DNA from: Ruminobacter sp.
Lineage (GTDB): Bacteria > Pseudomonadota > Gammaproteobacteria > Enterobacterales > Succinivibrionaceae
DNA: 64,000 bases
Reading direction: 5' to 3' (one strand)
Assembly: GCF_017940385.1 (NCBI RefSeq)
Contig: NZ_JAGAYS010000041.1
Part shown: piece by piece, positions 1-64,000 of the stretch
Position numbering within the stretch: position 1 is the first letter of the stretch
Layout: every line of letters starts with the position of its first letter
Notes under the pieces: generated by a model
Told to the model about the DNA's origin: nothing
Databases searched by the model: none
The model's input: the letters and a program-made list of their open reading frames with translations, nothing else
Made by a program: the position numbers and the translations under genes

Positions 1-180
1 TACAAGAATCGGCTTCTTGTAATTGGCAGGAATACGGCAGAGAGCGCCGAAACCGCCTAATCCGCCCATAACTTCTGGTCTGGTGGTCTTTTTAACTACA
101 CTCTTAATGTTGTCAACAAGAGCATTGCCTGCATCAATATCTACGCCGGCATCTTTGTAGCTTAATTTCTGATTGTCCAT
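1..180 (-). CDS. purM: Phosphoribosylformylglycinamidine cyclo-ligase (AIR synthetase); only the N-terminal 60 codons are present because the gene runs off the left edge
   Basis: The reverse complement from ATG 180..178 reads [48 protein letters not shown]. This is colinear with the E. coli PurM N-terminus ([16 protein letters not shown]...[15 protein letters not shown]). The ORF track misses it because the window truncates it. Confidence 0.9.
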
Positions 181-499
181 TGTTGGATAAGCCTCATGTA
201 TTAAACAAAATAAATTGTGAACATTCTAACAAATTTTTATGCGATTTTCATATTTTTCGGTAGATATGAGGGAAATAATTTTAAGTTGTTACGGTTGCCC
301 GTTTCCGAATTTTTACTTCAGCTGACTGTCATAGTGCCGGAACGGCCGTGCGGACACGGCTGTCGTGCACAGACAGCAGGGCCCGTGCACGAATTTGATG
401 AATTCGGTTGAGCGTCCCGGGCCGGATTGTTGTACAATTACCATGGTTGTTTTGCTGAAGTTTAAACGGTCAGCCGTATATTTTGGAAGAATTACAGAT

Positions 500-1897
500 A
501 TGATTTTTAATAAGAGATTATGCCTCGGTGCATTGAAGGTTGCCGCGTCACTGGCCTGCACTTCGGTTTTCAGCTGTGTCGCCGCCGCTGACGGGGGATA
601 CACGTACAGGGTCGCTTTTGACGGTGATTTTGATTCGGCTCATGACGAGGCATTCTATCAGCTGATTTCAGGTCTCAGTAACGGGAGCACCGATCCGGGA
701 ACCATTAAGATTGATGTTGACGGCATTATTGCCAATGAGAAGATAACAGATGACGGTTTTCTGGAAGTATCATTTTCGGACGCCGCCGTTAAGAATCTCA
801 TAGGCAGCGGCAAGGTTACCGTATGGAACGGCCTCAGTGAACCTCTTCTTATCTGGATGACCAGAGGAACCATGGTTGATTACGTGGATAACGAGGGAAC
901 CGTTGACACCAGGGCTGAAGCCAGAATCGTCGTATCCGGGGAAAGGGACGGATTCATTGACGCGCTGATTGCCAGGGGAAATCTGGAAAAGGTAAGAACC
1001 ATTCTTCCTTTAAATGATCTTGACGATATGGCCGCCGTGACCATATCTGACGTGATGTCGGGAAATCAGGAAAAGATTGCCGCGGCATCCGCAAAGTATA
1101 CCGGAGGTATTGCAGTGGCCTCCCTGCTTACCGCTAACGACGGAAAACTGCAGTTTACCTATTATTTTATCGATGTTGCCACCGGCAGAAGATTTTATTC
1201 ACATACTGCCGAAGGTACCGCATCCGAAGTGGTTGATGAATTTTACAGGGATCTCAAGACCAGTCTCGGTTCTAAAAAGACTTCATCTTCCGAAGTCAGG
1301 TCTGAACATGGAACTGAAAGAGAGGTTTCAACATATCTTGACGGCTATTCCGATGTTTCCGGTCTGAACCTGGGAATAAGACCTAACGGCACCTATGTGG
1401 TTCTGGTTAAGAACACTCCTAATTTTGATGCCATGGTAGACATCAAGAACAACTTTCTCAGAGCGGGGTTTACTGAGGCTGAGGTAGTTGACGTCAAGGG
1501 AGGGGACGTGGTTTATTCACTTACGTCCATGAGAACCGTCAACCCTGACAGCGTAATGGATGTATTTCAGGCTCTTGAAAGAGACTCCCACACTCCTGGC
1601 GTGTTCTATTTCAACAGCGCTGTAGACAACATCATTGTCATTCCTGATGAAACCAAAAAGAGCACGGGTGAATCTCATGCAACTGTAGCTGCGGCGGCAG
1701 CCGATGCACCGGCCGGAAAGGATGCAGCCGGTGAAAATTCCGCTACGCATGAGTCAGGCGCCGATTCAGGAAAGGAAACAGCCGCCGCACCGGTTCAGAT
1801 AAACAGGCCGCAGCGTGCCGAGCGCGGTCGCAGAAAGAGCAACAGTCTGCAGCTCGACCCGAACAAGAGATACAAGACCGGCGGCGGAGTGCAGTAG
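500..1897 (+). CDS. Secreted protein of unknown function, a possible positional equivalent of DUF2066
   Basis: The ORF spans 365..1897. The best start is ATG 500, giving a signal-peptide-like N-terminus (MIFNKRLCLGALKVAASLACTSVFSCVAAADGG). I recognise no catalytic motif. The C-terminal ~70 aa are Ala/Gly/Lys/Arg-rich and look disordered. It lies between purM and hda. Confidence 0.6.
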   Translation: MIFNKRLCLGALKVAASLACTSVFSCVAAADGGYTYRVAFDGDFDSAHDEAFYQLISGLSNGSTDPGTIKIDVDGIIANEKITDDGFLEVSFSDAAVKNLIGSGKVTVWNGLSEPLLIWMTRGTMVDYVDNEGTVDTRAEARIVVSGERDGFIDALIARGNLEKVRTILPLNDLDDMAAVTISDVMSGNQEKIAAASAKYTGGIAVASLLTANDGKLQFTYYFIDVATGRRFYSHTAEGTASEVVDEFYRDLKTSLGSKKTSSSEVRSEHGTEREVSTYLDGYSDVSGLNLGIRPNGTYVVLVKNTPNFDAMVDIKNNFLRAGFTEAEVVDVKGGDVVYSLTSMRTVNPDSVMDVFQALERDSHTPGVFYFNSAVDNIIVIPDETKKSTGESHATVAAAAADAPAGKDAAGENSATHESGADSGKETAAAPVQINRPQRAERGRRKSNSLQLDPNKRYKTGGGVQ

Positions 1898-2254
1898 CCC
1901 CCCGGGTCTTTTGAGGTTGTTCATAAATCCCGCAGTGTGCATGCGTACGGAGGGAACATGGTTTCTTTGTACAAGGCAGTGCGGGATTTTTAACTTTCCG
2001 GTGCCGATGTCCGGGAATGCTAGTTAATTTTTAATCAAAAAAGTTAACATTGATTTTACAAAAAGCTTAAAAGTGCAGATTAATCAACAAATTTTGCAAA
2101 ATTTATCGGCTAAGAATAAAAAAACTATAGAAGTTAACCACATTAATAATACAATATATAAAGCTGAATGTTTGTTAACAGGTACGTGGCGGATTATTCC
2201 GTTTACGGCCAGACGATAATTGAATATTTTTATTATTAACGGGTTTGTAGCAGA

Positions 2255-3022
2255 TTGAGTTACGATAGTGAATATAAGCAAATTCCATTAAGAATGGGAT
2301 ACGGTGAGTACGAAGGGACCCTTGAGTCCTTTTACGTAACCGATTCTAACCGGGTTTCTTATAATTACCTGAAAGAGGCACTTTCAGGTGATCTCAAGTC
2401 AAGTCAGCATTTTATATATCTCTACGGGCCAAAGAACGGCGGCAAGACCCATCTGCTGACCGCTTCCATCAAAGCCGCTCAGGATCGCGGCTTCTCCACC
2501 ATTGCCATGGATCTTTCCGATTACATGGATTCTGCTCCGGTTTCCATTCTTCAGGGGGCCGAAGACTGCGACGTCATCTGTCTTGACAACATCGATGCGG
2601 TTGCCGGAATTCATGACTGGGAGGCTGAGATTTTCAATCTTTACAACAGATGGCATGAAAACAAGAAGGGTATCTTCATTGTTGCGGCCACTGCATCCCC
2701 AATCATGGCAAAGTTCAGAAAGAACGACCTTATTACCAGACTCGGCAGCGGGGTGACTCTGAGCATTCATCCTGTATCAATTGCCGAACTTCCGAAACTC
2801 CTTATTCTGCGCGAGAGCAACAGGGGGACCGATCTGTCCAGGGAGCTTGCCGATATCGTGGTAAGCAGACTGGGTAATGTCGGTGAATGCATTGAGGCGG
2901 TGGATCTTATAGACTCCCTGGCGGCATCATTGAAAAAGCCGGTTATAACCAAGACTTTTGTTGAACAGATAGTTAAGTCCGTTAAACAGAAATCCACAGG
3001 TGATTATCTGAAAATGATGTAG
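2255..3022 (+). CDS. hda: DnaA-inactivating AAA+ protein Hda
   Basis: It carries a P-loop (GPKNGGKTHLL) and is colinear with E. coli Hda, including the LYNR and box VII-like regions. It sits near purM as in E. coli. TTG 2255 is the only in-frame start that keeps the N-terminal QIPLRM motif, which resembles the Hda clamp-binding QLSLPL. The first ATG (2294) would remove that motif. Confidence 0.85.
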   Translation: MSYDSEYKQIPLRMGYGEYEGTLESFYVTDSNRVSYNYLKEALSGDLKSSQHFIYLYGPKNGGKTHLLTASIKAAQDRGFSTIAMDLSDYMDSAPVSILQGAEDCDVICLDNIDAVAGIHDWEAEIFNLYNRWHENKKGIFIVAATASPIMAKFRKNDLITRLGSGVTLSIHPVSIAELPKLLILRESNRGTDLSRELADIVVSRLGNVGECIEAVDLIDSLAASLKKPVITKTFVEQIVKSVKQKSTGDYLKMM

Positions 3023-3149
3023 TGCGGAATGATTTAAGGCGTTCCGAAAGTATCCCTTACTCCCATTCGTTTTCGTATCCGGCTGTCCGTGACCGTCACG
3101 ATCGGCCCCGTTCTTCATGACCTTATTGTCTGTTCATTCATAAAAAGAC

Positions 3150-3189
3150 AGCCGGACTTTTCGGTATGGATTTCCCGAAAAGTCCGGCT
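3150..3189. terminator. Bidirectional intrinsic terminator between the convergent genes hda and perM
   Basis: A perfect 15-bp stem pairs agccggacttttcgg (3150..3164) with ccgaaaagtccggct (3175..3189). An A-run precedes it and ctttatt follows it. Confidence 0.7.
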
Positions 3190-3243
3190 CTTTATTACGC
3201 GACACAGGTATCAGCCTGTGTCTGCCGGCGTTTTACCGTGCGG

Positions 3244-4740
3244 TTACGTCTTATTCTTTATGCTCTTCAGATATTCATGGTTTACCGGCCATTTTGTGAA
3301 TATTGTTTTTACAAAGGTGGCCAGCGGAATGGCAAGAACCACACCCCAGAATCCGAGCAGGCCGCCGAATACGACAATGGCAACCAGAATGGAGAACGGA
3401 TCCAGGTTGAGTTTTTCCGAAAACAGCATAGGAGTGAGGACATAACCGTCCAGAATCTGGATTACGGTGTATACGGCAACCAGCCATACCATGTCACTGC
3501 TGAGGCCGAACTGTATCAGGCCGATAATTGCAATAGGTATGGTAATGATGATCATGCCCACGTACGGAATTATTACGCTGAGACCGACGCCTATGGCAAG
3601 CAGCAGACCGTAGTTCAGGTTAAGAATGCTGAAGGCAATCCAGTTGACGATGAATATTATGATTACGTGGATGCACTTTCCGTTCAGGTACTTTGATATG
3701 AGTATATTCATTTCCGCCCAGAACGAGGTTACCTCCTCATGTGAACAGAGGTATTTTTTGGAGAGGGAAAGGAGTTTTTCCTTATCCTTCAGCATATAGA
3801 AGGCAAAAATAGGAACGATAAGGAAGTAGATCACGAATGACAGCATGTCCATTACCAGCGGTGCTATATTGTTGGTAATGAACGGTGCAACCCAGCCCTT
3901 GATGGTTCTGAACAGGGATATGGTGTATTCCTTCATCTGCTTTTCGGAAATAAGTTCCTTATAGGCATTAGGAATTTTGCCGCTGAGGCTCTGAACCTTT
4001 GCGGAAATCCAGGCGATGGCGGCATTGCTTTCCTCCCTGTCCTCCTGATTTATCTGCTGAGGTTCATAGCCTGAATGTTCTTCTGCCTTCGTGTCGGTCT
4101 TATCATCGGAAGCGGCAGGTTCGGCACGTGCGGTGACGACATTCTGCTTTCTGTTATCTGATTCGGCAGTGACGGCGGCCTGGGCGGTCTGCGCCTGTGG
4201 AGCATTACCGTCGTCTGCTTCACCGACTGCGGCCGGAGTATCAGAATTTTCAGTGTTCAGGTCGGTATCCGGGGTGTCTCCCGCTTCAGTCTCTTCATCG
4301 GAAGCGGCATCGTTTCCGGGAGCTTTGTCGGTCCTGCTGTCTGCCTGAGGAGCCAGAACTATCTTTTCCTTGATGATTTCCTTAATATTGGCATTTTCGC
4401 CGTGCTTTGATATTTCGGTCAGTGTTTCACTGATGCTTGTGGATATCTTGGTCAGCTGTTCGGCGGCAGGAGGAATTACCGTAATAAAAAGACATATAAA
4501 GAACACCACGTAGCAGAGCATTACCAGAGTCGTGGCTCCGAGTCTTGAGGTTCCGTGCTTAATAAGGAAATTTACAGGTCTTTCAAGCATGAATGCGAGC
4601 ACCAGTGCCGCAATCAATGTTCCGAATATGCTGGAGAAGAAATAGAGTATTACAAAAATGGTAATAAACTGAAGAATGAGTATGATTGCTGCCGGATTGG
4701 ACAGGTTTTTCATATACCAATCTTTGAAAAACGATAGCAT
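3244..4740 (-). CDS. perM: AI-2E family (PerM/YfgO-like, UPF0118) membrane transporter with a large low-complexity insert
   Basis: It has multiple TM helices and the family-typical C-terminal block (PFSILVAIVVFGGLLGFWGVVLAIPLATFVKTIF). It is divergent from bepA, as yfgO and yfgC are in E. coli. The likely start is ATG 4740 (MLSFFKDWYMKNL), not the ORF-track start at 4845. Confidence 0.8.
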   Translation of the reverse strand: MLSFFKDWYMKNLSNPAAIILILQFITIFVILYFFSSIFGTLIAALVLAFMLERPVNFLIKHGTSRLGATTLVMLCYVVFFICLFITVIPPAAEQLTKISTSISETLTEISKHGENANIKEIIKEKIVLAPQADSRTDKAPGNDAASDEETEAGDTPDTDLNTENSDTPAAVGEADDGNAPQAQTAQAAVTAESDNRKQNVVTARAEPAASDDKTDTKAEEHSGYEPQQINQEDREESNAAIAWISAKVQSLSGKIPNAYKELISEKQMKEYTISLFRTIKGWVAPFITNNIAPLVMDMLSFVIYFLIVPIFAFYMLKDKEKLLSLSKKYLCSHEEVTSFWAEMNILISKYLNGKCIHVIIIFIVNWIAFSILNLNYGLLLAIGVGLSVIIPYVGMIIITIPIAIIGLIQFGLSSDMVWLVAVYTVIQILDGYVLTPMLFSEKLNLDPFSILVAIVVFGGLLGFWGVVLAIPLATFVKTIFTKWPVNHEYLKSIKNKT

Positions 4741-5066
4741 GACAAAAATCCTGAAAATACTTAATTTTATTGACTGCTTAATAATCTGTGTACGACCGTT
4801 TGAGCCGGTAACCGTTAAAAAATAACCAGATTCAGTTCTGAACAATTATATATAGGAAGATATTGATATTACAAAGTATTTTTGAATTTAATTGAAATTA
4901 TCACAGGATGACTCATAATATAGAAAAACGGGGAATTTTCGCTGAAAATCCGGTTTGTGACGGTTAAGCGCGCAGTATTATTTCCGTTCTTTCGGAAACA
5001 TGCACTGAATTATACCGGTTTTCCGCAGTCTAACTTTCCTGAGAATGTTTTGTTGGATAATCTGAA

Positions 5067-6512
5067 ATGAAATTTAAGATGTGTGCCGTTGCGGCTGTTC
5101 TTATCAGCTGCATCGCGTGTCCCTGTGCACGTGCCGACAACGTGGCCGGAGTGACGGATTTCGGTACGGCCGGCGTCAGGGCGATAACCATTGAAAAAGA
5201 AAAGGAAATGGGGGAGCTCTTCGTTACCGTAGCCAAGTCCCAGCTTCCGGTAATATACGATCCCGTGCTGGAACAGTATGTTTCTTCCCTGCTGTCAAGA
5301 ATGTCCTCAAAAGCCGTGGGCGTAAGATATCCTTTTGAGCCCATAATCGTTGAGGATCACACCATCAATGCCGCAGCCTTCTTCGGCGGAAAGATAATGC
5401 TGAATTCCGGACTTATCGTGGCCACTGACAATGAAAGTCAGCTGGCATCCGTGCTTGCTCATGAAATGACCCATGTTACCCAGCGCCATCTTGCCAGAAG
5501 CATGGAGGCACGACAGGATGCCATGGTTACCGGCATGGCCGGTATCCTCGGCAGTATCATACTCGGCATCATAAATCCGGCAGTCGGCATGGCAGGCGTG
5601 AGCGCTTCAATAGGCGGAATGGAGCAGAGCAACATAAATTACACCAGAGCCAATGAATATGAAGCTGACCGTCTGGGGATAGATCTGCTTTATAATTCCG
5701 GCTTTAATCCGCATGCCATGGCAGACATGATGAGAAAGCTTCAGAACAGGGGAGAGGATTTCAATCCGGCCTTTGAAATGCTGCTTACTCATCCGTTGTC
5801 ATCCAAGCGTGTGGCCGAGGCTGAAAACAGGGCGAGATTTTATAAGACCAAAGCCTATTACGAGAGCGTGGACTTTAAATTTGCCAAGAGCCGTGTTGAG
5901 GTAAGATTCAGCAACATCAGTGCGAAGTTCAATCAGGAATCCGCCAGACGGATTCTGGATCATTCACCGAATGACTGCGGAGCTCTGTATAAACTGGCCC
6001 TTGCATCCATGGATCTGGGAGACTATGACACTGCCCAGAAGTCACTGGACAGTTTAAAGAAGGATTACGGCAGAAATCTTTTTATTGTCGATACCCTGAC
6101 CGATCTTTATGTCGCAAGACATGAATATGACAAAGCTGTTTCCATGCTTAAGGACATGATAAAAAGCAAGGGGGAGCAGGAGGTCTTTGTTGTCAATCTT
6201 GCCAATGTATACATTGAGTCCAAGCAGTATCATAAGGCGGAACAGCTGTTGAAGAAATTCAGAAGGAACAACAGATCCGTAACCGCCGATTCCCTGCTGA
6301 AGACGGCATACATGAGACAGAACAAGACCTGTGAACTGTACCAGATAAATACGGATATCCTGGAATCAAAAGGGCAGTGGAATCAGGCCCTGAACAGTGT
6401 TAACGAATCACTGCGCTACTGTCATGAAAAGAATACCGTTCTGAGACTGAAGGCTCTCGCCTCCAGAATCGTTGAGGAGCGTGATTTTTATGAGAGTCTC
6501 ATTTCCCAGTAA
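5067..6512 (+). CDS. bepA: Periplasmic M48 metalloprotease/chaperone BepA (YfgC) with a TPR domain
   Basis: It has a signal peptide (MKFKMCAVAAVLISCIACPCARA), the HExxH zinc motif (AHEMTHVTQRH) and a C-terminal TPR-like region. Its position next to perM matches E. coli. Confidence 0.9.
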   Translation: MKFKMCAVAAVLISCIACPCARADNVAGVTDFGTAGVRAITIEKEKEMGELFVTVAKSQLPVIYDPVLEQYVSSLLSRMSSKAVGVRYPFEPIIVEDHTINAAAFFGGKIMLNSGLIVATDNESQLASVLAHEMTHVTQRHLARSMEARQDAMVTGMAGILGSIILGIINPAVGMAGVSASIGGMEQSNINYTRANEYEADRLGIDLLYNSGFNPHAMADMMRKLQNRGEDFNPAFEMLLTHPLSSKRVAEAENRARFYKTKAYYESVDFKFAKSRVEVRFSNISAKFNQESARRILDHSPNDCGALYKLALASMDLGDYDTAQKSLDSLKKDYGRNLFIVDTLTDLYVARHEYDKAVSMLKDMIKSKGEQEVFVVNLANVYIESKQYHKAEQLLKKFRRNNRSVTADSLLKTAYMRQNKTCELYQINTDILESKGQWNQALNSVNESLRYCHEKNTVLRLKALASRIVEERDFYESLISQ

Positions 6513-6623
6513 CAGGGATGTTTAAAGCTGCCATGGATGCAGAAATGCAGGGCATCGGAAGAAGGAAGGCCGTTTCGCGTAATCGTGAAACGGCCCTCTG
6601 AATATTACGGCATACCGTATAGG

Positions 6624-7475
6624 CTAATACATGATTGTGTACAGTTTGCTGCGGTATCTTGACTGCTTGGGATCGCCGTTCATTGTGGAGATGATGTCCA
6701 GATAAACCTGTTTCAGATTTCCGGCATTCAGATCCTTTCTCAGATATCCGAGAAGCAGATCCAGAGCTTCAGTGGCCTTGCCCGACTGGCTGAGGGCTGT
6801 ACATAATTTTTCCACGTTATCCAGATCATCGGGATTCTGTTTCAGCTTGTCCTGAAGAATGTCGATTTCCGGATTCTGCTGGTTCTTCTCGGCAAGCGTA
6901 AGGGCTGCTTCCAGATCTCCGTATATCTTGTCTAGTCTGCTGTTGGCGTCCACACCCTCAAGTGCCGTTCTTGCCTCGGTCAGCTTTTTGGCCCTGATGG
7001 CAATTTCAACGTATGCGAATCTGATGTTGATGTCATTCGGGGCGAGGCCGAAGGCTTCGCTTATTTTGGCAAATGCGCCGTTGACATTCTCTTCACCGAG
7101 AAGGGCAGTGGCTTCATGAAGAAGAATCTGTTCCTTTGCAGGCATAAGACCTGCAACAACCGCGGATGCGCTGTCAGGAGTGCTCAGGGCTGAACTGCCG
7201 ATGATGTCGACGGGACGGCCGTTTTTGAATACGCATATTGAGGGCAGTGATGAAATCTGTAACTGCATGCAGATTGACTGGATGACCGGATCCGCTGCGT
7301 TTCCCTTTGCCAGGGTCAGAAATTCGTTATTCTGGCCGACGGTGTTCTCAAGTGCGGTCGTAACGGCCTGTGTCTGCGGATTGCCCGGATCGTATACGTA
7401 GAACAGAATTGTTTTTTCTGCAGATTTTGTTACGAGTTCTTCCTGTATGTTGCTTTGATTAACATCTATAATCAT
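6624..7475 (-). CDS. cnoX: Thioredoxin-fold plus TPR co-chaperone (YbbN/CnoX family)
   Basis: The 283-aa product has an N-terminal thioredoxin-like domain without a CxxC motif (ILFYVYDPGNPQTQ...SLPSICVFKNGRPVD). The C-terminal half is TPR-like helical repeats. Confidence 0.75.
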   Translation of the reverse strand: MIIDVNQSNIQEELVTKSAEKTILFYVYDPGNPQTQAVTTALENTVGQNNEFLTLAKGNAADPVIQSICMQLQISSLPSICVFKNGRPVDIIGSSALSTPDSASAVVAGLMPAKEQILLHEATALLGEENVNGAFAKISEAFGLAPNDINIRFAYVEIAIRAKKLTEARTALEGVDANSRLDKIYGDLEAALTLAEKNQQNPEIDILQDKLKQNPDDLDNVEKLCTALSQSGKATEALDLLLGYLRKDLNAGNLKQVYLDIISTMNGDPKQSRYRSKLYTIMY

Positions 7476-7543
7476 GGTGCTGTTATCCTTACTCTTCTTC
7501 TACACTTTTATACATGGTGCCTGCGGTGCCATATTCAAGTGTA

Positions 7544-9397
7544 TCAGTTTGAAAATTTGTTCAGCATCTTTCTGGCATTAATCAGGGTGGTCATGTTAAG
7601 AGGTTTGGCTTCGGAACCGTCATCAGAGTAGGTTACGGCATTTTCATGCTTGTCGAATACCGTGGTCTGATTGTGACCGATGATGTACAGTTCGTCGCGG
7701 TTTCCGCTGATTAGCCATGGTCTGTTCTGTACTTCCCTGAGATTAGCTCCGGTTGAATAGTCGGATTCCGGATTCTGAATGCCGAGAATTTCATGAGCAA
7801 TGGTCGGAGCGATGTCCTGTGATGACGTTATCGCCGATATCCTTGCAGGGATGACTGCATCAGGCCAGCTTATTACAAGAGGTACGTGACGTGACTCGCG
7901 GCTGTATCTGTTGCCGTGTTTTGCATAATATTTGTTCAGATTGAACCCCTGTCCTGAGGTTATGATAACAACGGTTTTTCTGGTCTTTCCGGAATCTGAA
8001 ACGGCCTGCAGGATATGTCCGAGCATTTTGTCAGTGTTCTTAAGACAGTTAAGATATCTGTTTTTAAGTGCGGTACCGTCCTTTTCTCTGTTCAGTGTTC
8101 CGGGGGTAACGGTTCCGCTTATCTGAGGAACGTAGCTGAGCTGTGCTTCCTGATTCTGGTTAAGGGTTGCCGGATCGGTCAGCTTTATAACGGTAAACTG
8201 CGGACGGTAGTTCCATTCCTCGCTGTAGATCCAGTTGGCGGCATTCCTGACCGTTTCCAGGTCACTGTCAAATGATTTGATATTCTTTGTTCTCAGCCCC
8301 GTAATTGAGGCAAGCTGCTTCTCAGCTCTGTTATCCGCCGTAGTGATGAAACCGGATATCTTGTAGTCCTGCATGAGCATCTCGGAAATTATGACCGGAG
8401 GAGTTTTTTCGTTCATGGCGGTTTTCATGTACTCGGCAGGGATGCCGTACATCATTTCAAAGTTTGCGGTGGCGTCCCTGTTGTCGCCAAGATAGTTTTT
8501 AATGTACGAATCGTGAGTTTTGGCGAAAACGTCCAGGTTTGGAGTATAGTCTTCCGTCATGTGTCCGTAATCAAGACCGTCAATAGTAATAAGGATGACG
8601 TTGTACGGATTTTCCGAAGGAATTACCTTCATGGCGTTAAGCGGATATTTCAGCTTACGTGAGGTTTTGGACGCAGGTCGTTCGATTTGAGTGCCTTCGC
8701 TGTCGCCGGAATATGCAAGCAGACCGTGTTCCTTCAGGAAGGTGTTTGCGGTCATCGGATAATATGCCGGGAATATGGACTTCTGCTGTGTTATCGGAAC
8801 ATAACGGTAGGCATTTGCCCAGATGTGCATGATGTGGGTGGCGAGGAAGGACAGAATGAATACCGTCGTGAAAAATACAGTGATCCTCTGGTATTTGTGA
8901 AGATAGTGGTTTCTCCACGCAAATTTGGAGAAAAGATATTCAATAAAGGCAATTACCGGCGTGGCTATATAAAGGAAGTTGTAGTTAAGCCCAGTGGAAA
9001 AACCTTCCTGAGTGAAAAATATTCCCAGCATCGGAACGCTGAGGTGAATCTTGATTGCCTGGTAAAGCTTTACGTCAATCAGAAGAATAACCATGAATAC
9101 GGTGGCCAGCACGATGGACACTATTTTATAGGTTCTTGTGGATCGGCAGAGAAACGTAAGCGGGAAAAATATCAGGATGTAGATTACAAAAACAAGAAAG
9201 CTGAAGTGTCCGAGCCAGCTTATGAAAAGATATGCGGTACCTAACTGAGTTGACGGACTGGGTGCATTGTAAAGATAGGTGCAGCCGATAAGCAGGGCAA
9301 GGAAGATATTGAGAAGTACAAACCAGTGCCCCCAACTGATGGATCTGGAAACTTCATCCTTATACGTGAAGAAGCTGCTGTAATTAATATTGTTCAT
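7544..9397 (-). CDS. yejM: Inner-membrane LPS/cardiolipin homeostasis protein YejM (PbgA/LapC): five TM helices plus a sulfatase-like periplasmic domain
   Basis: The N-terminus (SISWGHWFVLLNIFLALLIGCTYLY...GHFSFLVFVIYILIFFPLTFL) closely parallels E. coli YejM (VSWGHWFALFNILLSLVIG...GHFSFLVFATYLLILFPLTF). A C-terminal alkaline-phosphatase/sulfatase-like fold follows. Confidence 0.9.
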   Translation of the reverse strand: MNNINYSSFFTYKDEVSRSISWGHWFVLLNIFLALLIGCTYLYNAPSPSTQLGTAYLFISWLGHFSFLVFVIYILIFFPLTFLCRSTRTYKIVSIVLATVFMVILLIDVKLYQAIKIHLSVPMLGIFFTQEGFSTGLNYNFLYIATPVIAFIEYLFSKFAWRNHYLHKYQRITVFFTTVFILSFLATHIMHIWANAYRYVPITQQKSIFPAYYPMTANTFLKEHGLLAYSGDSEGTQIERPASKTSRKLKYPLNAMKVIPSENPYNVILITIDGLDYGHMTEDYTPNLDVFAKTHDSYIKNYLGDNRDATANFEMMYGIPAEYMKTAMNEKTPPVIISEMLMQDYKISGFITTADNRAEKQLASITGLRTKNIKSFDSDLETVRNAANWIYSEEWNYRPQFTVIKLTDPATLNQNQEAQLSYVPQISGTVTPGTLNREKDGTALKNRYLNCLKNTDKMLGHILQAVSDSGKTRKTVVIITSGQGFNLNKYYAKHGNRYSRESRHVPLVISWPDAVIPARISAITSSQDIAPTIAHEILGIQNPESDYSTGANLREVQNRPWLISGNRDELYIIGHNQTTVFDKHENAVTYSDDGSEAKPLNMTTLINARKMLNKFSN

Positions 9398-9841
9398 ACC
9401 TGATATACCAATATTCTCTGGCGCTGTTTACCCGCGTCGGTATGGCCATAAGTGTGACTGCTGATGCGGTAGCGAAACGTTTTTCCGTGTTGGCGGACTT
9501 TACTGTTTCGTTCTGTCAGCATTATTTATCGGACATTTTACTACATAACCGGGTTTGTTAGCTATTCAATAGTTCACAAATGAGGAGTTGAACCTGCGGG
9601 GAAGGGGAAAAATAAAGGAATGTTCATCCATTTACGGCTGGAATTCCAATTATATAAATAAAATAAAAATACAGGAATAATCAATATTTAAAAAAAACAG
9701 AAAAACAGTCGCAATTTGACAATAAAAAGAGTTTTATTCGGTTAATCTCCAGGTCTATTGCCAGATGCTTTTTGGATTATCAAGGTTTTTTGTTGATGAA
9801 TAAAGCGTATTGATATTATTGATACGTATATAACAAGTATT

Positions 9842-9870
9842 TTGACATAAAAAATACACGTTGTTATCAT
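9842..9870 (+). promoter_or_regulatory. Candidate sigma70 promoter in the AT-rich region upstream of malE copy 1
   Basis: It reads TTGACA (9842..9847), a 17-nt spacer, then TATCAT (9865..9870). It lies about 420 nt upstream of the malE-1 start, so its target is uncertain. Confidence 0.3.
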
Positions 9871-10290
9871 GTAATAAAAATCAATTATATTACTAATTAT
9901 GTGAGTTTGAGAAAGTTATCAAAAATAAATAATATTTTTGTTTTGGGTGTTTTGATGAAAAAATAGTCAATTAAAATCAAATAAAGTTATTTTAATTGTA
10001 TGAAAACAATTTCACTGATAGAGTATTAGGCCGTGATCGAACGGGTAAATGTCATAAACAGTTATGACGACTGGTAGTCAAATTTGAAATAATGATGCAT
10101 ATAAAAAGAGATTGTGCTCAAAATTTGACTTATTTGTTTATTTTTTTGGCTCGTTTTGTGGTTTACCATGGTAAATAAGCGCTCATGCGTCTTTCATTTG
10201 ATTTTAGAACCGTAAATCATAATAAAAATAAAAGCCAAATGGACAATTCTACATAATAACGAATGGTTTAAAGCCTGTAGGACAGTGAAT

Positions 10291-11475
10291 ATGAAAAAAG
10301 CATTATTATCCGTTATGGTTGCGGCCGTTGCCCTGGGTGGAAGCAGTGCTGCTTTTGCTTCAGGTATTGAGGGTACGCATCTTACTGTGTGGGTTAACGG
10401 CGATAAGTCGTATAAAGGAATCGAACAGGTCGGTGAAAAGTTTGAAAAGGACACCGGCATAAAGGTTATTGTGGAACATCCGGAACAGCCTGTCGTGAAA
10501 TTTCTGCAGCACGCGGCTTCAGGAAACGGCCCGGATTTGTTTATGTGGGCTCACGACCGCTTCGGTGAATGGGTTGAATTCGGCTTGCTGACTCCGATTG
10601 AACCTACTCCCGAAGAGCTGGAAAGGTTCCAGCCTGTGGCCTGGGACGCAATGAAGGTTAAGGATAAGTACTACGGCTTTCCTGTGTCTATAGAGGCAAT
10701 TGCACTTATATGTAATAAGGATCTCGTGCCTGAGGCTCCTAAGACGTTTGAAGAGTTCTTTGAACTGGACGATGAGCTGCAGAAGAGTGGAAAGCACGCT
10801 CTGGTGTGGGATTTTAATGACGGATACTTTACATATCCGATACTTTCAGCCAACGGCGGATACTCATTTAAGAAGAATGAAAAGGGTGAGTATGACGTAA
10901 CTACTACCGGTATAAATGATCCGGGTGCGGTTAAGGGGTTGGAGTACATAGTTAAATTAATTAGGGAAGATCATCTGCAGAAATGGCAGGAATTTCCTAA
11001 GATGGAAAAGAAGTTTATTGACGGTGACGTTGGCTGTGTAATAAACGGTGCATGGGGATGGGAAAGATACAGTAAGCTGAATTATTCCGTTAATCCGTTC
11101 CCTACACTTGACGGTAAGCAGGGAAGGCCTTTTGTGGGCGTGCTGGGCATGACCATCAACAGTGCTTCTCCTAACAAGGAAATGGCAAGAAAATTCCTTG
11201 TTGACTATCTGCTGACCGATGAAGGTCTGGAAAAGATGGATAACGACCGTCCGCTCGGTGCGGTTGCACTTAAGTCGTATCAGGCAAGGCTTGAGAAGGA
11301 TCCGAGAATTGCCGTGACGATGTACAATGCGGAGCACGGTGACATTATGCCTAACATACCGGAAATGAACAGATTCTGGAGTTCTCTGCAGACAGCGCTG
11401 AAAAATGCCACAACCGGGCGTCAGTCTGCAAAGAAGGCGTTGAAGATAGCTGAGGAACGTGTGCTGAAGAAGTAA
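10291..11475 (+). CDS. malE: Maltose/maltodextrin-binding periplasmic protein, paralog 1
   Basis: It has a signal peptide (MKKALLSVMVAAVALGGSSAAFA) and MalE-type blocks ([74 protein letters not shown]). ATG 10291 has AGGA 9 nt upstream. The ORF-track start GTG 10285 is less likely. Confidence 0.9.
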   Translation: MKKALLSVMVAAVALGGSSAAFASGIEGTHLTVWVNGDKSYKGIEQVGEKFEKDTGIKVIVEHPEQPVVKFLQHAASGNGPDLFMWAHDRFGEWVEFGLLTPIEPTPEELERFQPVAWDAMKVKDKYYGFPVSIEAIALICNKDLVPEAPKTFEEFFELDDELQKSGKHALVWDFNDGYFTYPILSANGGYSFKKNEKGEYDVTTTGINDPGAVKGLEYIVKLIREDHLQKWQEFPKMEKKFIDGDVGCVINGAWGWERYSKLNYSVNPFPTLDGKQGRPFVGVLGMTINSASPNKEMARKFLVDYLLTDEGLEKMDNDRPLGAVALKSYQARLEKDPRIAVTMYNAEHGDIMPNIPEMNRFWSSLQTALKNATTGRQSAKKALKIAEERVLKK

Positions 11476-11497
11476 TACGCAATGAGTTGAATGAAGT

Positions 11498-11530
11498 CCG
11501 CACCCGAATTGAGGCAGGTGCGGTCTTTTT
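11498..11530 (+). terminator. Intrinsic terminator after malE paralog 1
   Basis: The stem pairs ccgcacc (11498..11504) with ggtgcgg (11517..11523) and is followed by tcttttt. Confidence 0.65.
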
Positions 11531-11718
11531 GTGTGCTTTCATGCCGTGACCCGCATGGCTGAAACAGCAAATATTGCTCCGTATTTCGTTCATAATGAGA
11601 TACATGTTAAAAAAATGCAACTTTTTGATATTTAATTGCATGCATATGTTCTATCATACACATTGTTTAAATCGGTTTGAGGCCGATATTTTTAAGTAAT
11701 AAGTAAGGAAATAGACTA

Positions 11719-12900
11719 ATGAAAAAAACTATTTTAGCTACTGTTGTAGGCTTAGCTGCTTTTGGTTTCGCACAGGTTGCTTCTGCATCAGGTATTGAAG
11801 AAGGTCAGTTAACCATTTGGGTTAACGGTGATAAGTCATATGACGGTATTGCTAAGGTTGGTAAGAAGTTCGAAGAAGCTACCGGCGTTAAGGTAACCGT
11901 TGCTCACCCAGACCAGGTAGAAGTTAAGTTCCAGCAGAACGCAGCTTCAGGTAACGGTCCAGATATTTTCATGTGGGCACATGACCGTTACGGTGAATGG
12001 GTTAAGTCAGGTCTTTTAACCCCAATCGAACCAACCAAGGAAGAATTAAGCAAGTTCCAGGACGTTGCATGGAAGGCTATGACTGTAGACGGTAAGATTT
12101 ACGGTTACCCAGTATCTATCGAAGCTATTGCCTTAATCTGTAACAAGGATATCGTTCCAGAAGCTCCAAAGAGCTTTGAAGAATTCATTGCCCTTGACGA
12201 CAAGCTGAAGAAGGAAGGCAAGCGTGCAATTATGTGGGACTACAACAACGCATTCTTCAGTTACCCATTAATTTCTGCTAACGGCGGTTATGCATTCAAG
12301 AGAAACGCTGACGGCAGCTACGACGTTAAGGACTCAGGTGTTAACAATGACGGCGCTAAGGCCGGTGTTCAGTTCCTCGTTGATTTAATCAAGGGCGATC
12401 ACATGCAGAAGGGTGCTGACTACGGTATCATGGAATCAAGCTTCGTTAACGGTAAGGTTGCTTGTATCATCAACGGACCATGGTCATGGGGTCAGTACAC
12501 AAAGGTTAACTACAGTGTTAACCCAATCCCAACCCTTAAGGGCAACCCAGGTAAGCCATTCGTAGGTGTTCAGGGTATGACCATCAACCAGGCTTCTCCA
12601 AATAAGGACCTTGCTAAGGAATTCTTACTCAACTACCTCCTCACCGATGAAGGTCTTGATAAGATGAACAAGGACAAGCCATTAGGTGCTGCTGCTCTCA
12701 AGTCTTTCGAAGCTAAGCTTGAACAGGATCCAAGAATCAAGGTAACCATGAGCAACGCTAAGATTGGTGACCCAATGCCAAGCGTACCAGAAATGAACCG
12801 TTTCTGGAGTTCATTACAGACTGCTCTTAAGAATGCTACCACCGGTCGTCAGACCTTAGACGAAGCACTTAAGACTGCTGAAGATCGTATCGAAAAGTAA
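11719..12900 (+). CDS. malE: Maltose/maltodextrin-binding periplasmic protein, paralog 2 (first gene of the malEFGK unit)
   Basis: It has a signal peptide ([23 protein letters not shown]) and the same MalE blocks as paralog 1. By eye the two are roughly two-thirds identical. The SD AAGGAA lies 9 nt upstream. Its codon style (CCA, GGT, CGT, TTA) is shared with malFGK. Confidence 0.93.
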
Positions 12901-12920
12901 GATAATCTTTCATAAATTAA

Positions 12921-12945
12921 AGAAGCTCAGACATGAGCTTCTTTT
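12921..12945 (+). terminator. Intrinsic terminator or attenuating hairpin between malE-2 and malF
   Basis: A perfect 9-bp stem pairs agaagctca (12921..12929) with tgagcttct (12934..12942). The loop is 4 nt and ttt follows. Confidence 0.6.
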
Positions 12946-13062
12946 ATGAAAGGCTAGAATTAAAAGCTTTAATATGAAAATATTAAAGTTTTTATTTGTA
13001 GTAAAAATTTTTTTATTACAGTTTTACAAGCTAAATTTAGAATAAGTTATTAGGGTATTAGC

Positions 13063-14763
13063 ATGGATTCTTTCGCTTTTGAAAAAAGAGGTAAAACCTC
13101 TGGAGGTGGAGCGCCTGGCTTAATGATACTCAAAGGTTTACTATCAGCGATAGTATTACTCTTTGGTGTATTCATGATAAGCTCTATGTTTACTCATGGT
13201 CAGTACGCTTTCGCAATCTTGTTTACAATAGTCATTGCAGGTGGTCTGCTTGTGACATGGATGAAGGGAATGTATCCTCACAGATATATTTTCCCAAGTA
13301 TCGCGGGTATGGTTGTATTCATCATATTCCCTCTCGTATACACCGTGTACATTGCATTTACCAACTACTCTGCAAAGAACCTCTTCACTCTTGAAAGAGC
13401 TGAGAATTATTTCCTTTCTCAGACTTACAGAATTGAAGGCGGTGACTACCAGTTTAAGCTTTACGCTAAGGAAGGTAATAAGTACGTTATCGTACTTAAC
13501 AATCAGCCTACTATGTTAGCTGACGGTAATCCTTCTGAAGTTCGTACCTACGCATCTCCTGAAACCGTGTTCTTTGATAAGGATCAGATGGAGAAGCCTA
13601 GTAACAAGACTACCGCTTCAAAGACAGTAATTCATGTTACCAAGGTTGATAACAGCTATACCCAGGACATGGAAGACTGCGGTATCAAGTGTAAGGCTGC
13701 ATTCAGAGATTACCTGAAGTCAATCAAGATTAAGATCGACGCTCAGGAACTCACCTATACCGGTCTTAACACTTTCAGTGCCGTTAAGAACAGATTCGTT
13801 CGTCAGGATCAGGTAGTTCTCGGTAACCAGGAAACTTTACAGAATTCCCACATGCTCAAGGACGTATCAGATGATTCCTTAATCATCCCTGACATGAATG
13901 ACGGTTACTACAAGACCATTGACACCCAGACCGGTGAACCAGTCGGTGAAAGAATGGCTCCAGGTTTCCGTGTATACATCGGTTTCGAGCACTTCAAGAG
14001 AATTTTCAACGACCCAAGTATTTCTACTCCGTTCGTTAAGATTTTCATCTGGACCGTTTGTTTCGCTGCTTTAACAGTATTCATTACCTTAGCAATCGGT
14101 ATGGTTCTCGCTTGTCTCGTACAGTGGGAATTCTTAAAGGGCAGAGGTATTTACCGTTTAATCCTCATTCTCCCATACGCAGTACCGTCATTCATTTCAA
14201 TCCTCGTATTTAAGGGTTTGTTTAATGAAAACTTCGGTGAAATCAACCGTATTCTGGACTTCTTCCTCGGTTGGAGACCTGAATGGTACAACGAAGCCGG
14301 CTATGCTCGTGCAATGATTCTGCTCGTTAATGCATGGTTAGGTTATCCATACATGATGATTCTCTGTATGGGTCTGTTAAAGTCTATTCCTGATGATCTC
14401 TATGAAGCATCTGCAATGGACGGTTCAGGTCCTGTTCAGAACTTCATGAACATTACTCTTCCATTGTTAATGAAGCCATTAACTCCGTTACTTATCGCTT
14501 CATTCGCATTTAACTTCAACAACTTCGTGTTGATTATGCTGTTAACTAACGGTGGCCCTGACTTCTTACCTGAAGACGGTGTTGTAACCACTGCAGGTTC
14601 TACTGACTTGCTCGTGTCTTATACCTATCGTCTCGCATTCGAAGGTGGCGCAGGTGGTAATGACTACGGTCTGGCTTCCGCAATTGCAACCACTATCTTC
14701 ATCTTAGTTGGTGCATTATCTATAGTTAACTTAAAGATTTCCAAGATGGGAGCTAAGGACTAA
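13063..14763 (+). CDS. malF: Maltodextrin ABC transporter permease MalF
   Basis: It has multiple TM segments, a long periplasmic loop after TM3, and the EAA motif region ([23 protein letters not shown]). Confidence 0.9.
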
Positions 14764-14765
14764 TC

Positions 14766-15683
14766 ATGGCAATTGTACAACCTAAGTCGATTAAATATCG
14801 CATTTTGGCTACACACATTGTAATGTGCCTGTTTTTACTTGCTGTTCTGTTTCCGTTATACATGGTTGTGATGATTTCATTCCGTGAAGGTAACTTCGCA
14901 ACCAACGTATCAGACAGTTTCTATGACCTCTTCTTACCAAGAATGGATTCATTGACTCTGGATCACTGGAAACTTGCTTTAGGCATGTCATATGTTGATG
15001 AAGCCGGTGTTGAACACCTTCCTCCATTCCCTGTATTAAAGTGGCTTTGGAACTCAATCATCATTTCATTCTTCACCTCTGCGTTCATCGTACTGCTGTC
15101 AACCACCAGTGCGTATGCGTTTGCACGTCTGAACTTCAAGGGTAAGAATGCACTCTTAAACTGCATGCTGATTTTCCAGATGTTCCCTTCAGTGCTTGCA
15201 CTCGTTGCTATCTATGCATTGTTCGATAACATCGGTGAATACATTCCGTTTATCGGTCTTGATACCAGAGCAGGTCTGATTCTTTCTTATATGGGTGGTA
15301 TTGCCCTCCATATTTGGACTATCAAGGGTTACTTTGAAACCATTGATGCTTCACTGGAAGAAGCTGCCGCCATTGACGGTGCTACCCCATGGCAGGCATT
15401 CAGACTCGTACTGTTACCTCTGTCAGTACCAATTCTTGCAGTAGTATTCATCCTTGCATTTATCGGTACCATTACTGAAGTTCCAGTAGCAAGTATCCTC
15501 TTAAATGACGTAGATAATTACACCCTGGCCGTAGGTTCTCAGCAGTATCTTGCTTCTCAGAACAAGCTTTGGGGTGACTTCGCAGCAGCGGCTGTTATGT
15601 CTGGTCTTCCTATTACCGTCGTATTTATGTTAGCTCAGCGTTGGTTAGTAGGTGGTCTGACTGCCGGTGGTGTAAAGGGTTAA
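14766..15683 (+). CDS. malG: Maltodextrin ABC transporter permease MalG
   Basis: The EAA motif is [23 protein letters not shown]. It has six predicted TM segments and starts 2 nt after the malF stop. Confidence 0.9.
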
Positions 15684-15748
15684 TCGATATTTTACAATGC
15701 GGTGTTTAACGCACCGCATGTTATAAAAGAATTTTTATGGAGCTATAA

Positions 15749-16885
15749 ATGGCTGAAGTTACTTTAACAAACGTTCGTAAGAACTATAATCCAAGTTTAT
15801 TGAAAGATACCTTACGTAATATCAACCTTGATATTAAAGATGGTGAATTCATCGTGTTCGTTGGTCCGTCTGGTTGCGGTAAGTCTACCCTTCTGCGTAT
15901 GATTGCCGGTCTTGAAGACATCACCGACGGTGAATTAAAGATCGGTTCAAAGGTGATGAACGATGTTCCTCCTGTAGACCGCGGTGTAGGTATGGTGTTC
16001 CAGTCTTACGCACTTTATCCTCACATGGATGTTCGTCAGAACATGGAATTCGGTCTTAAGTTAAAGAAGTTCGACAAGGATACCATTGAAAAGCGTGTTA
16101 ACAACGCTGCTCAGATCCTCGGTCTCGAAGCTTTAATGGATCGTAAGCCAAAGGCTCTGTCAGGTGGTCAGCGTCAGCGTGTTGCTATCGGTCGTTCTAT
16201 CGTTCAGCAGCCTGACGTATTCCTCTTCGACGAACCTTTATCAAACCTCGATGCTGCTCTCCGTGTTAAGATGCGTATCGAAATTGCCAAGTTACATAAG
16301 GAATTAAATTCTACAATCATCTACGTAACTCACGACCAGGTTGAAGCTATGACCCTGGCTGACAAGATTGTAGTATTAAGTCCGTTAAAGGAATCTGCAG
16401 AAACCAACCTTGAACAGTTTGGTACTCCGCTTGAACTTTACCACAACCCAACCAACAAGTTCGTTGCAGGCTTCATCGGTTCACCTAAGATGAACTTCCT
16501 CAAGGGCCAGCTCATCGAAATCGGTGAAGAAACCTGTAAGGTTAAGTTAAATACCGGTGACGTTATCACTGCATGTGTTGACGCACGTCGCGCAAGCGTT
16601 GGTGACAAGGTTGAATTAGGTATTCGTCCTGAACACCTCGTTCCGGTTGAACATCCTGATTCAAAGAGCCGTCTGTCTGGTATGGTTCAGGTTGCAGAAC
16701 ACTTAGGTGCTGAAAGCTTTGTTTACCTTGATGTTGACGGTGAAGACTTTACCGTTAAAGCTGCTTCAGAAATCCCTGTTGATACCGGGGATTCTCTCGA
16801 AGTTGGTATCCCAGCTGAAGCTTGTTACCTTTTCGATTCTCAGGAAAAGGCATTCAAGAGAACCGCAAGATATAACAGAACTTAA
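15749..16885 (+). CDS. malK: Maltodextrin ABC transporter ATPase MalK (MsmK/UgpC type)
   Basis: It has Walker A (GPSGCGKST), the signature motif (LSGGQRQR), Walker B (FLFDEPLSNLD) and a C-terminal regulatory (TOBE-like) domain. Confidence 0.92.
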   Translation: MAEVTLTNVRKNYNPSLLKDTLRNINLDIKDGEFIVFVGPSGCGKSTLLRMIAGLEDITDGELKIGSKVMNDVPPVDRGVGMVFQSYALYPHMDVRQNMEFGLKLKKFDKDTIEKRVNNAAQILGLEALMDRKPKALSGGQRQRVAIGRSIVQQPDVFLFDEPLSNLDAALRVKMRIEIAKLHKELNSTIIYVTHDQVEAMTLADKIVVLSPLKESAETNLEQFGTPLELYHNPTNKFVAGFIGSPKMNFLKGQLIEIGEETCKVKLNTGDVITACVDARRASVGDKVELGIRPEHLVPVEHPDSKSRLSGMVQVAEHLGAESFVYLDVDGEDFTVKAASEIPVDTGDSLEVGIPAEACYLFDSQEKAFKRTARYNRT

Positions 16886-16907
16886 TTTTTAGCTTGTAAT
16901 TTTTTAA

Positions 16908-16933
16908 AGCGACACTCCGGTGTCGCTTTTTTC
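16908..16933 (+). terminator. Intrinsic terminator after malK
   Basis: The stem pairs agcgacac (16908..16915) with gtgtcgct (16920..16927). The loop is tccg and tttttt follows. Confidence 0.85.
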
Positions 16934-17303
16934 TTTTGTCTTAACGTAATTATCGGAAAATCGGGAAAAGGCACTTGTCCATTTTAAATGGTGAAATACT
17001 CTTCATCCCAGCTTAAAATCTTAATCGTTTTTTGCAATCCTGTACTGATGAGTTTCTGTTTTGGGGATGTGTTTTGATATGTGAACAGTCCATTCATCAA
17101 AATATTGACGTTAACTCATCATCCGCTTAAACCGCTCAACCTCTATTGCCTGTGTTAAAGCGGTAAGTCTGCTGATGTTAAAAACGAGGCTTTTCTTTTG
17201 TGCAGATGTGCTCCGTCATTATCACACTTCCTTGTTTTAAGGACTTCCGGTGAATGTCATAGTAATTTCCCTAAACGCGTTTTATGACGTTGAACAAGGT
17301 AAT

Positions 17304-17340
17304 AAAAAAACCGGAACTGCGTTATTTCGAAGTTCCGGTT
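17304..17340 (-). terminator. Intrinsic terminator of the amino-acid ABC operon (minus strand)
   Basis: On the minus strand, AACCGGAACT pairs with AGTTCCGGTT (a 10-bp stem with a 12-nt loop). TTTTTTT follows immediately, directly after the stop at 17361. Confidence 0.85.
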
Positions 17341-17360
17341 CATGACTGTGGGGCAGGTGA

Positions 17361-18110
17361 CTATTTTGAGTGAATCTGATTCAGAAATTCACGTAGTCTC
17401 TGATCCTTCGGATGGTTGAATATGTCGTCTGGAGTTCCCTGTTCCTGAATGTTCTTATTGTCAAAGAACAGTACCCTGTTTGATACCTTCTGGGCAAATT
17501 TCATTTCATGCGTAACCACAACCATGGTCATGCCATCGTCTGCGAGTTCCTTCATCATGCTGAGGACTTCATTAACCATTTCAGGATCCAGGGCGCTTGT
17601 CGGTTCATCAAACAGGACAATTGACGGTTTCATTGCAATGGTGCGGATGATGGAGACACGCTGCTGCTGGCCCCCTGAAAGCTGTGAAGGATACTTGTCA
17701 GCATGTTCGGCGAGACCGACTCTTTCAAGCATCTGCATAGCCCATTCATCTGCTTCCTTTCTGGTATATATATTATGAAGCACCGGAGACAGGGTGATGT
17801 TCTGTTTTACCGTGAGATTCTGGAACAGGTTAAACTGCTGGAATACCATGCCGATTTTAGGAGTGATGTCTATTAATGTATTCTGTGGCAGACTTGTCAG
17901 TTCCATGCCGTCAAAGTAGATTTTGCCGGAAGTCGGGCGTTCAAGCAGGTTAAGCATGCGTATAAAGGTGGATTTACCGCATCCTGACGGACCGATAATG
18001 GCAATGACGTCTCCTTTGTTTATGGTCAGGGAGATGTTTTTTAAAACCTCGTGAGAACCGTATGTTTTGCAGAGACCTTCAATCTGCATGACAACATTAT
18101 TATCGTTCAT
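17361..18110 (-). CDS. Polar amino-acid ABC transporter ATP-binding protein (GlnQ/ArtP type)
   Basis: It has Walker A (GPSGCGKST), the signature motif (LSGGQQQR) and Walker B ([11 protein letters not shown]). It overlaps the upstream permease gene by 11 nt. Confidence 0.9.
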
Positions 18111-19626
18111 TCTTTTTCATTCTCCTTTCAAGGTGGGCAACTCCTGCTGACAGTGTGCCGATAATGAGAAGGTATATAAGAGCCACTGCCAGAAGCGGAA
18201 GGAAGGCTTCAAACGTGGTGTTTCTGATGACCACGCCGCCTCGTGTAAGATCCATGAGACCTATGTATCCGCATATTGAGGTTTCCTTTATCAGTGAAAT
18301 ACCTTCGTTTGCCAGGGCAGGCAGTACGTTTTTAAATGCCTGCGGAATGATTATGTGTTTCATTACCGTGAACGGTCTGAGACCGAGGGAGTATCCTGCC
18401 TCAAACTGTCCTGCAGGTATTGCAAGCATGCCTGATCGTATGATTTCGGTTGTATAGGCCATGGAATTGAGGCCGAAGGCGATTATGGCCACCAGCACCT
18501 TGTTGATATCCACGGATGCGAATATCACGTAGTATATTATCAGAAGCTGTACCATTACAGGCGTACCTCTGATGATGTTTACGTAAAGTTTTATCAGAAG
18601 ATTGAGAATTCTGAAACGTCCTGTTTTCAGATGGAGTACGCGTATTATGGCCATGACTGTTCCGCCGCAGAGACCTAACAGGGCCGCGAATGCGGATATG
18701 ACCAGGGTTACGCAGAGACCGTTAAAGAGCAGCTTCCATCTGTCTTCCTTGACGAAATTGTTGTACAGTTTGTCTTTAAATGACTGATTCTGCATGCTCA
18801 TTAAGGCTTTTTCAGTCGGTATCACCACGAGAATTCTGGAGGTACATATGTCATGGGTGAAGTTTATTACCTTGGCTCTTTCTTCAGTTTTGGAAAAGCC
18901 GGAAAAACCCGCATGAACCTTTCCCGTGCTTACGGCGTTGATGATGCCGTCAAACTCCATGCTTTCAATTTTAAGCTTCATGTGGAGTCTGTCCGCAATG
19001 ATTGCGGCCATTTCCATTTCAATTCCGGTTATTTCATTGTTCTGGTAGAACTCATAAGGAGGAAAGTCCGGGCTGGTGGCTATAATCAGCTCCGGGCCTT
19101 CGGTTGTTGTCGGGGTGTAGTGGTAATTACCGGTTTTGGTAACATAGGTGTCGTAGAGTTTTTCGTAAGTACCGTCTTTTACGATTTCGTCTATTATACT
19201 GTTGAATTCATTGAGAAGTTTTTCCTGTCCCTTCGGCAGAATGGCGGCATATGATTCAGTGTTGAACGGTGTGTTGAGAATCTGCAGATTGGCGTTGTCG
19301 CTGACGAATTTCTTAGCTGGAAGTTCATCAAGAACAACAGCGTCAAGCTTTCCCTGATTAAGAGCCGCTATGGCATCAGGGGAATTATTGTAGCGTTCGG
19401 CCATCGGACATTTGTTCTGAGTCAGATAATCATTAATGGCTATTTCAGTGGTCGTTCCTATCTGAACACCGACTCTGGCATGACAGAGGTCTTTAATTGA
19501 TTCAACTCTGTTAACAGTATTTTCCGAGTTACATGCCGTGAGGGAGAATAATGACGCGGCGAAAAGGGCGATAAAGCCTGTTACATGTAGAAGAGAGCGC
19601 CATTTTTCCATATTGTGGGTGTTCAT
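18100..19626 (-). CDS. Fused lipoprotein substrate-binding domain plus permease of a polar amino-acid ABC transporter; the binding-domain segments are in permuted order
   Basis: The likely start is ATG 19626 ([32 protein letters not shown], with lipobox LTAC). The C-terminal ~220 aa are a HisM/GlnP-type permease carrying the EAA-like block ([23 protein letters not shown]). The N-terminal ~250 aa are a type-3 SBP. See the finding for the segment order. Confidence 0.85.
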
Positions 19627-19876
19627 AAAAAAGATCCGACTCCTGAAGAAAAAAACAATTCGACTATTATACGCTTTATTACCTTTCTCTAAAATGATCA
19701 AAAAAGTATACCTGTTGTTTTGATGAGCGCCGAAGCCTGCGGATACGGGAAAAACATTGTGTGATGACAGAAAAAAAACAGCTTGTGATAAAAAGGAAAT
19801 CATCTTGTGATGAAAGATGAAATAGGTGGATTACGCTGTTTGAAAAAAGAGGAACATGCAGAAAAACACTGCCCTG

Positions 19877-19958
19877 AAAAAAAAGAAACCAGTCTCGTGC
19901 ACATGGGCACTGAGGACTGGCGTTATCAATGATTAATAACCATAGGACTAATGAACGT
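19877..19958 (-). ncRNA. Candidate small RNA of about 80 nt, or a terminated leader transcript
   Basis: On the minus strand, a TTGACT-N16-TATAAT promoter (19990..19963) precedes an AU-rich single-stranded stretch. A 32-nt GC-rich imperfect hairpin follows (plus-strand 19889..19920), then UUUCUUUUUUUU. The enclosed sequence holds no ORF longer than 5 codons. Confidence 0.35.
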
Positions 19959-19962
19959 GCCT

Positions 19963-19990
19963 ATTATATTAAAAATGTGAAATAAGTCAA
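19963..19990 (-). promoter_or_regulatory. Near-consensus sigma70 promoter (minus strand)
   Basis: The -35 TTGACT is the complement of 19985..19990 and the -10 TATAAT is the complement of 19963..19968. The spacer is 16 nt. Confidence 0.5.
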
Positions 19991-20013
19991 TATTTTTTAA
20001 TAAAATTATCAAA

Positions 20014-20041
20014 TTGACATGTTTCATTAAGTAAGTAGAAT
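20014..20041 (+). promoter_or_regulatory. Candidate sigma70 promoter for the queA-tgt operon, back-to-back with the minus-strand promoter
   Basis: It reads TTGACA (20014..20019), a 16-nt spacer, then TAGAAT (20036..20041). It lies about 190 nt upstream of queA. Confidence 0.45.
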
Positions 20042-20230
20042 AGTACAGGTTTATCTGATGTTATTTTTTTTATGTTTAATTAATTCCGGAAACACGGTGT
20101 TTTCAGGCCTTTTCGGTTGATTCACCGGCCTGTTGCCTAATCGTCGGAGTGTTTCTCCGTTCCGTTCATGAGGCCGTGTTTCATTATTTGTGTGCGCTTT
20201 ACGTAAGTGTAAGCTGGGCGGTTGTTTATT

Positions 20231-22434
<2,204 letters not shown>

Positions 22435-22471
22435 TGTCAGCCGTACTGAAGTACGGATACGGATGACGGAA

Positions 22472-22496
22472 AAGGCAGCCTTCTTGCTGCCTTTTC
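22472..22496 (+). terminator. Intrinsic terminator or attenuator between tgt and yajC
   Basis: The stem pairs aaggcagc (22472..22479) with gctgcctt (22486..22493). The loop is 6 nt and tt(t)c follows. Confidence 0.6.
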
Positions 22497-22681
22497 ATTC
22501 CCGCACGGAGCGGAGAGATGTGGCGCGACGCGGCGGTTTGCCTGTTCCGGCAATTATGAGGAAGCAGTGAAATACAATGATCTTTCAGTCATAATTGAAG
22601 CCCTTCAATAAATAATTCTGTTAAAACATCATAATTCATATATAATGCAAAATCGTGTTTTATTTTTAAAATTCGAGGTTT

Positions 22682-23068
22682 ATGACAATGGATTTATTTG
22701 CAACTGCATATGCTGATGAAGGCGTTCAGACTGCTGCCAACACGGCTCCGGCCGGCGGCCCTGACATTACTTTTATCGTGATGATGGCCGTAGCTTTTGC
22801 CTGCTTCTATTTGTTTGTCCTGAGACCGGGCAATAAAAAGAACAAGGAGCGTGCCGAGTCTTTAAAGAAGCTTGAAGTCGGTGACGAAGTTCTTACCAGT
22901 GGCGGTTTAATCGGCAGAATTACCAAGGTTAACGAAGATCTTGATCTGCTGATAATTGAAATCGCTCCGGGTACATCAGTAAAAATCAACAGACAGTACG
23001 TTGTAAGTCCTTTACCAAAGGGAACTTACGATGAACGTAAGGTTGAATCAAACAGGCAGAAGAAATAA
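22682..23068 (+). CDS. yajC: Sec translocon accessory subunit YajC
   Basis: It has a single TM segment followed by the conserved block LKKLEVGDEVLTSGGLIGRITKV. Its position between tgt and secD is the canonical one. Confidence 0.9.
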   Translation: MTMDLFATAYADEGVQTAANTAPAGGPDITFIVMMAVAFACFYLFVLRPGNKKNKERAESLKKLEVGDEVLTSGGLIGRITKVNEDLDLLIIEIAPGTSVKINRQYVVSPLPKGTYDERKVESNRQKK

Positions 23069-23132
23069 AAAATTTCGTGCTTTATGTGTGTGCGGGTTTC
23101 AGAAACCTGCAGGAGAATGCAAGGAGTAGGTT

Positions 23133-24986
23133 TTGATAAACAAATATCCTTTATGGAAAAATTTGCTGATACTGGCCGTTCTGATTATCGGTGCAGTATA
23201 CGCATTGCCTAATCTTTATGGTGAAGATCAGGCTATCCAGATTAGCGGCTCCAAGGGGATAACCCTGGAAAGCGAAGATTACCAGAAGATTGAAGGTGTT
23301 ATCGCAAACGACTGCCCCGACTGTGTTGTTGAAAGAAACGCGGGTCAGGCTCTCATTCGTTTCAAGGATAACGATTTACGTCTTCGCATGAAGGAAAAGC
23401 TGGTAGGCGAACTCGGTGACAACTACATTGTCGCCCTTAATCTTGCCGCGGCAACTCCGGATTGGTTAAAGGCCATCGGTGCCAAGCCTTTAAAGCTCGG
23501 TCTTGACTTAAGAGGCGGTCTGCACTTCCTTATGGAAGTTGACATGGATGAGGCCATCAAGAAGATTGTTACCCAGTCAATACAGGATTTCCGTACCGAA
23601 CTCCGTGAGGAAAAGATCCGTCTGTCAGGTATCAGAAGCGTCGGTCAGGACATCGTGATTACCTTCCGTGACGAGGATGCCCGCAGTAAGGCCCTCAGAC
23701 TGTTATCAGGCAAACATCCTGATTTAGTCTTTACCGAAGACGATTCATCTTCCTCATTTGAAATCAAGGCCGTAATGAAGCCTGAAAAGATCAAGGAAGT
23801 AAAGACTTATGCCGTTGAACAGAACATCAACATCATAAGAAACCGTGTTAATGAACTCGGTGTTGCCGAACCGCTGGTTCAGAGACAGGGTGCGGATCGT
23901 ATTATCGTTGAACTTCCCGGTGTTGAAGACTCAGCAAGAGCAAAGGAAATCTTAGGTGCAACAGCCACCCTCGAGTTCCGTCTTGTTGATCAGGCTGCCG
24001 ACATTCAGAGCGCCGCAAGCGGTGTGGTTTCCTCAAACGATGAGGTCCTTACCGACAGAAACGGCAGACCGGTGGTCGTAACCAAGCATGTCATTCTTAC
24101 CGGTGACCATATTATCGACGCCAAGAGCGGCATGGATGAAAACGGTCGTCCTGAGGTAAACATCAGCCTCGATTCAAAGGGCGGTAACACCATGTCCAAC
24201 TTTACCAAGGATCATATCGGTCAGCCTATGGCAACAAACTTTATCGAATATAAGGTTGTTGACGATCAGAACGCCGGCGACAGTGCCGTAAAGTTCAGAA
24301 AGGTTGAACAGATTATCAACGTCGCTACCATTCAGGCCCGTCTAGGCAACAAGTTCCGCATTACCGGTCTTGACAGCCCTACGGAAGCACACAATCTGGC
24401 GCTGCTGCTCAGAGCAGGTGCCCTGATTGCTCCTATCCAGATTGTTGAGGAAAGAAACATCGGACCAAGCCTCGGTAAGCAGAATATCGATAACGGTATG
24501 AGAGCGATGATGTACGGTCTGATAGTTCTCGGTATTTTCATGATCGTGTACTACAGAGCTTTCGGTATCATTGCCAACCTGGCCCTGATTTTTAACATGG
24601 TTCTGCTTGTGGGCGTAATGTCCATGATTCCTGGCGCCACCATGACCCTTCCAGGTATTGCCGGTATAGTGCTTACCATCGGTATGGCAGTGGACGCCAA
24701 CGTACTGATTTACGAACGTATCCGTGAAGAAATAAGAAACAACCGCGGCGTGCAGCAGGCAATCAACCTCGGCTACGAAAGAGCCTTCGTTACCATTATG
24801 GACTCCAACATTACCTCCATTCTGGTAGCCCTGATTCTGTTTGCCGTTGGTACCGGTGCGGTTAAAGGTTTCGCCCTTGTTTTGATGATTGGTCTGGTTT
24901 GCTCAATGTTTACCGCAGTTACATGCTGCCGCGCCATCGTAAACCTCATCTGGGGCGGTCGTGAAGTTAAGAAGCTGGCTATTTAA
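23133..24986 (+). CDS. secD: Protein translocase subunit SecD
   Basis: The N-terminus MINKYPLWKNLLILAVLIIGAVYALPNLYGE parallels E. coli SecD (MLNRYPLWKY...YALPNLFGE). The TTG start has the SD AAGGAG 6 nt upstream. Confidence 0.95.
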   Translation: MINKYPLWKNLLILAVLIIGAVYALPNLYGEDQAIQISGSKGITLESEDYQKIEGVIANDCPDCVVERNAGQALIRFKDNDLRLRMKEKLVGELGDNYIVALNLAAATPDWLKAIGAKPLKLGLDLRGGLHFLMEVDMDEAIKKIVTQSIQDFRTELREEKIRLSGIRSVGQDIVITFRDEDARSKALRLLSGKHPDLVFTEDDSSSSFEIKAVMKPEKIKEVKTYAVEQNINIIRNRVNELGVAEPLVQRQGADRIIVELPGVEDSARAKEILGATATLEFRLVDQAADIQSAASGVVSSNDEVLTDRNGRPVVVTKHVILTGDHIIDAKSGMDENGRPEVNISLDSKGGNTMSNFTKDHIGQPMATNFIEYKVVDDQNAGDSAVKFRKVEQIINVATIQARLGNKFRITGLDSPTEAHNLALLLRAGALIAPIQIVEERNIGPSLGKQNIDNGMRAMMYGLIVLGIFMIVYYRAFGIIANLALIFNMVLLVGVMSMIPGATMTLPGIAGIVLTIGMAVDANVLIYERIREEIRNNRGVQQAINLGYERAFVTIMDSNITSILVALILFAVGTGAVKGFALVLMIGLVCSMFTAVTCCRAIVNLIWGGREVKKLAI

Positions 24987-24998
24987 AGGAGGACAGAA

Positions 24999-25946
24999 AT
25001 GTTTCAAATCATAAAACCGGGAACAGTTATTCCTTTCATGAAGATAGCCAAACTGGTGGAAGTTCTCTGTATTGTCGCCGTGCTGTTCTTTATCGGCTGT
25101 CTCTGTACCAAGGGACTTAACTGGGGCCTCGACTTCACTGGCGGTGTGGTAATTGAGGTTCAGTACCCTGAAGAGGCAAATCTTGAACGTATCCGCGGAG
25201 ATCTGGCAAAGTCCGGCATTTCCAACGCGGTGGTTCAGAATTTCGGTACAACCCGTGACGTATCAATCCGCATTCAGCCAAAGGGTGAGGAAAATCAGAA
25301 GGCTATTACCGAAAAGGTTAAGGCCGTGGTATCCGGACATGACAGTAAGGCTCAGGTAACCCGTTCTGAATACGTGGGTCCCGCAGTGGGTCAGGAACTG
25401 GTTGTAAGCGGTGTTATTGCCGTTCTGCTGTCACTCGTTATCCTGCTGGTGTACATCGCCGCACGTTTCGAGTGGAGAATGGCTACCGGTGCGATTATTT
25501 CCCTGGCGTATGACGTTATCGTGGTGCTCGGTATTTTCTCCGTTTGGGGAATCGAGTATGACCTGACCGTTCTTGCAGCCGTGCTGACAGTTATCGGTTA
25601 TTCATTAAACGATAAGATCGTTGTGTTTGACCGTATCCGTGAAAATGCCAAAAAGCTGCACAAGATGGCCATGGTGGATTTGTTCAACAGATCTCTTACC
25701 GAGACCTTCTCAAGAACAATAATCACCTCACTCACTACCATAATTACCGTTGCGTCACTGCTTATTTTCGGCGGTGAAATGATTTTCGGATTCTCACTGG
25801 CTCTGTTAATCGGTATCGTATTCGGTACATTTTCATCAATCTACGTGGCTTCAACATGGCCTTTATTACTCGGAATCTCAAGGGAAAATCTCCTTGTTAC
25901 CGAAGTAAAGAAGGATGTTGAGGAGATTTCTGAAGCTGATTACTGA
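24999..25946 (+). CDS. secF: Protein translocase subunit SecF
   Basis: It has the blocks GLDFTGG, VGPAVGQEL and YSLNDKIVVFDRIRE, and it follows secD. Confidence 0.95.
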   Translation: MFQIIKPGTVIPFMKIAKLVEVLCIVAVLFFIGCLCTKGLNWGLDFTGGVVIEVQYPEEANLERIRGDLAKSGISNAVVQNFGTTRDVSIRIQPKGEENQKAITEKVKAVVSGHDSKAQVTRSEYVGPAVGQELVVSGVIAVLLSLVILLVYIAARFEWRMATGAIISLAYDVIVVLGIFSVWGIEYDLTVLAAVLTVIGYSLNDKIVVFDRIRENAKKLHKMAMVDLFNRSLTETFSRTIITSLTTIITVASLLIFGGEMIFGFSLALLIGIVFGTFSSIYVASTWPLLLGISRENLLVTEVKKDVEEISEADY

Positions 25947-25981
25947 TTGAAAGCTTTCGAAAAACGCCATTGATTTAAAAA

Positions 25982-26014
25982 GCCGTTCCGACAGTATGCC
26001 GGAACGGCTTTTTT
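25982..26014 (+). terminator. Intrinsic terminator after secF
   Basis: The stem pairs gccgttccg with cggaacggc (9 bp, 9-nt loop) and tttttt follows. Confidence 0.85.
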
Positions 26015-26243
26015 ACATGTTAGGGCTGATATGTGACTTAATGATGGTGGCAGTTCTCATTTTTCATGAATAACACATGGTCGGTAAGAAGTTAAATATT
26101 ATAATCTTTAGTATCCGGCTGTTCCCGCAGACACGGGGACTGACCGTCCGCACCATAATGAAAAATACTTAAGCGCTGCCCGGAAACGGCGTCTTATATC
26201 CTCTGAATCAGCATAATGTCAGTTAATGCAATGGAAAATAGTA

Positions 26244-27197
26244 ATGTTTAAAAGAATCATCCACACAGCCGTAACGGCATCATTGGCAGTCATGCTTTCG
26301 GCATGTGCATCAACCGGGACGGAAACGGCTGACGGTCATATCAATCCTGATTTTATAAAGATTGAACTGCCGCGCGTCGTTACTCCGGCTGAACAGCTTA
26401 ACATGGTTAAACTGTCCCAGGTCCTGGGGAACACCAAGCTTAATCATACTCAGGTAAGCGTGGTCATGTGGCACCGCGCCGAACTTTATAACCGCATGGG
26501 ACTGGATTTTCTTTCCGTCCTGAGTCTTCTCGGTTGCGTCAATGAGGATAATCAGAATTCCGACTGCTACCGCGATTACGGCGGAGCCCTGTACAGTCAC
26601 GGCAAGTTCCTTGAGGCTTACGATGCCCTTGACGGAGCACTGGAACTCAGTCCGAATGATAATGCCGCCCATTTCAGCAGAGGTCTTGCACTTTACTACG
26701 GTAAAAGGGAAAAGATGGCTGAAGAGGATTTTTACAAGGTTTATCTGAGTGACCGTCAGGATCCTTATTTCCAGCTGTGGCTGTTCTATGCGGAATATGC
26801 CTCAGATCCGGAAAAGGCCGAAAAAAATCTTCTGAGCAGATACCGCATGATTAATGTAAAGGATCTGTCCTTCGGAACCAAAGTGCTTGAGGTTTATCTG
26901 AACATCAGATCCGAAAAGGATCTGTGGGATCATATCTTTGACGGAGCCAAGAATTACATTGAAAGAAATGAAAGACTCTGCGAAGCCTATTTCTACATGG
27001 GCAAGATGCATCTCATGAAAGGTGAGACAACCAGGGCGCTTGACTATTTCAAGCTGGCGAGAACCACGAACGTAAGCTATTTCCTGGAGCACAGCAATGC
27101 GCTGCTGGAGATTCACATGCTTGATACCGAAAACGAGTATGATGACATCGGCTTTGATGAAAAGATGGTAAACAGTGAGGCCGGAACGCCGCAGTAA
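26244..27197 (+). CDS. nlpI: TPR lipoprotein NlpI
   Basis: It has a lipobox (MLSAC). It is colinear with E. coli NlpI, for example LELSPNDNAAHFSRGLALYYGKREKMAEEDF against [31 protein letters not shown]. It also has the conserved C-terminal block FLEHSNALLEI. ATG 26244 is preferred over 26226. Confidence 0.85.
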   Translation: MFKRIIHTAVTASLAVMLSACASTGTETADGHINPDFIKIELPRVVTPAEQLNMVKLSQVLGNTKLNHTQVSVVMWHRAELYNRMGLDFLSVLSLLGCVNEDNQNSDCYRDYGGALYSHGKFLEAYDALDGALELSPNDNAAHFSRGLALYYGKREKMAEEDFYKVYLSDRQDPYFQLWLFYAEYASDPEKAEKNLLSRYRMINVKDLSFGTKVLEVYLNIRSEKDLWDHIFDGAKNYIERNERLCEAYFYMGKMHLMKGETTRALDYFKLARTTNVSYFLEHSNALLEIHMLDTENEYDDIGFDEKMVNSEAGTPQ

Positions 27198-27401
27198 TCC
27201 GCCTTCCCGGTTGGTACAGGCCGCCGGGATGAAGTCATGAAGTCCGGGAGGCCGATAATACTCTCTTGTATTATCGGCCTCCTTGTGTTAGCTTTATCCA
27301 CGGCGTCTGGAAGTCGGGTACATGATTCTTTTTCGGGAAAGGAGCATGGCCGGCAGGTCGGCGGAGAGAGTTTTTTGAGGACTGATAATCGGAGAAAAAA
27401 G

Positions 27402-28181
27402 ATGTCAGACAACTACGGTTCAGAAAAATATGAATGTCTGAACAACATGGTGATTATTCTGGTGGATCCAAGCCATTACGGCAATATAGGATCGGCTTCG
27501 AGAGCAATGAAGACCATGGGATTATCGAAATTAAGAATTGTTTCATCAAACGGCAGTATTATTACCGATGAGGCTCTGGCTCTGTCAAAGGGTGCGGCTG
27601 ACGTCCTGAAAAGTGCCGAGGTTTTCTCCACACTTGATGAGGCTCTTGCCGACGTGACGTTTGTTGCCGGTACGTCTGCCAGACACCGCAGCATAGAACT
27701 TCCGCTTTATCAGCCGCGTGAGGCCGTGGAGAAGATACGTCCGCACCTGATGAACGGCATGAAGTGCGCCATCATGTTCGGCAGGGAGAGAACCGGGCTT
27801 ACGAACGAAGAACTGCAGCGCTGCGACATTCACATCAACATAGATGCCAATCCCGAATATTCATCACTGAATCTGGCAATGAGCGTGCAGGTGCTTTCCT
27901 ATGAACTGAGACAGGCATGTCTGCGTTCCGCAACTCAGGAACCTTCAGCTGATTTTGATGAGGGACTCCGTAAGCCGAAGCATTCGGATCTGGAGCAGTT
28001 CTACAGTTTCATTGAGAAGAATCTCTGCGACTGCGGATTCCTTAAAAAGAATCATAACGGCAGCGTTATGGGGCAGATAAGGCGTGTCTATGCCAAGGCG
28101 GACATGAGTGCCCATGAACTCAGAATCATATACGGAACCCTGGCATCAATGCTTAAGCACAGAAAGGACGGCGGAGAGTAA
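27402..28181 (+). CDS. trmJ: tRNA (cytidine/uridine-2'-O)-methyltransferase TrmJ (SpoU/TrmH family)
   Basis: [23 protein letters not shown] matches E. coli TrmJ ([22 protein letters not shown]). ATG 27402 has the SD GGAGAAAAAAG. The 55 codons upstream in the ORF track carry no such support. Confidence 0.88.
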   Translation: [259 protein letters not shown]

Positions 28182-28254
28182 CGCCGAAGCAGGCAGACCC
28201 GGTGCCGGTCTGACGGTGACGGATCATGGGGCTGCCGGCAGACCGGTTTTACGA

Positions 28255-28294
28255 AAATCCTGATGGTCAGGAGTGAGATCGTCAGGATTTTTTT
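28255..28294 (+). terminator. Intrinsic terminator after trmJ, with an alternative competing hairpin
   Basis: aatcctga (28255..28262) can pair with tcaggatt (28281..28288), which is followed by tttttttt. The same CCTGA can alternatively pair with the nearer TCAGG (28266..28270). Confidence 0.6.
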
Positions 28295-28456
28295 TGTCTG
28301 AAGTCGAAAGGAATCCGTAATTCAGCGGTATCTTTACCGGTAATATACACAAAACATGTTTTTGTTTTGTATAACAATAGAATACTTTAATATTATTGAC
28401 GTGATTCACGGATATAAGAAAAAGTGGTCATTTTTATAAGATAATTATAGTCAAAT

Positions 28457-28531
28457 ATCATGAAAAAGCTTTCATGATGTTTAAAATTTGTTAAAATTAA
28501 CAAAATATTAAATCAGGAATAAGTCCTGATT
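28457..28531 (+). promoter_or_regulatory. Cluster of three perfect inverted repeats upstream of the giant surface-protein gene
   Basis: The first is 28457..28478 (atcatgaaa-aagc-tttcatgat, 9-4-9). The second is 28488..28503 (ttgttaa-aa-ttaacaa, 7-2-7). The third is 28511..28531 (aatcagga-ataag-tcctgatt, an 8-bp stem) followed by ttgtt. All lie 40-115 nt upstream of ATG 28573. Confidence 0.4.
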
Positions 28532-28572
28532 TTGTTAAACCTTTCTTTTTTCCATTTCCAGAGTGAATCCAT

Positions 28573-31500
28573 ATGAGTAACAGAATGTTAAGACTCAACG
28601 GCCTTTCCCTTGCCGTTGGTTTTGCAGTTGCCATCCCGGGTTTTGTCGTGTCTGATGATGCTCAGGCCGCCGGTGTCATAGCTGCAACCCATATATATCA
28701 TAATCACATGCCTAATTTCTGGCCTTACTACAATACCGCCGATTACGAAAAGGCTGCCGTCGGTGATCCGATAAGATATGCCTATGATGGTCAGGTATAC
28801 AGAATTAAGGAAAACCCTCCTGCAGACTACACTTATTTTCTGCCTAAGAAGGGGACTCCGATGCCTCACGACAATCTGCAGCAGTATTATGACAGGGATG
28901 CAAAGCGCAACGCCTATACTTCATGGCCTGCTCAGACCGCCCGTGCCAACAGCGGTTCCCATCCGTTAAGCCAGACACAGGTAACAATGTCTGCTGCCGT
29001 AATCAATAACGTGCAGAGCTTTGCGGAACTTAATATTTTTGACTTCTTCAGGGAAGGCTGGTCTTCCGACTGGAAGTCAACCGTGGGTTCTCTTAAAACA
29101 ACCAACGGCTTTAATGCCCTGGAACCGATTCATTTTACCGGTCACCATTCAATGGGACCTCTTGTCGGCCCAAGATATTTCCTCAAGGATCTTATTTATC
29201 AGAACGTAACCCTGCAGCGTGATTACTTCCTCGGTGCGGACAAGTTCAGATCTTCGAAGGGCTTCTTCCCGACAGAGCTCGGTTTCTCCGAAAGACTTAT
29301 CCCAACCCTTACCAAGCTCGGCATTGAATGGTCTGTTGTGGGTAACAACCATTTCTCAAGAACCCTGAAGGACTACCCGTACAATTATCAGGATCCTTCA
29401 TATGATACCCTGGTATCACCTCCGAACAGGGCAGATCTGCAGAATACATATGAAGCCGGTGAATGGGTAACGGTCGGTATGGCTCATGAAAAGCAGCAGA
29501 TTGTGAACAAGTTCCCGTTCTGCGCCATTCCGCACTGGGTTCAGTATGTTGATCCGGTAACCGGTAAGGCTGATAAGATAGCCGCCATTCCGGTGGATCA
29601 GAACGGTTCATGGCTTGAAGGCTGGGAAGGTGAGGCAAACGCGCACACTGAAATCGAACGTTCAAACTACGTTGCAGACGCAAACGGCAGAACCATGTAC
29701 TACGTAATTGCCCATGACGGTGATAACGGTGAAGGACGTGCGGGTTCTATTTCCACCTGGCTGGCTTCAGGCAATGAATACAGTGCCGACGGAGTTGTCG
29801 GTATGGGTGTGGAGGAATATCTCAAGGCCTATCCGATCCCTGAATCAGACATTCAGCACATTCAGGACGGATCATGGGTTGATACCCGTGACTCCTCTTC
29901 CGATCCTGACTGGTATCACTGGCATATTCCGATGGGTGTATGGAAAGGACAGCTCAGTGATTTCAACAAGGCTTTAGGTACTGAATTCGAAATGCCGGTG
30001 AATTTTGCCGGAACCCCTATGGGACATGCCGTTTCCATGGAATACGGTTACCATTATCTGGAAAGAAACTTTGCCCTGCTTCAGGCAGCGGAAAACTACG
30101 CCGTCACCGCAGAGCAGATCTGGCTTGATGACCATCCTAACTACTGGTCTCCTTCAACAGATGCCGAAAAGCAGGTTACCTACGAGGGTAACCAGCTTAA
30201 TCCTTACATGATGTCATATCCTGTAAAGGGTGATGAGCAGAATGATTACAGGGGCGGCGCAAATCCTGCCGAACTCGGCTGGTACTTCCTGATTTCATCA
30301 ATTGATTCAGGTTTTGGTTATTATGATGAAAATACCGACGACAACGTAAAGCCTTCCCTCGGCTTTAATCAGTCACTGTACTTTACCGAACCTTATGTCA
30401 CCAAAAACGTGGCAAAGGACAAAACCGGACCTTCAATGTGGTGGGTTCAGCGCTATCCTACAAATCCAGGTTCCGCAAACAGCGGCAAGGCTGAAGGCTG
30501 GACTCCTATGTATGCCGACAATACCTTTGCCGTTTATACCTATGCCTATGACGTAAGCGGCATAAAGGATGTCAAGGTTTACGTCCGTGCCCACAAGAAC
30601 AAGAGCATGGGTCCTACCGACATCGCTCCGCGCGTATATGATCCAAAGGCCCTGGGAATCAGCGGTGATGCCGTAGGTGAATGGAAAGTCTATGACACCA
30701 AGGTGAGGGATCTGACCCCTGACATGAATGGCGTGGCTTGGCAGGATAATGAGGTAAGTCTCAATTATCAGGTAATACCGGCCAGGAAGATAGCAAGCAC
30801 CTATTATGCCTACATCAGTGATTTCAGGGACCAGCTGGTTGACTACTACATGGAAGCAACCGACTCCCGCGGTAACGTAACCAGAAGTGAAATCAACCAC
30901 ACCTACGTCGGTGCCGGCAGATACAATCTGGTTGACGGTGCCTACATTGAAGACGTTAACGGTGAAATCGAAGGTTCACACATGTTCTTTACCGACGGTT
31001 CCGTCGTGCTCACCGACAGCGTAACCGTTTACGCCAGAGCAGGTGATGAATCAGTTACTTCCGTATACCTTGAACACAAGGACAAGGGTACTTCAGACTG
31101 GAACGGCGTGGAAATGAAGAAGGTCGGGGACACCACCTATTTCAAGACCACCGTGACCTATACCCGTGATGCCACCTGTGCCGATATCAGGGTCAGGGAA
31201 AACGGCGGTTCTTACTATAACGGTAACTCCGGCACCTGTCTCAGCAAGGGAACCTACGTCATCGGAAAGGACGGCAGCATAACTGAAGGTGCTCCTACCG
31301 ATATCGTTACCCCTGTTACCTTCTACTTCAAGCCGGCATCATCACTTACCAGTGTCTGCGTTCACTACCGCGGTACTCCTCAGACCGGTGACAAGGGCTG
31401 GACTGCCGTACCGGGCGCCGCCATGACAGCACAGAAGAACGGCTGGTGGAGTTACACCGATACCGAAAGCTTCGGTGCCGAAATCAGCGGACTGGAATTC

Positions 31501-33816
31501 CTGTTCAACGACTGCGGAAACAACTGGTATAAGAGTTCAAGCAACGGAAACTTCGTACTCAATTCAGTAGGCGACGTATGGGTTGACGGTACCAAAATGG
31601 GAACCGGCACTCCTGCAGAACTTGATACCTCAAACAAAGCTCCGACTGCGGTAATCACAGCTTCATCACTGACCATCATACCGGGTGAAAGCGTGACTCT
31701 GGATGCTTCAGGTTCAACTGACTCCGACGGTTCCATTGTTTCCTACAAGTGGAACACCGGTGCGACTTCCTCAAAGATTACGGTAACTCCTGAAGAAACC
31801 ACTGTTTACAGCGTAACCGTAACCGACAATGACGGTGCAACCGCCACCAAGTCCGTAACCGTTACCGTTGAGGAAGAGACATGTGCCGTGGATCCGTTCT
31901 GGTATCTGCAGACTGATTTCCTGGCAACAGTTCAGGACGGAACAGTTAGCCTTACCGATAATACCTATTTCGGTGAAAGGAAGAACTGCTCATCTCCAGT
32001 AACCTCAACCGGAGTCAAAGTGTCAGAACAGTGTCTGGAGACCTTCGGTTCAGGCCCTGCCTGCGGTCTTGTATACAGCTGGGATTTCGGAGACGGTTCA
32101 GTTTCTTCAGAAACCTTCAGCGTTTCACATACATACCAGCAGTCCGGCACCTATAACGTTGTGCTTAAGATCAGCAGAAACGGTTCCGCCACGGACGTTC
32201 ATACCGTATCAAAGAACATCACCGTTGATGTTCCGCAGATCATCATGCCTGTGGCTAAAATCAGTGCTGACAAAACTGAGATAAACAAGGGGGAAACTCT
32301 TGTTCTCAGCGGTGCCTCTTCAACCGGTAATGAACTGAGCTATCTCTGGAGTACCGGAGAAACCACCTCTTCAATTACCGTTCAGCCTGAGGCAACCACC
32401 GTTTATACTCTTACCGTAACTGATAAGAACGGCAACACTTCGGAAAAGGCCAGCGTGACCATAACCGTGAAGGACGTGGTGAATCATGCTCCGGAGGTGT
32501 CCGTAGTGACATCTGCCGATAACGTGAACAGAACCGTTAAGAGCGGTACCGCCGTAACTCTTGATGCTTCCGGTTCAGCAGATGAGGATCATGATCAGTT
32601 ATCCTACCTCTGGTCAAACGGCAAGACCGACGCCGTAATTACCGAAAACCTTTACGAAACCACCACGTTTACCGTTAAGGTAAGTGACGGCAAGGCTGAA
32701 TCAACAGGTGCCGTAACAATTACCGTGGTAAATGACAATGCGGCTCCTATTGCCAGAATCAGTATAAATCAGACCGGGGCCGTAGAAGGCACCGAAATGA
32801 TCTTCGACGGTTCAAGTTCAACTGATGACAAGGCCGTAAAGAAATATGAATGGGCGGTTAACGGTATGAAGTACGGTACCAACAGCAGCTTCACCCATAA
32901 GTTTGAAACTGCAGGTACATACGTTGTGACCCTTACCGTTTACGATGAAGAAGGCCTTTCAGGTTCACAGGCGGTAACCGTTTCCATTGTTGCTGCCGAG
33001 GAACCTGTTGTTGAATTCACCGTTTCCGGAAGCACGAATATCAACATCAATGAAACGGCCGTGTTTACCACTAACCTGGTGAATGCCGAAGCCTCATCAT
33101 ACTCATGGTACATTGACGGTGAAAAGGTTAACGGTTCTCAGAGCTCACTGAGCCACCAGTTTACCGTAGCCGGTACCCACGAGGTTAAGGTTGTCGTTAC
33201 CGACAAAAAGAACGTGCAGCATCAGGCAGTAAAGCAGGTAACCGTGAACAATCCGTACGTAAGTACTCCGGTAAAGGTTGCAAGCGGAAGTCAGAATCAG
33301 ACCAAAAATAACGAAATCCGTTTCGTGCAGTCAGATTCCGATGACAGAACCCCGGTTTCAATTGAAAGCCGTAAGATCATGAGCTTTGTGATTTCAAACA
33401 TTTCTCATGAGGCTACCGTCCAGGTTGTAAGACTTCCTGACCAGAACGTAAAGACCTCCGGCGAACGCGTATGTCAGATTTTCAGCGGCTATGTTGTTGA
33501 CTGCGACGCAACCGACGGTGTGGACTACAATCAGTTTTCCAACGATGCAACCGTTGATCTCAAGTTCATTCAGGCAGGCAGCTATGAAGTTAGAATCAAG
33601 GGTAAGAACCTTGCCGAAAATGACTTCAGCGGCTATATACCTGTAAGCGTTACCGGAGAAGATAACGATGAAGGTTCAGATGAGGAAGAAGCTGATTCAA
33701 CTCCTTCCGACAATACCGGCAGTTCTTCCGGCAAGAAGGGCGGCGGTGCCATCGGACTGTTCGATCTCATCCTTATGGCCGGTGCAGGTTTCTTCGTGAG
33801 AAGACGCAGAAAGTAA
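28573..33816 (+). CDS. Giant secreted or surface-anchored protein: GH57/GH119-like alpha-glucan hydrolase module, beta-rich middle region, six PKD-type repeats and a GlyGly-CTERM tail
   Basis: It starts with a signal peptide (MSNRMLRLNGLSLAVGFAVAIPGFVVSDDAQA). Four motifs resemble GH57 conserved regions: HIYHNHMP (I), ALEPIHFTGHH (II), FFPTELGFSERLIPTLTKLGIEW (III, candidate nucleophile Glu) and VIAHDGDNGEG (IV, candidate acid/base Asp). Six repeats of about 80-120 aa carry PKD signatures (for example YSWDFGDGS...HTYQQSGTYNVVLKI). An acidic linker leads to the C-terminal GGGAIGLFDLILMAGAGFFVRRRRK. Confidence 0.8.
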   Translation: MSNRMLRLNGLSLAVGFAVAIPGFVVSDDAQAAGVIAATHIYHNHMPNFWPYYNTADYEKAAVGDPIRYAYDGQVYRIKENPPADYTYFLPKKGTPMPHDNLQQYYDRDAKRNAYTSWPAQTARANSGSHPLSQTQVTMSAAVINNVQSFAELNIFDFFREGWSSDWKSTVGSLKTTNGFNALEPIHFTGHHSMGPLVGPRYFLKDLIYQNVTLQRDYFLGADKFRSSKGFFPTELGFSERLIPTLTKLGIEWSVVGNNHFSRTLKDYPYNYQDPSYDTLVSPPNRADLQNTYEAGEWVTVGMAHEKQQIVNKFPFCAIPHWVQYVDPVTGKADKIAAIPVDQNGSWLEGWEGEANAHTEIERSNYVADANGRTMYYVIAHDGDNGEGRAGSISTWLASGNEYSADGVVGMGVEEYLKAYPIPESDIQHIQDGSWVDTRDSSSDPDWYHWHIPMGVWKGQLSDFNKALGTEFEMPVNFAGTPMGHAVSMEYGYHYLERNFALLQAAENYAVTAEQIWLDDHPNYWSPSTDAEKQVTYEGNQLNPYMMSYPVKGDEQNDYRGGANPAELGWYFLISSIDSGFGYYDENTDDNVKPSLGFNQSLYFTEPYVTKNVAKDKTGPSMWWVQRYPTNPGSANSGKAEGWTPMYADNTFAVYTYAYDVSGIKDVKVYVRAHKNKSMGPTDIAPRVYDPKALGISGDAVGEWKVYDTKVRDLTPDMNGVAWQDNEVSLNYQVIPARKIASTYYAYISDFRDQLVDYYMEATDSRGNVTRSEINHTYVGAGRYNLVDGAYIEDVNGEIEGSHMFFTDGSVVLTDSVTVYARAGDESVTSVYLEHKDKGTSDWNGVEMKKVGDTTYFKTTVTYTRDATCADIRVRENGGSYYNGNSGTCLSKGTYVIGKDGSITEGAPTDIVTPVTFYFKPASSLTSVCVHYRGTPQTGDKGWTAVPGAAMTAQKNGWWSYTDTESFGAEISGLEFLFNDCGNNWYKSSSNGNFVLNSVGDVWVDGTKMGTGTPAELDTSNKAPTAVITASSLTIIPGESVTLDASGSTDSDGSIVSYKWNTGATSSKITVTPEETTVYSVTVTDNDGATATKSVTVTVEEETCAVDPFWYLQTDFLATVQDGTVSLTDNTYFGERKNCSSPVTSTGVKVSEQCLETFGSGPACGLVYSWDFGDGSVSSETFSVSHTYQQSGTYNVVLKISRNGSATDVHTVSKNITVDVPQIIMPVAKISADKTEINKGETLVLSGASSTGNELSYLWSTGETTSSITVQPEATTVYTLTVTDKNGNTSEKASVTITVKDVVNHAPEVSVVTSADNVNRTVKSGTAVTLDASGSADEDHDQLSYLWSNGKTDAVITENLYETTTFTVKVSDGKAESTGAVTITVVNDNAAPIARISINQTGAVEGTEMIFDGSSSTDDKAVKKYEWAVNGMKYGTNSSFTHKFETAGTYVVTLTVYDEEGLSGSQAVTVSIVAAEEPVVEFTVSGSTNININETAVFTTNLVNAEASSYSWYIDGEKVNGSQSSLSHQFTVAGTHEVKVVVTDKKNVQHQAVKQVTVNNPYVSTPVKVASGSQNQTKNNEIRFVQSDSDDRTPVSIESRKIMSFVISNISHEATVQVVRLPDQNVKTSGERVCQIFSGYVVDCDATDGVDYNQFSNDATVDLKFIQAGSYEVRIKGKNLAENDFSGYIPVSVTGEDNDEGSDEEEADSTPSDNTGSSSGKKGGGAIGLFDLILMAGAGFFVRRRRK
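31636..33250 (+). repeat. Array of six PKD/Ig-like domain repeats inside the giant CDS
   Basis: The repeats begin APTAVITASSL, TCAVDPFWY (with WDFGDG), PVAKISADKTE, NHAPEVSVVTS, NAAPIARISIN and EPVVEFTVSGS. Each ends in a V-T-V/I beta-strand motif. Confidence 0.7.
33739..33813 (+). other. GlyGly-CTERM sorting signal (rhombosortase substrate type)
   Basis: It consists of GGG, a hydrophobic helix (AIGLFDLILMAGAGFFV) and the basic tail RRRRK at the extreme C-terminus. An acidic Ser/Gly-rich linker precedes it. Confidence 0.7.
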
Positions 33817-33845
33817 GATTATATTATTAGACTTAAGGTGATTAA

Positions 33846-33881
33846 AGGCGGAACCCGGGAACTGAAGGGCTCCGCCTTTTT
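33846..33881 (+). terminator. Intrinsic terminator after the giant CDS
   Basis: The stem pairs aggcgga with tccgcct around an 18-nt loop. tttt follows. Confidence 0.7.
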
Positions 33882-33952
33882 AGTTGATTTTTACCATGAA
33901 TGAATTTATCATAGGTGTAAGCCGTTGCTAACAGAAAGGATGGTATTTAATT

Positions 33953-34180
33953 ATGAGATATCATTACAGGGTTCTGGGAATAGACTGTCCGATGTGCGCA
34001 CTTGGTCTTTCCGGAATGCTCAGGCGGATTAAGGATTTTCAGTCGGTTAACCTGAACATAATGACCCATGATCTGATTATATATACCTGGCTGGAACAGA
34101 ATGAGCTTGATGCCGTTCTGGGCAGTAATGCGATATCGGTTCACGGACAGCTAGAGTACAGACTGATAAGCGCTTCATAA
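33953..34180 (+). CDS. Small HMA (heavy-metal-associated, CopZ-like) domain protein
   Basis: The 75-aa product begins MRYHYRVLGIDCPMCALGLSGMLRRIKDFQSVNLNI, which fits the HMA pattern V-x-G-[MI]-x-C-x-x-C-A followed by a beta-alpha-beta topology. Confidence 0.6.
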   Translation: MRYHYRVLGIDCPMCALGLSGMLRRIKDFQSVNLNIMTHDLIIYTWLEQNELDAVLGSNAISVHGQLEYRLISAS

Positions 34181-34223
34181 TCTGAACAACCTTATACCAA
34201 TATAACTGATTCGGAATATCCTG

Positions 34224-34691
34224 ATGACAGACGTAAACAAGAATATTAATGAGTGCTTTACCCTGCACGACGCCAAGGCCGAGTGTCTTGACAAGCTTAA
34301 AAAGGCAAAGGTAAGAATGTCAAAGCAGCGTCTTGAGCTGCTGGATCTGCTTTTTTCCGGAACATTCAACTGTACCAAGGAACTTTACTATGAAGCCCAG
34401 TCAAAAAATCCTGAACTGGGAATGTCAACAGTGTACCGCTTCCTCAAGGTTCTGTATGACGTGGGAGTAATATCCAACAACAAACTGCTGGACGTGAACT
34501 GCTCCAACTGTAATTTCAAGCTGGCTGCCTTAAGGGATCACGAGGGGCAGGAGTTAAGGGCCGACGGGCTGGATCTCCAGGAACTCTTAAGACTGGGAAT
34601 GGTGGTCAAGGGGCTGATTAAGTCAGATGAAAAAATTGACGTAAAGATGCAGGATGACTCCGTCTATATTTCCGTTCTTAACGAAAAATAG
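34224..34691 (+). CDS. Atypical Fur-family transcriptional regulator (winged helix; the canonical His-rich metal sites are absent)
   Basis: Residues ~30-85 (RMSKQRLELLDLLFSGTFNCTKELYYEAQSKNPELGMSTVYRFLKVLYDVGVI) match the Fur/Zur/PerR DNA-binding domain pattern (R-x-T-x-QR...ATVYR-x-L). The C-terminal half has only one CxxC (C93/C96) and no HHxH-type motif. Confidence 0.6.
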   Translation: MTDVNKNINECFTLHDAKAECLDKLKKAKVRMSKQRLELLDLLFSGTFNCTKELYYEAQSKNPELGMSTVYRFLKVLYDVGVISNNKLLDVNCSNCNFKLAALRDHEGQELRADGLDLQELLRLGMVVKGLIKSDEKIDVKMQDDSVYISVLNEK

Positions 34692-34862
34692 CGTTCTGCG
34701 AAAATCCCGTCTCAGACAACAGGACGGAACTGAACCGTCAGACAGACAATAAGAAAAAGAGACGGTTTTGAAGGATTCCGGCCGAACCTTCGGATAACAG
34801 CTGACGGCAGTTACGGTATTCCATACGGACATTTTTGTGTTTATCGGTAAGATTTTTTTTGC

Positions 34863-34888
34863 GGAACGTCGGAAAGTCCGACGTTTCC
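34863..34888. promoter_or_regulatory. Inverted repeat (candidate operator or leader hairpin) upstream of the CoADR-rhodanese gene
   Basis: aacgtcgga (34865..34873) and tccgacgtt (34877..34885) form a perfect 9-bp inverted repeat with a 3-nt centre, extendable by GG/CC. It lies about 30 nt upstream of ATG 34916 and just after a T8 run. Confidence 0.35.
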
Positions 34889-34915
34889 TTTATAACTGAA
34901 AATAAGGAAATACAA

Positions 34916-36619
34916 ATGTCCAGAACAATAATAATAGGCGGCTCCGCCGCAGGTGCAACCGTTGCGGCAAGGCTGAGAAGGCTTGATGAGCACCAAGAGA
35001 TAGTCATCTATGAGAAAGGCCCGGATATTTCATATGCAAGCTGCGGCCTTCCGTATCACATCGGCGGGGTTCTGCCCGGAAAACAGTCCCTGGTGGTTAC
35101 CTCCGTCGGAGCATTCGTAACCAAATACAATGTTGAAGTAAAGCCTCTGCATGAGGTTCTTGAAATTCATCCTGAAAACAGAACCGTGACCGTTAAACGT
35201 CTTGCGGACGGAAAAACAATCACTGATTCCTATGACAGTCTTGTTATTGCGGCAGGAGCGTCTCCGGCCGTTCCCGGGTTCATAAAAGGCGCAAATCTTC
35301 CGCAGATAAAAACACTGAGAACCATAGCTGATGCCGACTGCATCAGAAAGGACGTAATATCCGGAAAGATTAGGTCTGCCGTTATAGCCGGCGGCGGTTT
35401 TATCGGCGTGGAGCTCGCCGAGAATCTGATTCGTTCGGGAGTCAGGGTTACGCTGGTTGAACTGAAGCCGGAGGTTCTTGGAGTCATGGATTCCGAACTC
35501 GGCAGGCTGATGACCAAACATCTCGTAAGAAGCGGGGTGGACGTGAGAACCGGAACCGGCATTAAAAGTTTTATCGTAAGTTCCGCAGACGGCACTGAGA
35601 CCGTCGATGCCGAACTCACCGACGGAACGCACGTGGAGAGCGATCTGGCTGTTCTTGCCCTCGGAATCAGACCGAATACCGACTTCCTGAAAAACACCGG
35701 CATCAGCACGGATGAGAAGGGTTTTATCAGAGTGACCCCTTATTTTGAGACGGGAGTTGACGGTATATATGCGGCGGGTGACATAGCTGCCGTAAGTCAT
35801 GTCGTGACCGGTAAACCCGTAAGCAGCGCCCTGGCGGGTCCTGCGGTGCGCGGAGCCAGAATAATAGCCGGCAGAATTGCGGGACTTAAGGATGTTCCGG
35901 GATTTCCGGGAACGGCCGGAAGCGGCATAGTACAGGCCTTTAATCTTCAGGCCGGGATTACCGGCTTCGGTGCGGAGTATCTTGAAGCGTCAGGTCTTGT
36001 CAGGGACAGGGATTTCTTCACTGCTTTTGTTTCACAGAAGTCGCACGTGGGCTGGTTCCCGGGGGCGGGATTCCTGTTCATCAAGGGGATGTTTGAAAAA
36101 AAGAGCGGCAGGATTCTCGGCGTGGAAGCCGTCGGTTCCGTATCGGTTGACAAGGTCATTGATGCGGCTTCAGCCCTGATTCTTAAACACGGAACATACC
36201 GTGATCTTGCGGATTTTGATGCGGCCTATGCACCGCAGTTCAATGCCCCGAAGTCGCCGCTCAACATGCTTGGATTTACCGCTGAGAACATTGACCTTGG
36301 GCTGGAATCCCAGACGGATATTCAGACCCTGCTGCGTATTACCGGGGATATGGAGCGTAACGGCGGCAGTTCGGGGGAATATTATCTGCTGGACGTCAGG
36401 GAGCCTTCGGAGGTCAGGTCCATGAGCCTGCCATATTTCAGCAACATTCCGCTCGGAACCCTGAGGGACAGTCTTGCGGAAATACCGAAGGACAAAACCG
36501 TAATCATAACCTGTGCCGTCGGAGTCAGAGCCTGGAACGCCGCCAGAATTCTTGCGGGATACGGATACAGAACATCCGTTCTTACTGGCGGAGCCTCATT
36601 CTATGCCATGTACAGGTAA
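34916..36619 (+). CDS. CoA-disulfide reductase / NAD(P)H persulfide-polysulfide reductase with a C-terminal rhodanese domain
   Basis: It has an FAD-binding GxGxxG (IIIGGSAAGATVA), the redox-active Cys motif (SYASCGLPYHIGG), a second dinucleotide fold (AVIAGGGFIGVELAE) and GDIAAV. The C-terminal rhodanese domain carries an active-site loop (ITCAVGVRAWNAARIL). ATG 34916 has the SD AAGGA. Confidence 0.85.
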   Translation: MSRTIIIGGSAAGATVAARLRRLDEHQEIVIYEKGPDISYASCGLPYHIGGVLPGKQSLVVTSVGAFVTKYNVEVKPLHEVLEIHPENRTVTVKRLADGKTITDSYDSLVIAAGASPAVPGFIKGANLPQIKTLRTIADADCIRKDVISGKIRSAVIAGGGFIGVELAENLIRSGVRVTLVELKPEVLGVMDSELGRLMTKHLVRSGVDVRTGTGIKSFIVSSADGTETVDAELTDGTHVESDLAVLALGIRPNTDFLKNTGISTDEKGFIRVTPYFETGVDGIYAAGDIAAVSHVVTGKPVSSALAGPAVRGARIIAGRIAGLKDVPGFPGTAGSGIVQAFNLQAGITGFGAEYLEASGLVRDRDFFTAFVSQKSHVGWFPGAGFLFIKGMFEKKSGRILGVEAVGSVSVDKVIDAASALILKHGTYRDLADFDAAYAPQFNAPKSPLNMLGFTAENIDLGLESQTDIQTLLRITGDMERNGGSSGEYYLLDVREPSEVRSMSLPYFSNIPLGTLRDSLAEIPKDKTVIITCAVGVRAWNAARILAGYGYRTSVLTGGASFYAMYR

Positions 36620-36938
36620 CACGTACTGTCCGTTCTCGGGAGTTTGTCCTGACCGGGGAAATCACCGTGAGGTGAGTGCCCACGGGATGAGGACGTTTTT
36701 CGGGAAGGATGAGGAATGACCTCCGTTCTCAGGAATTTTTCTTTTACGCCGCTTTCCGCGGCGTATCTGCCTTTCAGGCTTTCGGCTGTCTGCTGAACAC
36801 TAACCGCGGAAGGCAGACTGGTGTCCCGAACAGTTCTGTTCTATAAAAATGTGAGGAGTGATATAATTTCAGCCGGTTGATTAATCACTGTGTATTTATT
36901 CAAGATTGTCTGAATCTGTTTTTTTAGGTGGAATATCC

Positions 36939-38108
36939 ATGAAACTTCCTGTTTATTTAGATTATGCTGCCACTACTCCGGTGGATCCAAGGGTCGCAAA
37001 GAAGATGGCTGAATGCCTGTGTCTCGAGGGAACCTTCGGTAATCCCGCCTCCAAATCACACATATACGGGTGGCAGGCTGCCGAAGCCGTGGATATCGCC
37101 AGGGGGCAGATAGCCGATCTCATCGGTGCCGATACCAGAGAGATTGTATTTACCTCAGGTGCCACCGAATGTGACAATCTGGCTGTTACCGGAGTCGCTC
37201 TCGCAAATCGCGGCGGCAGCAGGAAGAAGATAATAACCTCGGCAATAGAGCACAAGGCCGTTCTTGACCCGTGTCATTATGCCGAAACCCTGGGATACGA
37301 AGTGGTATATCTGAAGCCGAATGCTGACGGGCTTGTCACTCCGGAAATGCTTGAGGAGGCGATAGACGACAATACCCTGCTGGTAAGTCTCATGCATGCC
37401 AACAACGAGATTGGTGTCGTGCAGGACATCGGCAGACTTGCGGAAATTGCCAAAAGCCACGGCGCACTTTTCCACAGCGACTGTGCACAGAGTGCCGGCA
37501 AGGTCAGAATTGATGTCAGTACCATGCCCGTGGATTATCTGTCACTGTGCGCTCATAAGGTGTACGGACCGAAGGGCATAGGAGCCTTTTATGTCCGTAA
37601 GGGAGCTCCGAGACCAAATCCCGTAATAAGGGGCGGCGGACATGAAATGGGCATGCGCAGCGGTACTCTGGCCACTCACCAGATTGTGGGAATGGGCGAA
37701 GCCTTTGCCCTGGCAAAGTCCGAAATGAAACAGGAAAACATGAGAATCGAAGGTCTCAGAAACCGTCTTGCCGAAGCTCTTCTTTCCCTTCCGGAAACTT
37801 CTGTGAACGGCACGATGAATTCCCGTCTTCCGGGGAATCTCAATGTGACCTTCCGCGGTATTAACGGAGAGAACTTCATGCTGGCCCTGAGAAACATCGC
37901 GGTTTCCACCGGATCAGCATGTACCTCCGCGTCTCTCAATCCTTCATACGTGCTTAAGGCCCTGGGCCTCAGCGATGCCGACGCCCACAGTTCCATCCGT
38001 TTCAGCCTCGGCCGTTTCACCACGGAAGAGGAAATCGATTATGCCATCGGCGTGATTTCGGAAGAATATCTGAAACAGCGTAAACTTGGCAGTCTCTGGA
38101 AAGTTTAA
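36939..38108 (+). CDS. iscS: Cysteine desulfurase IscS (group I NifS/IscS type)
   Basis: It begins [23 protein letters not shown]. The PLP-Lys block is [17 protein letters not shown] and the active-site loop is [21 protein letters not shown], the IscS consensus [24 protein letters not shown] 36939 has the SD AGGTGG. Confidence 0.92.
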
Positions 38109-38119
38109 ACAGCCGGCGC

Positions 38120-38147
38120 GACTGCCGTGAAACGGCGGTCCTTTTTT
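38120..38147 (+). terminator. Intrinsic terminator immediately after iscS
   Basis: The stem pairs gactgccgt with acggcggtc (9 bp with one G-U pair, loop gaa). cttttttaa follows. Confidence 0.7.
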
Positions 38148-38179
38148 AATTGGATTATCTCCCATCTTGGAATGATAAA

Positions 38180-39505
38180 ATGGAAAATACAGAAGATATC
38201 TTTGTTCTTAAGGTTTTTAAGGCGGCTCCCGGAACCGCTGCGGCTCCTTATTTAAAGGACTGTGCCATCAGCTATTCGGAAGAAGGAGCCTTTATTCATG
38301 CGGATGACGCGGAAAAGAAGAGTTATCTCAGAGCCGTTCAGGCGGCCGCTAAGAATATTTCGTCAGCAGGATACCGCAGGGTTGAACTTGCCGACAGGGA
38401 AGGTTTTAAATGGACCGAAGAAGATGCCATGTCCTTCTTTCTCGGTTTCCGCAGCATAAAGAACGGCGCCGACATTGTTTATCCGAAGGATCTCGACACC
38501 GTGTCATTCAGAACCGTAAGAAGCATAATCACCTGGTTAAGGGACACGATTGACGAACCTGCTTCGGCACTTAATCCCGTTTCCTACATTGTTTATCTCA
38601 ACAGTCTGAATGCCATAACCGGAAATGCCCTGACAATTAAGGCATATACCGGTGACAGACTTCATGCGGAAAATCTCACCGGACTCATGACCGTGGGCGG
38701 AGGCAGTGACAATCCTCCGTGTCTTTACGAGCTTGATTACAATCCTTCCGGCGATGAAAATGCCCCGGTATTTGCCGCTCTTGTCGGAAAGGGCATAACC
38801 TTTGATACAGGCGGATACAGTCTCAAGCCTTCAGAACTGATGCGTTCAATGCATACGGACATGGGCGGCTCTGCCACCGTTGCCGCCTCACTGGCGCTTC
38901 TTGCCGTATCAGGCTTTGACAGACGCGTAAAGGCATGGCTCTGCTGTGCGGAAAACATGGTTTCGGGAAAGGCCATGAGAGTGGGTGACATAATCAGTTA
39001 TCCGAACGGAGTCAGCGTGGTAATCGACAATACCGACGCCGAAGGACGTCTGGTTCTGGCCGACGGTCTCATCCGTGCGGGTAATTCCGGGGCCGAATAC
39101 ATTATTGACGCGGCCACGCTTACCGGTGCGGCAAAGGTTGCTCTCGGAAGGGACTATAATGCGGCAATGAGTCTGAATGCCGATTTGAGCACCGAATTCG
39201 TCAGAAGTGCCGCTTCCGTAAATGAGTATGCATGGCCTCTGCCTTTTGATAAATTCCATCTGGGACTGGTTTCTTCACAGCTTGCCGACATTACCAATTC
39301 CGCATCAGGCGACGGTATTGCGGGAGCTACTTCGGCAGCGTCATTCCTTAGCAGATTCGTGCCTTCCGAAAAGTGGAATTCATGGCTGCACATCGATCTG
39401 GCGGCAAGTTACCGCAAGACTCCGAATGACATCTATCAGACAGGAGCCATGGGCCACGGAGCCAGATCCGTTGCGGCATTTATCAGAGAGCTTGCAGACA
39501 GATAG
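38180..39505 (+). CDS. pepB: Aminopeptidase B (M17 family) PepB
   Basis: It is colinear with E. coli PepB. Matching blocks include LVGKGITFDTGGYSLKP, DMGGSATV, NTDAEGRLVLADGL and IIDAATLTGAAKVALG. ATG 38180 is preferred over the TTG 38150 of the ORF track. Confidence 0.92.
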   Translation: MENTEDIFVLKVFKAAPGTAAAPYLKDCAISYSEEGAFIHADDAEKKSYLRAVQAAAKNISSAGYRRVELADREGFKWTEEDAMSFFLGFRSIKNGADIVYPKDLDTVSFRTVRSIITWLRDTIDEPASALNPVSYIVYLNSLNAITGNALTIKAYTGDRLHAENLTGLMTVGGGSDNPPCLYELDYNPSGDENAPVFAALVGKGITFDTGGYSLKPSELMRSMHTDMGGSATVAASLALLAVSGFDRRVKAWLCCAENMVSGKAMRVGDIISYPNGVSVVIDNTDAEGRLVLADGLIRAGNSGAEYIIDAATLTGAAKVALGRDYNAAMSLNADLSTEFVRSAASVNEYAWPLPFDKFHLGLVSSQLADITNSASGDGIAGATSAASFLSRFVPSEKWNSWLHIDLAASYRKTPNDIYQTGAMGHGARSVAAFIRELADR

Positions 39506-39548
39506 ACGGAAGGTGAATTCCTGAACTTGTTCAGGTCTTAATGCCGAC

Positions 39549-39596
39549 AAATCCCGGAACAGGTGTTTTCAATAACCTTTTCCGGGATTTTCTTTT
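39549..39596 (+). terminator. Intrinsic terminator after pepB
   Basis: A perfect 11-bp stem pairs aaatcccggaa with ttccgggattt. The loop is about 19 nt and tcttttg follows. Confidence 0.65.
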
Positions 39597-39920
39597 GGGG
39601 GGATGCCGTCATGCCTTTTGGAATGACGGTCTGTCGTGTACGTCTCCGCATCACGGCCGGTGATGTAGATATACTTCAAAAATCACGGCGGATGTGAATA
39701 TCAAAGATCACATTTTGAATGCGGAGGCCTTACCGCAGGCGTTTTTTGAATTATTCTAGATTAAAAGTTTACGGATTCCGTCAGGCTCCGCCATGAAAAT
39801 CCCGTCCGTCGTGAAGGGAATTGCGGAGTGAGTATGAAACGACGCACCGTTGTATGCCGGTTGCCGCCTATGGCGGTTCGGAAAGAGGATCGGCGTAAGG
39901 TTATTCATAAAGGAGGGTAT

Positions 39921-40352
39921 ATGGCATTAGAAAGAACATTTTCAATCATCAAGCCTGATGTTGTGGCTCGCAATCTCATCGGCGACATCTATCACCGTTT
40001 TGAAAATGCCGGTCTGCGCATTGTTGCCGCCAAAATGGTTCATCTCAACCGTGAGGAGGCTTCAGGTTTTTACTGCCATCTGCGTTCCAAACCGTTTTTT
40101 GAGGAACTGCTGGAATTCATGATGTCAGGTCCCGTCATGGTTCAGGTTCTTGAAGGTGAGGATGCGATAAAGCGTCATCGTGAGGTTATCGGCGACACTG
40201 ACCCGAAGAAAGCCCGCGCGGGCTCAATCAGGGCCGACTATGCCACCAGCATAGATCAGAACGCTGTTCACGGTTCCGACTGTCTTGAGGCTGCAGAAAA
40301 GGAAATAGCTTATTTTTTTACCGATGAGGAACTGTGTCCCCGCACCAGATAA
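39921..40352 (+). CDS. ndk: Nucleoside diphosphate kinase
   Basis: It begins [13 protein letters not shown] and contains NAVHGSD. The SD AAGGAGGG precedes ATG 39921. The upstream 31 codons in the ORF track are not supported. Confidence 0.95.
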
Positions 40353-40507
40353 TTATCATCGGCTTAATGACATCGGGGCGGACACTGGTGCCGTTCCCGG
40401 CGTATGATTGACGATACCGGAGCCGGTCCCTGACCGGTTTCCGTCTTTTGGGCTTGCGTATGCGGTTCCCGTGATGAGGACCCGGACTGCTTTTTTCGGA
40501 GGTGAAC

Positions 40508-41236
40508 ATGAAAGAAATTCGCAACATACTGATACTTACCGGGGCCGGAATTTCCGCTGAATCTGGAATACCGGTGTTCAGATCGGAAACCGGACTATGG
40601 GAGCAGCACCGGGTTGAGGATGTGGCTACCTATGAGGGCTTTATGAGAAATAAGCCATTGGTTCACGAGTTTTACAATAAGATGCGCCGGAACCTTTTTA
40701 ATGTCAGGCCTAATCCGGCCCATGCTGCGCTTGCCCGTCTTGCCGGGGAATGGAAAAAGGGCCGCGTGAGTCTGATAACCCAGAATATTGACAATCTGCA
40801 TGAGGCTGCCGGTTCCGAAAACGTCATTCACATGCACGGTGAACTGATGCGCATAAGCTGTGAAAGTTGCGGCGCCGTTGTTGACTGGGATAAGGATTCA
40901 TCCGTGGACACCAGATGTCCGAAGTGCGGTAAGGCCGCCATGCGTCCGCACATCGTGTGGTTCGGGGAAATTCCTTATCACATGGAAAATATTGACGAGC
41001 TGCTCAGGAACTGCGATCTGTTCATCTCTGTCGGTACTTCCGGCGTTGTTTATCCGGCCGCGAATTTTGCGAGAATGACACATGCCCTGGGAGCATATAA
41101 CATTGAATTCAATCTGGAAAAGTCCGCAACCGCGGGAAGCTTTGACAGAGGAATTTACGGCAAGGCCGGAACCACTCTGCCGGAATTTGTGGACGGTCTG
41201 CTGAAAACAGGAAATCTGGATTTTCTGGACAGGTGA
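40508..41236 (+). CDS. cobB: NAD-dependent protein deacylase (sirtuin CobB)
   Basis: It has GAGISAESGIPVFR, QNIDNLHE, the HG catalytic His, and the zinc ribbon (CESCG...CPKCG). The SD GGAGGTG precedes ATG 40508. Confidence 0.9.
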   Translation: MKEIRNILILTGAGISAESGIPVFRSETGLWEQHRVEDVATYEGFMRNKPLVHEFYNKMRRNLFNVRPNPAHAALARLAGEWKKGRVSLITQNIDNLHEAAGSENVIHMHGELMRISCESCGAVVDWDKDSSVDTRCPKCGKAAMRPHIVWFGEIPYHMENIDELLRNCDLFISVGTSGVVYPAANFARMTHALGAYNIEFNLEKSATAGSFDRGIYGKAGTTLPEFVDGLLKTGNLDFLDR

Positions 41237-41277
41237 GACTGAATGTTAGGGACAGGCTAAAATATCTTAAATAACAG

Positions 41278-41299
41278 AAAAGCTCCATATGGAGCTTTT
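41278..41299. terminator. Palindromic terminator hairpin after cobB
   Basis: aaaagctcc-atat-ggagctttt is a 9-bp stem including A/T arms, so it is usable in both orientations. Confidence 0.65.
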
Positions 41300-41595
41300 C
41301 CTTTATCCGAAACGTATTTCATTAAGCAGAAAGGTGAGTTCCGCGGATAGTGAGGTAAGACGGCCGCCAATCCCTTCCTAATTTTTGGGGCAGTGCCGTA
41401 CTGACCGGCTGAGTTAAGTTCCCTGACCGTTGCGGGGCCGTTTTTTTCAGAAAAATACCTGTGGTTTTTTCCCTTGGGGAAAAGAGGGCTCCGCCCCCGG
41501 GGAGATACAAATAAAAATAGGACAGTTATTGTGTATTCTGATATAATCACGCAAATAATTGTGTTTATATTAAACTCGGGTAAGTTGTTGTCATA

Positions 41596-42696
41596 ATGTC
41601 AGAAAGTAAGATTAATTTATTGGATTTGGATCGCGACGGTCTGAGGGCTTTTGTGGCCGAAATGGGCGAAAAGCCGTTCAGAGCGGATCAGATTATGAAA
41701 TGGATATATCATTTCGGTGCTGATGATTTTACCAAAATGACCAATATCAACAGGGCCATGCAGGCAAAGCTTTCTGAATGCGCATACGTAAAGGCCCCTG
41801 AAATCAGGGCCGAGTACCGCAGCAGCGACGGAACCATTAAATGGGCTCTGGACGCCGGGGACGGTCAGCTGATTGAGACCGTGTACATTCCCGACGGAGA
41901 CAGGGCAACCCTGTGCGTATCAACCCAGGTGGGGTGCGTGATTAACTGTGCGTTCTGCGCCACCGGGGCTCAGGGTTTTAACCGTAATCTTTCCACTTCC
42001 GAAATTATCGGACAGGTATGGAGAGCCACCTCCGTCATAGGATTTACCCCGAATCCGAAATACAGGGCCATTGATAACGTGGTTCTTATGGGAATGGGGG
42101 AACCTCTTCTGAATTTTGACAATACCGTGAGAGCCATGAAGATCATGCTTGATGACTTCGGTTTCGGACTCTCAAAGAGAAGAGTGACAATTTCTACGGC
42201 GGGAGTTGTTCCGGGAATTGACAGACTCGGCGATGCCATTGACGTGGCACTGGCCATTTCCCTTCATGCTCCGAATGATGAGCTGAGGAGTAAACTGATT
42301 CCTCTTAATGATAAGCACAATATCAGCAGCATTCTGGCTGCCGTAAAGAGATATGTGGACAAGTCCAATGCCAACAGCGGCAGGGTTACCATAGAGTACA
42401 TTCTGCTTGCCGGAGTCAATGACAGACCGGAGCATGCGCACGAGCTGGCAAAACTTCTGGCTCATACTCCGTGCAAGATTAATCTTATTCCGTTTAATCC
42501 GCATGAGGCCGGCAGATTCAGCAAGCCGAAGGCCGCCGACATCGACAGATTCTACAGAATTCTTCTGGATTACGGATATACCGTCGTCACCCGCAAGACC
42601 AGGGGTGATGACATAAAGGCCGCCTGCGGTCAGCTGGCGGGTGAAGTGAAGAATAAACTGAAGAAAATAGCCACCTTCAGCGGAAAGGATCTGTAA
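41596..42696 (+). CDS. rlmN: Dual-specificity RNA methyltransferase RlmN (radical SAM)
   Basis: It has the radical-SAM cluster motif ([12 protein letters not shown]), MGMGEPLLN and the conserved C-terminal Cys (IKAACGQL). Confidence 0.95.
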
Positions 42697-42753
42697 GGAT
42701 TCAGGAATTCCGCAATGGACGGCAGTTTTACATAAATATAAAGGACACAGCTA

Positions 42754-43557
42754 ATGAACATGATGAACAGATTATTACTGGCGGCAGTTGCCATGGGACT
42801 GCTGACCGGATGTATAACGTCCAAGGAAATAATTGTGGGCCGTGACGAAAACGGCAATGAAATTGTCCGCAAGGCGGATGATATTGATTATGAAAAGGCC
42901 GCACTTGCAAGAATCAACTTTGCATACAGCTTTATGCAGCAGAGGGAAATGAGCTCGGCAAAGGAGAATCTTAACATAGCCGAAAGCTATGCTCCGAATC
43001 TTGAGTCCCTGCATCTTGCCTGGGGCCGTTACTACGATATCGTGGGTGACTATGCCAATGCCGAAAAGAAGTACCAGACGGCAATAAAGGAATATCCTGA
43101 ATCAGGCATGAGCTATACCCACTACGGCAGTTTCCTGTGTTCCAGGGGCAGACGTGACGAAGGCCTGAACAACCTGCTCAGGGCTGTGTCCATTCCTAAG
43201 TTTGCCCAGATGAGCCTGGCTTATGAGGCGGCGGCAACATGTGCATATGAAGCCGGAAAGATTGATGAATCAAAGAAATACTTTGAACAGGCAATGAGCT
43301 ACGGCGGCAACGCTCCGTCACTGCTTTTCAACTACGCCACCTTCAGCTTTGAGAACGGGGATTATGAGACGGCGGACAGACTAATGCGCAACTATGACAT
43401 GTTCCAGCACAGGGACACCGCGCAGACTCTGTTCCTGAAAATCAGAATTTCCCAGAAGATGGGTGAGTACGCTTCCTCCGAAGTATACGGAAGAAAGCTT
43501 CTCAAGGCGTTTCCGAAGAGCGAGGAAGCCAAGAAATTCAAGGCCGGCGATTACTAA
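42754..43557 (+). CDS. pilW: TPR lipoprotein, type IV pilus biogenesis/stability protein PilW (PilF of Pseudomonas)
   Basis: It has a lipobox (LLTGC) and TPR repeats. It occupies the rlmN-rodZ interval, where pilW sits in Vibrio, Haemophilus and Pseudomonas. That positional point is from memory. Confidence 0.65.
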   Translation: MNMMNRLLLAAVAMGLLTGCITSKEIIVGRDENGNEIVRKADDIDYEKAALARINFAYSFMQQREMSSAKENLNIAESYAPNLESLHLAWGRYYDIVGDYANAEKKYQTAIKEYPESGMSYTHYGSFLCSRGRRDEGLNNLLRAVSIPKFAQMSLAYEAAATCAYEAGKIDESKKYFEQAMSYGGNAPSLLFNYATFSFENGDYETADRLMRNYDMFQHRDTAQTLFLKIRISQKMGEYASSEVYGRKLLKAFPKSEEAKKFKAGDY

Positions 43558-43582
43558 ATACGGGATAGAGGTTTAACGGAAT

Positions 43583-44914
43583 ATGATAAACAACAGTGCG
43601 GGCAGCGAAGCTGCCCAGCTTCTCGGCAACATGTACCGGGAGGCACGTGAAAGAAACAATATTTCCCTTACTACGGCTTCAGAGCAGTTAAACATCAGAA
43701 GTTATCTGCTTAACGATATGGAAAAGGGGCGTTTCGGTCATCTTAAGCTTGGTGACTGTCTCGCATATGCGAAATACCTGTCCGTCGACATCGGAGTGGA
43801 GGAAATCAACAAGATAAGACAGATTCAGGGCGCGTCAGGCGAAACCTACGTTATTGACAGAAAGGTTTACGTTGGCGGTGCCGTGGTTCTCGGCGTGCTG
43901 GCGGCTGCCATTCTGGCACTGACCTCGGGCTCCGGAAAGAATGACGGCGTCACTCCGGATAACGGTGTTCTGCAGATTCCGCAGAACGGTGGCAGCGGCG
44001 TGATAGAGCTTCCTGCCGCAAATGCTCCTCAGACGGTGGAGGTTCCTCTTGTGCAGCAGGCTCCTGCCGTACAGCCTGCCGTTTCGAAGGTACAGACTGC
44101 CGGCAGTCTGCCTGCAGAACAGGCAAAGACCGCAGAGACCTCTCCGGCACAGCAGAAAGCTGCTTCCGGCGTGGTTGTGGGACCTGACAGCGGTGACGTA
44201 ATCGTCGAAGAGGAAATCAGATTTGAAAGTCTTCCGGACGTTGAGCCTTCAGATGCTCCGGTTGTTGCCGCTCCGAGAACCGAAACGGCGGTAAAGACCG
44301 GAACCGCCGGCACTGCGGTTGCAGGAACAGCTCCTGTCGCGGATAATGCGGTTCAGCATCAGCCTGCCCGTCAGACTGAAAAAAACGCTGAAGTCAGGAA
44401 GGATGTTAAGCCTCAGAACGTATCACGCCGTGAGCCTGCAAGAACTGCGGCAAACACCTCCGTGACCAAGGTTCAGAACACCGCTGCGACTGCGGAACGC
44501 AAGGCTCAGACCAGAACTCAGACTGCAACGGCAGGAAAGTCAACAGGACTGAAGTCAGGTCAGGTTGTGTCACTGGCCGATGAACTCGGATACAAGAAAC
44601 CTGCACGCGCATCCCAGACATCAGCGTCAAAGCAGAGTGCAAAGCCTGCGCAGAAGTCTGCTCAGAGCCAGACTGCAGCGGCACCTAAGAACGTTTCATC
44701 AGGTGCGAAATCAGGCGGACTCAAGTCAGGTCAGGTAGTATCCCTTGCAGATGAGATGGGGTACCAGAAGAAGACCTCGGCACCTAAGAACACCGGTGCG
44801 GCCGTTTCATCAGGAAACAGCGTGAAGAGCGGTGTCGTAGGTCCGAAGATTACCGACCAGGCTGAAATAAAGAGACGTGCAAGTCAGGTTGTGATTACAG
44901 AGGCTGTACAGTAA
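43583..44914 (+). CDS. rodZ: Cytoskeleton-associated protein RodZ (XRE HTH plus TM), with an atypical extracytoplasmic region
   Basis: The N-terminal HTH is LGNMYREARERNNISLTTASEQLNIRSYLLNDMEKG. A single TM segment follows (VYVGGAVVLGVLAAAILALTSG), then a long Ala/Pro/Thr/Gln-rich region. It lies between pilW and ispG, as rodZ does in E. coli and Vibrio. Confidence 0.75.
   Translation: MINNSAGSEAAQLLGNMYREARERNNISLTTASEQLNIRSYLLNDMEKGRFGHLKLGDCLAYAKYLSVDIGVEEINKIRQIQGASGETYVIDRKVYVGGAVVLGVLAAAILALTSGSGKNDGVTPDNGVLQIPQNGGSGVIELPAANAPQTVEVPLVQQAPAVQPAVSKVQTAGSLPAEQAKTAETSPAQQKAASGVVVGPDSGDVIVEEEIRFESLPDVEPSDAPVVAAPRTETAVKTGTAGTAVAGTAPVADNAVQHQPARQTEKNAEVRKDVKPQNVSRREPARTAANTSVTKVQNTAATAERKAQTRTQTATAGKSTGLKSGQVVSLADELGYKKPARASQTSASKQSAKPAQKSAQSQTAAAPKNVSSGAKSGGLKSGQVVSLADEMGYQKKTSAPKNTGAAVSSGNSVKSGVVGPKITDQAEIKRRASQVVITEAVQ
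44546..44770 (+). repeat. Internal direct repeat in rodZ encoding GLKSGQVVSLADE[LM]GY[KQ]K twice
   Basis: Copy A is 44546..44599 and copy B is 44717..44770. The peptide motif is conserved while many third codon positions differ. Confidence 0.7.
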
Positions 44915-44917
44915 GTC

Positions 44918-46006
44918 ATGATTACATTAACGGAACAGATTAAGAGACGTAAAACCAGACGTATCATGGTTGGTAACGTACCGGTCGGCGGTGATGCCCC
45001 GATTTCGGTTCAGAGCATGACCAACACCGATACCACCGACATCGACGGCACAATTGCCCAGATAAGGGCCATAGCCGAAGCCGGAGCGGACATAGTCCGC
45101 GTCAGCGTGCCGACTCTCAAGGCTGCGGAGGCTTTTAAGGAAATCAGGGTCGGTTCACCGATTCCGGTTGTTGCCGACATTCATTTTGATTACCGCATTG
45201 CCCTCAAGGTCGCCGATTACGGTGCCGACTGCCTGCGCATAAATCCGGGTAACATCGGCAGTGACGAAAAGGTGCGTGCCGTGGTTTCTTCCGCAAGGGA
45301 GCATGGTATTCCGATCAGAATCGGCGTAAACGCCGGTTCTCTTGAGAAGGATATTCTTGAACGCTACGGCGAACCTACTCCGGAAGCTCTGGTTGAGTCA
45401 GCCATGCATCACATCGGAATCCTTGAGCATCTTGATTTTCCTGATTTCAAGATTAGCGTTAAGGCTTCGGACGTGTTTGTGGCGTATGAGGCCTATAAGC
45501 TCCTGAGCCAGAAGATCGAACAGCCGCTGCATCTCGGCATTACCGAGGCCGGCGGGTTCAGAAAAGGCTCTGTTATGAGCGCCATCGGTCTTTCCTGGTT
45601 ACTTAAGGAAGGTATCGGTGATACCATGCGCGTGTCTCTTGCGGCTGATCCGGTTGAAGAGGTAAGAGTGGCTTTTGACATTCTGAAGGTAATGAAGCTG
45701 CGCACCAGAGGTATTAATTTCATTGCCTGTCCTACATGTTCACGCCGCGGCTTTGACGTTATCGGAACCGTGAATGAACTGGAAAAGAGACTCGGTGACG
45801 TTACCGAATCACTGAACGTGGCCGTAATGGGCTGTGTGGTTAACGGTCCGGGTGAGGCTTCAAGAGCTAACCTCGGAGTATGCGGTGCCGCGGAAAAAAG
45901 CTATTACTACGAGGACGGCGAAAGGCTGGACAGAATTCCGAATGAACAGCTTATTGATGAGCTGGAAAGGAGAATAAGGGCATACCTTGCCAAAAAGCAG
46001 GCTTAG
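44918..46006 (+). CDS. ispG: 4-hydroxy-3-methylbut-2-enyl diphosphate synthase IspG (GcpE)
   Basis: The N-terminus is [28 protein letters not shown]. The Fe-S Cys ligands are present (ACPTCSR ... GCVVNGPGE). Confidence 0.95.
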
Positions 46007-46173
46007 CCCGGGGACTTCGGGATCCTTCCCGGTGCGCACCGGCAGACGGTGCGGAAAAATAATAAAACCGGCAGATCCCCTCTGAAAGGTTCCGTGAGCC
46101 GGACGTGTTTCCGGCCCGCAATGATTTTGTGATTATATGGTTTGAATAATGTTTTTTAAGGAAGCTAGATAAA

Positions 46174-47442
46174 GTGGCGGTTAAAATTAACGCAATCAGA
46201 GGTATGAATGATCTTCTGCCTCAGGACAGCAGTATGTGGCAGCAGGTTGAAGGGGTTCTTAAATCAACCGCGGCCTCTTTCGGTTTCAGTGAAATCCGTT
46301 TCCCGATCGTCGAAAAGACCGGACTGTTCTGCAGGGCAATCGGTGAGGTTACCGACGTGGTCGAAAAGGAAATGTATACCTTTAACGACCGTGACGGTGA
46401 TTCACTGTCATTAAGACCTGAGGGCACTGCCGGCTGTGTGAGGGCGTGTCTTGAGAACTCCCTCATTCACGGTCAGGAACAGAGACTCTGGTACACCGGA
46501 CCGATGTTCCGTCACGAAAGACCTCAGAAGGGTCGTTACCGTCAGTTCCATCAGTTCGGCTGTGAGGTATTCGGTCTGAAGGGACCTGATATCGATGCTG
46601 AAATCATTGCCTTTACCGCCGAAGTTCTGGCAAAGCTCGGCCTTACCGAACACGTAAGTCTGCAGCTTAATTCCCTCGGTTCTTCCGAAGAACGTGCGGC
46701 CTACAGGGACGCCCTGGTTGCATTCCTTGAAAAGCATCAGGATGTTCTTGACGAAGACTGCAGACGCAGAATGTACACCAATCCTCTCAGAGTGCTTGAT
46801 ACCAAGAATGAGGATGTCATCGCGGTACTTAAGGACGCTCCGAAGTTAAGCGATTATTTCGGGGAGGAGACAAAGGCTCATTTTGAGGGACTCTGTTCAA
46901 GACTTGAAAATCTGGGTATTAAGTACGAGATCAACAGCCGTCTGGTCCGCGGTCTTGATTACTACAATCTCACCGTGTTTGAATGGGTTACCGATGCTCT
47001 CGGTTCACAGGGTACCGTGTGCGGCGGCGGCCGTTACGACGGACTGGTGGAACAGCTTGGCGGTCAGAGCACTCCGGCCATCGGTTTTGCCGTAGGTCTT
47101 GAAAGAATGATTCTTCTTCTTGAAACCCTGCAGCTGGTTCAGCGTAAGCCTGCGGTTGACATCATGATCTGTGCCATGGGTGAAGAACCTGAACGTCAGC
47201 AGTTAAAGCTTGCCCTTGATCTTAGAAAGGCACTGCCGGGTTTGGGTATAATGACTCACTGCGGCGGCGGCAAGTTTAAGAAACAGATGGCTCATGCCGA
47301 TAAGTCAGGTGCCCGTTTTGCGGTCATCATCGGTGATGATGAAATAAACAATAAGGTACTTAGTATCAAAGATCTGCGTTCAGGAGAACAGCAGACTGTG
47401 GAAATGGCGGCAGCAGCTGCTTATTTTAAGAGCGTATTTTAA
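46174..47442 (+). CDS. hisS: Histidine--tRNA ligase
   Basis: With a GTG start, [19 protein letters not shown] parallels E. coli MAKNIQAIRGMNDYLPGET. It has the class II motifs ([24 protein letters not shown] and GGGRYDGL). Confidence 0.95.
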
Positions 47443-47456
47443 CAGGAGTATAATAA

Positions 47457-48224
47457 ATGGACGTTTTTGAGGCTGATGCACAACAGAGAGAAGAAGAACT
47501 TCGCAAGTGGTGGCATGATAACTGGAAGAGCATTGCCATGGGCGTTGTTCTGGCATTCGTCATTATTACCGCCATATTCTGGTACAGAGACTATACCAGA
47601 AAAATCAGATATCAGAATGCCGTTGATTTCTATGGGGTTGTCATGAACGCCAATTTGGCTGATGAAAAGAACGTTGCCGAAGTCAGGGCCTTCATCAGTG
47701 AACACGGTAATGACGTATACAGCGAGCTCGCCGCTCTTTCACTGGCAAAGCAGTTTGTAAGCGAAAAGAAGTATCAGGAAGCCGCTGATCTGTTAAACGG
47801 CAGTCTCGGTGCCGCAAAGGACTCAATTCTTGATGACATCGTTCGTTTAAGAATTGCCAGACTCGACATTGAGCTCAGAAAGTTTGATGATGCCGCTGCA
47901 GTTCTCAATGCCGTTAAGAACACTGACTCATTCAGATTTGAAGTTACCTCATTAAAGGGTGACGCCGCTTATGCTTCAGGCGACCTTAATGCCGCTTTCA
48001 AGTACTACGATGAAGCTCTTTCATATGCCAAGGCTGACGAAGACACCACCGTGGTTAAGATGAAGAGGGATTCCCTCAATGCGGTTAAGGGTGTGCCTGC
48101 CGCTAAAAATGCCGCACAGGTGACTGAACCTGCGGCTGAAGCTGCTGTCAAAGATACCGTTGCCGAAGATGCGGCAGAAACAGCGGCAAAGACAGTTGAA
48201 GCGGAAGCCTCAGCAAAGCAGTAA
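47457..48224 (+). CDS. yfgM: Ancillary SecYEG translocon subunit YfgM (UPF0070, TPR-like)
   Basis: It has an N-terminal single TM segment after an acidic head (WWHDNWKSIAMGVVLAFVIITAIFWY) and helical repeats. Its position between hisS and bamB matches E. coli. Confidence 0.8.
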   Translation: MDVFEADAQQREEELRKWWHDNWKSIAMGVVLAFVIITAIFWYRDYTRKIRYQNAVDFYGVVMNANLADEKNVAEVRAFISEHGNDVYSELAALSLAKQFVSEKKYQEAADLLNGSLGAAKDSILDDIVRLRIARLDIELRKFDDAAAVLNAVKNTDSFRFEVTSLKGDAAYASGDLNAAFKYYDEALSYAKADEDTTVVKMKRDSLNAVKGVPAAKNAAQVTEPAAEAAVKDTVAEDAAETAAKTVEAEASAKQ

Positions 48225-48271
48225 GCCGTAAACGGTTATGTGCAGGGATTTTGAGTTAAGAGAATTATCAG

Positions 48272-49474
48272 ATGTTCAGCTTTTTTAAAAAGCAGTTTAT
48301 TTCAGGGACGGTAATAGCCCTGTCGGCACTTGCGGTAGGCTGTTCCACCGATGTCGATGTATATCAGCCGGTATCGGCTCCGATTGTGACCAACAGTGTT
48401 GAACCCACTGTCGTGTGGAGTGCCTCCGTAGGTTCAGGTGTCGGCAATTACTACACCAGACTTACGCCTGCGGTGGACGAGGTCAAGGTATACGCGGCAT
48501 CACGCAACGGTGACGTGTTCGCCCTGGACAGGGAGACCGGTTCAAGGGAATGGCATATAGATCTTGATGATGAGGATGAGAATGACGATCGCCGTTCCGC
48601 CCGTCTGTCCGGAGGTCTTGTTCTTCAGTACGGTACCCTCTACGTTACCAGTGAAAACGGCTACCTGTATGCCATCGATGCCGAGGAAGGTACCCTGAAA
48701 TGGAAGGCTGAAGTAGGGCAGGAGGTCATGGCATCTCCGGCAGCAGGATATGACAAGGTATTCGTTCTGACGATTACCGGTCAGCTCCTGGCCTTCAGTT
48801 CCGAGACCGGAGAAAAAATCTGGGCCAACGGTAATGACGGCAATACCGTTTCCCTGCGCGGAGACAGTAACCCTGTGGCGATAGCCGATCAGGTTGTCAT
48901 CTACGGGACCGCAAACGGTAAGGTCAACATCGTTTCGCAGGAGTCAGGCGTACTCATTCATCAGCTGAAGGTTAACAATGCAAACGGTGCAACCAGAATT
49001 GCACGTCTCAACGACGTGAACAGTACACCGCTGAGCATAATGAATGAAGTGTACTCAGTGGCTTTCAACGGTAATTTCCAGGGATTCCTGATACCTGAGT
49101 TCACTTCAATGTGGAAGAGACAGTACTCATCATGTCTTGATCTTGCGAGTGATTCAACCGATATCGCCTTAACGGACGTGTCAGGTCATGTCTACTCCAT
49201 CATCAGGGTTGACGGAACTCAGAGATGGGCAAATACCCGTCTTACCTACCGCGGCGTTACGGCACCTGCCTATTTCAAGCGTCACGTGGTTGTAGGGGAT
49301 TATGAGGGCTATGTTTATTTTCTGGATGATGCGACCGGAGAAATCAAGTCAATGCGCATGATTGACTCCAGCGGTCTGTATACGGCTCCGGTTAGTGATG
49401 AGGATTATCTCTACATCCAGTCAAGGGACGGAACTCTCTACGCCGTTGACATTGCGGAGAAAAATGAAGAATAG
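48272..49474 (+). CDS. bamB: Outer-membrane protein assembly factor BamB (PQQ-like beta-propeller lipoprotein)
   Basis: It has a lipobox (LAVGC) and repeated propeller blades (GxLYAxD/GxxxW). It is syntenic with yfgM and der. Confidence 0.88.
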   Translation: MFSFFKKQFISGTVIALSALAVGCSTDVDVYQPVSAPIVTNSVEPTVVWSASVGSGVGNYYTRLTPAVDEVKVYAASRNGDVFALDRETGSREWHIDLDDEDENDDRRSARLSGGLVLQYGTLYVTSENGYLYAIDAEEGTLKWKAEVGQEVMASPAAGYDKVFVLTITGQLLAFSSETGEKIWANGNDGNTVSLRGDSNPVAIADQVVIYGTANGKVNIVSQESGVLIHQLKVNNANGATRIARLNDVNSTPLSIMNEVYSVAFNGNFQGFLIPEFTSMWKRQYSSCLDLASDSTDIALTDVSGHVYSIIRVDGTQRWANTRLTYRGVTAPAYFKRHVVVGDYEGYVYFLDDATGEIKSMRMIDSSGLYTAPVSDEDYLYIQSRDGTLYAVDIAEKNEE

Positions 49475-49573
49475 TATGCCCGGTGCCCAGTAGCCGTGCA
49501 TGCTGATTCCGTGAATAAATTATAAATTTACCGAACCGGCTTATCCTGCGGATAAGCCAGTTTTTTGATTATT

Positions 49574-51223
49574 ATGAGGAAACAGATTGTGTCCAAGGTT
49601 GTTGCTTTAGTAGGTCGTCCGAATGTGGGTAAATCCACATTGTTTAACCGTTTAACCAAAACGCGTGATGCGCTTGTGGCTGATTTTCCGGGACTTACCC
49701 GTGACAGAAAATATGGCCGCGCAATTTATAATGACTGTGAATATATCCTGATTGATACCGGCGGTATTGACGGCAGTGAAGAGGGAATTGAGACCCATAT
49801 GGCCGAGCAGTCCCTGCTGGCCATCGACGAGGCGGATCTTGTTTTCTTCCTGGTTGATGCCAGAAACGGTCTCACCTCAGGTGACTACATGATTGCCGAT
49901 TACGTCAGACGTCACCAGAAAAAGACCGTACTTGTGGCAAACAAAATTGACGGCCTTGATTCAGACGTGGCAACGGCCGAACTGTATGCCCTTGGTATTC
50001 CAAACATTTACCCTATTTCCGCAAGCCATGGCCGCGGCCTCAGTTCACTGCTTGACGAAGTGCTGGCTCCGGTTCTTTCCGACGGTGAAGAGCATCTTCT
50101 TCCGGAAGCAGGTCCTTTTGACGATCCGGACGTAATAAAATGGGAAAAGGGCTTTGATTTCTTGGATAATGTTCCGATGGACAAGGAAGCCGGCGGTTTT
50201 GACTGGCATGCATGGAAGAAGCGTCATCAGAACGGCGATGCCGGTGAATCCGAAGCTGAAGGTTCAGGAAACGGGGAAGCTGCGGCAAAGACCGAAGAGA
50301 AGGATGAGCATGACGGTTCATTCTCCGATCTGCCGGTAAAATTTGCCATTGTCGGCCGTCCTAACGTAGGTAAGTCAACTTTAACCAACCGTCTTCTCGG
50401 TGAGGATCGCGTTATCGTGTTCGACATGCCGGGTACAACCCGCGATTCCATCTACATCCCTCTTAAGAAGGATGATCAGGAATACATTGTAATTGATACC
50501 GCAGGTGTCCGTAAGCGCAAGAAGGTTAACGAGGCCGTGGAAAAGTTCTCCGTGGTCAAGACCCTTCAGGCAATTGAGGACAGTAACGTTACCATTCTGG
50601 TAATCGATGCCAATGCCGGCGTGACCGATCAGGATCTGAGCCTCTTAAGCTTTATCATTCAGAGCGGCCGTTCACTGGTTATCGCCGTTAACAAGTGGGA
50701 CGGACTTGATAAGGAAGTGAAGGAAAAGGTTAAGCAGGATCTTGAACTCCGTTTAGGCTTCGTTGATTTTGCCGAAATTCACTTTATTTCCGCACTTCAC
50801 GGTACCGGCGTGGGACATCTGTTTGAGTCCATTCTCAGCGCCTACAGATCGGCAACCACCCGAGTAAGCACCTCCAAGCTCAACCGCATTCTGACCATGG
50901 CTACACAGGAGCTTCAGCCACCGTTATCCAACGGCCGCCGTGTTAAGCTCAAGTATGCTCATGCCGGCGGTTACAATCCTCCGCGCATTATCATTCACGG
51001 TAACAAGACCGGCGATCTGACAGATGCCTACAAGCGTTATCTGAATAATTACTACCGTAAGAGTCTGCACATCATCGGTACTCCGATAAGTCTGGAATTC
51101 CATGACAGTGAGAATCCGTTTGAAGGTAAGAAGAACAAGCTTACCCAGAGTCAGATCAGAAAGCGTAAGCGTCTGATGGACTTTGTGAAGAAGGCAAAAA
51201 GAGATCGTAAAAAGAAGAAGTAA
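49574..51223 (+). CDS. der: Ribosome-assembly GTPase Der (EngA) with two G domains, a KH-like domain and a basic tail
   Basis: [14 protein letters not shown] and [14 protein letters not shown] mark the two G domains. The C-terminal tail is [23 protein letters not shown]. The start is ATG 49574, or GTG 49589 with the SD GAGGAA 7 nt upstream. The GTG start would give [12 protein letters not shown], closer to E. coli. Confidence 0.92.
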
Positions 51224-51255
51224 GGTAAGTCTTCTCAGGAATGCATAACTGCTGA

Positions 51256-51289
51256 CAGGGTCCCGGCTCCGCTAAGAGCCGGGACCCTG
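51256..51289. other. Perfect 13-bp GC-rich hairpin downstream of der, without a U-tract
   Basis: cagggtcccggct (51256..51268) pairs with agccgggaccctg (51277..51289). The loop is 8 nt. Confidence 0.5.
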
Positions 51290-51320
51290 ACTGTAAAGGG
51301 AATTGTTAAAAGGAAAAAAC

Positions 51321-51821
51321 ATGGCAGCAATTAAAAAGAACTTATGCCACTGCGGTCTTACGGGCAGGGATTACCGCAGCTGCTGCGGTCTCTATCATAC
51401 CGGAGTTAAGCTTACGGACAAATCGCCGCTGGAGGTGCTGATGACACGTTACAGCGCATTCTGTGAAAGCAACGGTGAATATCTTTTAAAGACATGGCAT
51501 CCTGATTTCAGACCTGATACCACTGCCAAAAAATTCAGCAGGGAAATAAAGAACGGCGGTAAGTGGGTGAAGCTTAAGGTTTACGGGGTTCTGGTTAATC
51601 CGGAACGGACTGAAGCCATGATTAGGTATGAAGTGTCATACCGTGATTCAACGGGTATCGTCAGAAGCATGTGCGTGTCAGAATTCGTGTTTGAAGACGG
51701 CAGATGGTTCTATACCGATGAGGCGGAAAATACGGACATGAGCACACTGCCTCCTGAACTTGATTCCGCCGATACCGTACGGGCCGAGCTTGACATGATT
51801 ACGGACGGCTCAAAACAGTAA
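51321..51821 (+). CDS. ychJ: SEC-C motif protein YchJ (UPF0225)
   Basis: The N-terminal SEC-C-like motif is CHCGLTGRDYRSCCGLYH, followed by an NTF2-like body. ATG 51321 has the SD AAAGGAAAA. Confidence 0.75.
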   Translation: MAAIKKNLCHCGLTGRDYRSCCGLYHTGVKLTDKSPLEVLMTRYSAFCESNGEYLLKTWHPDFRPDTTAKKFSREIKNGGKWVKLKVYGVLVNPERTEAMIRYEVSYRDSTGIVRSMCVSEFVFEDGRWFYTDEAENTDMSTLPPELDSADTVRAELDMITDGSKQ

Positions 51822-51844
51822 CGTTTCCGGCAGTTGGGCTTTAG

Positions 51845-51867
51845 AGTCCGGAATGCCGGGGACTTTT
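51845..51867 (+). terminator. Intrinsic terminator after ychJ
   Basis: agtccgg..ccggggact forms a hairpin followed by tttt. Confidence 0.55.
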
Positions 51868-52179
51868 GTCCTTTCTTAATCGTATATACGGTCTGCATGA
51901 GTAATCCGCAGATTACCTGTCATCGTTAAGGCATTTATTTCCGGAATGGCCGCAGGGACATGCGTCAGAAAATTTCCAGCTTCAGATGGTTTTTACCGAT
52001 AGCTAGACATTCATCAAAAAAGCGTCAGTTGAGTACATGATTTTTTACGGGAAATGAGTCAGGCATTAGTAAGATTATCTTATGGACACGGTACTCATGC
52101 ATGATATTCGGCAGTGCCGGTAATGTTTTTCCTGATGGATTTCCTCTCTTAACCTGAGCTCATATAAGGCAGGTGCGTC

Positions 52180-53451
52180 ATGAATAGAGAAACAGACGGC
52201 GGTGAAGTCGCCCGTGGCAAAGTTGATGGTGATTATTCCTTTGAACCTGTTCCGCTTTCGGCAAGAAAGGGATTTATTCCGCTTCTTTTTGTAATGCTGG
52301 GATTTACCTTTAATTCCACCGGAATGAATATCGGAGCCAAGATGGGAACCGGAGCTGACATGACGGAATTCATTCTGGCTCTCATACTCGGCGGAATTTT
52401 TCTGGCGGTCTTTACGGGACTCCTTGCCTTTATAGGTTCCAGGACGGGGATGACCTTCGACCAGCTTGCCAGAAGGTCGTTCGGTAAATCCGGTTCAAAA
52501 TTTCCTTCGCTTATAATCGCCATTACGCAGATTGGATGGTTTGGTGTGTGTTCGGCGATGTTTTCACAGCCCGTGGCGGATTATCTGGGCTGTTCTCCGT
52601 ACATTGTCATCGCCTGTGCCGGAATATGCATGACGGCATCGGCGTACGTCGGATTCAAGGGGCTGGAGATTATAAGCTATATAGCCGTTCCGCTGATTAT
52701 AGTGCTGGGGATGTGGTCCATTCATCTTGCCATGGAGGAAACTCACGGTTTTTCGGATATGTTCAGCAGGCATCCCGTAATCCATGATCTGAACGTACTG
52801 ATCGGCATGGTTATAGGAAGCTTTATTTCCGGAGGATGTTCCACGCCGAATTTCACAAGGTTTGCCAAAACTGCAAAAGGAGCCGTGATATCCACAGTGG
52901 CCGCCTTCCTTCTGGGAAATTCACTGATGCTGTTTTTCGGAGCCGTGGGCGGGGCCGTTACCGGTAAGGATGACATATTCTACGTGATGATTGCTCAGGG
53001 GCTGATTCTGTCAGCGTTTGTGGTGCTCGGCGCCAATATCTGGACAACCAACGACAATGCCTTATATACCGCAGGTCTCGGTCTGTCCAACATCTTTACG
53101 GTCAGGAAGAAGAAAATGGTTCTGGTCGGCGGATTCGTGGGGACGGTATGTGCCTTCTGGCTTTATCAGAATTTCGTGTCATGGATTCTCATCTTAAGTG
53201 CCACGCTTCCGGCCATCGGCACAATCATTATTCTGGACTATTTCTGTTATCCTCATAAGTATGCCGAGTGCGCTCCGGAACCGTTGTGTCAGATTTCCGC
53301 ACTGGCGGGAACCATACTGGGGCTTCTTGCAGGTAATTTCATAAAATACGGCAACAGCGGGGTTAACGCCATAGTTACGGCCGCTGTCGTATGGTTTGTC
53401 TGTCGTGGCGTTGAAAAGCTGTGGCGTGCCGTACATGCCGCCGGCAAATGA
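52180..53451 (+). CDS. codB: Cytosine permease (NCS1 family)
   Basis: It is colinear with E. coli CodB. Examples are PVPLSARKGFIPLLFVMLGFTF against PVPQSARKGVLALTFVMLGLTF, and GNSLMLFFGAVG...VMIAQGLILSAFVVLGANIWTTNDNALYTAGLG against GNSLMFIFGAAG...VMIAQGLLLPAIVVLGLNIWTTNDNALYASGLG. No codA is adjacent. Confidence 0.88.
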   Translation: MNRETDGGEVARGKVDGDYSFEPVPLSARKGFIPLLFVMLGFTFNSTGMNIGAKMGTGADMTEFILALILGGIFLAVFTGLLAFIGSRTGMTFDQLARRSFGKSGSKFPSLIIAITQIGWFGVCSAMFSQPVADYLGCSPYIVIACAGICMTASAYVGFKGLEIISYIAVPLIIVLGMWSIHLAMEETHGFSDMFSRHPVIHDLNVLIGMVIGSFISGGCSTPNFTRFAKTAKGAVISTVAAFLLGNSLMLFFGAVGGAVTGKDDIFYVMIAQGLILSAFVVLGANIWTTNDNALYTAGLGLSNIFTVRKKKMVLVGGFVGTVCAFWLYQNFVSWILILSATLPAIGTIIILDYFCYPHKYAECAPEPLCQISALAGTILGLLAGNFIKYGNSGVNAIVTAAVVWFVCRGVEKLWRAVHAAGK

Positions 53452-53539
53452 TGCTGAACTTCCGGTCTGTCGGGTGTTCGTGTTCGTAATCGGCCGTTTT
53501 ACGAAAAAAGCCTGTAAAGCTCAATGAATTCCTAAAAAG

Positions 53540-53567
53540 AAAGGGTCTCACATAAATGAGACCCTTT
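53540..53567 (-). terminator. Intrinsic terminator of gdhA (minus strand)
   Basis: A perfect 11-bp stem pairs aaagggtctca with tgagacccttt. On the minus strand CTTTTT follows. Confidence 0.85.
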
Positions 53568-53607
53568 CAGCATGTTTCAGATGACTAATGCATCAGATAC
53601 GCAGGTA

Positions 53608-54951
<1,344 letters not shown>

Positions 54952-55270
54952 TTATCCTAAAAGTTATTTATCTGGATTTTGTTAATACCTAAAAATATGT
55001 GTGCAACAACATCTGGCAATAACCAAAATACACGCAAATACATATTATTTTTTTAATTGCATAAAATGTCAAGAAATTATGATTAAAAGTCGGAATTATT
55101 TTCAGTGACAATTATCCGTAAAATCGGCAGGAATGCTTGATTATCAATGGAAATGAGCGTTTTTTGTCAATGAATAATTATGCGTAAATATGAATATTTA
55201 TACAGCGGTGTCTGTTTTATGAACAGTGGAAACGGCAGGAAAATTAAGTTTTTTTAACCGTGAACAGCCG

Positions 55271-55302
55271 AAAAATAAAAGACCGGAAAAACGTCTTTTC
55301 CG
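55271..55302 (-). terminator. Intrinsic terminator downstream of the 46-codon ORF (minus strand)
   Basis: On the minus strand, CGGAAAA-GACGT-TTTTCCG (plus-strand 55284..55302) is followed by GTCTTTTATTTTT. A second hairpin (TCCCCGG-ACAT-CCGGGGA, 55309..55326) lies just upstream. Confidence 0.65.
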
Positions 55303-55355
55303 ATCCGTTCCCCGGATGTCCGGGGACTGAATTATCGAATTCTGAAAATTAAGCG

Positions 55356-55496
55356 TTAAACTTCGGTCTTTTCAAAATGGATTGTATAAAGAACATGACG
55401 GCGCTGTCTGTTTCTGCGCTTGGCAACAAGTGACGGAACTCTGTGTTTGGACAGTCTGCTTGCTGTAAATCTGGAGAGTTTCAATCCTCTTTTCAT
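55356..55496 (-). CDS. Unannotated small, highly basic protein (46 aa), function unknown
   Basis: ATG 55496..55494 has AAGGA 8 nt upstream. The translation is MKRGLKLSRFTASRLSKHRVPSLVAKRRNRQRRHVLYTIHFEKTEV, with stop TAA 55358..55356. Two hairpins and a T-run follow. It is below the ORF-track size cutoff. Confidence 0.5.
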   Translation of the reverse strand: MKRGLKLSRFTASRLSKHRVPSLVAKRRNRQRRHVLYTIHFEKTEV

Positions 55497-55851
55497 GGCT
55501 GTAATCCTTTATTCTGTAATCTTATTTGCCGAATCACTCAGGGAAAGCACGTGCCGCACGGCTGAAAGGAATCGTAAAAAATGCCGAATCCCGCCGGTTT
55601 CAGACACTCTGGCAGTGTCTGATGCCACGGATGTCCGTGTGCGGTAATGATATCTGGGGGTTCCCCGAAAAAATCGGGTAAAGAGTATACTACTATCTTT
55701 ACGGTTTGTTAATTATTATTACCGGATTCGGCATCTTATCCGATTTGTCCGCTGAATAATACGTAATGACGTAACCGTACATCATTAATGTGTACTTTTA
55801 TCACAATTTTAACTATAATTACCATGTTTTTTATCACTAACTTTTTTCTTT

Positions 55852-55872
55852 AATCCGCGCCCTGCGCGGATT
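55852..55872 (+). promoter_or_regulatory. Perfect 9-bp GC-rich hairpin or palindrome 29 nt upstream of the purL start
   Basis: It reads aatccgcgc-cct-gcgcggatt. A cttttttctt run precedes it, and it is followed by gttgtaaacgttcaaat, which contains an AAACGTT core. Confidence 0.4.
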
Positions 55873-55900
55873 GTTGTAAACGTTCAAATTGAGAAGTCTT

Positions 55901-58900
55901 ATGGAAATTTTACGCGGTGCTCCGGCTCTTTCTGAATTCCGTACCAAAAAGCTTTTATCCGGTTTTGCGGAAAAGGGATTAAAGATCAATTCCGTATATG
56001 CGGAATACGTTCATTTTGCCAATGTCAGTGCTCCTTTAACCGAACAGGAAAGAGAAGTGCTGGTTAAGCTCTTAACTTACGGTCCACATATTAATGAAAG
56101 TGAAACCAAGGGTACTCTTTACGTGGTTACTCCACGCCTGGGAACCATTTCTCCATGGTCATCAAAGGCTACCGATATTGCCCATAACTGTGCATTATCA
56201 AAGATCATCAGACTCGAAAGAGGTATTGCCTACTACATCGAAGGTGAAAGCAGCGGCTGTGCTGATGAGATTCTGCCTCTGATTCATGACCGCATGATGG
56301 AACAGGTGTTTACCAACCTTAACGATGCCGAACAGCTTTTCGGTACCCAGGATCCTAAGCCTCTTGTTTCAGTTGACATTTTAGGACAGGGCAAGGCAGC
56401 TCTTGAAAAGGCAAACGTTGAACTCGGCCTGGCACTTTCCGATGACGAAATGGATTATCTGGTAAAGAGCTTTACCGCTCTAGGCCGTAATCCTAACGAC
56501 GTTGAACTTTACATGTTTGCCCAGGCAAACTCCGAACACTGCCGTCACAAGGTGTTCAATGCTGACTGGGTAATCGACGGTGTTCCTCAGGAAAAGTCTT
56601 TATTCAAGATGATAAAGAACACCTATGAAAAGAATCATGATTACGTGCTGAGTGCTTATAAGGACAACGCGGCCGTAATGGAAGGTTCCGTTGCAGGCAG
56701 ATTCTTCCCGGATCCTGAAAACCACACCTACAGCTTCCATCAGGAACCTATTCAGATTTTAATGAAGGTTGAAACACACAATCATCCTACAGCCATTTCT
56801 CCGTACCCTGGGGCTGCTACCGGTTCAGGCGGTGAAATCCGTGACGAAGGTGCAACCGGCGTGGGTTCAAAGCCAAAGGCAGGCATGTGCGGTTTCAGCG
56901 TGTCAAATCTCCGCATCCCGGGATTTGAACAGCCTTGGGAAACCGACTTCGGCAAGCCAAACCGCATTGACAGTGCCCTGGACATCATGATCGACGGTCC
57001 TCTGGGAGCTGCCGGCTTCAACAACGAATTCGGCCGTCCTAACATCAACGGTTACTTCAGAACCTATGAAGAATCAGTAGACAGCCATAACGGTCGTGAA
57101 ATCCGCGGCTATCACAAGCCTATCATGCTTGCCGGCGGTCTCGGTAACATCAGAAACGAACACATCCAGAAGGGCGTTATTCCAGTAGGTGCCAAGCTTA
57201 TCGTTCTCGGCGGTCCTGCAATGAACATCGGTCTTGGTGGCGGTGCCGCATCATCAATGACCAGCGGTCAGTCAGCCGAGGATCTGGATTTTGCGTCAGT
57301 TCAGCGTGACAACCCTGAAATGGAACGCCGTTGTCAGGAAGTTATCGACGTGTGCTGGCAGATGGGTGAGAACAATCCTATCCTCTTCATCCACGACGTC
57401 GGTGCCGGCGGTCTTTCAAACGCTCTCCCTGAACTCGTAAACGACGGTAACCGCGGCGGTATCTTTGAACTGCGCAAGGTTCCAAATGATGAACCAGGCA
57501 TGTCTCCGTACGAACTTTGGTGTAACGAATCTCAGGAACGTTACGTTCTTGCCGTAAGTGCAGAACAGTACGAAACCTTTGAAAAGATCTGTAAGCGTGA
57601 ACGTGCAAACTTTGCCGTAGTAGGTACCGCTACTGAAGAACGCCGTCTGGTTCTGAACGACGAACACTTTAACAACAAGCCTATCGACCTTCCACTTGAC
57701 GTGCTTCTCGGAAAGCCTCCTCGCATGCACAAGAATGTTAAGACCTTAAAGGCCGAAGGTAAGAAGCTGGATCTCGAAGGCGTAACTCCTAAGGCTGCCG
57801 CAGAACGCATCCTGCGTCTCCCTGCAGTTGCTGAAAAGACCTTCCTCATCACCATCGGTGACAGAACCGTAACCGGTCTCGTAACCCGTGACCAGATGGT
57901 CGGTCCATGGCAGGTTCCGGTTGCTGACTGCGGCGTAACCGCAGCTTCATACGACACCTACTACGGTGAAGCCATGGCAATGGGTGAAAGAACTCCGGTT
58001 GCCCTTCTTGATTATGCCGCTTCAGCACGTATGGCCGTAGCCGAATCAATAACCAATATTGCCGCCGCATATATCGGTGACATCGAAAGAGTTAAGCTGT
58101 CCGCAAACTGGATGGCTGCAGCCGGTCACCCTGGTGAAGACGCAGGTTTATATGCTGCCGTTAAGGCCGTAGGTGAAGAACTCTGTCCTGCTCTCGGCAT
58201 TACCGTACCTGTAGGTAAGGATTCAATGTCAATGAAGACCAAGTGGACTCAGGACGGTGAAGAACGTGAAATTACCGCACCTCTGTCACTTATCATCAGT
58301 TCATTCGCCCGTGTTGAGGACGTACGTTTAACCAAGACTCCTCAGTTAAGAACAGACCTCGGTGAATCAAGCCTGGTATTCATTGATCTCGGTAACGGCA
58401 GAAACCGTCTCGGCGGTTCAGCCCTTGCTCAGGTTTACAAGCAGCTCGGTGACGAAACTCCTGACGTTAACAGCGCTTCACAGCTCAAGGGCTTCTTTGA
58501 GGCAATTCAGTTCCTCAACAAGAAGGGTTATATCATGGCTTACCATGATAAGTCAGACGGCGGTTTATTCACCACCATCGCCGAAATGGCATTCGCAGGT
58601 CATACCGGTGTTACCGTAGACCTTGACACCTTAGGCAGTGACGACCTTGCCGTTCTCTTTAACGAAGAACTCGGTGCCGTAATTCAGGTAAGAAAGGAAC
58701 ATGTTGAAGATGTTCAGAACATTCTTGCCGGTCACGGTCTTGCCAACAACATCTTTACCATCGGTTCCCTCAACGGTGACGATCGTATCGTGTTCAGAAG
58801 AAACGGTGCCGACGTTATCAATGAAACCAGAACCTACTTCCGTTCAATCTGGGCTGAAACCACATACCACATGCAGGCTCTCAGAGATAACCCTGCCTGT

Positions 58901-59785
58901 GCCGCAAGTGAATTCAAGGCTAAGTCAGACGACAAGGATCCTGGTCTTAACGTTAAGCTTACATTTGATGTTAACGAAGACGTTGCGGCTCCTTACATCG
59001 CCAAGGGCGTGGCTCCTAAGATTGCAATTCTCCGTGAAGAAGGCGTTAACTCACAGGGCGAAATGGCTGCCGCATTCAACCGTGCAGGCTTTGAATGTAT
59101 CGACGTTCACATGTCAGACATTCTGAATGCCCGCGTTACCCTTAAGGATTTCAATGCTCTCGCTGCATGCGGTGGCTTCTCCTACGGTGACGTTCTCGGC
59201 GCAGGTGAAGGCTGGGCCAAGTCCATCCTCTTCAATGCCCGTGCCCGTGATGAATTTGAATCATTCTTCAAGCGCAATGATACCCTTGCTTTAGGTATCT
59301 GTAACGGCTGTCAGATGATGTCAAACTTAAGGGATATCATTCCTGGTGCTGAATTATGGCCTCGTTTCGTACGTAACGAATCAGAAAGATTTGAAGCAAG
59401 ATTCAGTCTGGTTGAAATCCAGAAGTCTCCTTCACTCTTCTTCTCCGACATGGCCGGTTCACACATGCCGATTGCCGTATCTCACGGTGAAGGCCGTTCA
59501 GAATACCGTGATGCCGCACACCTCAGACAGGTTTCAGAAAGCGGTCTTGTAGCCGTACGCTACATTGATAACTACGGTAACGTAACTGAACGTTATCCTG
59601 CAAACCCTAACGGTTCACCTGAAGGTATTACCGGTCTCACCACCACTGACGGTCGTGTAACCATCATGATGCCTCATCCTGAACGCAGCATGAGAACCGT
59701 GTCTAACAGCTGGCATCCTGATGACTGGGGTGAAGGCAGTGCCTGGTTGAGAGCATTCAGAAATGCACGTAAGGCTTTAGGCTAA
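55901..59785 (+). CDS. purL: Phosphoribosylformylglycinamidine synthase (large single-chain PurL)
   Basis: [19 protein letters not shown]...YAEYVHFA...[20 protein letters not shown] parallels the E. coli PurL N-terminus. The C-terminal glutaminase domain has the nucleophile block ([10 protein letters not shown]) and HGEG/HPER. Confidence 0.97.
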
Positions 59786-59852
59786 CAGTGGTTTTTTCTG
59801 AAATGTGATGTCGTACTTCCCCGACGGGGAAGTGCGGTATCAGGATAAAATG

Positions 59853-59888
59853 AAAAAGTGTCATACCGGAAGGTATGACACTTTTTTT
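59853..59888. terminator. Strong bidirectional intrinsic terminator after purL
   Basis: The stem pairs gtgtcatacc (59858..59867) with ggtatgacac (59872..59881). The loop is ggaa. aaaaa precedes it and ttttttt follows. Confidence 0.9.
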
Positions 59889-59968
59889 ATGTGTGAGGAA
59901 CTTTTAAAAACGTTTGGGAGCGACATCTGATAACGGCATTAAATCACGTTTAAGCCGGAGCGGCGAAT

Positions 59969-60202
59969 TTATCTGCGCAAGCTGTTACAGCCGGTCTTAT
60001 TGCCAAGTCTGCAGGATTTATTGAAGAATTCCTGAGCCTTTGAACCGTTCTTTGCCATTTCGGTACCGTACTTGTATACGACTGCGACTTTAAGGCTGTC
60101 TCGGCAAGACACTTCCGAGCGCTGCTTTTCGGCATGTGCATTATCTTTGGCGTGAGCATTGACGCTAAGGGCAGGATATATAAGCGCGGCAGGAAAAGAC
60201 AT
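59969..60202 (-). CDS. Small secreted Cys-containing protein with a single Sel1/Hcp-like repeat
   Basis: The 77-aa product has a signal-like N-terminus (MSFPAALIYPALSVNAHA). It ends in AKNGSKAQEFFNKSCRLGNKTGCNSL, which resembles the Sel1/Helicobacter Hcp repeat motif (A..yf.kaC.lg...gC). Confidence 0.4.
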   Translation of the reverse strand: MSFPAALIYPALSVNAHAKDNAHAEKQRSEVSCRDSLKVAVVYKYGTEMAKNGSKAQEFFNKSCRLGNKTGCNSLRR

Positions 60203-60246
60203 TACAAGCAGGGAATGTTGTACATGGATTTATGTGTCGGGCATAA

Positions 60247-60278
60247 AGAAACCTGAATGCCGGGGCATTCAGGTTTCT
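60247..60278 (-). terminator. Terminator hairpin after ettA
   Basis: A perfect 14-bp stem pairs agaaacctgaatgc with gcattcaggtttct (loop cggg). On the minus strand only a short TTT follows. Confidence 0.6.
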
Positions 60279-60307
60279 GAAGTTAATAAAGCAGATGAGT
60301 CATCGCA

Positions 60308-61972
60308 TTAGGCAATGTTTCTGAACTTTCTGCGGTGCGGCTTAACTGCTTCTTCACCATAGGTCTTAACCTTCCATTCTTCGTATTCGGTAAAGTTGCC
60401 GTCGAAGAAAGTTATCTTTCCGTCATCCTGATAGTCCAGAATGTGGGTGGCTATACGGTCAAGGAACCATCTGTCGTGTGAAATTACCATTGCTGATCCC
60501 GGGAATTCAAGCAGGGCGTTTTCCAGGGCTCGCAGGGTTTCAACGTCCAGATCGTTGGTAGGTTCGTCGAGAAGCAGAAGGTTACCGCCTGCCTGTAAAA
60601 GCTTGGCAAGATGCAGTCTTCCTCTTTCACCGCCTGACAGGTCGCCGACACGCTTCTGCTGATCGGTACCCTTGAAGTTGAAGCGGCCGATGTAGGCACG
60701 GCTTGGGATTTCATAGTTGCCGATGCGGAGAATGTCCTGTCCCTGAGAGATTTCCTCGTAGACGGTCTTTTTGTTGTCCATGCTGTCACGGAACTGACCT
60801 ACGTCGGCCACAACCACGGTTTCACCGAGGGTGATGGTACCTGAGTCCGGCTTTTCGCTGCCGGTGATCATTCTGAACAGGGTGGACTTACCGGCACCGT
60901 TGGCACCGATGATACCGATAATGGCTCCCTTAGGTACGGTGAAGCTCAGATCATTGATGAGCGTTCTGCCTTCATAGCCCTTGGTGAGGTTTGTGACCTC
61001 AAGAACCTTGTCACCGAGTCTTGGTCCAGGCGGAATGAAAAGTTCATTGGTTTCGTTACGCTTCTGGTAGTCAACGCTGTTGAGTTCTTCAAAGCGAGCC
61101 AGACGGGCCTTGGATTTTGCGTGTCTGCCCTTAGGAGACTGTCTGACCCATTCAAGTTCTTTCTGAATGGACTTCTGACGGGCGTTTTCACTTGCCTGTT
61201 CATGGGCAAGACGGGCTTCCTTCTGTTCCAGCCATGAAGAATAGTTGCCTTCCCAAGGAATGCCTTCGCCGCGGTCAAGTTCCAGAATCCAACCGGCTAC
61301 GTTATCAAGGAAGTAACGGTCGTGGGTAATGGCTACCACGGTGCCTGAGTACTGGTTGAGGAAGTTTTCCAGCCATGCTACTGATTCGGCATCCAGATGG
61401 TTTGTAGGTTCGTCAAGAAGCAGCATGTCAGGATGTTCAAGAAGAAGGCGGCATAAGGCCACACGTCTTCTTTCACCACCTGAAAGAACCTTGATTTTGG
61501 CATCTGGATCAGGAAGTCTCAGTGCATCGGCAGCCTGTTCTATCTGGTTGTCAATGTTGTGTCCGTCACCGGCCTGAATAATTGCTTCAAGTTCAGCCTG
61601 TTCAGCCGCCAGAGCATCAAAGTCGGCATCAGGATCGGCATAGGCTGCATAAACTTCGTCAAGACGGGTAAGTGCTCTTTTTACGTCGCCGAGAGCTTCT
61701 TCTACTGTTTCTTTTACTGTTTTTTCAGGATCAAGCTGCGGTTCCTGTGGAAGATAGCCGATTTTAATTCCCGGCTGAGGACGGGCTTCACCTTCAATGT
61801 CGGTATCAATACCGGCCATGATTTTTAAAAGGGTTGATTTACCGGCACCGTTAAGACCCAGAACACCGATCTTGGCTCCTGGGAAAAACGATAGGGAAAT
61901 ATCTTTTAAAATGTGTCGCTTAGGCGGTACGATCTTGCCTACGCGGTTCATTGTATAGATGAATTGTGCCAT
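60308..61972 (-). CDS. ettA: Energy-dependent translational throttle protein EttA (ABC-F)
   Basis: MAQFIYTMNRVGKIVPPKRHILKDISLSFFPGAKIGVLGLNGAGKSTLL is essentially the E. coli EttA N-terminus. Two ABC cassettes are present (LSGGERRR and LSGGERGR). Confidence 0.96.
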   Translation of the reverse strand: MAQFIYTMNRVGKIVPPKRHILKDISLSFFPGAKIGVLGLNGAGKSTLLKIMAGIDTDIEGEARPQPGIKIGYLPQEPQLDPEKTVKETVEEALGDVKRALTRLDEVYAAYADPDADFDALAAEQAELEAIIQAGDGHNIDNQIEQAADALRLPDPDAKIKVLSGGERRRVALCRLLLEHPDMLLLDEPTNHLDAESVAWLENFLNQYSGTVVAITHDRYFLDNVAGWILELDRGEGIPWEGNYSSWLEQKEARLAHEQASENARQKSIQKELEWVRQSPKGRHAKSKARLARFEELNSVDYQKRNETNELFIPPGPRLGDKVLEVTNLTKGYEGRTLINDLSFTVPKGAIIGIIGANGAGKSTLFRMITGSEKPDSGTITLGETVVVADVGQFRDSMDNKKTVYEEISQGQDILRIGNYEIPSRAYIGRFNFKGTDQQKRVGDLSGGERGRLHLAKLLQAGGNLLLLDEPTNDLDVETLRALENALLEFPGSAMVISHDRWFLDRIATHILDYQDDGKITFFDGNFTEYEEWKVKTYGEEAVKPHRRKFRNIA

Positions 61973-62198
61973 ATTTTTCCTATGGGTTGGTTAATGAAAT
62001 TTTGAGCGTATTTTACCATAAAGAGCTCTTTTCCTCCATATCGTAAGAGTCTTATTGACATGCCTGACACGGTCAGATCACGGGGAGTTGAGCTGAAATG
62101 AGAATGATTGTGAATAACTGTCTTTTCGACGGATGATAAAGCGGACTGCATGTTTGTGCAGTTCGCTTTGAGAGATGGCGGTTGGATTATCTGAAAGG

Positions 62199-62981
62199 CT
62201 ACGGCACCATAAGAATTTCTTCGGAGAAAAGTACGGCCCTGCCCGCAATCTTTACCCTGTCGCCGCGGATTCCTGTGTACAGAATGCCGGTTCTTTTTGA
62301 GGCCTGAAAACAGGTTAATTCCTTTCTTCCGAAACGTGAGCACCAGTAGGGAGTAATCATGCAGTGGGTACTTCCGGTTACCGGATCTTCTGGAATATTC
62401 AGCTTTGGGGCAAAAACCCTGCTTACGCAGTCATATTCACTGCTGTCTGACGGAGCCGTGACGGCGGTCAGCAGTCCTTCAAGATGATTCAGCCTGTGGA
62501 GATCCGGATTAAGTTTCCTGACTGATTCGGCATCGGGAAGAACCAGGAGCAGGTCCCTGTCTATGTATGCTTCAAGAGGCCTGACGCCGAGAGCTTCCGT
62601 CATCTCGTCGGTTACGGGGATTTTTTTGAGGTTATATGCCGGGAAGTCCATTTCATAGACGTCGCCGTTACGTTTTACCGTAAGATCACCGACCTGTGAG
62701 GTGAATGTTACCGATGAACTGAATTTTTCCTGATAATTAAGAATGACAAATGAAGTGCCGAGAGTGGCATGACCGCAGAAATCAATTTCTCCGCCGGGAG
62801 TGAACCAGCGTAAATGGTATGAAGTGCCTTCCTTTACGGCAAATGCGGTTTCGGAAAAATTGTTCTCGGCTGCAATATTCTGCATCAGCGCATCATCGGG
62901 CCAGTCATTCATAACGCATACAGCGGCCTGATTGCCGCTGAACAGGTGGTCGGTAAATGCATCAACAACATACTGTTTCAT
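62199..62981 (-). CDS. PhzF-family isomerase/epimerase-like protein (YddE type)
   Basis: It begins MKQYVVDAFTDHLFSGNQAAVCV and contains NFSETAF and FCGHATLG, the family-typical blocks. The length is 260 aa. Confidence 0.8.
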   Translation of the reverse strand: MKQYVVDAFTDHLFSGNQAAVCVMNDWPDDALMQNIAAENNFSETAFAVKEGTSYHLRWFTPGGEIDFCGHATLGTSFVILNYQEKFSSSVTFTSQVGDLTVKRNGDVYEMDFPAYNLKKIPVTDEMTEALGVRPLEAYIDRDLLLVLPDAESVRKLNPDLHRLNHLEGLLTAVTAPSDSSEYDCVSRVFAPKLNIPEDPVTGSTHCMITPYWCSRFGRKELTCFQASKRTGILYTGIRGDRVKIAGRAVLFSEEILMVP

Positions 62982-63245
62982 GGTAATCTCCGTTCATGGA
63001 ACATTTAATTACAATATAAACGGAGTCCAGGCAGGCTTCAAGATTTATGCGTAAGTGTGCTTTCTCTTTGGTGAGCGGGCCTTCAAAATAAAGGCTTACC
63101 GCCGTGAGCCCCGGACAGAATGTGTTAACAGTCCTGACGCAGATACTGATTTAAACTGTTCGCATCTCTCTGAATACGGCGAACATGCGGACCGCATGGA
63201 AACAATAGGGATGATAATGGGAAAAGGCTGTGTCATAAAACACAA

Positions 63246-63280
63246 GTCCCTCTCTTAACCAACCTTAATAAGAGAGGGAC
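63246..63280 (-). terminator. Intrinsic terminator closing the small-peptide transcription unit (minus strand)
   Basis: A perfect 12-bp stem pairs gtccctctctta (63246..63257) with taagagagggac (63269..63280). On the minus strand TTGTGTTTTAT follows. Confidence 0.65.
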
Positions 63281-63293
63281 GTTTTCTGTTCGA

Positions 63294-63383
63294 TTAGATT
63301 TTTGGAGTTGGATTTCTTTTGCCTGAAGACTCACTCGGGAGTGGTATTTCAGGTCTTGAATTTGTTTTGTTCAGTGAAATCAT
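63294..63383 (-). CDS. 29-codon ORF downstream of the peptide array; it shares the array's ribosome-binding context
   Basis: ATG 63383..63381 is preceded by TTGAGGTATTTGCT, compared with AGAGGTATTTAAA before each array gene. The translation is MISLNKTNSRPEIPLPSESSGKRNPTPKI, with stop TAA 63296..63294. Confidence 0.3.
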   Translation of the reverse strand: MISLNKTNSRPEIPLPSESSGKRNPTPKI

Positions 63384-63418
63384 AGCAAATACCTCAATAT
63401 TAAATTCTTTAGATTAAT

Positions 63419-63468
63419 ACCGGGTGCTTATTTGCTGTGCTTTAGGAATTCTGTTTAAGCACGCCGGT
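63419..63468 (-). other. Long hairpin between the peptide array and the 29-codon ORF
   Basis: accgggtgctta (63419..63430) pairs with taagcacgccggt (63456..63468). That gives 12 bp with one bulged nucleotide and a ~25-nt loop. Confidence 0.5.
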
Positions 63469-63575
63469 ATTGCCTGTACAACATGTATGAACCATACATT
63501 AGCCCCGCGACTTATATTTCTGATTTTGGGTTTCTCGGGATTTTTGTTCAGGAATCTCAAACCTGATGGGTAGTC

Positions 63576-63656
63576 TTACTTAACGTAACTGAAGTGGTAT
63601 TCACGAGTTACGGGAGCGTAAGCGCTGCCTTCATTCTTCTTCATAAAGTATCTCAT
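63576..63656 (-). CDS. Small peptide gene, array copy 1 (26 aa)
   Basis: The ATG at 63656 is preceded by GAGAGGTATTTAAA. The translation is MRYFMKKNEGSAYAPVTREYHFSYVK, with stop TAA 63578..63576. Confidence 0.55.
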   Translation of the reverse strand: MRYFMKKNEGSAYAPVTREYHFSYVK

Positions 63657-63702
63657 TTTAAATACCTCTCTGGGTTAACAAAAACTTCCGGATTATTCTG
63701 AC

Positions 63703-63783
63703 TTACTTAACGTAACTGAAGTGATATTCACGAGTTACGGGAGCGTAAGCGCTGCCTTCATTCTTCTTCATAAAGTATCTCAT
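63703..63783 (-). CDS. Small peptide gene, array copy 2 (26 aa)
   Basis: It encodes the same peptide as copy 1 despite one third-position difference (TAC/TAT Tyr). It has the same SD context. Confidence 0.55.
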   Translation of the reverse strand: MRYFMKKNEGSAYAPVTREYHFSYVK

Positions 63784-63831
63784 TTTAAATACCTCTCTGC
63801 GTGTTAACAAAAACCGTCTGATGACCTGAGC

Positions 63832-63912
63832 TTACTTAACGTAATTGAAGTGATATTCACGGGTTACTGGAGCGTAAGCATTGTTTTCATTCTTCTTCAT
63901 AAAGTATCTCAT
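63832..63912 (-). CDS. Small peptide gene, array copy 3 (26 aa)
   Basis: The translation is MRYFMKKNENNAYAPVTREYHFNYVK. It differs from copy 1 by G10N, S11N and S23N plus three synonymous third-position changes. The SD is GTGAGGTATTAAAA. Confidence 0.55.
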   Translation of the reverse strand: MRYFMKKNENNAYAPVTREYHFNYVK

Positions 63913-63964
63913 TTTTAATACCTCACTGTAGGTTAACAAAAACTTCCGGTTGACTTATCTTACT

Positions 63965-64000
63965 TTACTTGACGTAGCTGAAGTAATATTCACGGGTTAC
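63965..64000 (-). CDS. Small peptide gene, array copy 4 (C-terminal 11 codons only; truncated by the window edge)
   Basis: It reads ...VTREYYFSYVK followed by TAA (63967..63965). It has H21Y plus synonymous changes relative to copy 1. Confidence 0.45.
   Translation of the reverse strand, partial: VTREYYFSYVK

What the first reader, a model, noticed from the sequence alone, without database searches (positions are those of the whole stretch)
28573..33816. A 1747-aa secreted GH57/GH119-like enzyme with six PKD repeats and a sorting tail: candidate cell-surface starch-processing machine
The N-terminal ~450 aa carry motifs in the order and spacing of GH57 conserved regions: HNHMP, LEPIHFTGHH, FFPTELGFS and AHDGDNGEG. 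GH57 enzymes are mostly cytoplasmic or archaeal/thermophile proteins of 500-1000 aa. Here the module follows a signal peptide. After it come about 550 aa of uncharacterised beta-rich sequence (possible CBMs), six PKD-type repeats, another ~170-aa unknown domain, an acidic linker and a GlyGly-CTERM anchor. Together with the highly codon-optimised maltodextrin ABC operon 12 kb away, this suggests an outward-facing amylase/pullulanase-like enzyme that feeds dextrins to MalE. I do not recognise this architecture as a described enzyme.
Basis: partly seen in the sequence, partly recalled or inferred. Interest (0 to 1): 0.65.

Follow-up and report, generated by a model that had tools for sequence, protein, structure and literature searches.

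The report
Surface-tagged GH119 amylase of Ruminobacter
This gene encodes a very large secreted starch-degrading enzyme of the small, little-studied GH119 family in a rumen starch specialist (Ruminobacter); it is a real, transcribed gene, but a new member of a known family rather than a new kind of enzyme.

Summary
The 1747-aa ORF (28573-33816, +) is real and intact, and rumen metatranscriptome contigs cover it end to end. The window comes from a Ruminobacter species.

The N-terminal catalytic unit is about 750 aa, not about 450. It is 50-60% identical to the Archangiaceae, Paenibacillus and Cohnella proteins that a CAZyme survey calls GH119.

A deep-alignment AlphaFold model (pLDDT 95) matches only GH57 structures at the top. 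A family profile places E235 on the GH57 nucleophile and, weakly, D382 on the proton donor.

After the catalytic unit come:
- a conserved unassigned domain,
- a CBM25 starch-binding module,
- six PKD domains,
- a lineage-specific domain,
- an acidic linker,
- a GlyGly-CTERM-type tail.

The window's own tail scores below the model cutoff, but 6 of 10 orthologous tails pass it.

The malE-malE-malFGK operon 12 kb away is very strongly represented in the same metatranscriptomes.

Surface anchoring and substrate specificity remain inferred. The GH119 + CBM25 + PKD layout is common in Gammaproteobacteria. Only the anchored C-terminus is specific to a subclade of Succinivibrionaceae.

The parts
28573..33816 (+). 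Complete gene for the 1747-aa GH119-family enzyme (precursor; about 188 kDa after signal-peptide removal, pI 4.7)
   Evidence: ORF; mass; orthologues of 1745-1765 aa in Ruminobacter and Succinivibrionaceae; covered end to end by rumen metatranscriptome contigs
28573..28668 (+). Sec-type signal peptide, aa 1-32 (basic n-region, hydrophobic core, AQA|A); no lipobox Cys
   Evidence: Read from the sequence. In homologues the conserved region begins right after an equivalent A-x-A. Inferred; no predictor was run
28669..30927 (+). GH119 catalytic unit, aa 33-785: (beta/alpha)7-type barrel (aa ~34-450), helical bundle (aa ~458-611), beta-sandwich (aa ~620-780)
   Evidence: 50-79% identity over the whole unit to more than 120 homologues; model with pLDDT 95.2 and pTM 0.95; top Foldseek matches all GH57; Pfam GH57 22.1 bits
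29275..29277 (+). Codon of E235, predicted catalytic nucleophile (FFPTE235LGFS)
   Evidence: Invariant in 120/120 and 64/64 relatives and in alignment A2; aligns on Glu123 of T. litoralis 4-alpha-glucanotransferase 1k1w; sits just after a short strand in the model
29716..29718 (+). Codon of D382, predicted general acid/base (AHD382GDN)
   Evidence: 63/64 in divergent relatives; aligns on Asp214 of 1k1w in a weak second stretch; lies at the C-terminal end of strand 343-349 of the model
30928..31287 (+). Conserved unassigned beta-rich domain, aa 786-905
   Evidence: No Pfam hit above cutoff; found at the same position in 72 of the fetched relatives
31288..31617 (+). CBM25 starch-binding module, aa ~906-1015
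   Evidence: Pfam CBM_25 32.8 bits against a 27.3 cutoff, and CBM26 26.8 bits, on the isolated segment; relatives' equivalent columns hit solved CBM25 structures 2laa, 2lab and 2c3v
31624..33258 (+). Six PKD-type Ig-like domains, aa ~1018-1562; the second (aa 1100-1226) has a 4-Cys insert before a half-PKD
   Evidence: Pfam PKD_4, PKD and K319L-like_PKD on each segment; Cys positions 1104, 1139, 1154 and 1164
33238..33672 (+). Lineage-specific domain of unknown fold, aa 1556-1700
   Evidence: No Pfam or NCBIfam hit; found only in orthologues that also carry the C-terminal tail (P0001-P0010, P0016)
33661..33732 (+). Acidic, Ser/Gly-rich linker, aa ~1697-1720
   Evidence: Sequence GEDNDEGSDEEEADSTPSDNTGSSSG
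33733..33813 (+). GlyGly-CTERM-type tripartite sorting tail, aa 1721-1747 (KKGGGA - hydrophobic helix - RRRRK)
   Evidence: Own score for TIGR03501 is 7.3 bits against a 15.5 cutoff; 6 of 10 orthologous tails score 15.7-23.4; tail conserved across the subclade; curation rule in PMC3237569
28253..28292 (+). Terminator-like hairpin ending the upstream trmJ gene, which isolates the GH119 gene as its own transcription unit
   Evidence: 16-pair stem followed by a T-run; RNA contig depth drops here
28433..28487 (+). Two overlapping promoter-like sites in the AT-rich 390-bp intergenic region
   Evidence: Consensus scan only, no more sites than in shuffles; RNA contigs begin at 28521-28570
33864..33890 (+). 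Terminator-like hairpin plus T-run after the stop codon
   Evidence: RNA contigs end at 33785-33837 and depth falls 3-10 fold
10285..16885 (+). malE-malE-malF-malG-malK maltodextrin ABC transporter operon (functional partner, not physically linked)
   Evidence: NCBIfam equivalog hits for MalE (520 and 579 bits), MalF (643) and MalG (494); MalK 519 bits, just under its 568 cutoff; very high RNA contig depth

Best explanation
The gene encodes a secreted, retaining alpha-glucan hydrolase of CAZy family GH119, most likely an endo-acting alpha-amylase. GH119 is the small sister family of GH57.

Shown here:
- The 750-aa N-terminal unit is a GH119 catalytic module with a GH57-type (beta/alpha)7 barrel.
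- It has an invariant Glu (E235) at the GH57 nucleophile position and an Asp (D382) at the proton-donor position.
- It is followed by a CBM25 starch-binding module, six PKD domains and a GlyGly-CTERM-type tail.
- The gene is a separate transcription unit and rumen metatranscriptome contigs cover it end to end.

Inferred pathway:
1. The signal peptide takes the protein through Sec.
2. The C-terminal helix holds it in the inner membrane until a rhombosortase cleaves the GlyGly-CTERM and lipid-modifies the new C-terminus, as shown for VesB in Vibrio cholerae.
3. Type II secretion then moves it across the outer membrane, where it stays tethered.
4. The PKD array and the lineage-specific domain act as a stalk of roughly 700 aa. 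This holds the CBM25 and the catalytic head out towards starch granules.
5. The maltodextrins released near the cell enter the periplasm and are taken up by the highly expressed MalE/MalFGK transporter.
For: Family membership:
- 50-60% identity over 75-100% of aa 1-1020 to Archangiaceae, Corallococcus, Paenibacillus and Cohnella proteins. These are the taxa in which a dbCAN-based survey reports GH119 (PMC12093494).
- Some of these proteins are named alpha-amylase by UniProt, for example Stigmatella Q08T95.

Catalytic machinery:
- The motifs are invariant.
- Profile A2 hits the GH57 structures 7e1y (E 2.2e-9) and 1k1w (E 5.5e-5), with E235 on Glu123 and D382 on Asp214.
- All 10 divergent relatives tested pass Pfam GH57 at 28-57 bits.

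Fold: the model has pLDDT 95.2, and the 13 best Foldseek matches are GH57 enzymes at E 7e-15 to 5e-6.

Starch targeting: CBM25.

Sorting: the tail is tripartite and conserved, and 6 of 10 orthologous tails pass TIGR03501. This satisfies the published curation rule for sub-threshold tails (PMC3237569). The rhombosortase, type II secretion and surface-retention precedent is in PMC6219818 and PMC13393428.

Organism and expression:
- The organism is Ruminobacter, a starch and maltose specialist.
- Synteny is conserved in R. amylophilus.
- RNA contig depth over the gene is 3-10 times that of its flanks in three runs.
- The mal operon is very highly represented in the same runs.
Against: - No enzyme assay exists for this protein or for any Gram-negative GH119. 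According to PMC6037648, only the Bacillus circulans enzyme had been characterised.
- The founding GH119 sequence was not on hand, so membership rests on identity to proteins that others classify as GH119.
- The D382-Asp214 alignment stretch is weak on its own (2.9 bits).
- Model coordinates could not be read, so the distance between the two carboxylates was not measured.
- The window's own tail fails the GlyGly-CTERM cutoff (7.3 against 15.5 bits) and scores higher on generic LPXTG-type anchor models.
- Rhombosortase, type II secretion and maltoporin genes were not looked for; none is in the window.
- A review citing Anderson 1995 says that R. amylophilus binds starch at the surface and hydrolyses it with intracellular amylase. 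That fits a periplasmic location better.
- Contig depth is a poor measure of expression, and the RNA contigs are 90-99% identical, so they come from related strains.
Confidence: 0.6

Rival explanations
1. The enzyme is the same but sits in a different place. The C-terminal helix is a plain inner-membrane anchor, or the protein is released into the periplasm. The amylase would then act on dextrins or starch chains already imported across the outer membrane, not on the cell surface.
For: The window's own tail fails the GlyGly-CTERM model (7.3 bits). Generic anchor models score higher. No rhombosortase or type II secretion genes are in evidence. A review citing Anderson 1995 describes surface binding followed by hydrolysis inside the cell in R. 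amylophilus.
Against: Six of ten orthologous tails pass TIGR03501. A stalk of about 700 aa made of PKD domains plus a CBM25 for granular starch makes little sense inside a periplasm about 20 nm wide (inference). Divergent relatives in Bacteroidota carry type IX secretion Por_Secre_tail domains, so surface display is a recurrent theme in this superfamily.
Confidence: 0.2
2. The fold and location are the same but the specificity differs. The enzyme would be an amylopullulanase, a pullulan hydrolase, a maltose- or maltooligosaccharide-forming exo-amylase, or a transglycosylase rather than a classical endo-alpha-amylase.
For: GH57 holds many specificities (PMC6037648). The best structural matches are an amylopullulanase (7e1y) and an exo-type maltose-forming amylase (4cmr). 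R. amylophilus uses pullulan as well as starch. Only one GH119 enzyme has been characterised.
Against: The one characterised GH119 member is an alpha-amylase. The catalytic unit is about 58% identical to the Paenibacillus-type clade, with all conserved regions identical, which usually conserves specificity (inference).
Confidence: 0.17
3. The protein is a non-catalytic starch adhesin in which the GH119-like module only binds glucan.
For: It has a large surface-protein architecture with CBM and PKD domains. 'Like' proteins that lack catalytic residues exist in GH57.
Against: Both candidate catalytic residues and all conserved regions are intact and invariant across the family.
Confidence: 0.03

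Closest known systems
CAZy family GH119; founding member is the alpha-amylase IgtZ of Bacillus (Niallia) circulans AM7 (Watanabe 2006; in silico analysis by Janecek and Kuchtova 2012)
   Same: The catalytic unit of about 750 aa is 50-60% identical to the Paenibacillus, Cohnella and Archangiaceae clade. The conserved regions HNHMP, HFTGHH, FFPTELGFS and AHDGDN are identical. The Glu-to-Asp spacing in the Paenibacillus-type clade (142 residues) matches the Glu231/Asp373 pair I recall from the 2012 paper; in this protein it is 147 residues (E235-D382). The module sits at the N-terminus behind a signal peptide and is followed by starch-binding CBMs.
   Different: The host is a Gram-negative, anaerobic rumen bacterium. 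FN3 and CBM20 modules are replaced by an unassigned domain, one CBM25 and six PKD domains. A lineage-specific domain and a GlyGly-CTERM-type membrane tail replace the free C-terminus.
GH57 alpha-glucan-active enzymes with solved structures (S. marinus amylopullulanase 7e1y, Pyrococcus maltose-forming amylase 4cmr, T. litoralis 4-alpha-glucanotransferase 1k1w, A. aeolicus amylopullulanase 9iht)
   Same: (beta/alpha)7 barrel followed by a helical bundle. The Glu after strand 4 and the Asp at the end of strand 7 align on the GH57 nucleophile and proton donor. By homology the mechanism is retaining.
   Different: Identity is only about 10%. Pfam GH57 is borderline (20.4 bits whole protein, 22.1 bits isolated). 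Region 1 reads HMP instead of HQP. Large insertions put 147 residues between the catalytic Glu and Asp, against about 91-96 in GH57. The protein is extracellular and mesophilic rather than mostly cytoplasmic or thermophilic.
VesB and other GlyGly-CTERM/rhombosortase substrates of Vibrio cholerae
   Same: Signal peptide plus a C-terminal Gly-rich motif, hydrophobic helix and basic cluster. The host belongs to Aeromonadales, close to lineages that use this system.
   Different: The cargo is a 185-kDa glycoside hydrolase rather than a protease or nuclease. The window's own tail is below the HMM cutoff. No rhombosortase has been shown for this genome.
GH119 + CBM25 + PKD proteins of Vibrio, Agarivorans, Aliagarivorans, Psychromonas, Pseudaeromonas and Succinimonas (annotated 'PKD domain-containing protein')
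   Same: The domain order is the same through the PKD array, with 53-75% identity over aa 1-1020.
   Different: Those proteins end in repeated domains of about 100 aa (Sde0182_C-like, '...NDxxLTWxL') and have no membrane tail. The Ruminobacter subclade replaced these with the aa 1556-1700 domain, a linker and the anchor.

Membership tests
GH119 | Significant sequence similarity of the catalytic module to accepted GH119 members (CAZy families are defined by sequence) | tested here: met
   50-60% identity over about 750 aa to Archangiaceae, Corallococcus, Paenibacillus and Cohnella proteins. PMC12093494 reports GH119 in exactly these taxa. This is indirect: the founding IgtZ sequence and the dbCAN GH119 model were not available here.
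GH119 | Conserved sequence regions with the catalytic Glu (nucleophile) and Asp (proton donor) shared with GH57 | tested here: met
   E235 and D382 are invariant or nearly so and align on Glu123 and Asp214 of 1k1w.
GH119 | (beta/alpha)7-barrel catalytic domain | tested here: met
   The pLDDT-95 model has GH57, and then GH38, (beta/alpha)7 enzymes as its best structural matches. It is a prediction only; the PDB copy holds no GH119 structure.
GH119 | Alpha-amylase (alpha-1,4-glucan hydrolase) activity | not testable with these tools
   Needs an enzyme assay.
GH57 | Pfam PF03065 at or above the gathering score | tested here: inconclusive
   The whole protein scores 20.4 bits, below the 21.2 cutoff. 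The isolated catalytic segment scores 22.1 bits. Divergent relatives score 28-57 bits. CAZy keeps GH119 separate from GH57.
GH57 | Region 1 motif H-Q-P | tested here: not met
   Here, and in the tight clade, it reads HNHMP. Divergent relatives have WH.HQP.
GlyGly-CTERM sorting domain (TIGR03501) | HMM score at or above the trusted cutoff of 15.5 bits | tested here: not met
   7.3 bits for the window's own tail.
GlyGly-CTERM sorting domain (TIGR03501) | [quoted passage not shown] | tested here: met
   The architecture is read from the sequence. Six of ten orthologous tails score 15.7-23.4 bits. The rule is stated in PMC3237569.
GlyGly-CTERM sorting domain (TIGR03501) | A rhombosortase is encoded in the same genome | not tested
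   None in the 64-kb window.
CBM25 | Pfam PF03423 at or above the gathering score | tested here: met
   32.8 bits against a 27.3 cutoff on aa 900-1022. It was not reported in the whole-protein scan.
PKD domain | Pfam PKD-type models at or above the gathering score | tested here: met
   PKD_4 scores 134 bits over 6 stretches, and each of the six segments hits individually.

The most novel reading that the evidence does not exclude
This protein could be the main cell-bound or extracellular alpha-amylase of Ruminobacter. It may even be the source of the roughly 92-kDa extracellular amylase purified from 'Bacteroides amylophilus' in the 1970s (recalled from memory, not checked): the GH119 unit alone is 85 kDa, and 98 kDa with the next domain. 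It could also be the first glycoside hydrolase shown to be lipid-tethered to a Gram-negative surface through the GlyGly-CTERM/rhombosortase route. That would make it a tractable model for the structurally unsolved GH119 family.
Probability: 0.25. Interest if true: 0.55.

Novelty: new member of a known kind. Interest (0 to 1): 0.35.

Why it matters
GH119 is one of only three or four alpha-amylase families. According to the papers read here it had one characterised enzyme as of 2018, and the PDB copy searched here holds no GH119 structure.

This work shows that the classical rumen starch specialists Ruminobacter and Succinimonas carry a conserved GH119 gene. The Ruminobacter gene is transcribed, and its product is built like a surface-displayed enzyme.

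Standard annotation hides the function. Relatives are named 'PKD domain-containing protein', 'chitodextrinase', 'chitinase' or even 'microbial collagenase', because neither Pfam nor NCBIfam has a model for the catalytic module.

The protein would be a reasonable target for the first GH119 structure, for understanding starch capture in grain-fed ruminants, and for testing whether GlyGly-CTERM sorting carries large glycoside hydrolases. It does not reveal a new enzyme class or mechanism.

Tried and rejected
- Searching aa 1-1020 against PDB sequences (phmmer), and then a profile of 11 close homologues, found nothing relevant. Only the profile with 77 diverse relatives reached GH57.
- The first AlphaFold run, with the shallow 11-sequence alignment, gave pLDDT 51 and was discarded.
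- Model coordinates are not exposed, so the E235-D382 distance and the superposition on GH57 ligand complexes could not be computed.
- The founding GH119 sequence (IgtZ) was not found by name among the hits or in the cluster look-ups. Janecek 2014 and Anderson 1995 are not held in the paper library. The IgtZ residue numbers and the 92-kDa amylase therefore rest on memory.
- A regular-expression scan of the window for other GlyGly-type tails found only a false positive in MalF, and it also missed the GH119 tail itself, so it says nothing either way.
- A database search with the tail alone was considered and dropped. A 30-aa profile cannot reach significance against 5.8 billion sequences.
- LPXTG or NPXTG anchoring (22-23 bits on the isolated tail) was rejected. 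The match covers only the hydrophobic and basic part, there is no LPXTG motif, and the host is Gram-negative.
- Horizontal acquisition was considered unlikely. Synteny with queA-tgt-secDF-trmJ and the Fur-family gene, iscS, pepB and ndk is conserved in R. amylophilus and largely in Succinimonas, and GC content is unremarkable.
Full report
**Observation.** The ORF at 28573..33816 (+) is real, uninterrupted and 1747 aa long. On the whole protein, Pfam finds six PKD-type stretches. It also finds a GH57 match (20.4 bits against a 21.2 cutoff) and a CBM26 match (20.4 against 28.1), both just under their cutoffs. NCBIfam finds only PKD-containing and tail-type partial matches.

**Organism and context.**
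- The same protein at 98% identity is in a Ruminobacter MAG (RUG10948). It is 83% identical in Ruminobacter amylophilus DSM 1361, about 73% in Succinimonas amylolytica, and 61-71% in Succinivibrionaceae MAGs.
- Both named species are classical rumen starch degraders. R. amylophilus grows only on starch and maltose.
- The neighbours are housekeeping genes: queA, tgt, secD, secF, a TPR protein and trmJ upstream; a Fur-family regulator, a CoA-disulfide-reductase-like protein, iscS, pepB and ndk downstream.
- This order is kept in R. amylophilus and largely in Succinimonas. GC content is unremarkable. The gene is therefore an old chromosomal resident, not an island.
- A strong terminator-like hairpin follows trmJ (28253-28292). 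An AT-rich spacer of 390 bp precedes the start codon, and a weaker hairpin with a T-run follows the stop (33864-33880).

**Family.**
- A search with aa 1-1020 returned 307 proteins. The best 120 are 50-97% identical over 75-100% of the query.
- Outside Succinivibrionaceae they come from Vibrio, Agarivorans, Aliagarivorans, Psychromonas, Pseudaeromonas, Corallincola, Thalassomonas, Acanthopleuribacter, Duganella, Niveibacterium and Chitinimonas. They also come from Paenibacillus, Cohnella, and the myxobacteria Stigmatella, Cystobacter, Archangium, Hyalangium, Vitiosangium and Corallococcus.
- Many carry CBM25, CBM20, CBM26 and FN3 modules. A few are called alpha-amylase by UniProt, for example Stigmatella aurantiaca Q08T95 and Cystobacter A0A0H4NYZ6.
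- A dbCAN-based survey of myxobacteria states that GH119 occurs in all Archangiaceae and in Corallococcus, with close homologues in Cohnella and Paenibacillus (PMC12093494). That is the same taxon set, so this clade is what CAZy and dbCAN call GH119.
[quoted passage not shown] As of 2018 its only characterised enzyme was the Bacillus circulans alpha-amylase (PMC6037648 and PMC10647339).
- All 120 listed homologues keep HNHMP, F.GHH, FPTELGFS and AHDGDN unchanged.
- In the Paenibacillus-type proteins the Glu and the first Asp are 142 residues apart, for example E231/D373 in P0100. This matches the Glu231/Asp373 pair that I recall from Janecek and Kuchtova 2012. That recollection could not be checked because the paper is not held.

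**Link to GH57.**
- Neither the protein nor a profile of 11 close homologues (alignment A1) matched any solved structure. The PDB copy therefore holds no GH119 structure, and GH57 is beyond the reach of a narrow profile.
- An exhaustive profile search of 1.84 billion representatives found 463 relatives. Alongside the tight clade (over 1000 bits), there are hundreds of divergent proteins (130-350 bits). These match profile positions ~60-420 and ~525-750, that is, the same two-part unit.
- In 64 of these, at 23-33% identity, the Glu of FP.E..FS is 64/64. HDGDN has D 63/64, G 63/64, D 60/64 (plus 3 Glu) and N 63/64. Several have WH.HQP in place of HNHMP, the GH57-type region 1.
- Ten of them were scanned and all pass Pfam GH57 at 28-57 bits. 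Several carry CBM26, CBM25 or CBM53, and some carry type IX secretion tails.
- The isolated catalytic segment of the Ruminobacter protein itself scores 22.1 bits, just over the cutoff.
- A profile of the query plus 77 relatives (alignment A2) hits the GH57 amylopullulanase 7e1y (E 2.2e-9). Region 1 and the Glu region align there.
- The same profile hits T. litoralis 4-alpha-glucanotransferase 1k1w (E 5.5e-5). In 1k1w the family Glu falls on residue 123 (WLTE123RVW).
- A second, individually weak stretch puts the first Asp of HDGDN on Asp214 (HDD214GEKF). I recall these two residues as the published nucleophile and proton donor of that enzyme. PMC6037648 confirms only the general rule of a Glu at strand 4 and an Asp at strand 7.

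**Structure.**
- With the deep alignment, AlphaFold2 gives mean pLDDT 95.2 and pTM 0.95 for aa 34-790. The earlier shallow-alignment run, at pLDDT 51, was discarded.
- The secondary-structure string shows an alternating strand-helix barrel region (aa ~34-450). It is followed by a long helical bundle (aa ~458-611) and a beta-sandwich (aa ~620-780).
- E235 follows a short strand, and D382 ends the strand YYVIAHD.
- Foldseek against the PDB ranks 13 GH57 chains first. In order they are the S. marinus amylopullulanase, the Pyrococcus maltose-forming amylase, the T. litoralis glucanotransferase, the Thermus, Thermococcus and Pyrococcus branching enzymes, the A. aeolicus amylopullulanase and T. maritima AmyC. 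E-values run from 7e-15 to 5e-6, with probability 1.00.
- GH38 mannosidases come next. From general knowledge they share the seven-stranded barrel.
- TM-scores are modest (0.3-0.5) because of the large insertions and extra domains.
- I could not read the coordinates, so the catalytic geometry was not measured.

**The rest of the protein.**
- aa 786-905 is a conserved domain with no Pfam match. It sits at the same position in 72 of the fetched relatives.
- aa 906-1015 is a CBM25 (32.8 bits against a 27.3 cutoff; CBM26 26.8).
- aa ~1018-1562 are six PKD-type domains. The second is a half-domain preceded by an insert with four Cys.
- aa 1556-1700 has no match in Pfam or NCBIfam. It occurs only in those Succinivibrionaceae orthologues that also have the tail.
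- An acidic Ser/Gly linker and the tail KKGGGAIGLFDLILMAGAGFFVRRRRK follow.
- Relatives in Succinimonas, Vibrio, Agarivorans and similar genera end instead in two to four copies of a domain of about 100 aa, with no membrane tail.

**The tail.**
- The window's tail scores only 7.3 bits on the GlyGly-CTERM model (cutoff 15.5). It scores higher on generic LPXTG-type anchor models, which here see only the helix and the basic cluster.
- The tails of ten orthologues were scored separately. Six pass TIGR03501 (15.7-23.4 bits), with secondary hits to GlyGly-CTERM protein families (SVAGG, MprA tail).
[quoted passage not shown] On that rule this is a GlyGly-CTERM.
- In V. cholerae such tails are cleaved by rhombosortase. 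The cargo is exported by type II secretion and kept on the surface (PMC6219818 and PMC13393428).
- Whether Ruminobacter has a rhombosortase was not tested.

**Expression.**
- The gene sequence is found in many gut metagenomes and in bovine and sheep gut metatranscriptomes.
- In three RNA runs, contigs at 90-99% identity cover the whole gene. Word depths are about 13, 8 and 46 over the gene, against 0.5-4, 0-3 and 14-16 over trmJ, and 0-0.9, 0-3 and about 14 downstream.
- Contigs begin at 28521-28570 and end at 33785-33837, which is consistent with a monocistronic mRNA.
- The mal operon is far more abundant in the same runs. The second malE has depths of roughly 190-1675, malFG 50-510 and malK 96-1340.
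- Its products are equivalog-level MalE (two copies), MalF and MalG, with MalK just below its cutoff.
- Contig depth is a crude measure, and conserved genes can collect contigs from related species.

**Interpretation.**
- The best-supported reading is a Sec-exported GH119 retaining alpha-glucanase, most likely an alpha-amylase. It carries a CBM25 and a long PKD stalk.
- It is probably tethered to the cell surface through GlyGly-CTERM processing and supplies maltodextrins to the MalEFGK system.
- Identity and fold are shown. Activity, specificity, sorting route and the link to MalE are inferred.
- The main rivals are a periplasmic or inner-membrane location, which an older biochemical model of R. 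amylophilus would favour, and a specificity other than endo-amylase. The two closest structures are an amylopullulanase and an exo-maltose-forming amylase.

**Novelty.**
- This is a new member of a known family. The catalytic module is ordinary GH119, and the GH119 + CBM25 + PKD layout is widespread in Gammaproteobacteria.
- Only the anchored C-terminus (aa 1556-1747) is a lineage-specific variant.
- The interest lies in the host, in the evidence of transcription, in the lack of any GH119 structure or second characterised enzyme, and in the fact that general annotation hides the function. Relatives are named PKD protein, chitodextrinase, chitinase or collagenase.

Noticed in passing
window 10285-11475 and 11719-12900: Two tandem malE paralogues head the mal operon, both at NCBIfam equivalog level (520 and 579 bits). 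In three rumen metatranscriptomes the second copy has roughly 5-25 times the contig depth of the first (about 190-1675 against 35-230). This suggests divided roles, for example different dextrin lengths.
   Followed up: partly
proteins P0132-P0265 (not in the window): Hundreds of divergent relatives (23-33% identity) share the whole two-part catalytic unit and bridge GH119 to GH57. All 10 tested pass Pfam GH57. Many carry CBM26, CBM25 or CBM53, and some carry type IX secretion Por_Secre_tail domains. The same enzyme superfamily therefore appears to be surface-displayed through different sorting systems in different phyla.
   Followed up: partly
window 33953-34180 (+): An unlisted 75-aa ORF (MRYHYRVLGIDCPMCALGL...) has a CxxC motif that resembles heavy-metal-associated domains. 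It lies between the GH119 terminator and the Fur-family regulator gene (34224-34691) and may form a small metal-sensing unit with it.
   Followed up: no
window 27237-28181 (+): The trmJ ORF as listed has an N-terminal extension of about 67 aa with a hydrophobic stretch that the TrmJ models do not cover (the match begins at aa 68). The true start is probably an internal Met near aa 56.
   Followed up: no
window 31870-32070 (aa 1100-1165): The second PKD unit is preceded by an insert of about 65 aa with four cysteines (C1104, C1139, C1154, C1164) that matches no family. Only the C-terminal half of the PKD model aligns after it.
   Followed up: no
relatives P0060, P0087, P0271 and others: Public names for GH119 proteins are inconsistent and often wrong: 'Microbial collagenase', 'chitodextrinase', 'Chitinase', 'PKD domain-containing protein', 'fibronectin type III domain-containing protein'. 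Neither Pfam nor NCBIfam has a model for the GH119 catalytic module.
   Followed up: partly
window 7544-9397 (-): A DUF3413 + sulfatase-family membrane protein (of the type seen in phosphoethanolamine or sulfatase-like transferases) lies just upstream of the mal operon on the opposite strand. No link to starch use is evident.
   Followed up: no

Follow-up and report, generated by a model that had tools for sequence, protein, structure and literature searches.

A unit of 26 codons is repeated on the minus strand at one end of a 64,000-nucleotide stretch of DNA from Ruminobacter sp. (GCF_017940385.1, NZ_JAGAYS010000041.1; the whole stretch is hereafter called the window). The questions raised by this locus are whether units of this size are genes and, if so, what purpose would be served by several copies of nearly the same peptide. 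The original prediction had described them as a candidate multi-copy precursor or signalling-peptide locus.

Layout of the array and its coding constraint

The tandem array predicted at 63576-64000 was found on the minus strand, with three complete copies and one truncated copy, and its periods of 127, 129 and 133 bp were recovered. Tandem Repeats Finder detected one array (63575-64000; period 129, 3.3 copies, 87% matches, score 592). Ten metagenome contigs were retrieved via the PhzF-family protein encoded at 62199-62981. Among them, L001, L003, L006 and L007 corresponded to window positions 60001-64000 over all 4000 bases with zero mismatches, and L009 was identical to the window over the 2341 bases covered. 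As L001 is identical to the window end, any window coordinate x equals L001 coordinate 72982 - x, and extension of the contig past 64000 revealed more copies. The array is indeed cut by the window edge, as had been proposed, and the minimum of four copies given at that time becomes a total of five. The complete five-gene array occupies L001 8810-9406 and ends 172 bases past the window edge, while the full copy 2 is found, along with copy 1, the promoter and the hairpin at the 5' end, at L001 8651-9017 (window coordinates 63965-64331). The genes are as follows.

63576..63656, minus strand: copy 5, which closes the array, 26 codons, ATG start and TAA stop, peptide MRYFMKKNEGSAYAPVTREYHFSYVK
63665-63670, minus strand: Shine-Dalgarno sequence of copy 5, GAGAGG
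63703..63783, minus strand: copy 4, same peptide as copy 5 (MRYFMKKNEGSAYAPVTREYHFSYVK)
63832..63912, minus strand: copy 3, peptide MRYFMKKNENNAYAPVTREYHFNYVK
63965..64000, minus strand: copy 2, 3' end only (last 11 codons, ...VTREYYFSYVK, and the stop), full peptide MRYFLKNSENKTYAPVTREYYFSYVK
Beyond the window edge, minus strand: copy 1, peptide MRYFLKKNENNAYAPVTREYYFNYVK (metagenome contig L001)

Translation reproduced the replacements reported for copy 3 (G10N, S11N and S23N) and for the partial copy (H21Y), and the two peptides said to be identical despite a third-position difference proved to be separated by one synonymous change (TAT/TAC). Elsewhere, copy number reached four in some strains and six or seven in relatives of RUG065. 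Gene calling on the contigs examined had missed the array genes, and the Succinimonas amylolytica member is listed at NCBI only as a mis-started 40-residue 'hypothetical protein'.

Coding constraint was assessed on 22 copies from four genomes, namely the window species (L001), Ruminobacter sp. RUG10948 (L011), R. amylophilus DSM 1361 (L012) and the uncultured proteobacterium RUG065 (L013), all of them exactly 26 codons long. Variable columns represented 7/25, 7/25 and 16/25 at codon positions 1, 2 and 3, respectively, and 1, 3 and 8 of 14 over the C-terminal 14 codons. The between-genome pN/pS of the sense frame was 0.25. The antisense ORFs present in the ORF list (exact-codon register) had a pN/pS of 2.27 and contained stop codons in some copies, and were rejected as genes; the wobble-sharing antisense frame gave a similar ratio (0.247), yet with two to four stops per copy inspected. 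No copy was disrupted by a frameshift or premature stop in the orthologous arrays of loci L001-L044, where 147 of 147 copies were intact and ended in TAA, with length variants all in frame (e.g. a two-residue insertion in L043). One copy in L046 had a TGA stop.

A Shine-Dalgarno sequence (GAGAGG or GTGAGG in the window) preceded every ATG by 7-9 nt in every species, and the remaining spacer diverged. Between copies of the window species, coding sequences were 80-99% identical and spacers 54-81%. The spacers had been described as divergent apart from the ribosome-binding block and a GTTTTTGTTAAC box; the first of these exceptions was found everywhere, whereas the box occurred only in the window species and in RUG10948 (L011), a close relative, and was missing in R. 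amylophilus and RUG065.

Taken at the sequence level, the codon-position bias and the pN/pS of 0.25 show that the array genes encode protein and that purifying selection acts on the peptide, as originally predicted. The opposite possibility, of incidental ORFs in a non-coding repeat or in a regulatory RNA to which proteins bind at repeated sites, could account for GA-rich Shine-Dalgarno-like motifs recurring every ~129 nt, but it is hardly credible in view of a substitution pattern that is that of coding sequence, of the integrity of all copies across genera and of the lack of any Rfam match in a scan of the window and three loci.

Distribution and properties of the peptide family

The family was extended by searching 1.84 billion representative proteins with a profile, by a metagenome scan with the pattern PVTR[EQ]Y.FSYVK, and by an alignment search of a 5.8-billion-protein collection, for which two concatenated copies served as another query. 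The alignment search yielded 30 proteins at E <= 1, the weakest two being probably chance matches. Members followed the consensus M[KR]x[LF]x[KN][KR]...[LIY]APVTRxYxF[SN]YVK and came from Ruminobacter, from Succinimonas amylolytica and from uncultured gammaproteobacteria related to them, in arrays of 1-7 copies; contig L028 held three arrays. Besides the S. amylolytica member (MKRLFNRYVEAERLAPVTRSYFFSYVK), relatives included MKRLFNRYVPVNSLAPVTREYFFSYVK, MRMLRNMFAANNEVNAIAPVTRQYGFSYVK, which co-occurred with the diverged paralogue MKNLLKAVKPNTLPPFTKAYNFSYVKNVGNMQF, as well as MRYFIKKVNNAALAPVTRDYNFSYVKQNF and MKIFRKLFIVKNEELTIAPVTREYNFSYVK. Residues P15, T17, Y20, F22, Y24 and V25 were invariant and A14, V16 and K26 nearly so, position 19 was variable (E/Q/A/D/S/K), and the N-terminus kept the basic-hydrophobic pattern M[KR]x[LF]x[KN][KR].

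Every host with readable gene content looked gammaproteobacterial, and the named hosts were Succinivibrionaceae, to which the clades without names probably also belong. The family is specific to one bacterial lineage. The pattern used to scan genome contigs demanded Tyr13 and consequently returned matches from the Ruminobacter clade only, so that the wider family is under-sampled at the level of genomes. The family motif had no match in the viral contigs scanned.

When both small proteins of the operon (the second is described below) were compared with NCBIfam, Pfam, PHROGs, PADLOC and PDB sequences, only chance-level matches were obtained, such as RhoL (E = 0.076) and lentiviral Vif (E = 0.13). 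Neither a known small-protein family nor, in Rfam, a known non-coding repeat was thus matched, and a literature search by peptide strings and keywords retrieved no relevant report. The 26-residue peptides form a real, conserved and new small-protein family that was previously unannotated.

The peptide has a pI of 9.6, a GRAVY of -0.87 and 23% aromatic residues, and is devoid of any hydrophobic stretch (best 11-residue Kyte-Doolittle window, -0.50), in agreement with its earlier description as hydrophilic and lacking a transmembrane segment or signal peptide. An AlphaFold2 model of a 35-residue extended form consisted of two helices at a low pLDDT of 64, lowest over the conserved core. Neither a conserved glycine nor a glycyl-radical motif was found in the peptides.

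These values also bear out the statement that the array is not a type I toxin locus. The Ldr, Ibs/Sib and Zor/Orz loci of enterobacteria likewise consist of tandem units that each contain an unannotated ORF (18-35 codons), but their toxins are transmembrane and paired with antisense RNAs, whereas the array peptide has no hydrophobic segment. A conserved antisense element was sought in the array spacers, where nothing but the Shine-Dalgarno sequence was conserved between species; the promoter scan gave one weak antisense match.

Genomic neighbourhood and the search for partner genes

Maturation or export genes had been expected upstream of the array, beyond position 64000. Instead, a promoter was found there, and ~470 bp of AT-rich non-coding DNA separated the array from a gene for a membrane-anchored Sel1/TPR protein (486 aa), behind which came frdABCD, psd and rsgA. 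On its downstream side, the array was followed by a second small ORF, a strong hairpin with a T-rich run, a PhzF-family gene, a gene for a 554-aa ABC-F protein and purL. The ABC-F protein had two ABC_tran domains and an ABC_tran_Xtn domain, without a membrane domain, which is an EttA-type pattern. Neighbours varied by clade as listed below, and none was common to the at least eight different genomic contexts.

Window species: Sel1/TPR; PhzF-EttA
R. amylophilus: Sel1/TPR; EttA
RUG065: purL; TerC on the opposite strand
L016-L020: PflA (divergent); prfA-prmC-kdsA-prfC
L021, L022, L037: PflA (same strand); unassigned 312-aa gene
L023: UmuD; HTH protein
L024, L046: Lnt; epimerase-like protein
L033, L041: subtilase lipoprotein; apparent RecN (named by eye)
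L028, L035: diversity-generating retroelement (DGR) cassette
L042: giant PKD/alpha-amylase genes
S. amylolytica: histidine kinase; ankyrin protein; sigma-54 response regulator

Within ~10 kb of the array, no maturase, RRE protein, peptidase or exporter was found in at least eight different contexts, including those of the window species, R. amylophilus, RUG065, S. amylolytica and four further clades. A single ORF of the 64 kb window contained a CxxxCxxC motif; judged by its N-terminus, the product looks like RlmN. The only radical-SAM protein encoded beside the array was PflA, the pyruvate formate-lyase activase (306 bits against TIGR02493, cut-off 232); it was discarded as a maturase, since by score it is the housekeeping enzyme, it adjoins the array in two related clades only and the peptide has no glycyl-radical motif. 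The Sel1/TPR protein was likewise rejected as a partner, since it does not adjoin the array in RUG065, in Succinimonas or in other clades, as was a link to the translation factors EttA, RF1 and RF3, which are neighbours in some contexts only. No binding partner was pointed to by gene context.

The proposal of a RiPP precursor or pheromone locus is consequently unsupported by gene context. The peptides could still be precursors of a RiPP or of a peptide-derived cofactor matured by unlinked enzymes, with the C-terminal YxFSYVK/APVTR as the modified core. Such precursors would be consistent with many near-identical tandem copies, with a Tyr/Phe-rich C-terminal core that is invariant next to a variable N-terminal half, with a total length close to that of PqqA-type precursors and with anaerobic hosts, in which radical-SAM chemistry is plausible. 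PqqA and the precursors of streptide and darobactin also derive from very short genes, sometimes multi-copy, and contain an invariant core with aromatic residues; they nevertheless adjoin maturase and export genes, whereas none was linked to the array in the contexts examined, and no NCBIfam precursor model matched. With an RlmN-like protein as the sole radical-SAM candidate of the window and PflA as the only adjacent one, we consider this origin unlikely. The invariant aromatic C-terminal core in tandem copies nonetheless also fits the precursor of a defined modified product, and in this respect counts against the explanation preferred below. A PQQ-type precursor in the strict sense was rejected because Glu19 is not conserved. 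If the peptide were modified or exported after all, the locus would represent a RiPP or peptide system with maturation genes located away from the precursor genes.

Export without modification was also considered, in the form of leaderless antimicrobial or signal peptides resembling phenol-soluble modulins (PSMs) or leaderless multi-peptide bacteriocins and released via an unlinked transporter, vesicles or lysis. The PSM alpha operon of Staphylococcus aureus and the operon of the four-peptide leaderless bacteriocin aureocin A70 comprise several tandem cistrons of 20-31 codons without signal or leader peptides. The array shares with them small cistrons with their own ribosome-binding sites, a stand-alone operon apparently driven directly by a transcription factor and under tight transcriptional control, and genes routinely missed by annotation, and its product is cationic. 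Yet PSM alpha and aureocin A70 are hydrophobic or amphipathic helices of Gram-positive bacteria with a dedicated ABC exporter, whereas the array peptide is hydrophilic and aromatic-rich, has no confident amphipathic helix or sequence similarity to them, and belongs to Gram-negative anaerobes, where two membranes would have to be crossed. No ABC exporter or immunity gene was linked to the array, the sole nearby ABC protein having the EttA-type pattern. This alternative is accordingly given a small probability, below that of a modified precursor.

Transcription unit, gene dosage and palindrome sites

Comparison of the loci shows a predicted transcription unit that is conserved and self-contained, composed of palindromes, promoter, 5' hairpin, gene copies and terminator, and whose parts recur in all clades, Succinimonas amylolytica included. 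Upstream, two TGAAA-N4-TTTCA palindromes separated by 20 bp centre to centre (31 bp in L016) are followed by an AT-rich stretch. The promoter is a near-consensus sigma-70 promoter (-35 TTG(T/C)AA, 17-bp spacer, -10 TATCAT), and in the Ruminobacter, Succinimonas and L024 clades a CRP-like (T)GTG(A/C)-N6-TCACT sequence lies inside its 17-bp spacer. A stem-loop begins within 6-9 nt of the -10 element, and its sequence differs by clade (stems GAGCT/AGCTC, GGTC/GACC, GTGCTCA/TGAGCA, GTGAAC/GTTCAC, GAAAGA/TCTTTC and GTGAT/ATCAC). Within Ruminobacter, some 110 bp of promoter sequence hardly vary, and the promoter is more conserved than the spacers between array genes. At the other end of the unit, three further features were identified in the window.

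63419..63468, minus strand: predicted RNA stem ACCGGCGUGC...GCACCCGGU, in the spacer that separates the array from the second small gene
63294..63383, minus strand: second, unrelated small gene with its own Shine-Dalgarno sequence, in the same transcription unit, product MISLNKTNSRPEIPLPSESSGKRNPTPKI (29 aa)
63235..63280, minus strand: intrinsic terminator GTCCCTCTCTTA...TAAGAGAGGGAC with a T-rich run, closing the small-gene operon

The second small gene is restricted to the Ruminobacter clade, where it lies ~190 nt after the array and encodes a proline-rich protein of 27-29 residues (MITLKNSKPEIPLPSESSGKRNPPPKI in R. amylophilus, MNKNRNLYPRPEIPLPSESSRKRSIGPKI in RUG065). Over its last 20 codons, 10 of the 12 differences between the window species and R. 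amylophilus are at third positions. The predicted spacer stem is retained by four sequences, which come from three species and show one compensatory pair. In other clades, the array is directly followed by the terminator or by a diverged extra copy. The operon products are small proteins only, namely five 26-residue paralogues and, in Ruminobacter, the proline-rich protein. The terminator at 63235..63280 was read from the sequence, the consensus scan not having listed it; a hairpin and T-run follow the last small gene in every clade examined.

This arrangement bears on the possibility that the ORFs act in cis, as arrest or sensor sequences that load or stall ribosomes and whose peptide sequence matters in the exit tunnel. 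Products of 26-33 residues would fit inside the tunnel, conservation is strongest beside the stop codon, this codon is TAA in all copies of L001-L044, and translation-factor genes lie downstream in two contexts (EttA; prfA-prmC-prfC). TnaC and SpeFL (24-34 residues) similarly concentrate their conservation towards the C-terminus up to the stop, but they are single-copy leaders of a regulated operon, whereas the array has 1-7 copies, then a terminator, and no conserved downstream gene. As every clade has an intrinsic terminator behind the array, with downstream genes that differ or sit on the other strand, as five to seven copies are unprecedented among leader peptides, as most contexts lack translation-factor neighbours and as one L046 copy stops at TGA, a role as arrest peptides appears very improbable.

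The explanation preferred here, and held tentatively, is that the array is a dosage-amplified operon for an abundant, unmodified and probably intracellular small protein. Tandem amplification would serve dosage, in which case the cell would presumably make much of the peptide, and the combination of a near-consensus promoter, strong ribosome-binding sites and gene amplification suggests high expression. Stem-loops located at the very 5' terminus are known to protect an mRNA from RNase E, and the 5'-terminal hairpin may stabilise the mRNA of the array. Transcription could be set by a dimeric regulator binding the paired TGAAA-N4-TTTCA palindromes, which have the shape of a LacI-family operator, and a CRP-like TGTGc-N6-TCACt site would overlap the core promoter in several clades. 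The peptide itself would act free, unmodified and probably inside the cell, where it may bind a conserved cellular partner through the invariant C-terminal APVTRxYxFSYVK.

Ruminobacter and Succinimonas (Succinivibrionaceae) are major starch fermenters of the rumen, and the family is amplified up to seven-fold in them, yet invisible to standard annotation. The locus offers a clean and testable case of a dosage-amplified bacterial micropeptide, with R. amylophilus DSM 1361 as a culturable host. A possible link to starch was suggested by the distribution of the promoter palindrome, of which only two other perfect copies were found inside the 64 kb window.

10001..10014, plus strand: 14-bp palindrome TGAAAACAATTTCA, also present in the array promoter; the first MalE-like binding-protein gene follows after ~290 bp
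28461..28474, plus strand: 14-bp palindrome TGAAAAAGCTTTCA, ~100 bp upstream of the gene for a 1747-aa PKD-domain surface protein

In 1000 dinucleotide-preserving shuffles of the 10.7 kb of intergenic DNA, the mean number of palindrome matches was 0.05, and none of the shuffles (0/1000) reached the two observed. The site at 10001 is followed by two MalE-like genes and then by genes whose N-terminal sequences suggest the remaining components of a maltodextrin ABC transporter. In L042, the palindrome is found upstream of a gene whose 1702-aa product combines PKD, alpha-amylase and CBM26 domains. The palindrome agrees with the generic LacI-family operator pattern TGnAAnCGnTTnCA, several sites having a central CG.

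Given its positions upstream of MalE-like, PKD and alpha-amylase genes and its LacI-type shape, a starch- or maltodextrin-linked regulon that may include the small-protein operon is proposed, as a lead only, since it is based on three extra sites; the defined operator motif may then mark a starch-utilisation regulon. It is also conceivable, if doubtful, that the peptides serve, as substrate or as active form, an undescribed system of these anaerobic starch specialists: either as precursor of a new modified peptide or cofactor, derived from Tyr/Phe by enzymes encoded elsewhere, or as a very abundant micropeptide co-regulated with starch-utilisation genes that binds a core cellular machine, for instance the ribosome or the glucan-handling apparatus.

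A second small gene and antisense frames in the array operon

Between the tandem array of 26-codon genes and the intrinsic terminator that closes its operon lies a second small gene, which has its own Shine-Dalgarno site and is conserved in Ruminobacter amylophilus, where the differences are mostly synonymous. The gene carried no annotation, and its 29-aa product matched no family.

63294-63383, minus strand: second small gene, encoding MISLNKTNSRPEIPLPSESSGKRNPTPKI

The strand opposite the array genes also carries open reading frames, the longest of 84 codons, both in the window and in R. amylophilus DSM 1361 (contig L012).

Window 63594-63701, 63721-63807 and 63850-63918, plus strand: antisense ORFs across the array
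L012 5345-5575 and 5734-5988, plus strand: antisense ORFs across the array

Avoidance of TTA, CTA and TCA among the sense codons keeps the antisense frame open. The evolution of these ORFs is non-synonymous (pN/pS 2.27) and some copies break the frame; they are therefore artefacts and were rejected as genes.

Variation among array copies

The number of array copies was polymorphic in close relatives, with four, five or seven copies (contigs L002, L004, L029, L031 and L043, compared with L001 of the window species), and one copy in L043 contained an in-frame insertion of two residues. Two called proteins (P0001 and P0002) consisted of neighbouring copies fused in frame, which could be genuine recombinants or assembly collapses. 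In one clade, the last copy (L024 9164-9259; L046 8001-8096) had ...YVTGERC or ...YVSGEYC at its end in place of ...YVK, thereby gaining a C-terminal cysteine.

Recurrence of the promoter palindrome and other genomic contexts

The palindrome TGAAA-N4-TTTCA of the array promoter recurred upstream of other genes, in the window and in another genome (L042), possibly as the operator of a regulon for starch utilisation.

Window 10001-10014: palindrome upstream of a MalE-like transporter operon
Window 10291-11475 and 11719-12900, plus strand: two tandem paralogous genes for MalE-like solute-binding proteins
Window 28461-28474: palindrome upstream of the gene for a 1747-aa PKD surface protein
L042 6746-6759: palindrome upstream of a PKD/alpha-amylase/CBM26 gene

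Judging by the N-termini of their products, the genes downstream of the MalE-like pair appear to encode the permease and ATPase of a maltodextrin ABC transporter.

In a relative with a GC content of about 51%, three peptide arrays were interleaved with a diversity-generating retroelement cassette (L028 2452-9413; L035 3403-8400) made up of a reverse transcriptase, a bAvd-like protein and a pair of DUF6273 target proteins, of which one carried a fused Ser/Thr kinase domain. The array of Succinimonas amylolytica (L045 6242-12538) was flanked by a histidine kinase gene on one side and, on the other, by an ankyrin-repeat protein gene followed by a sigma-54-dependent response regulator gene, with purL adjoining, a setting reminiscent of the purL-glrK-glrR neighbourhood of E. 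coli.
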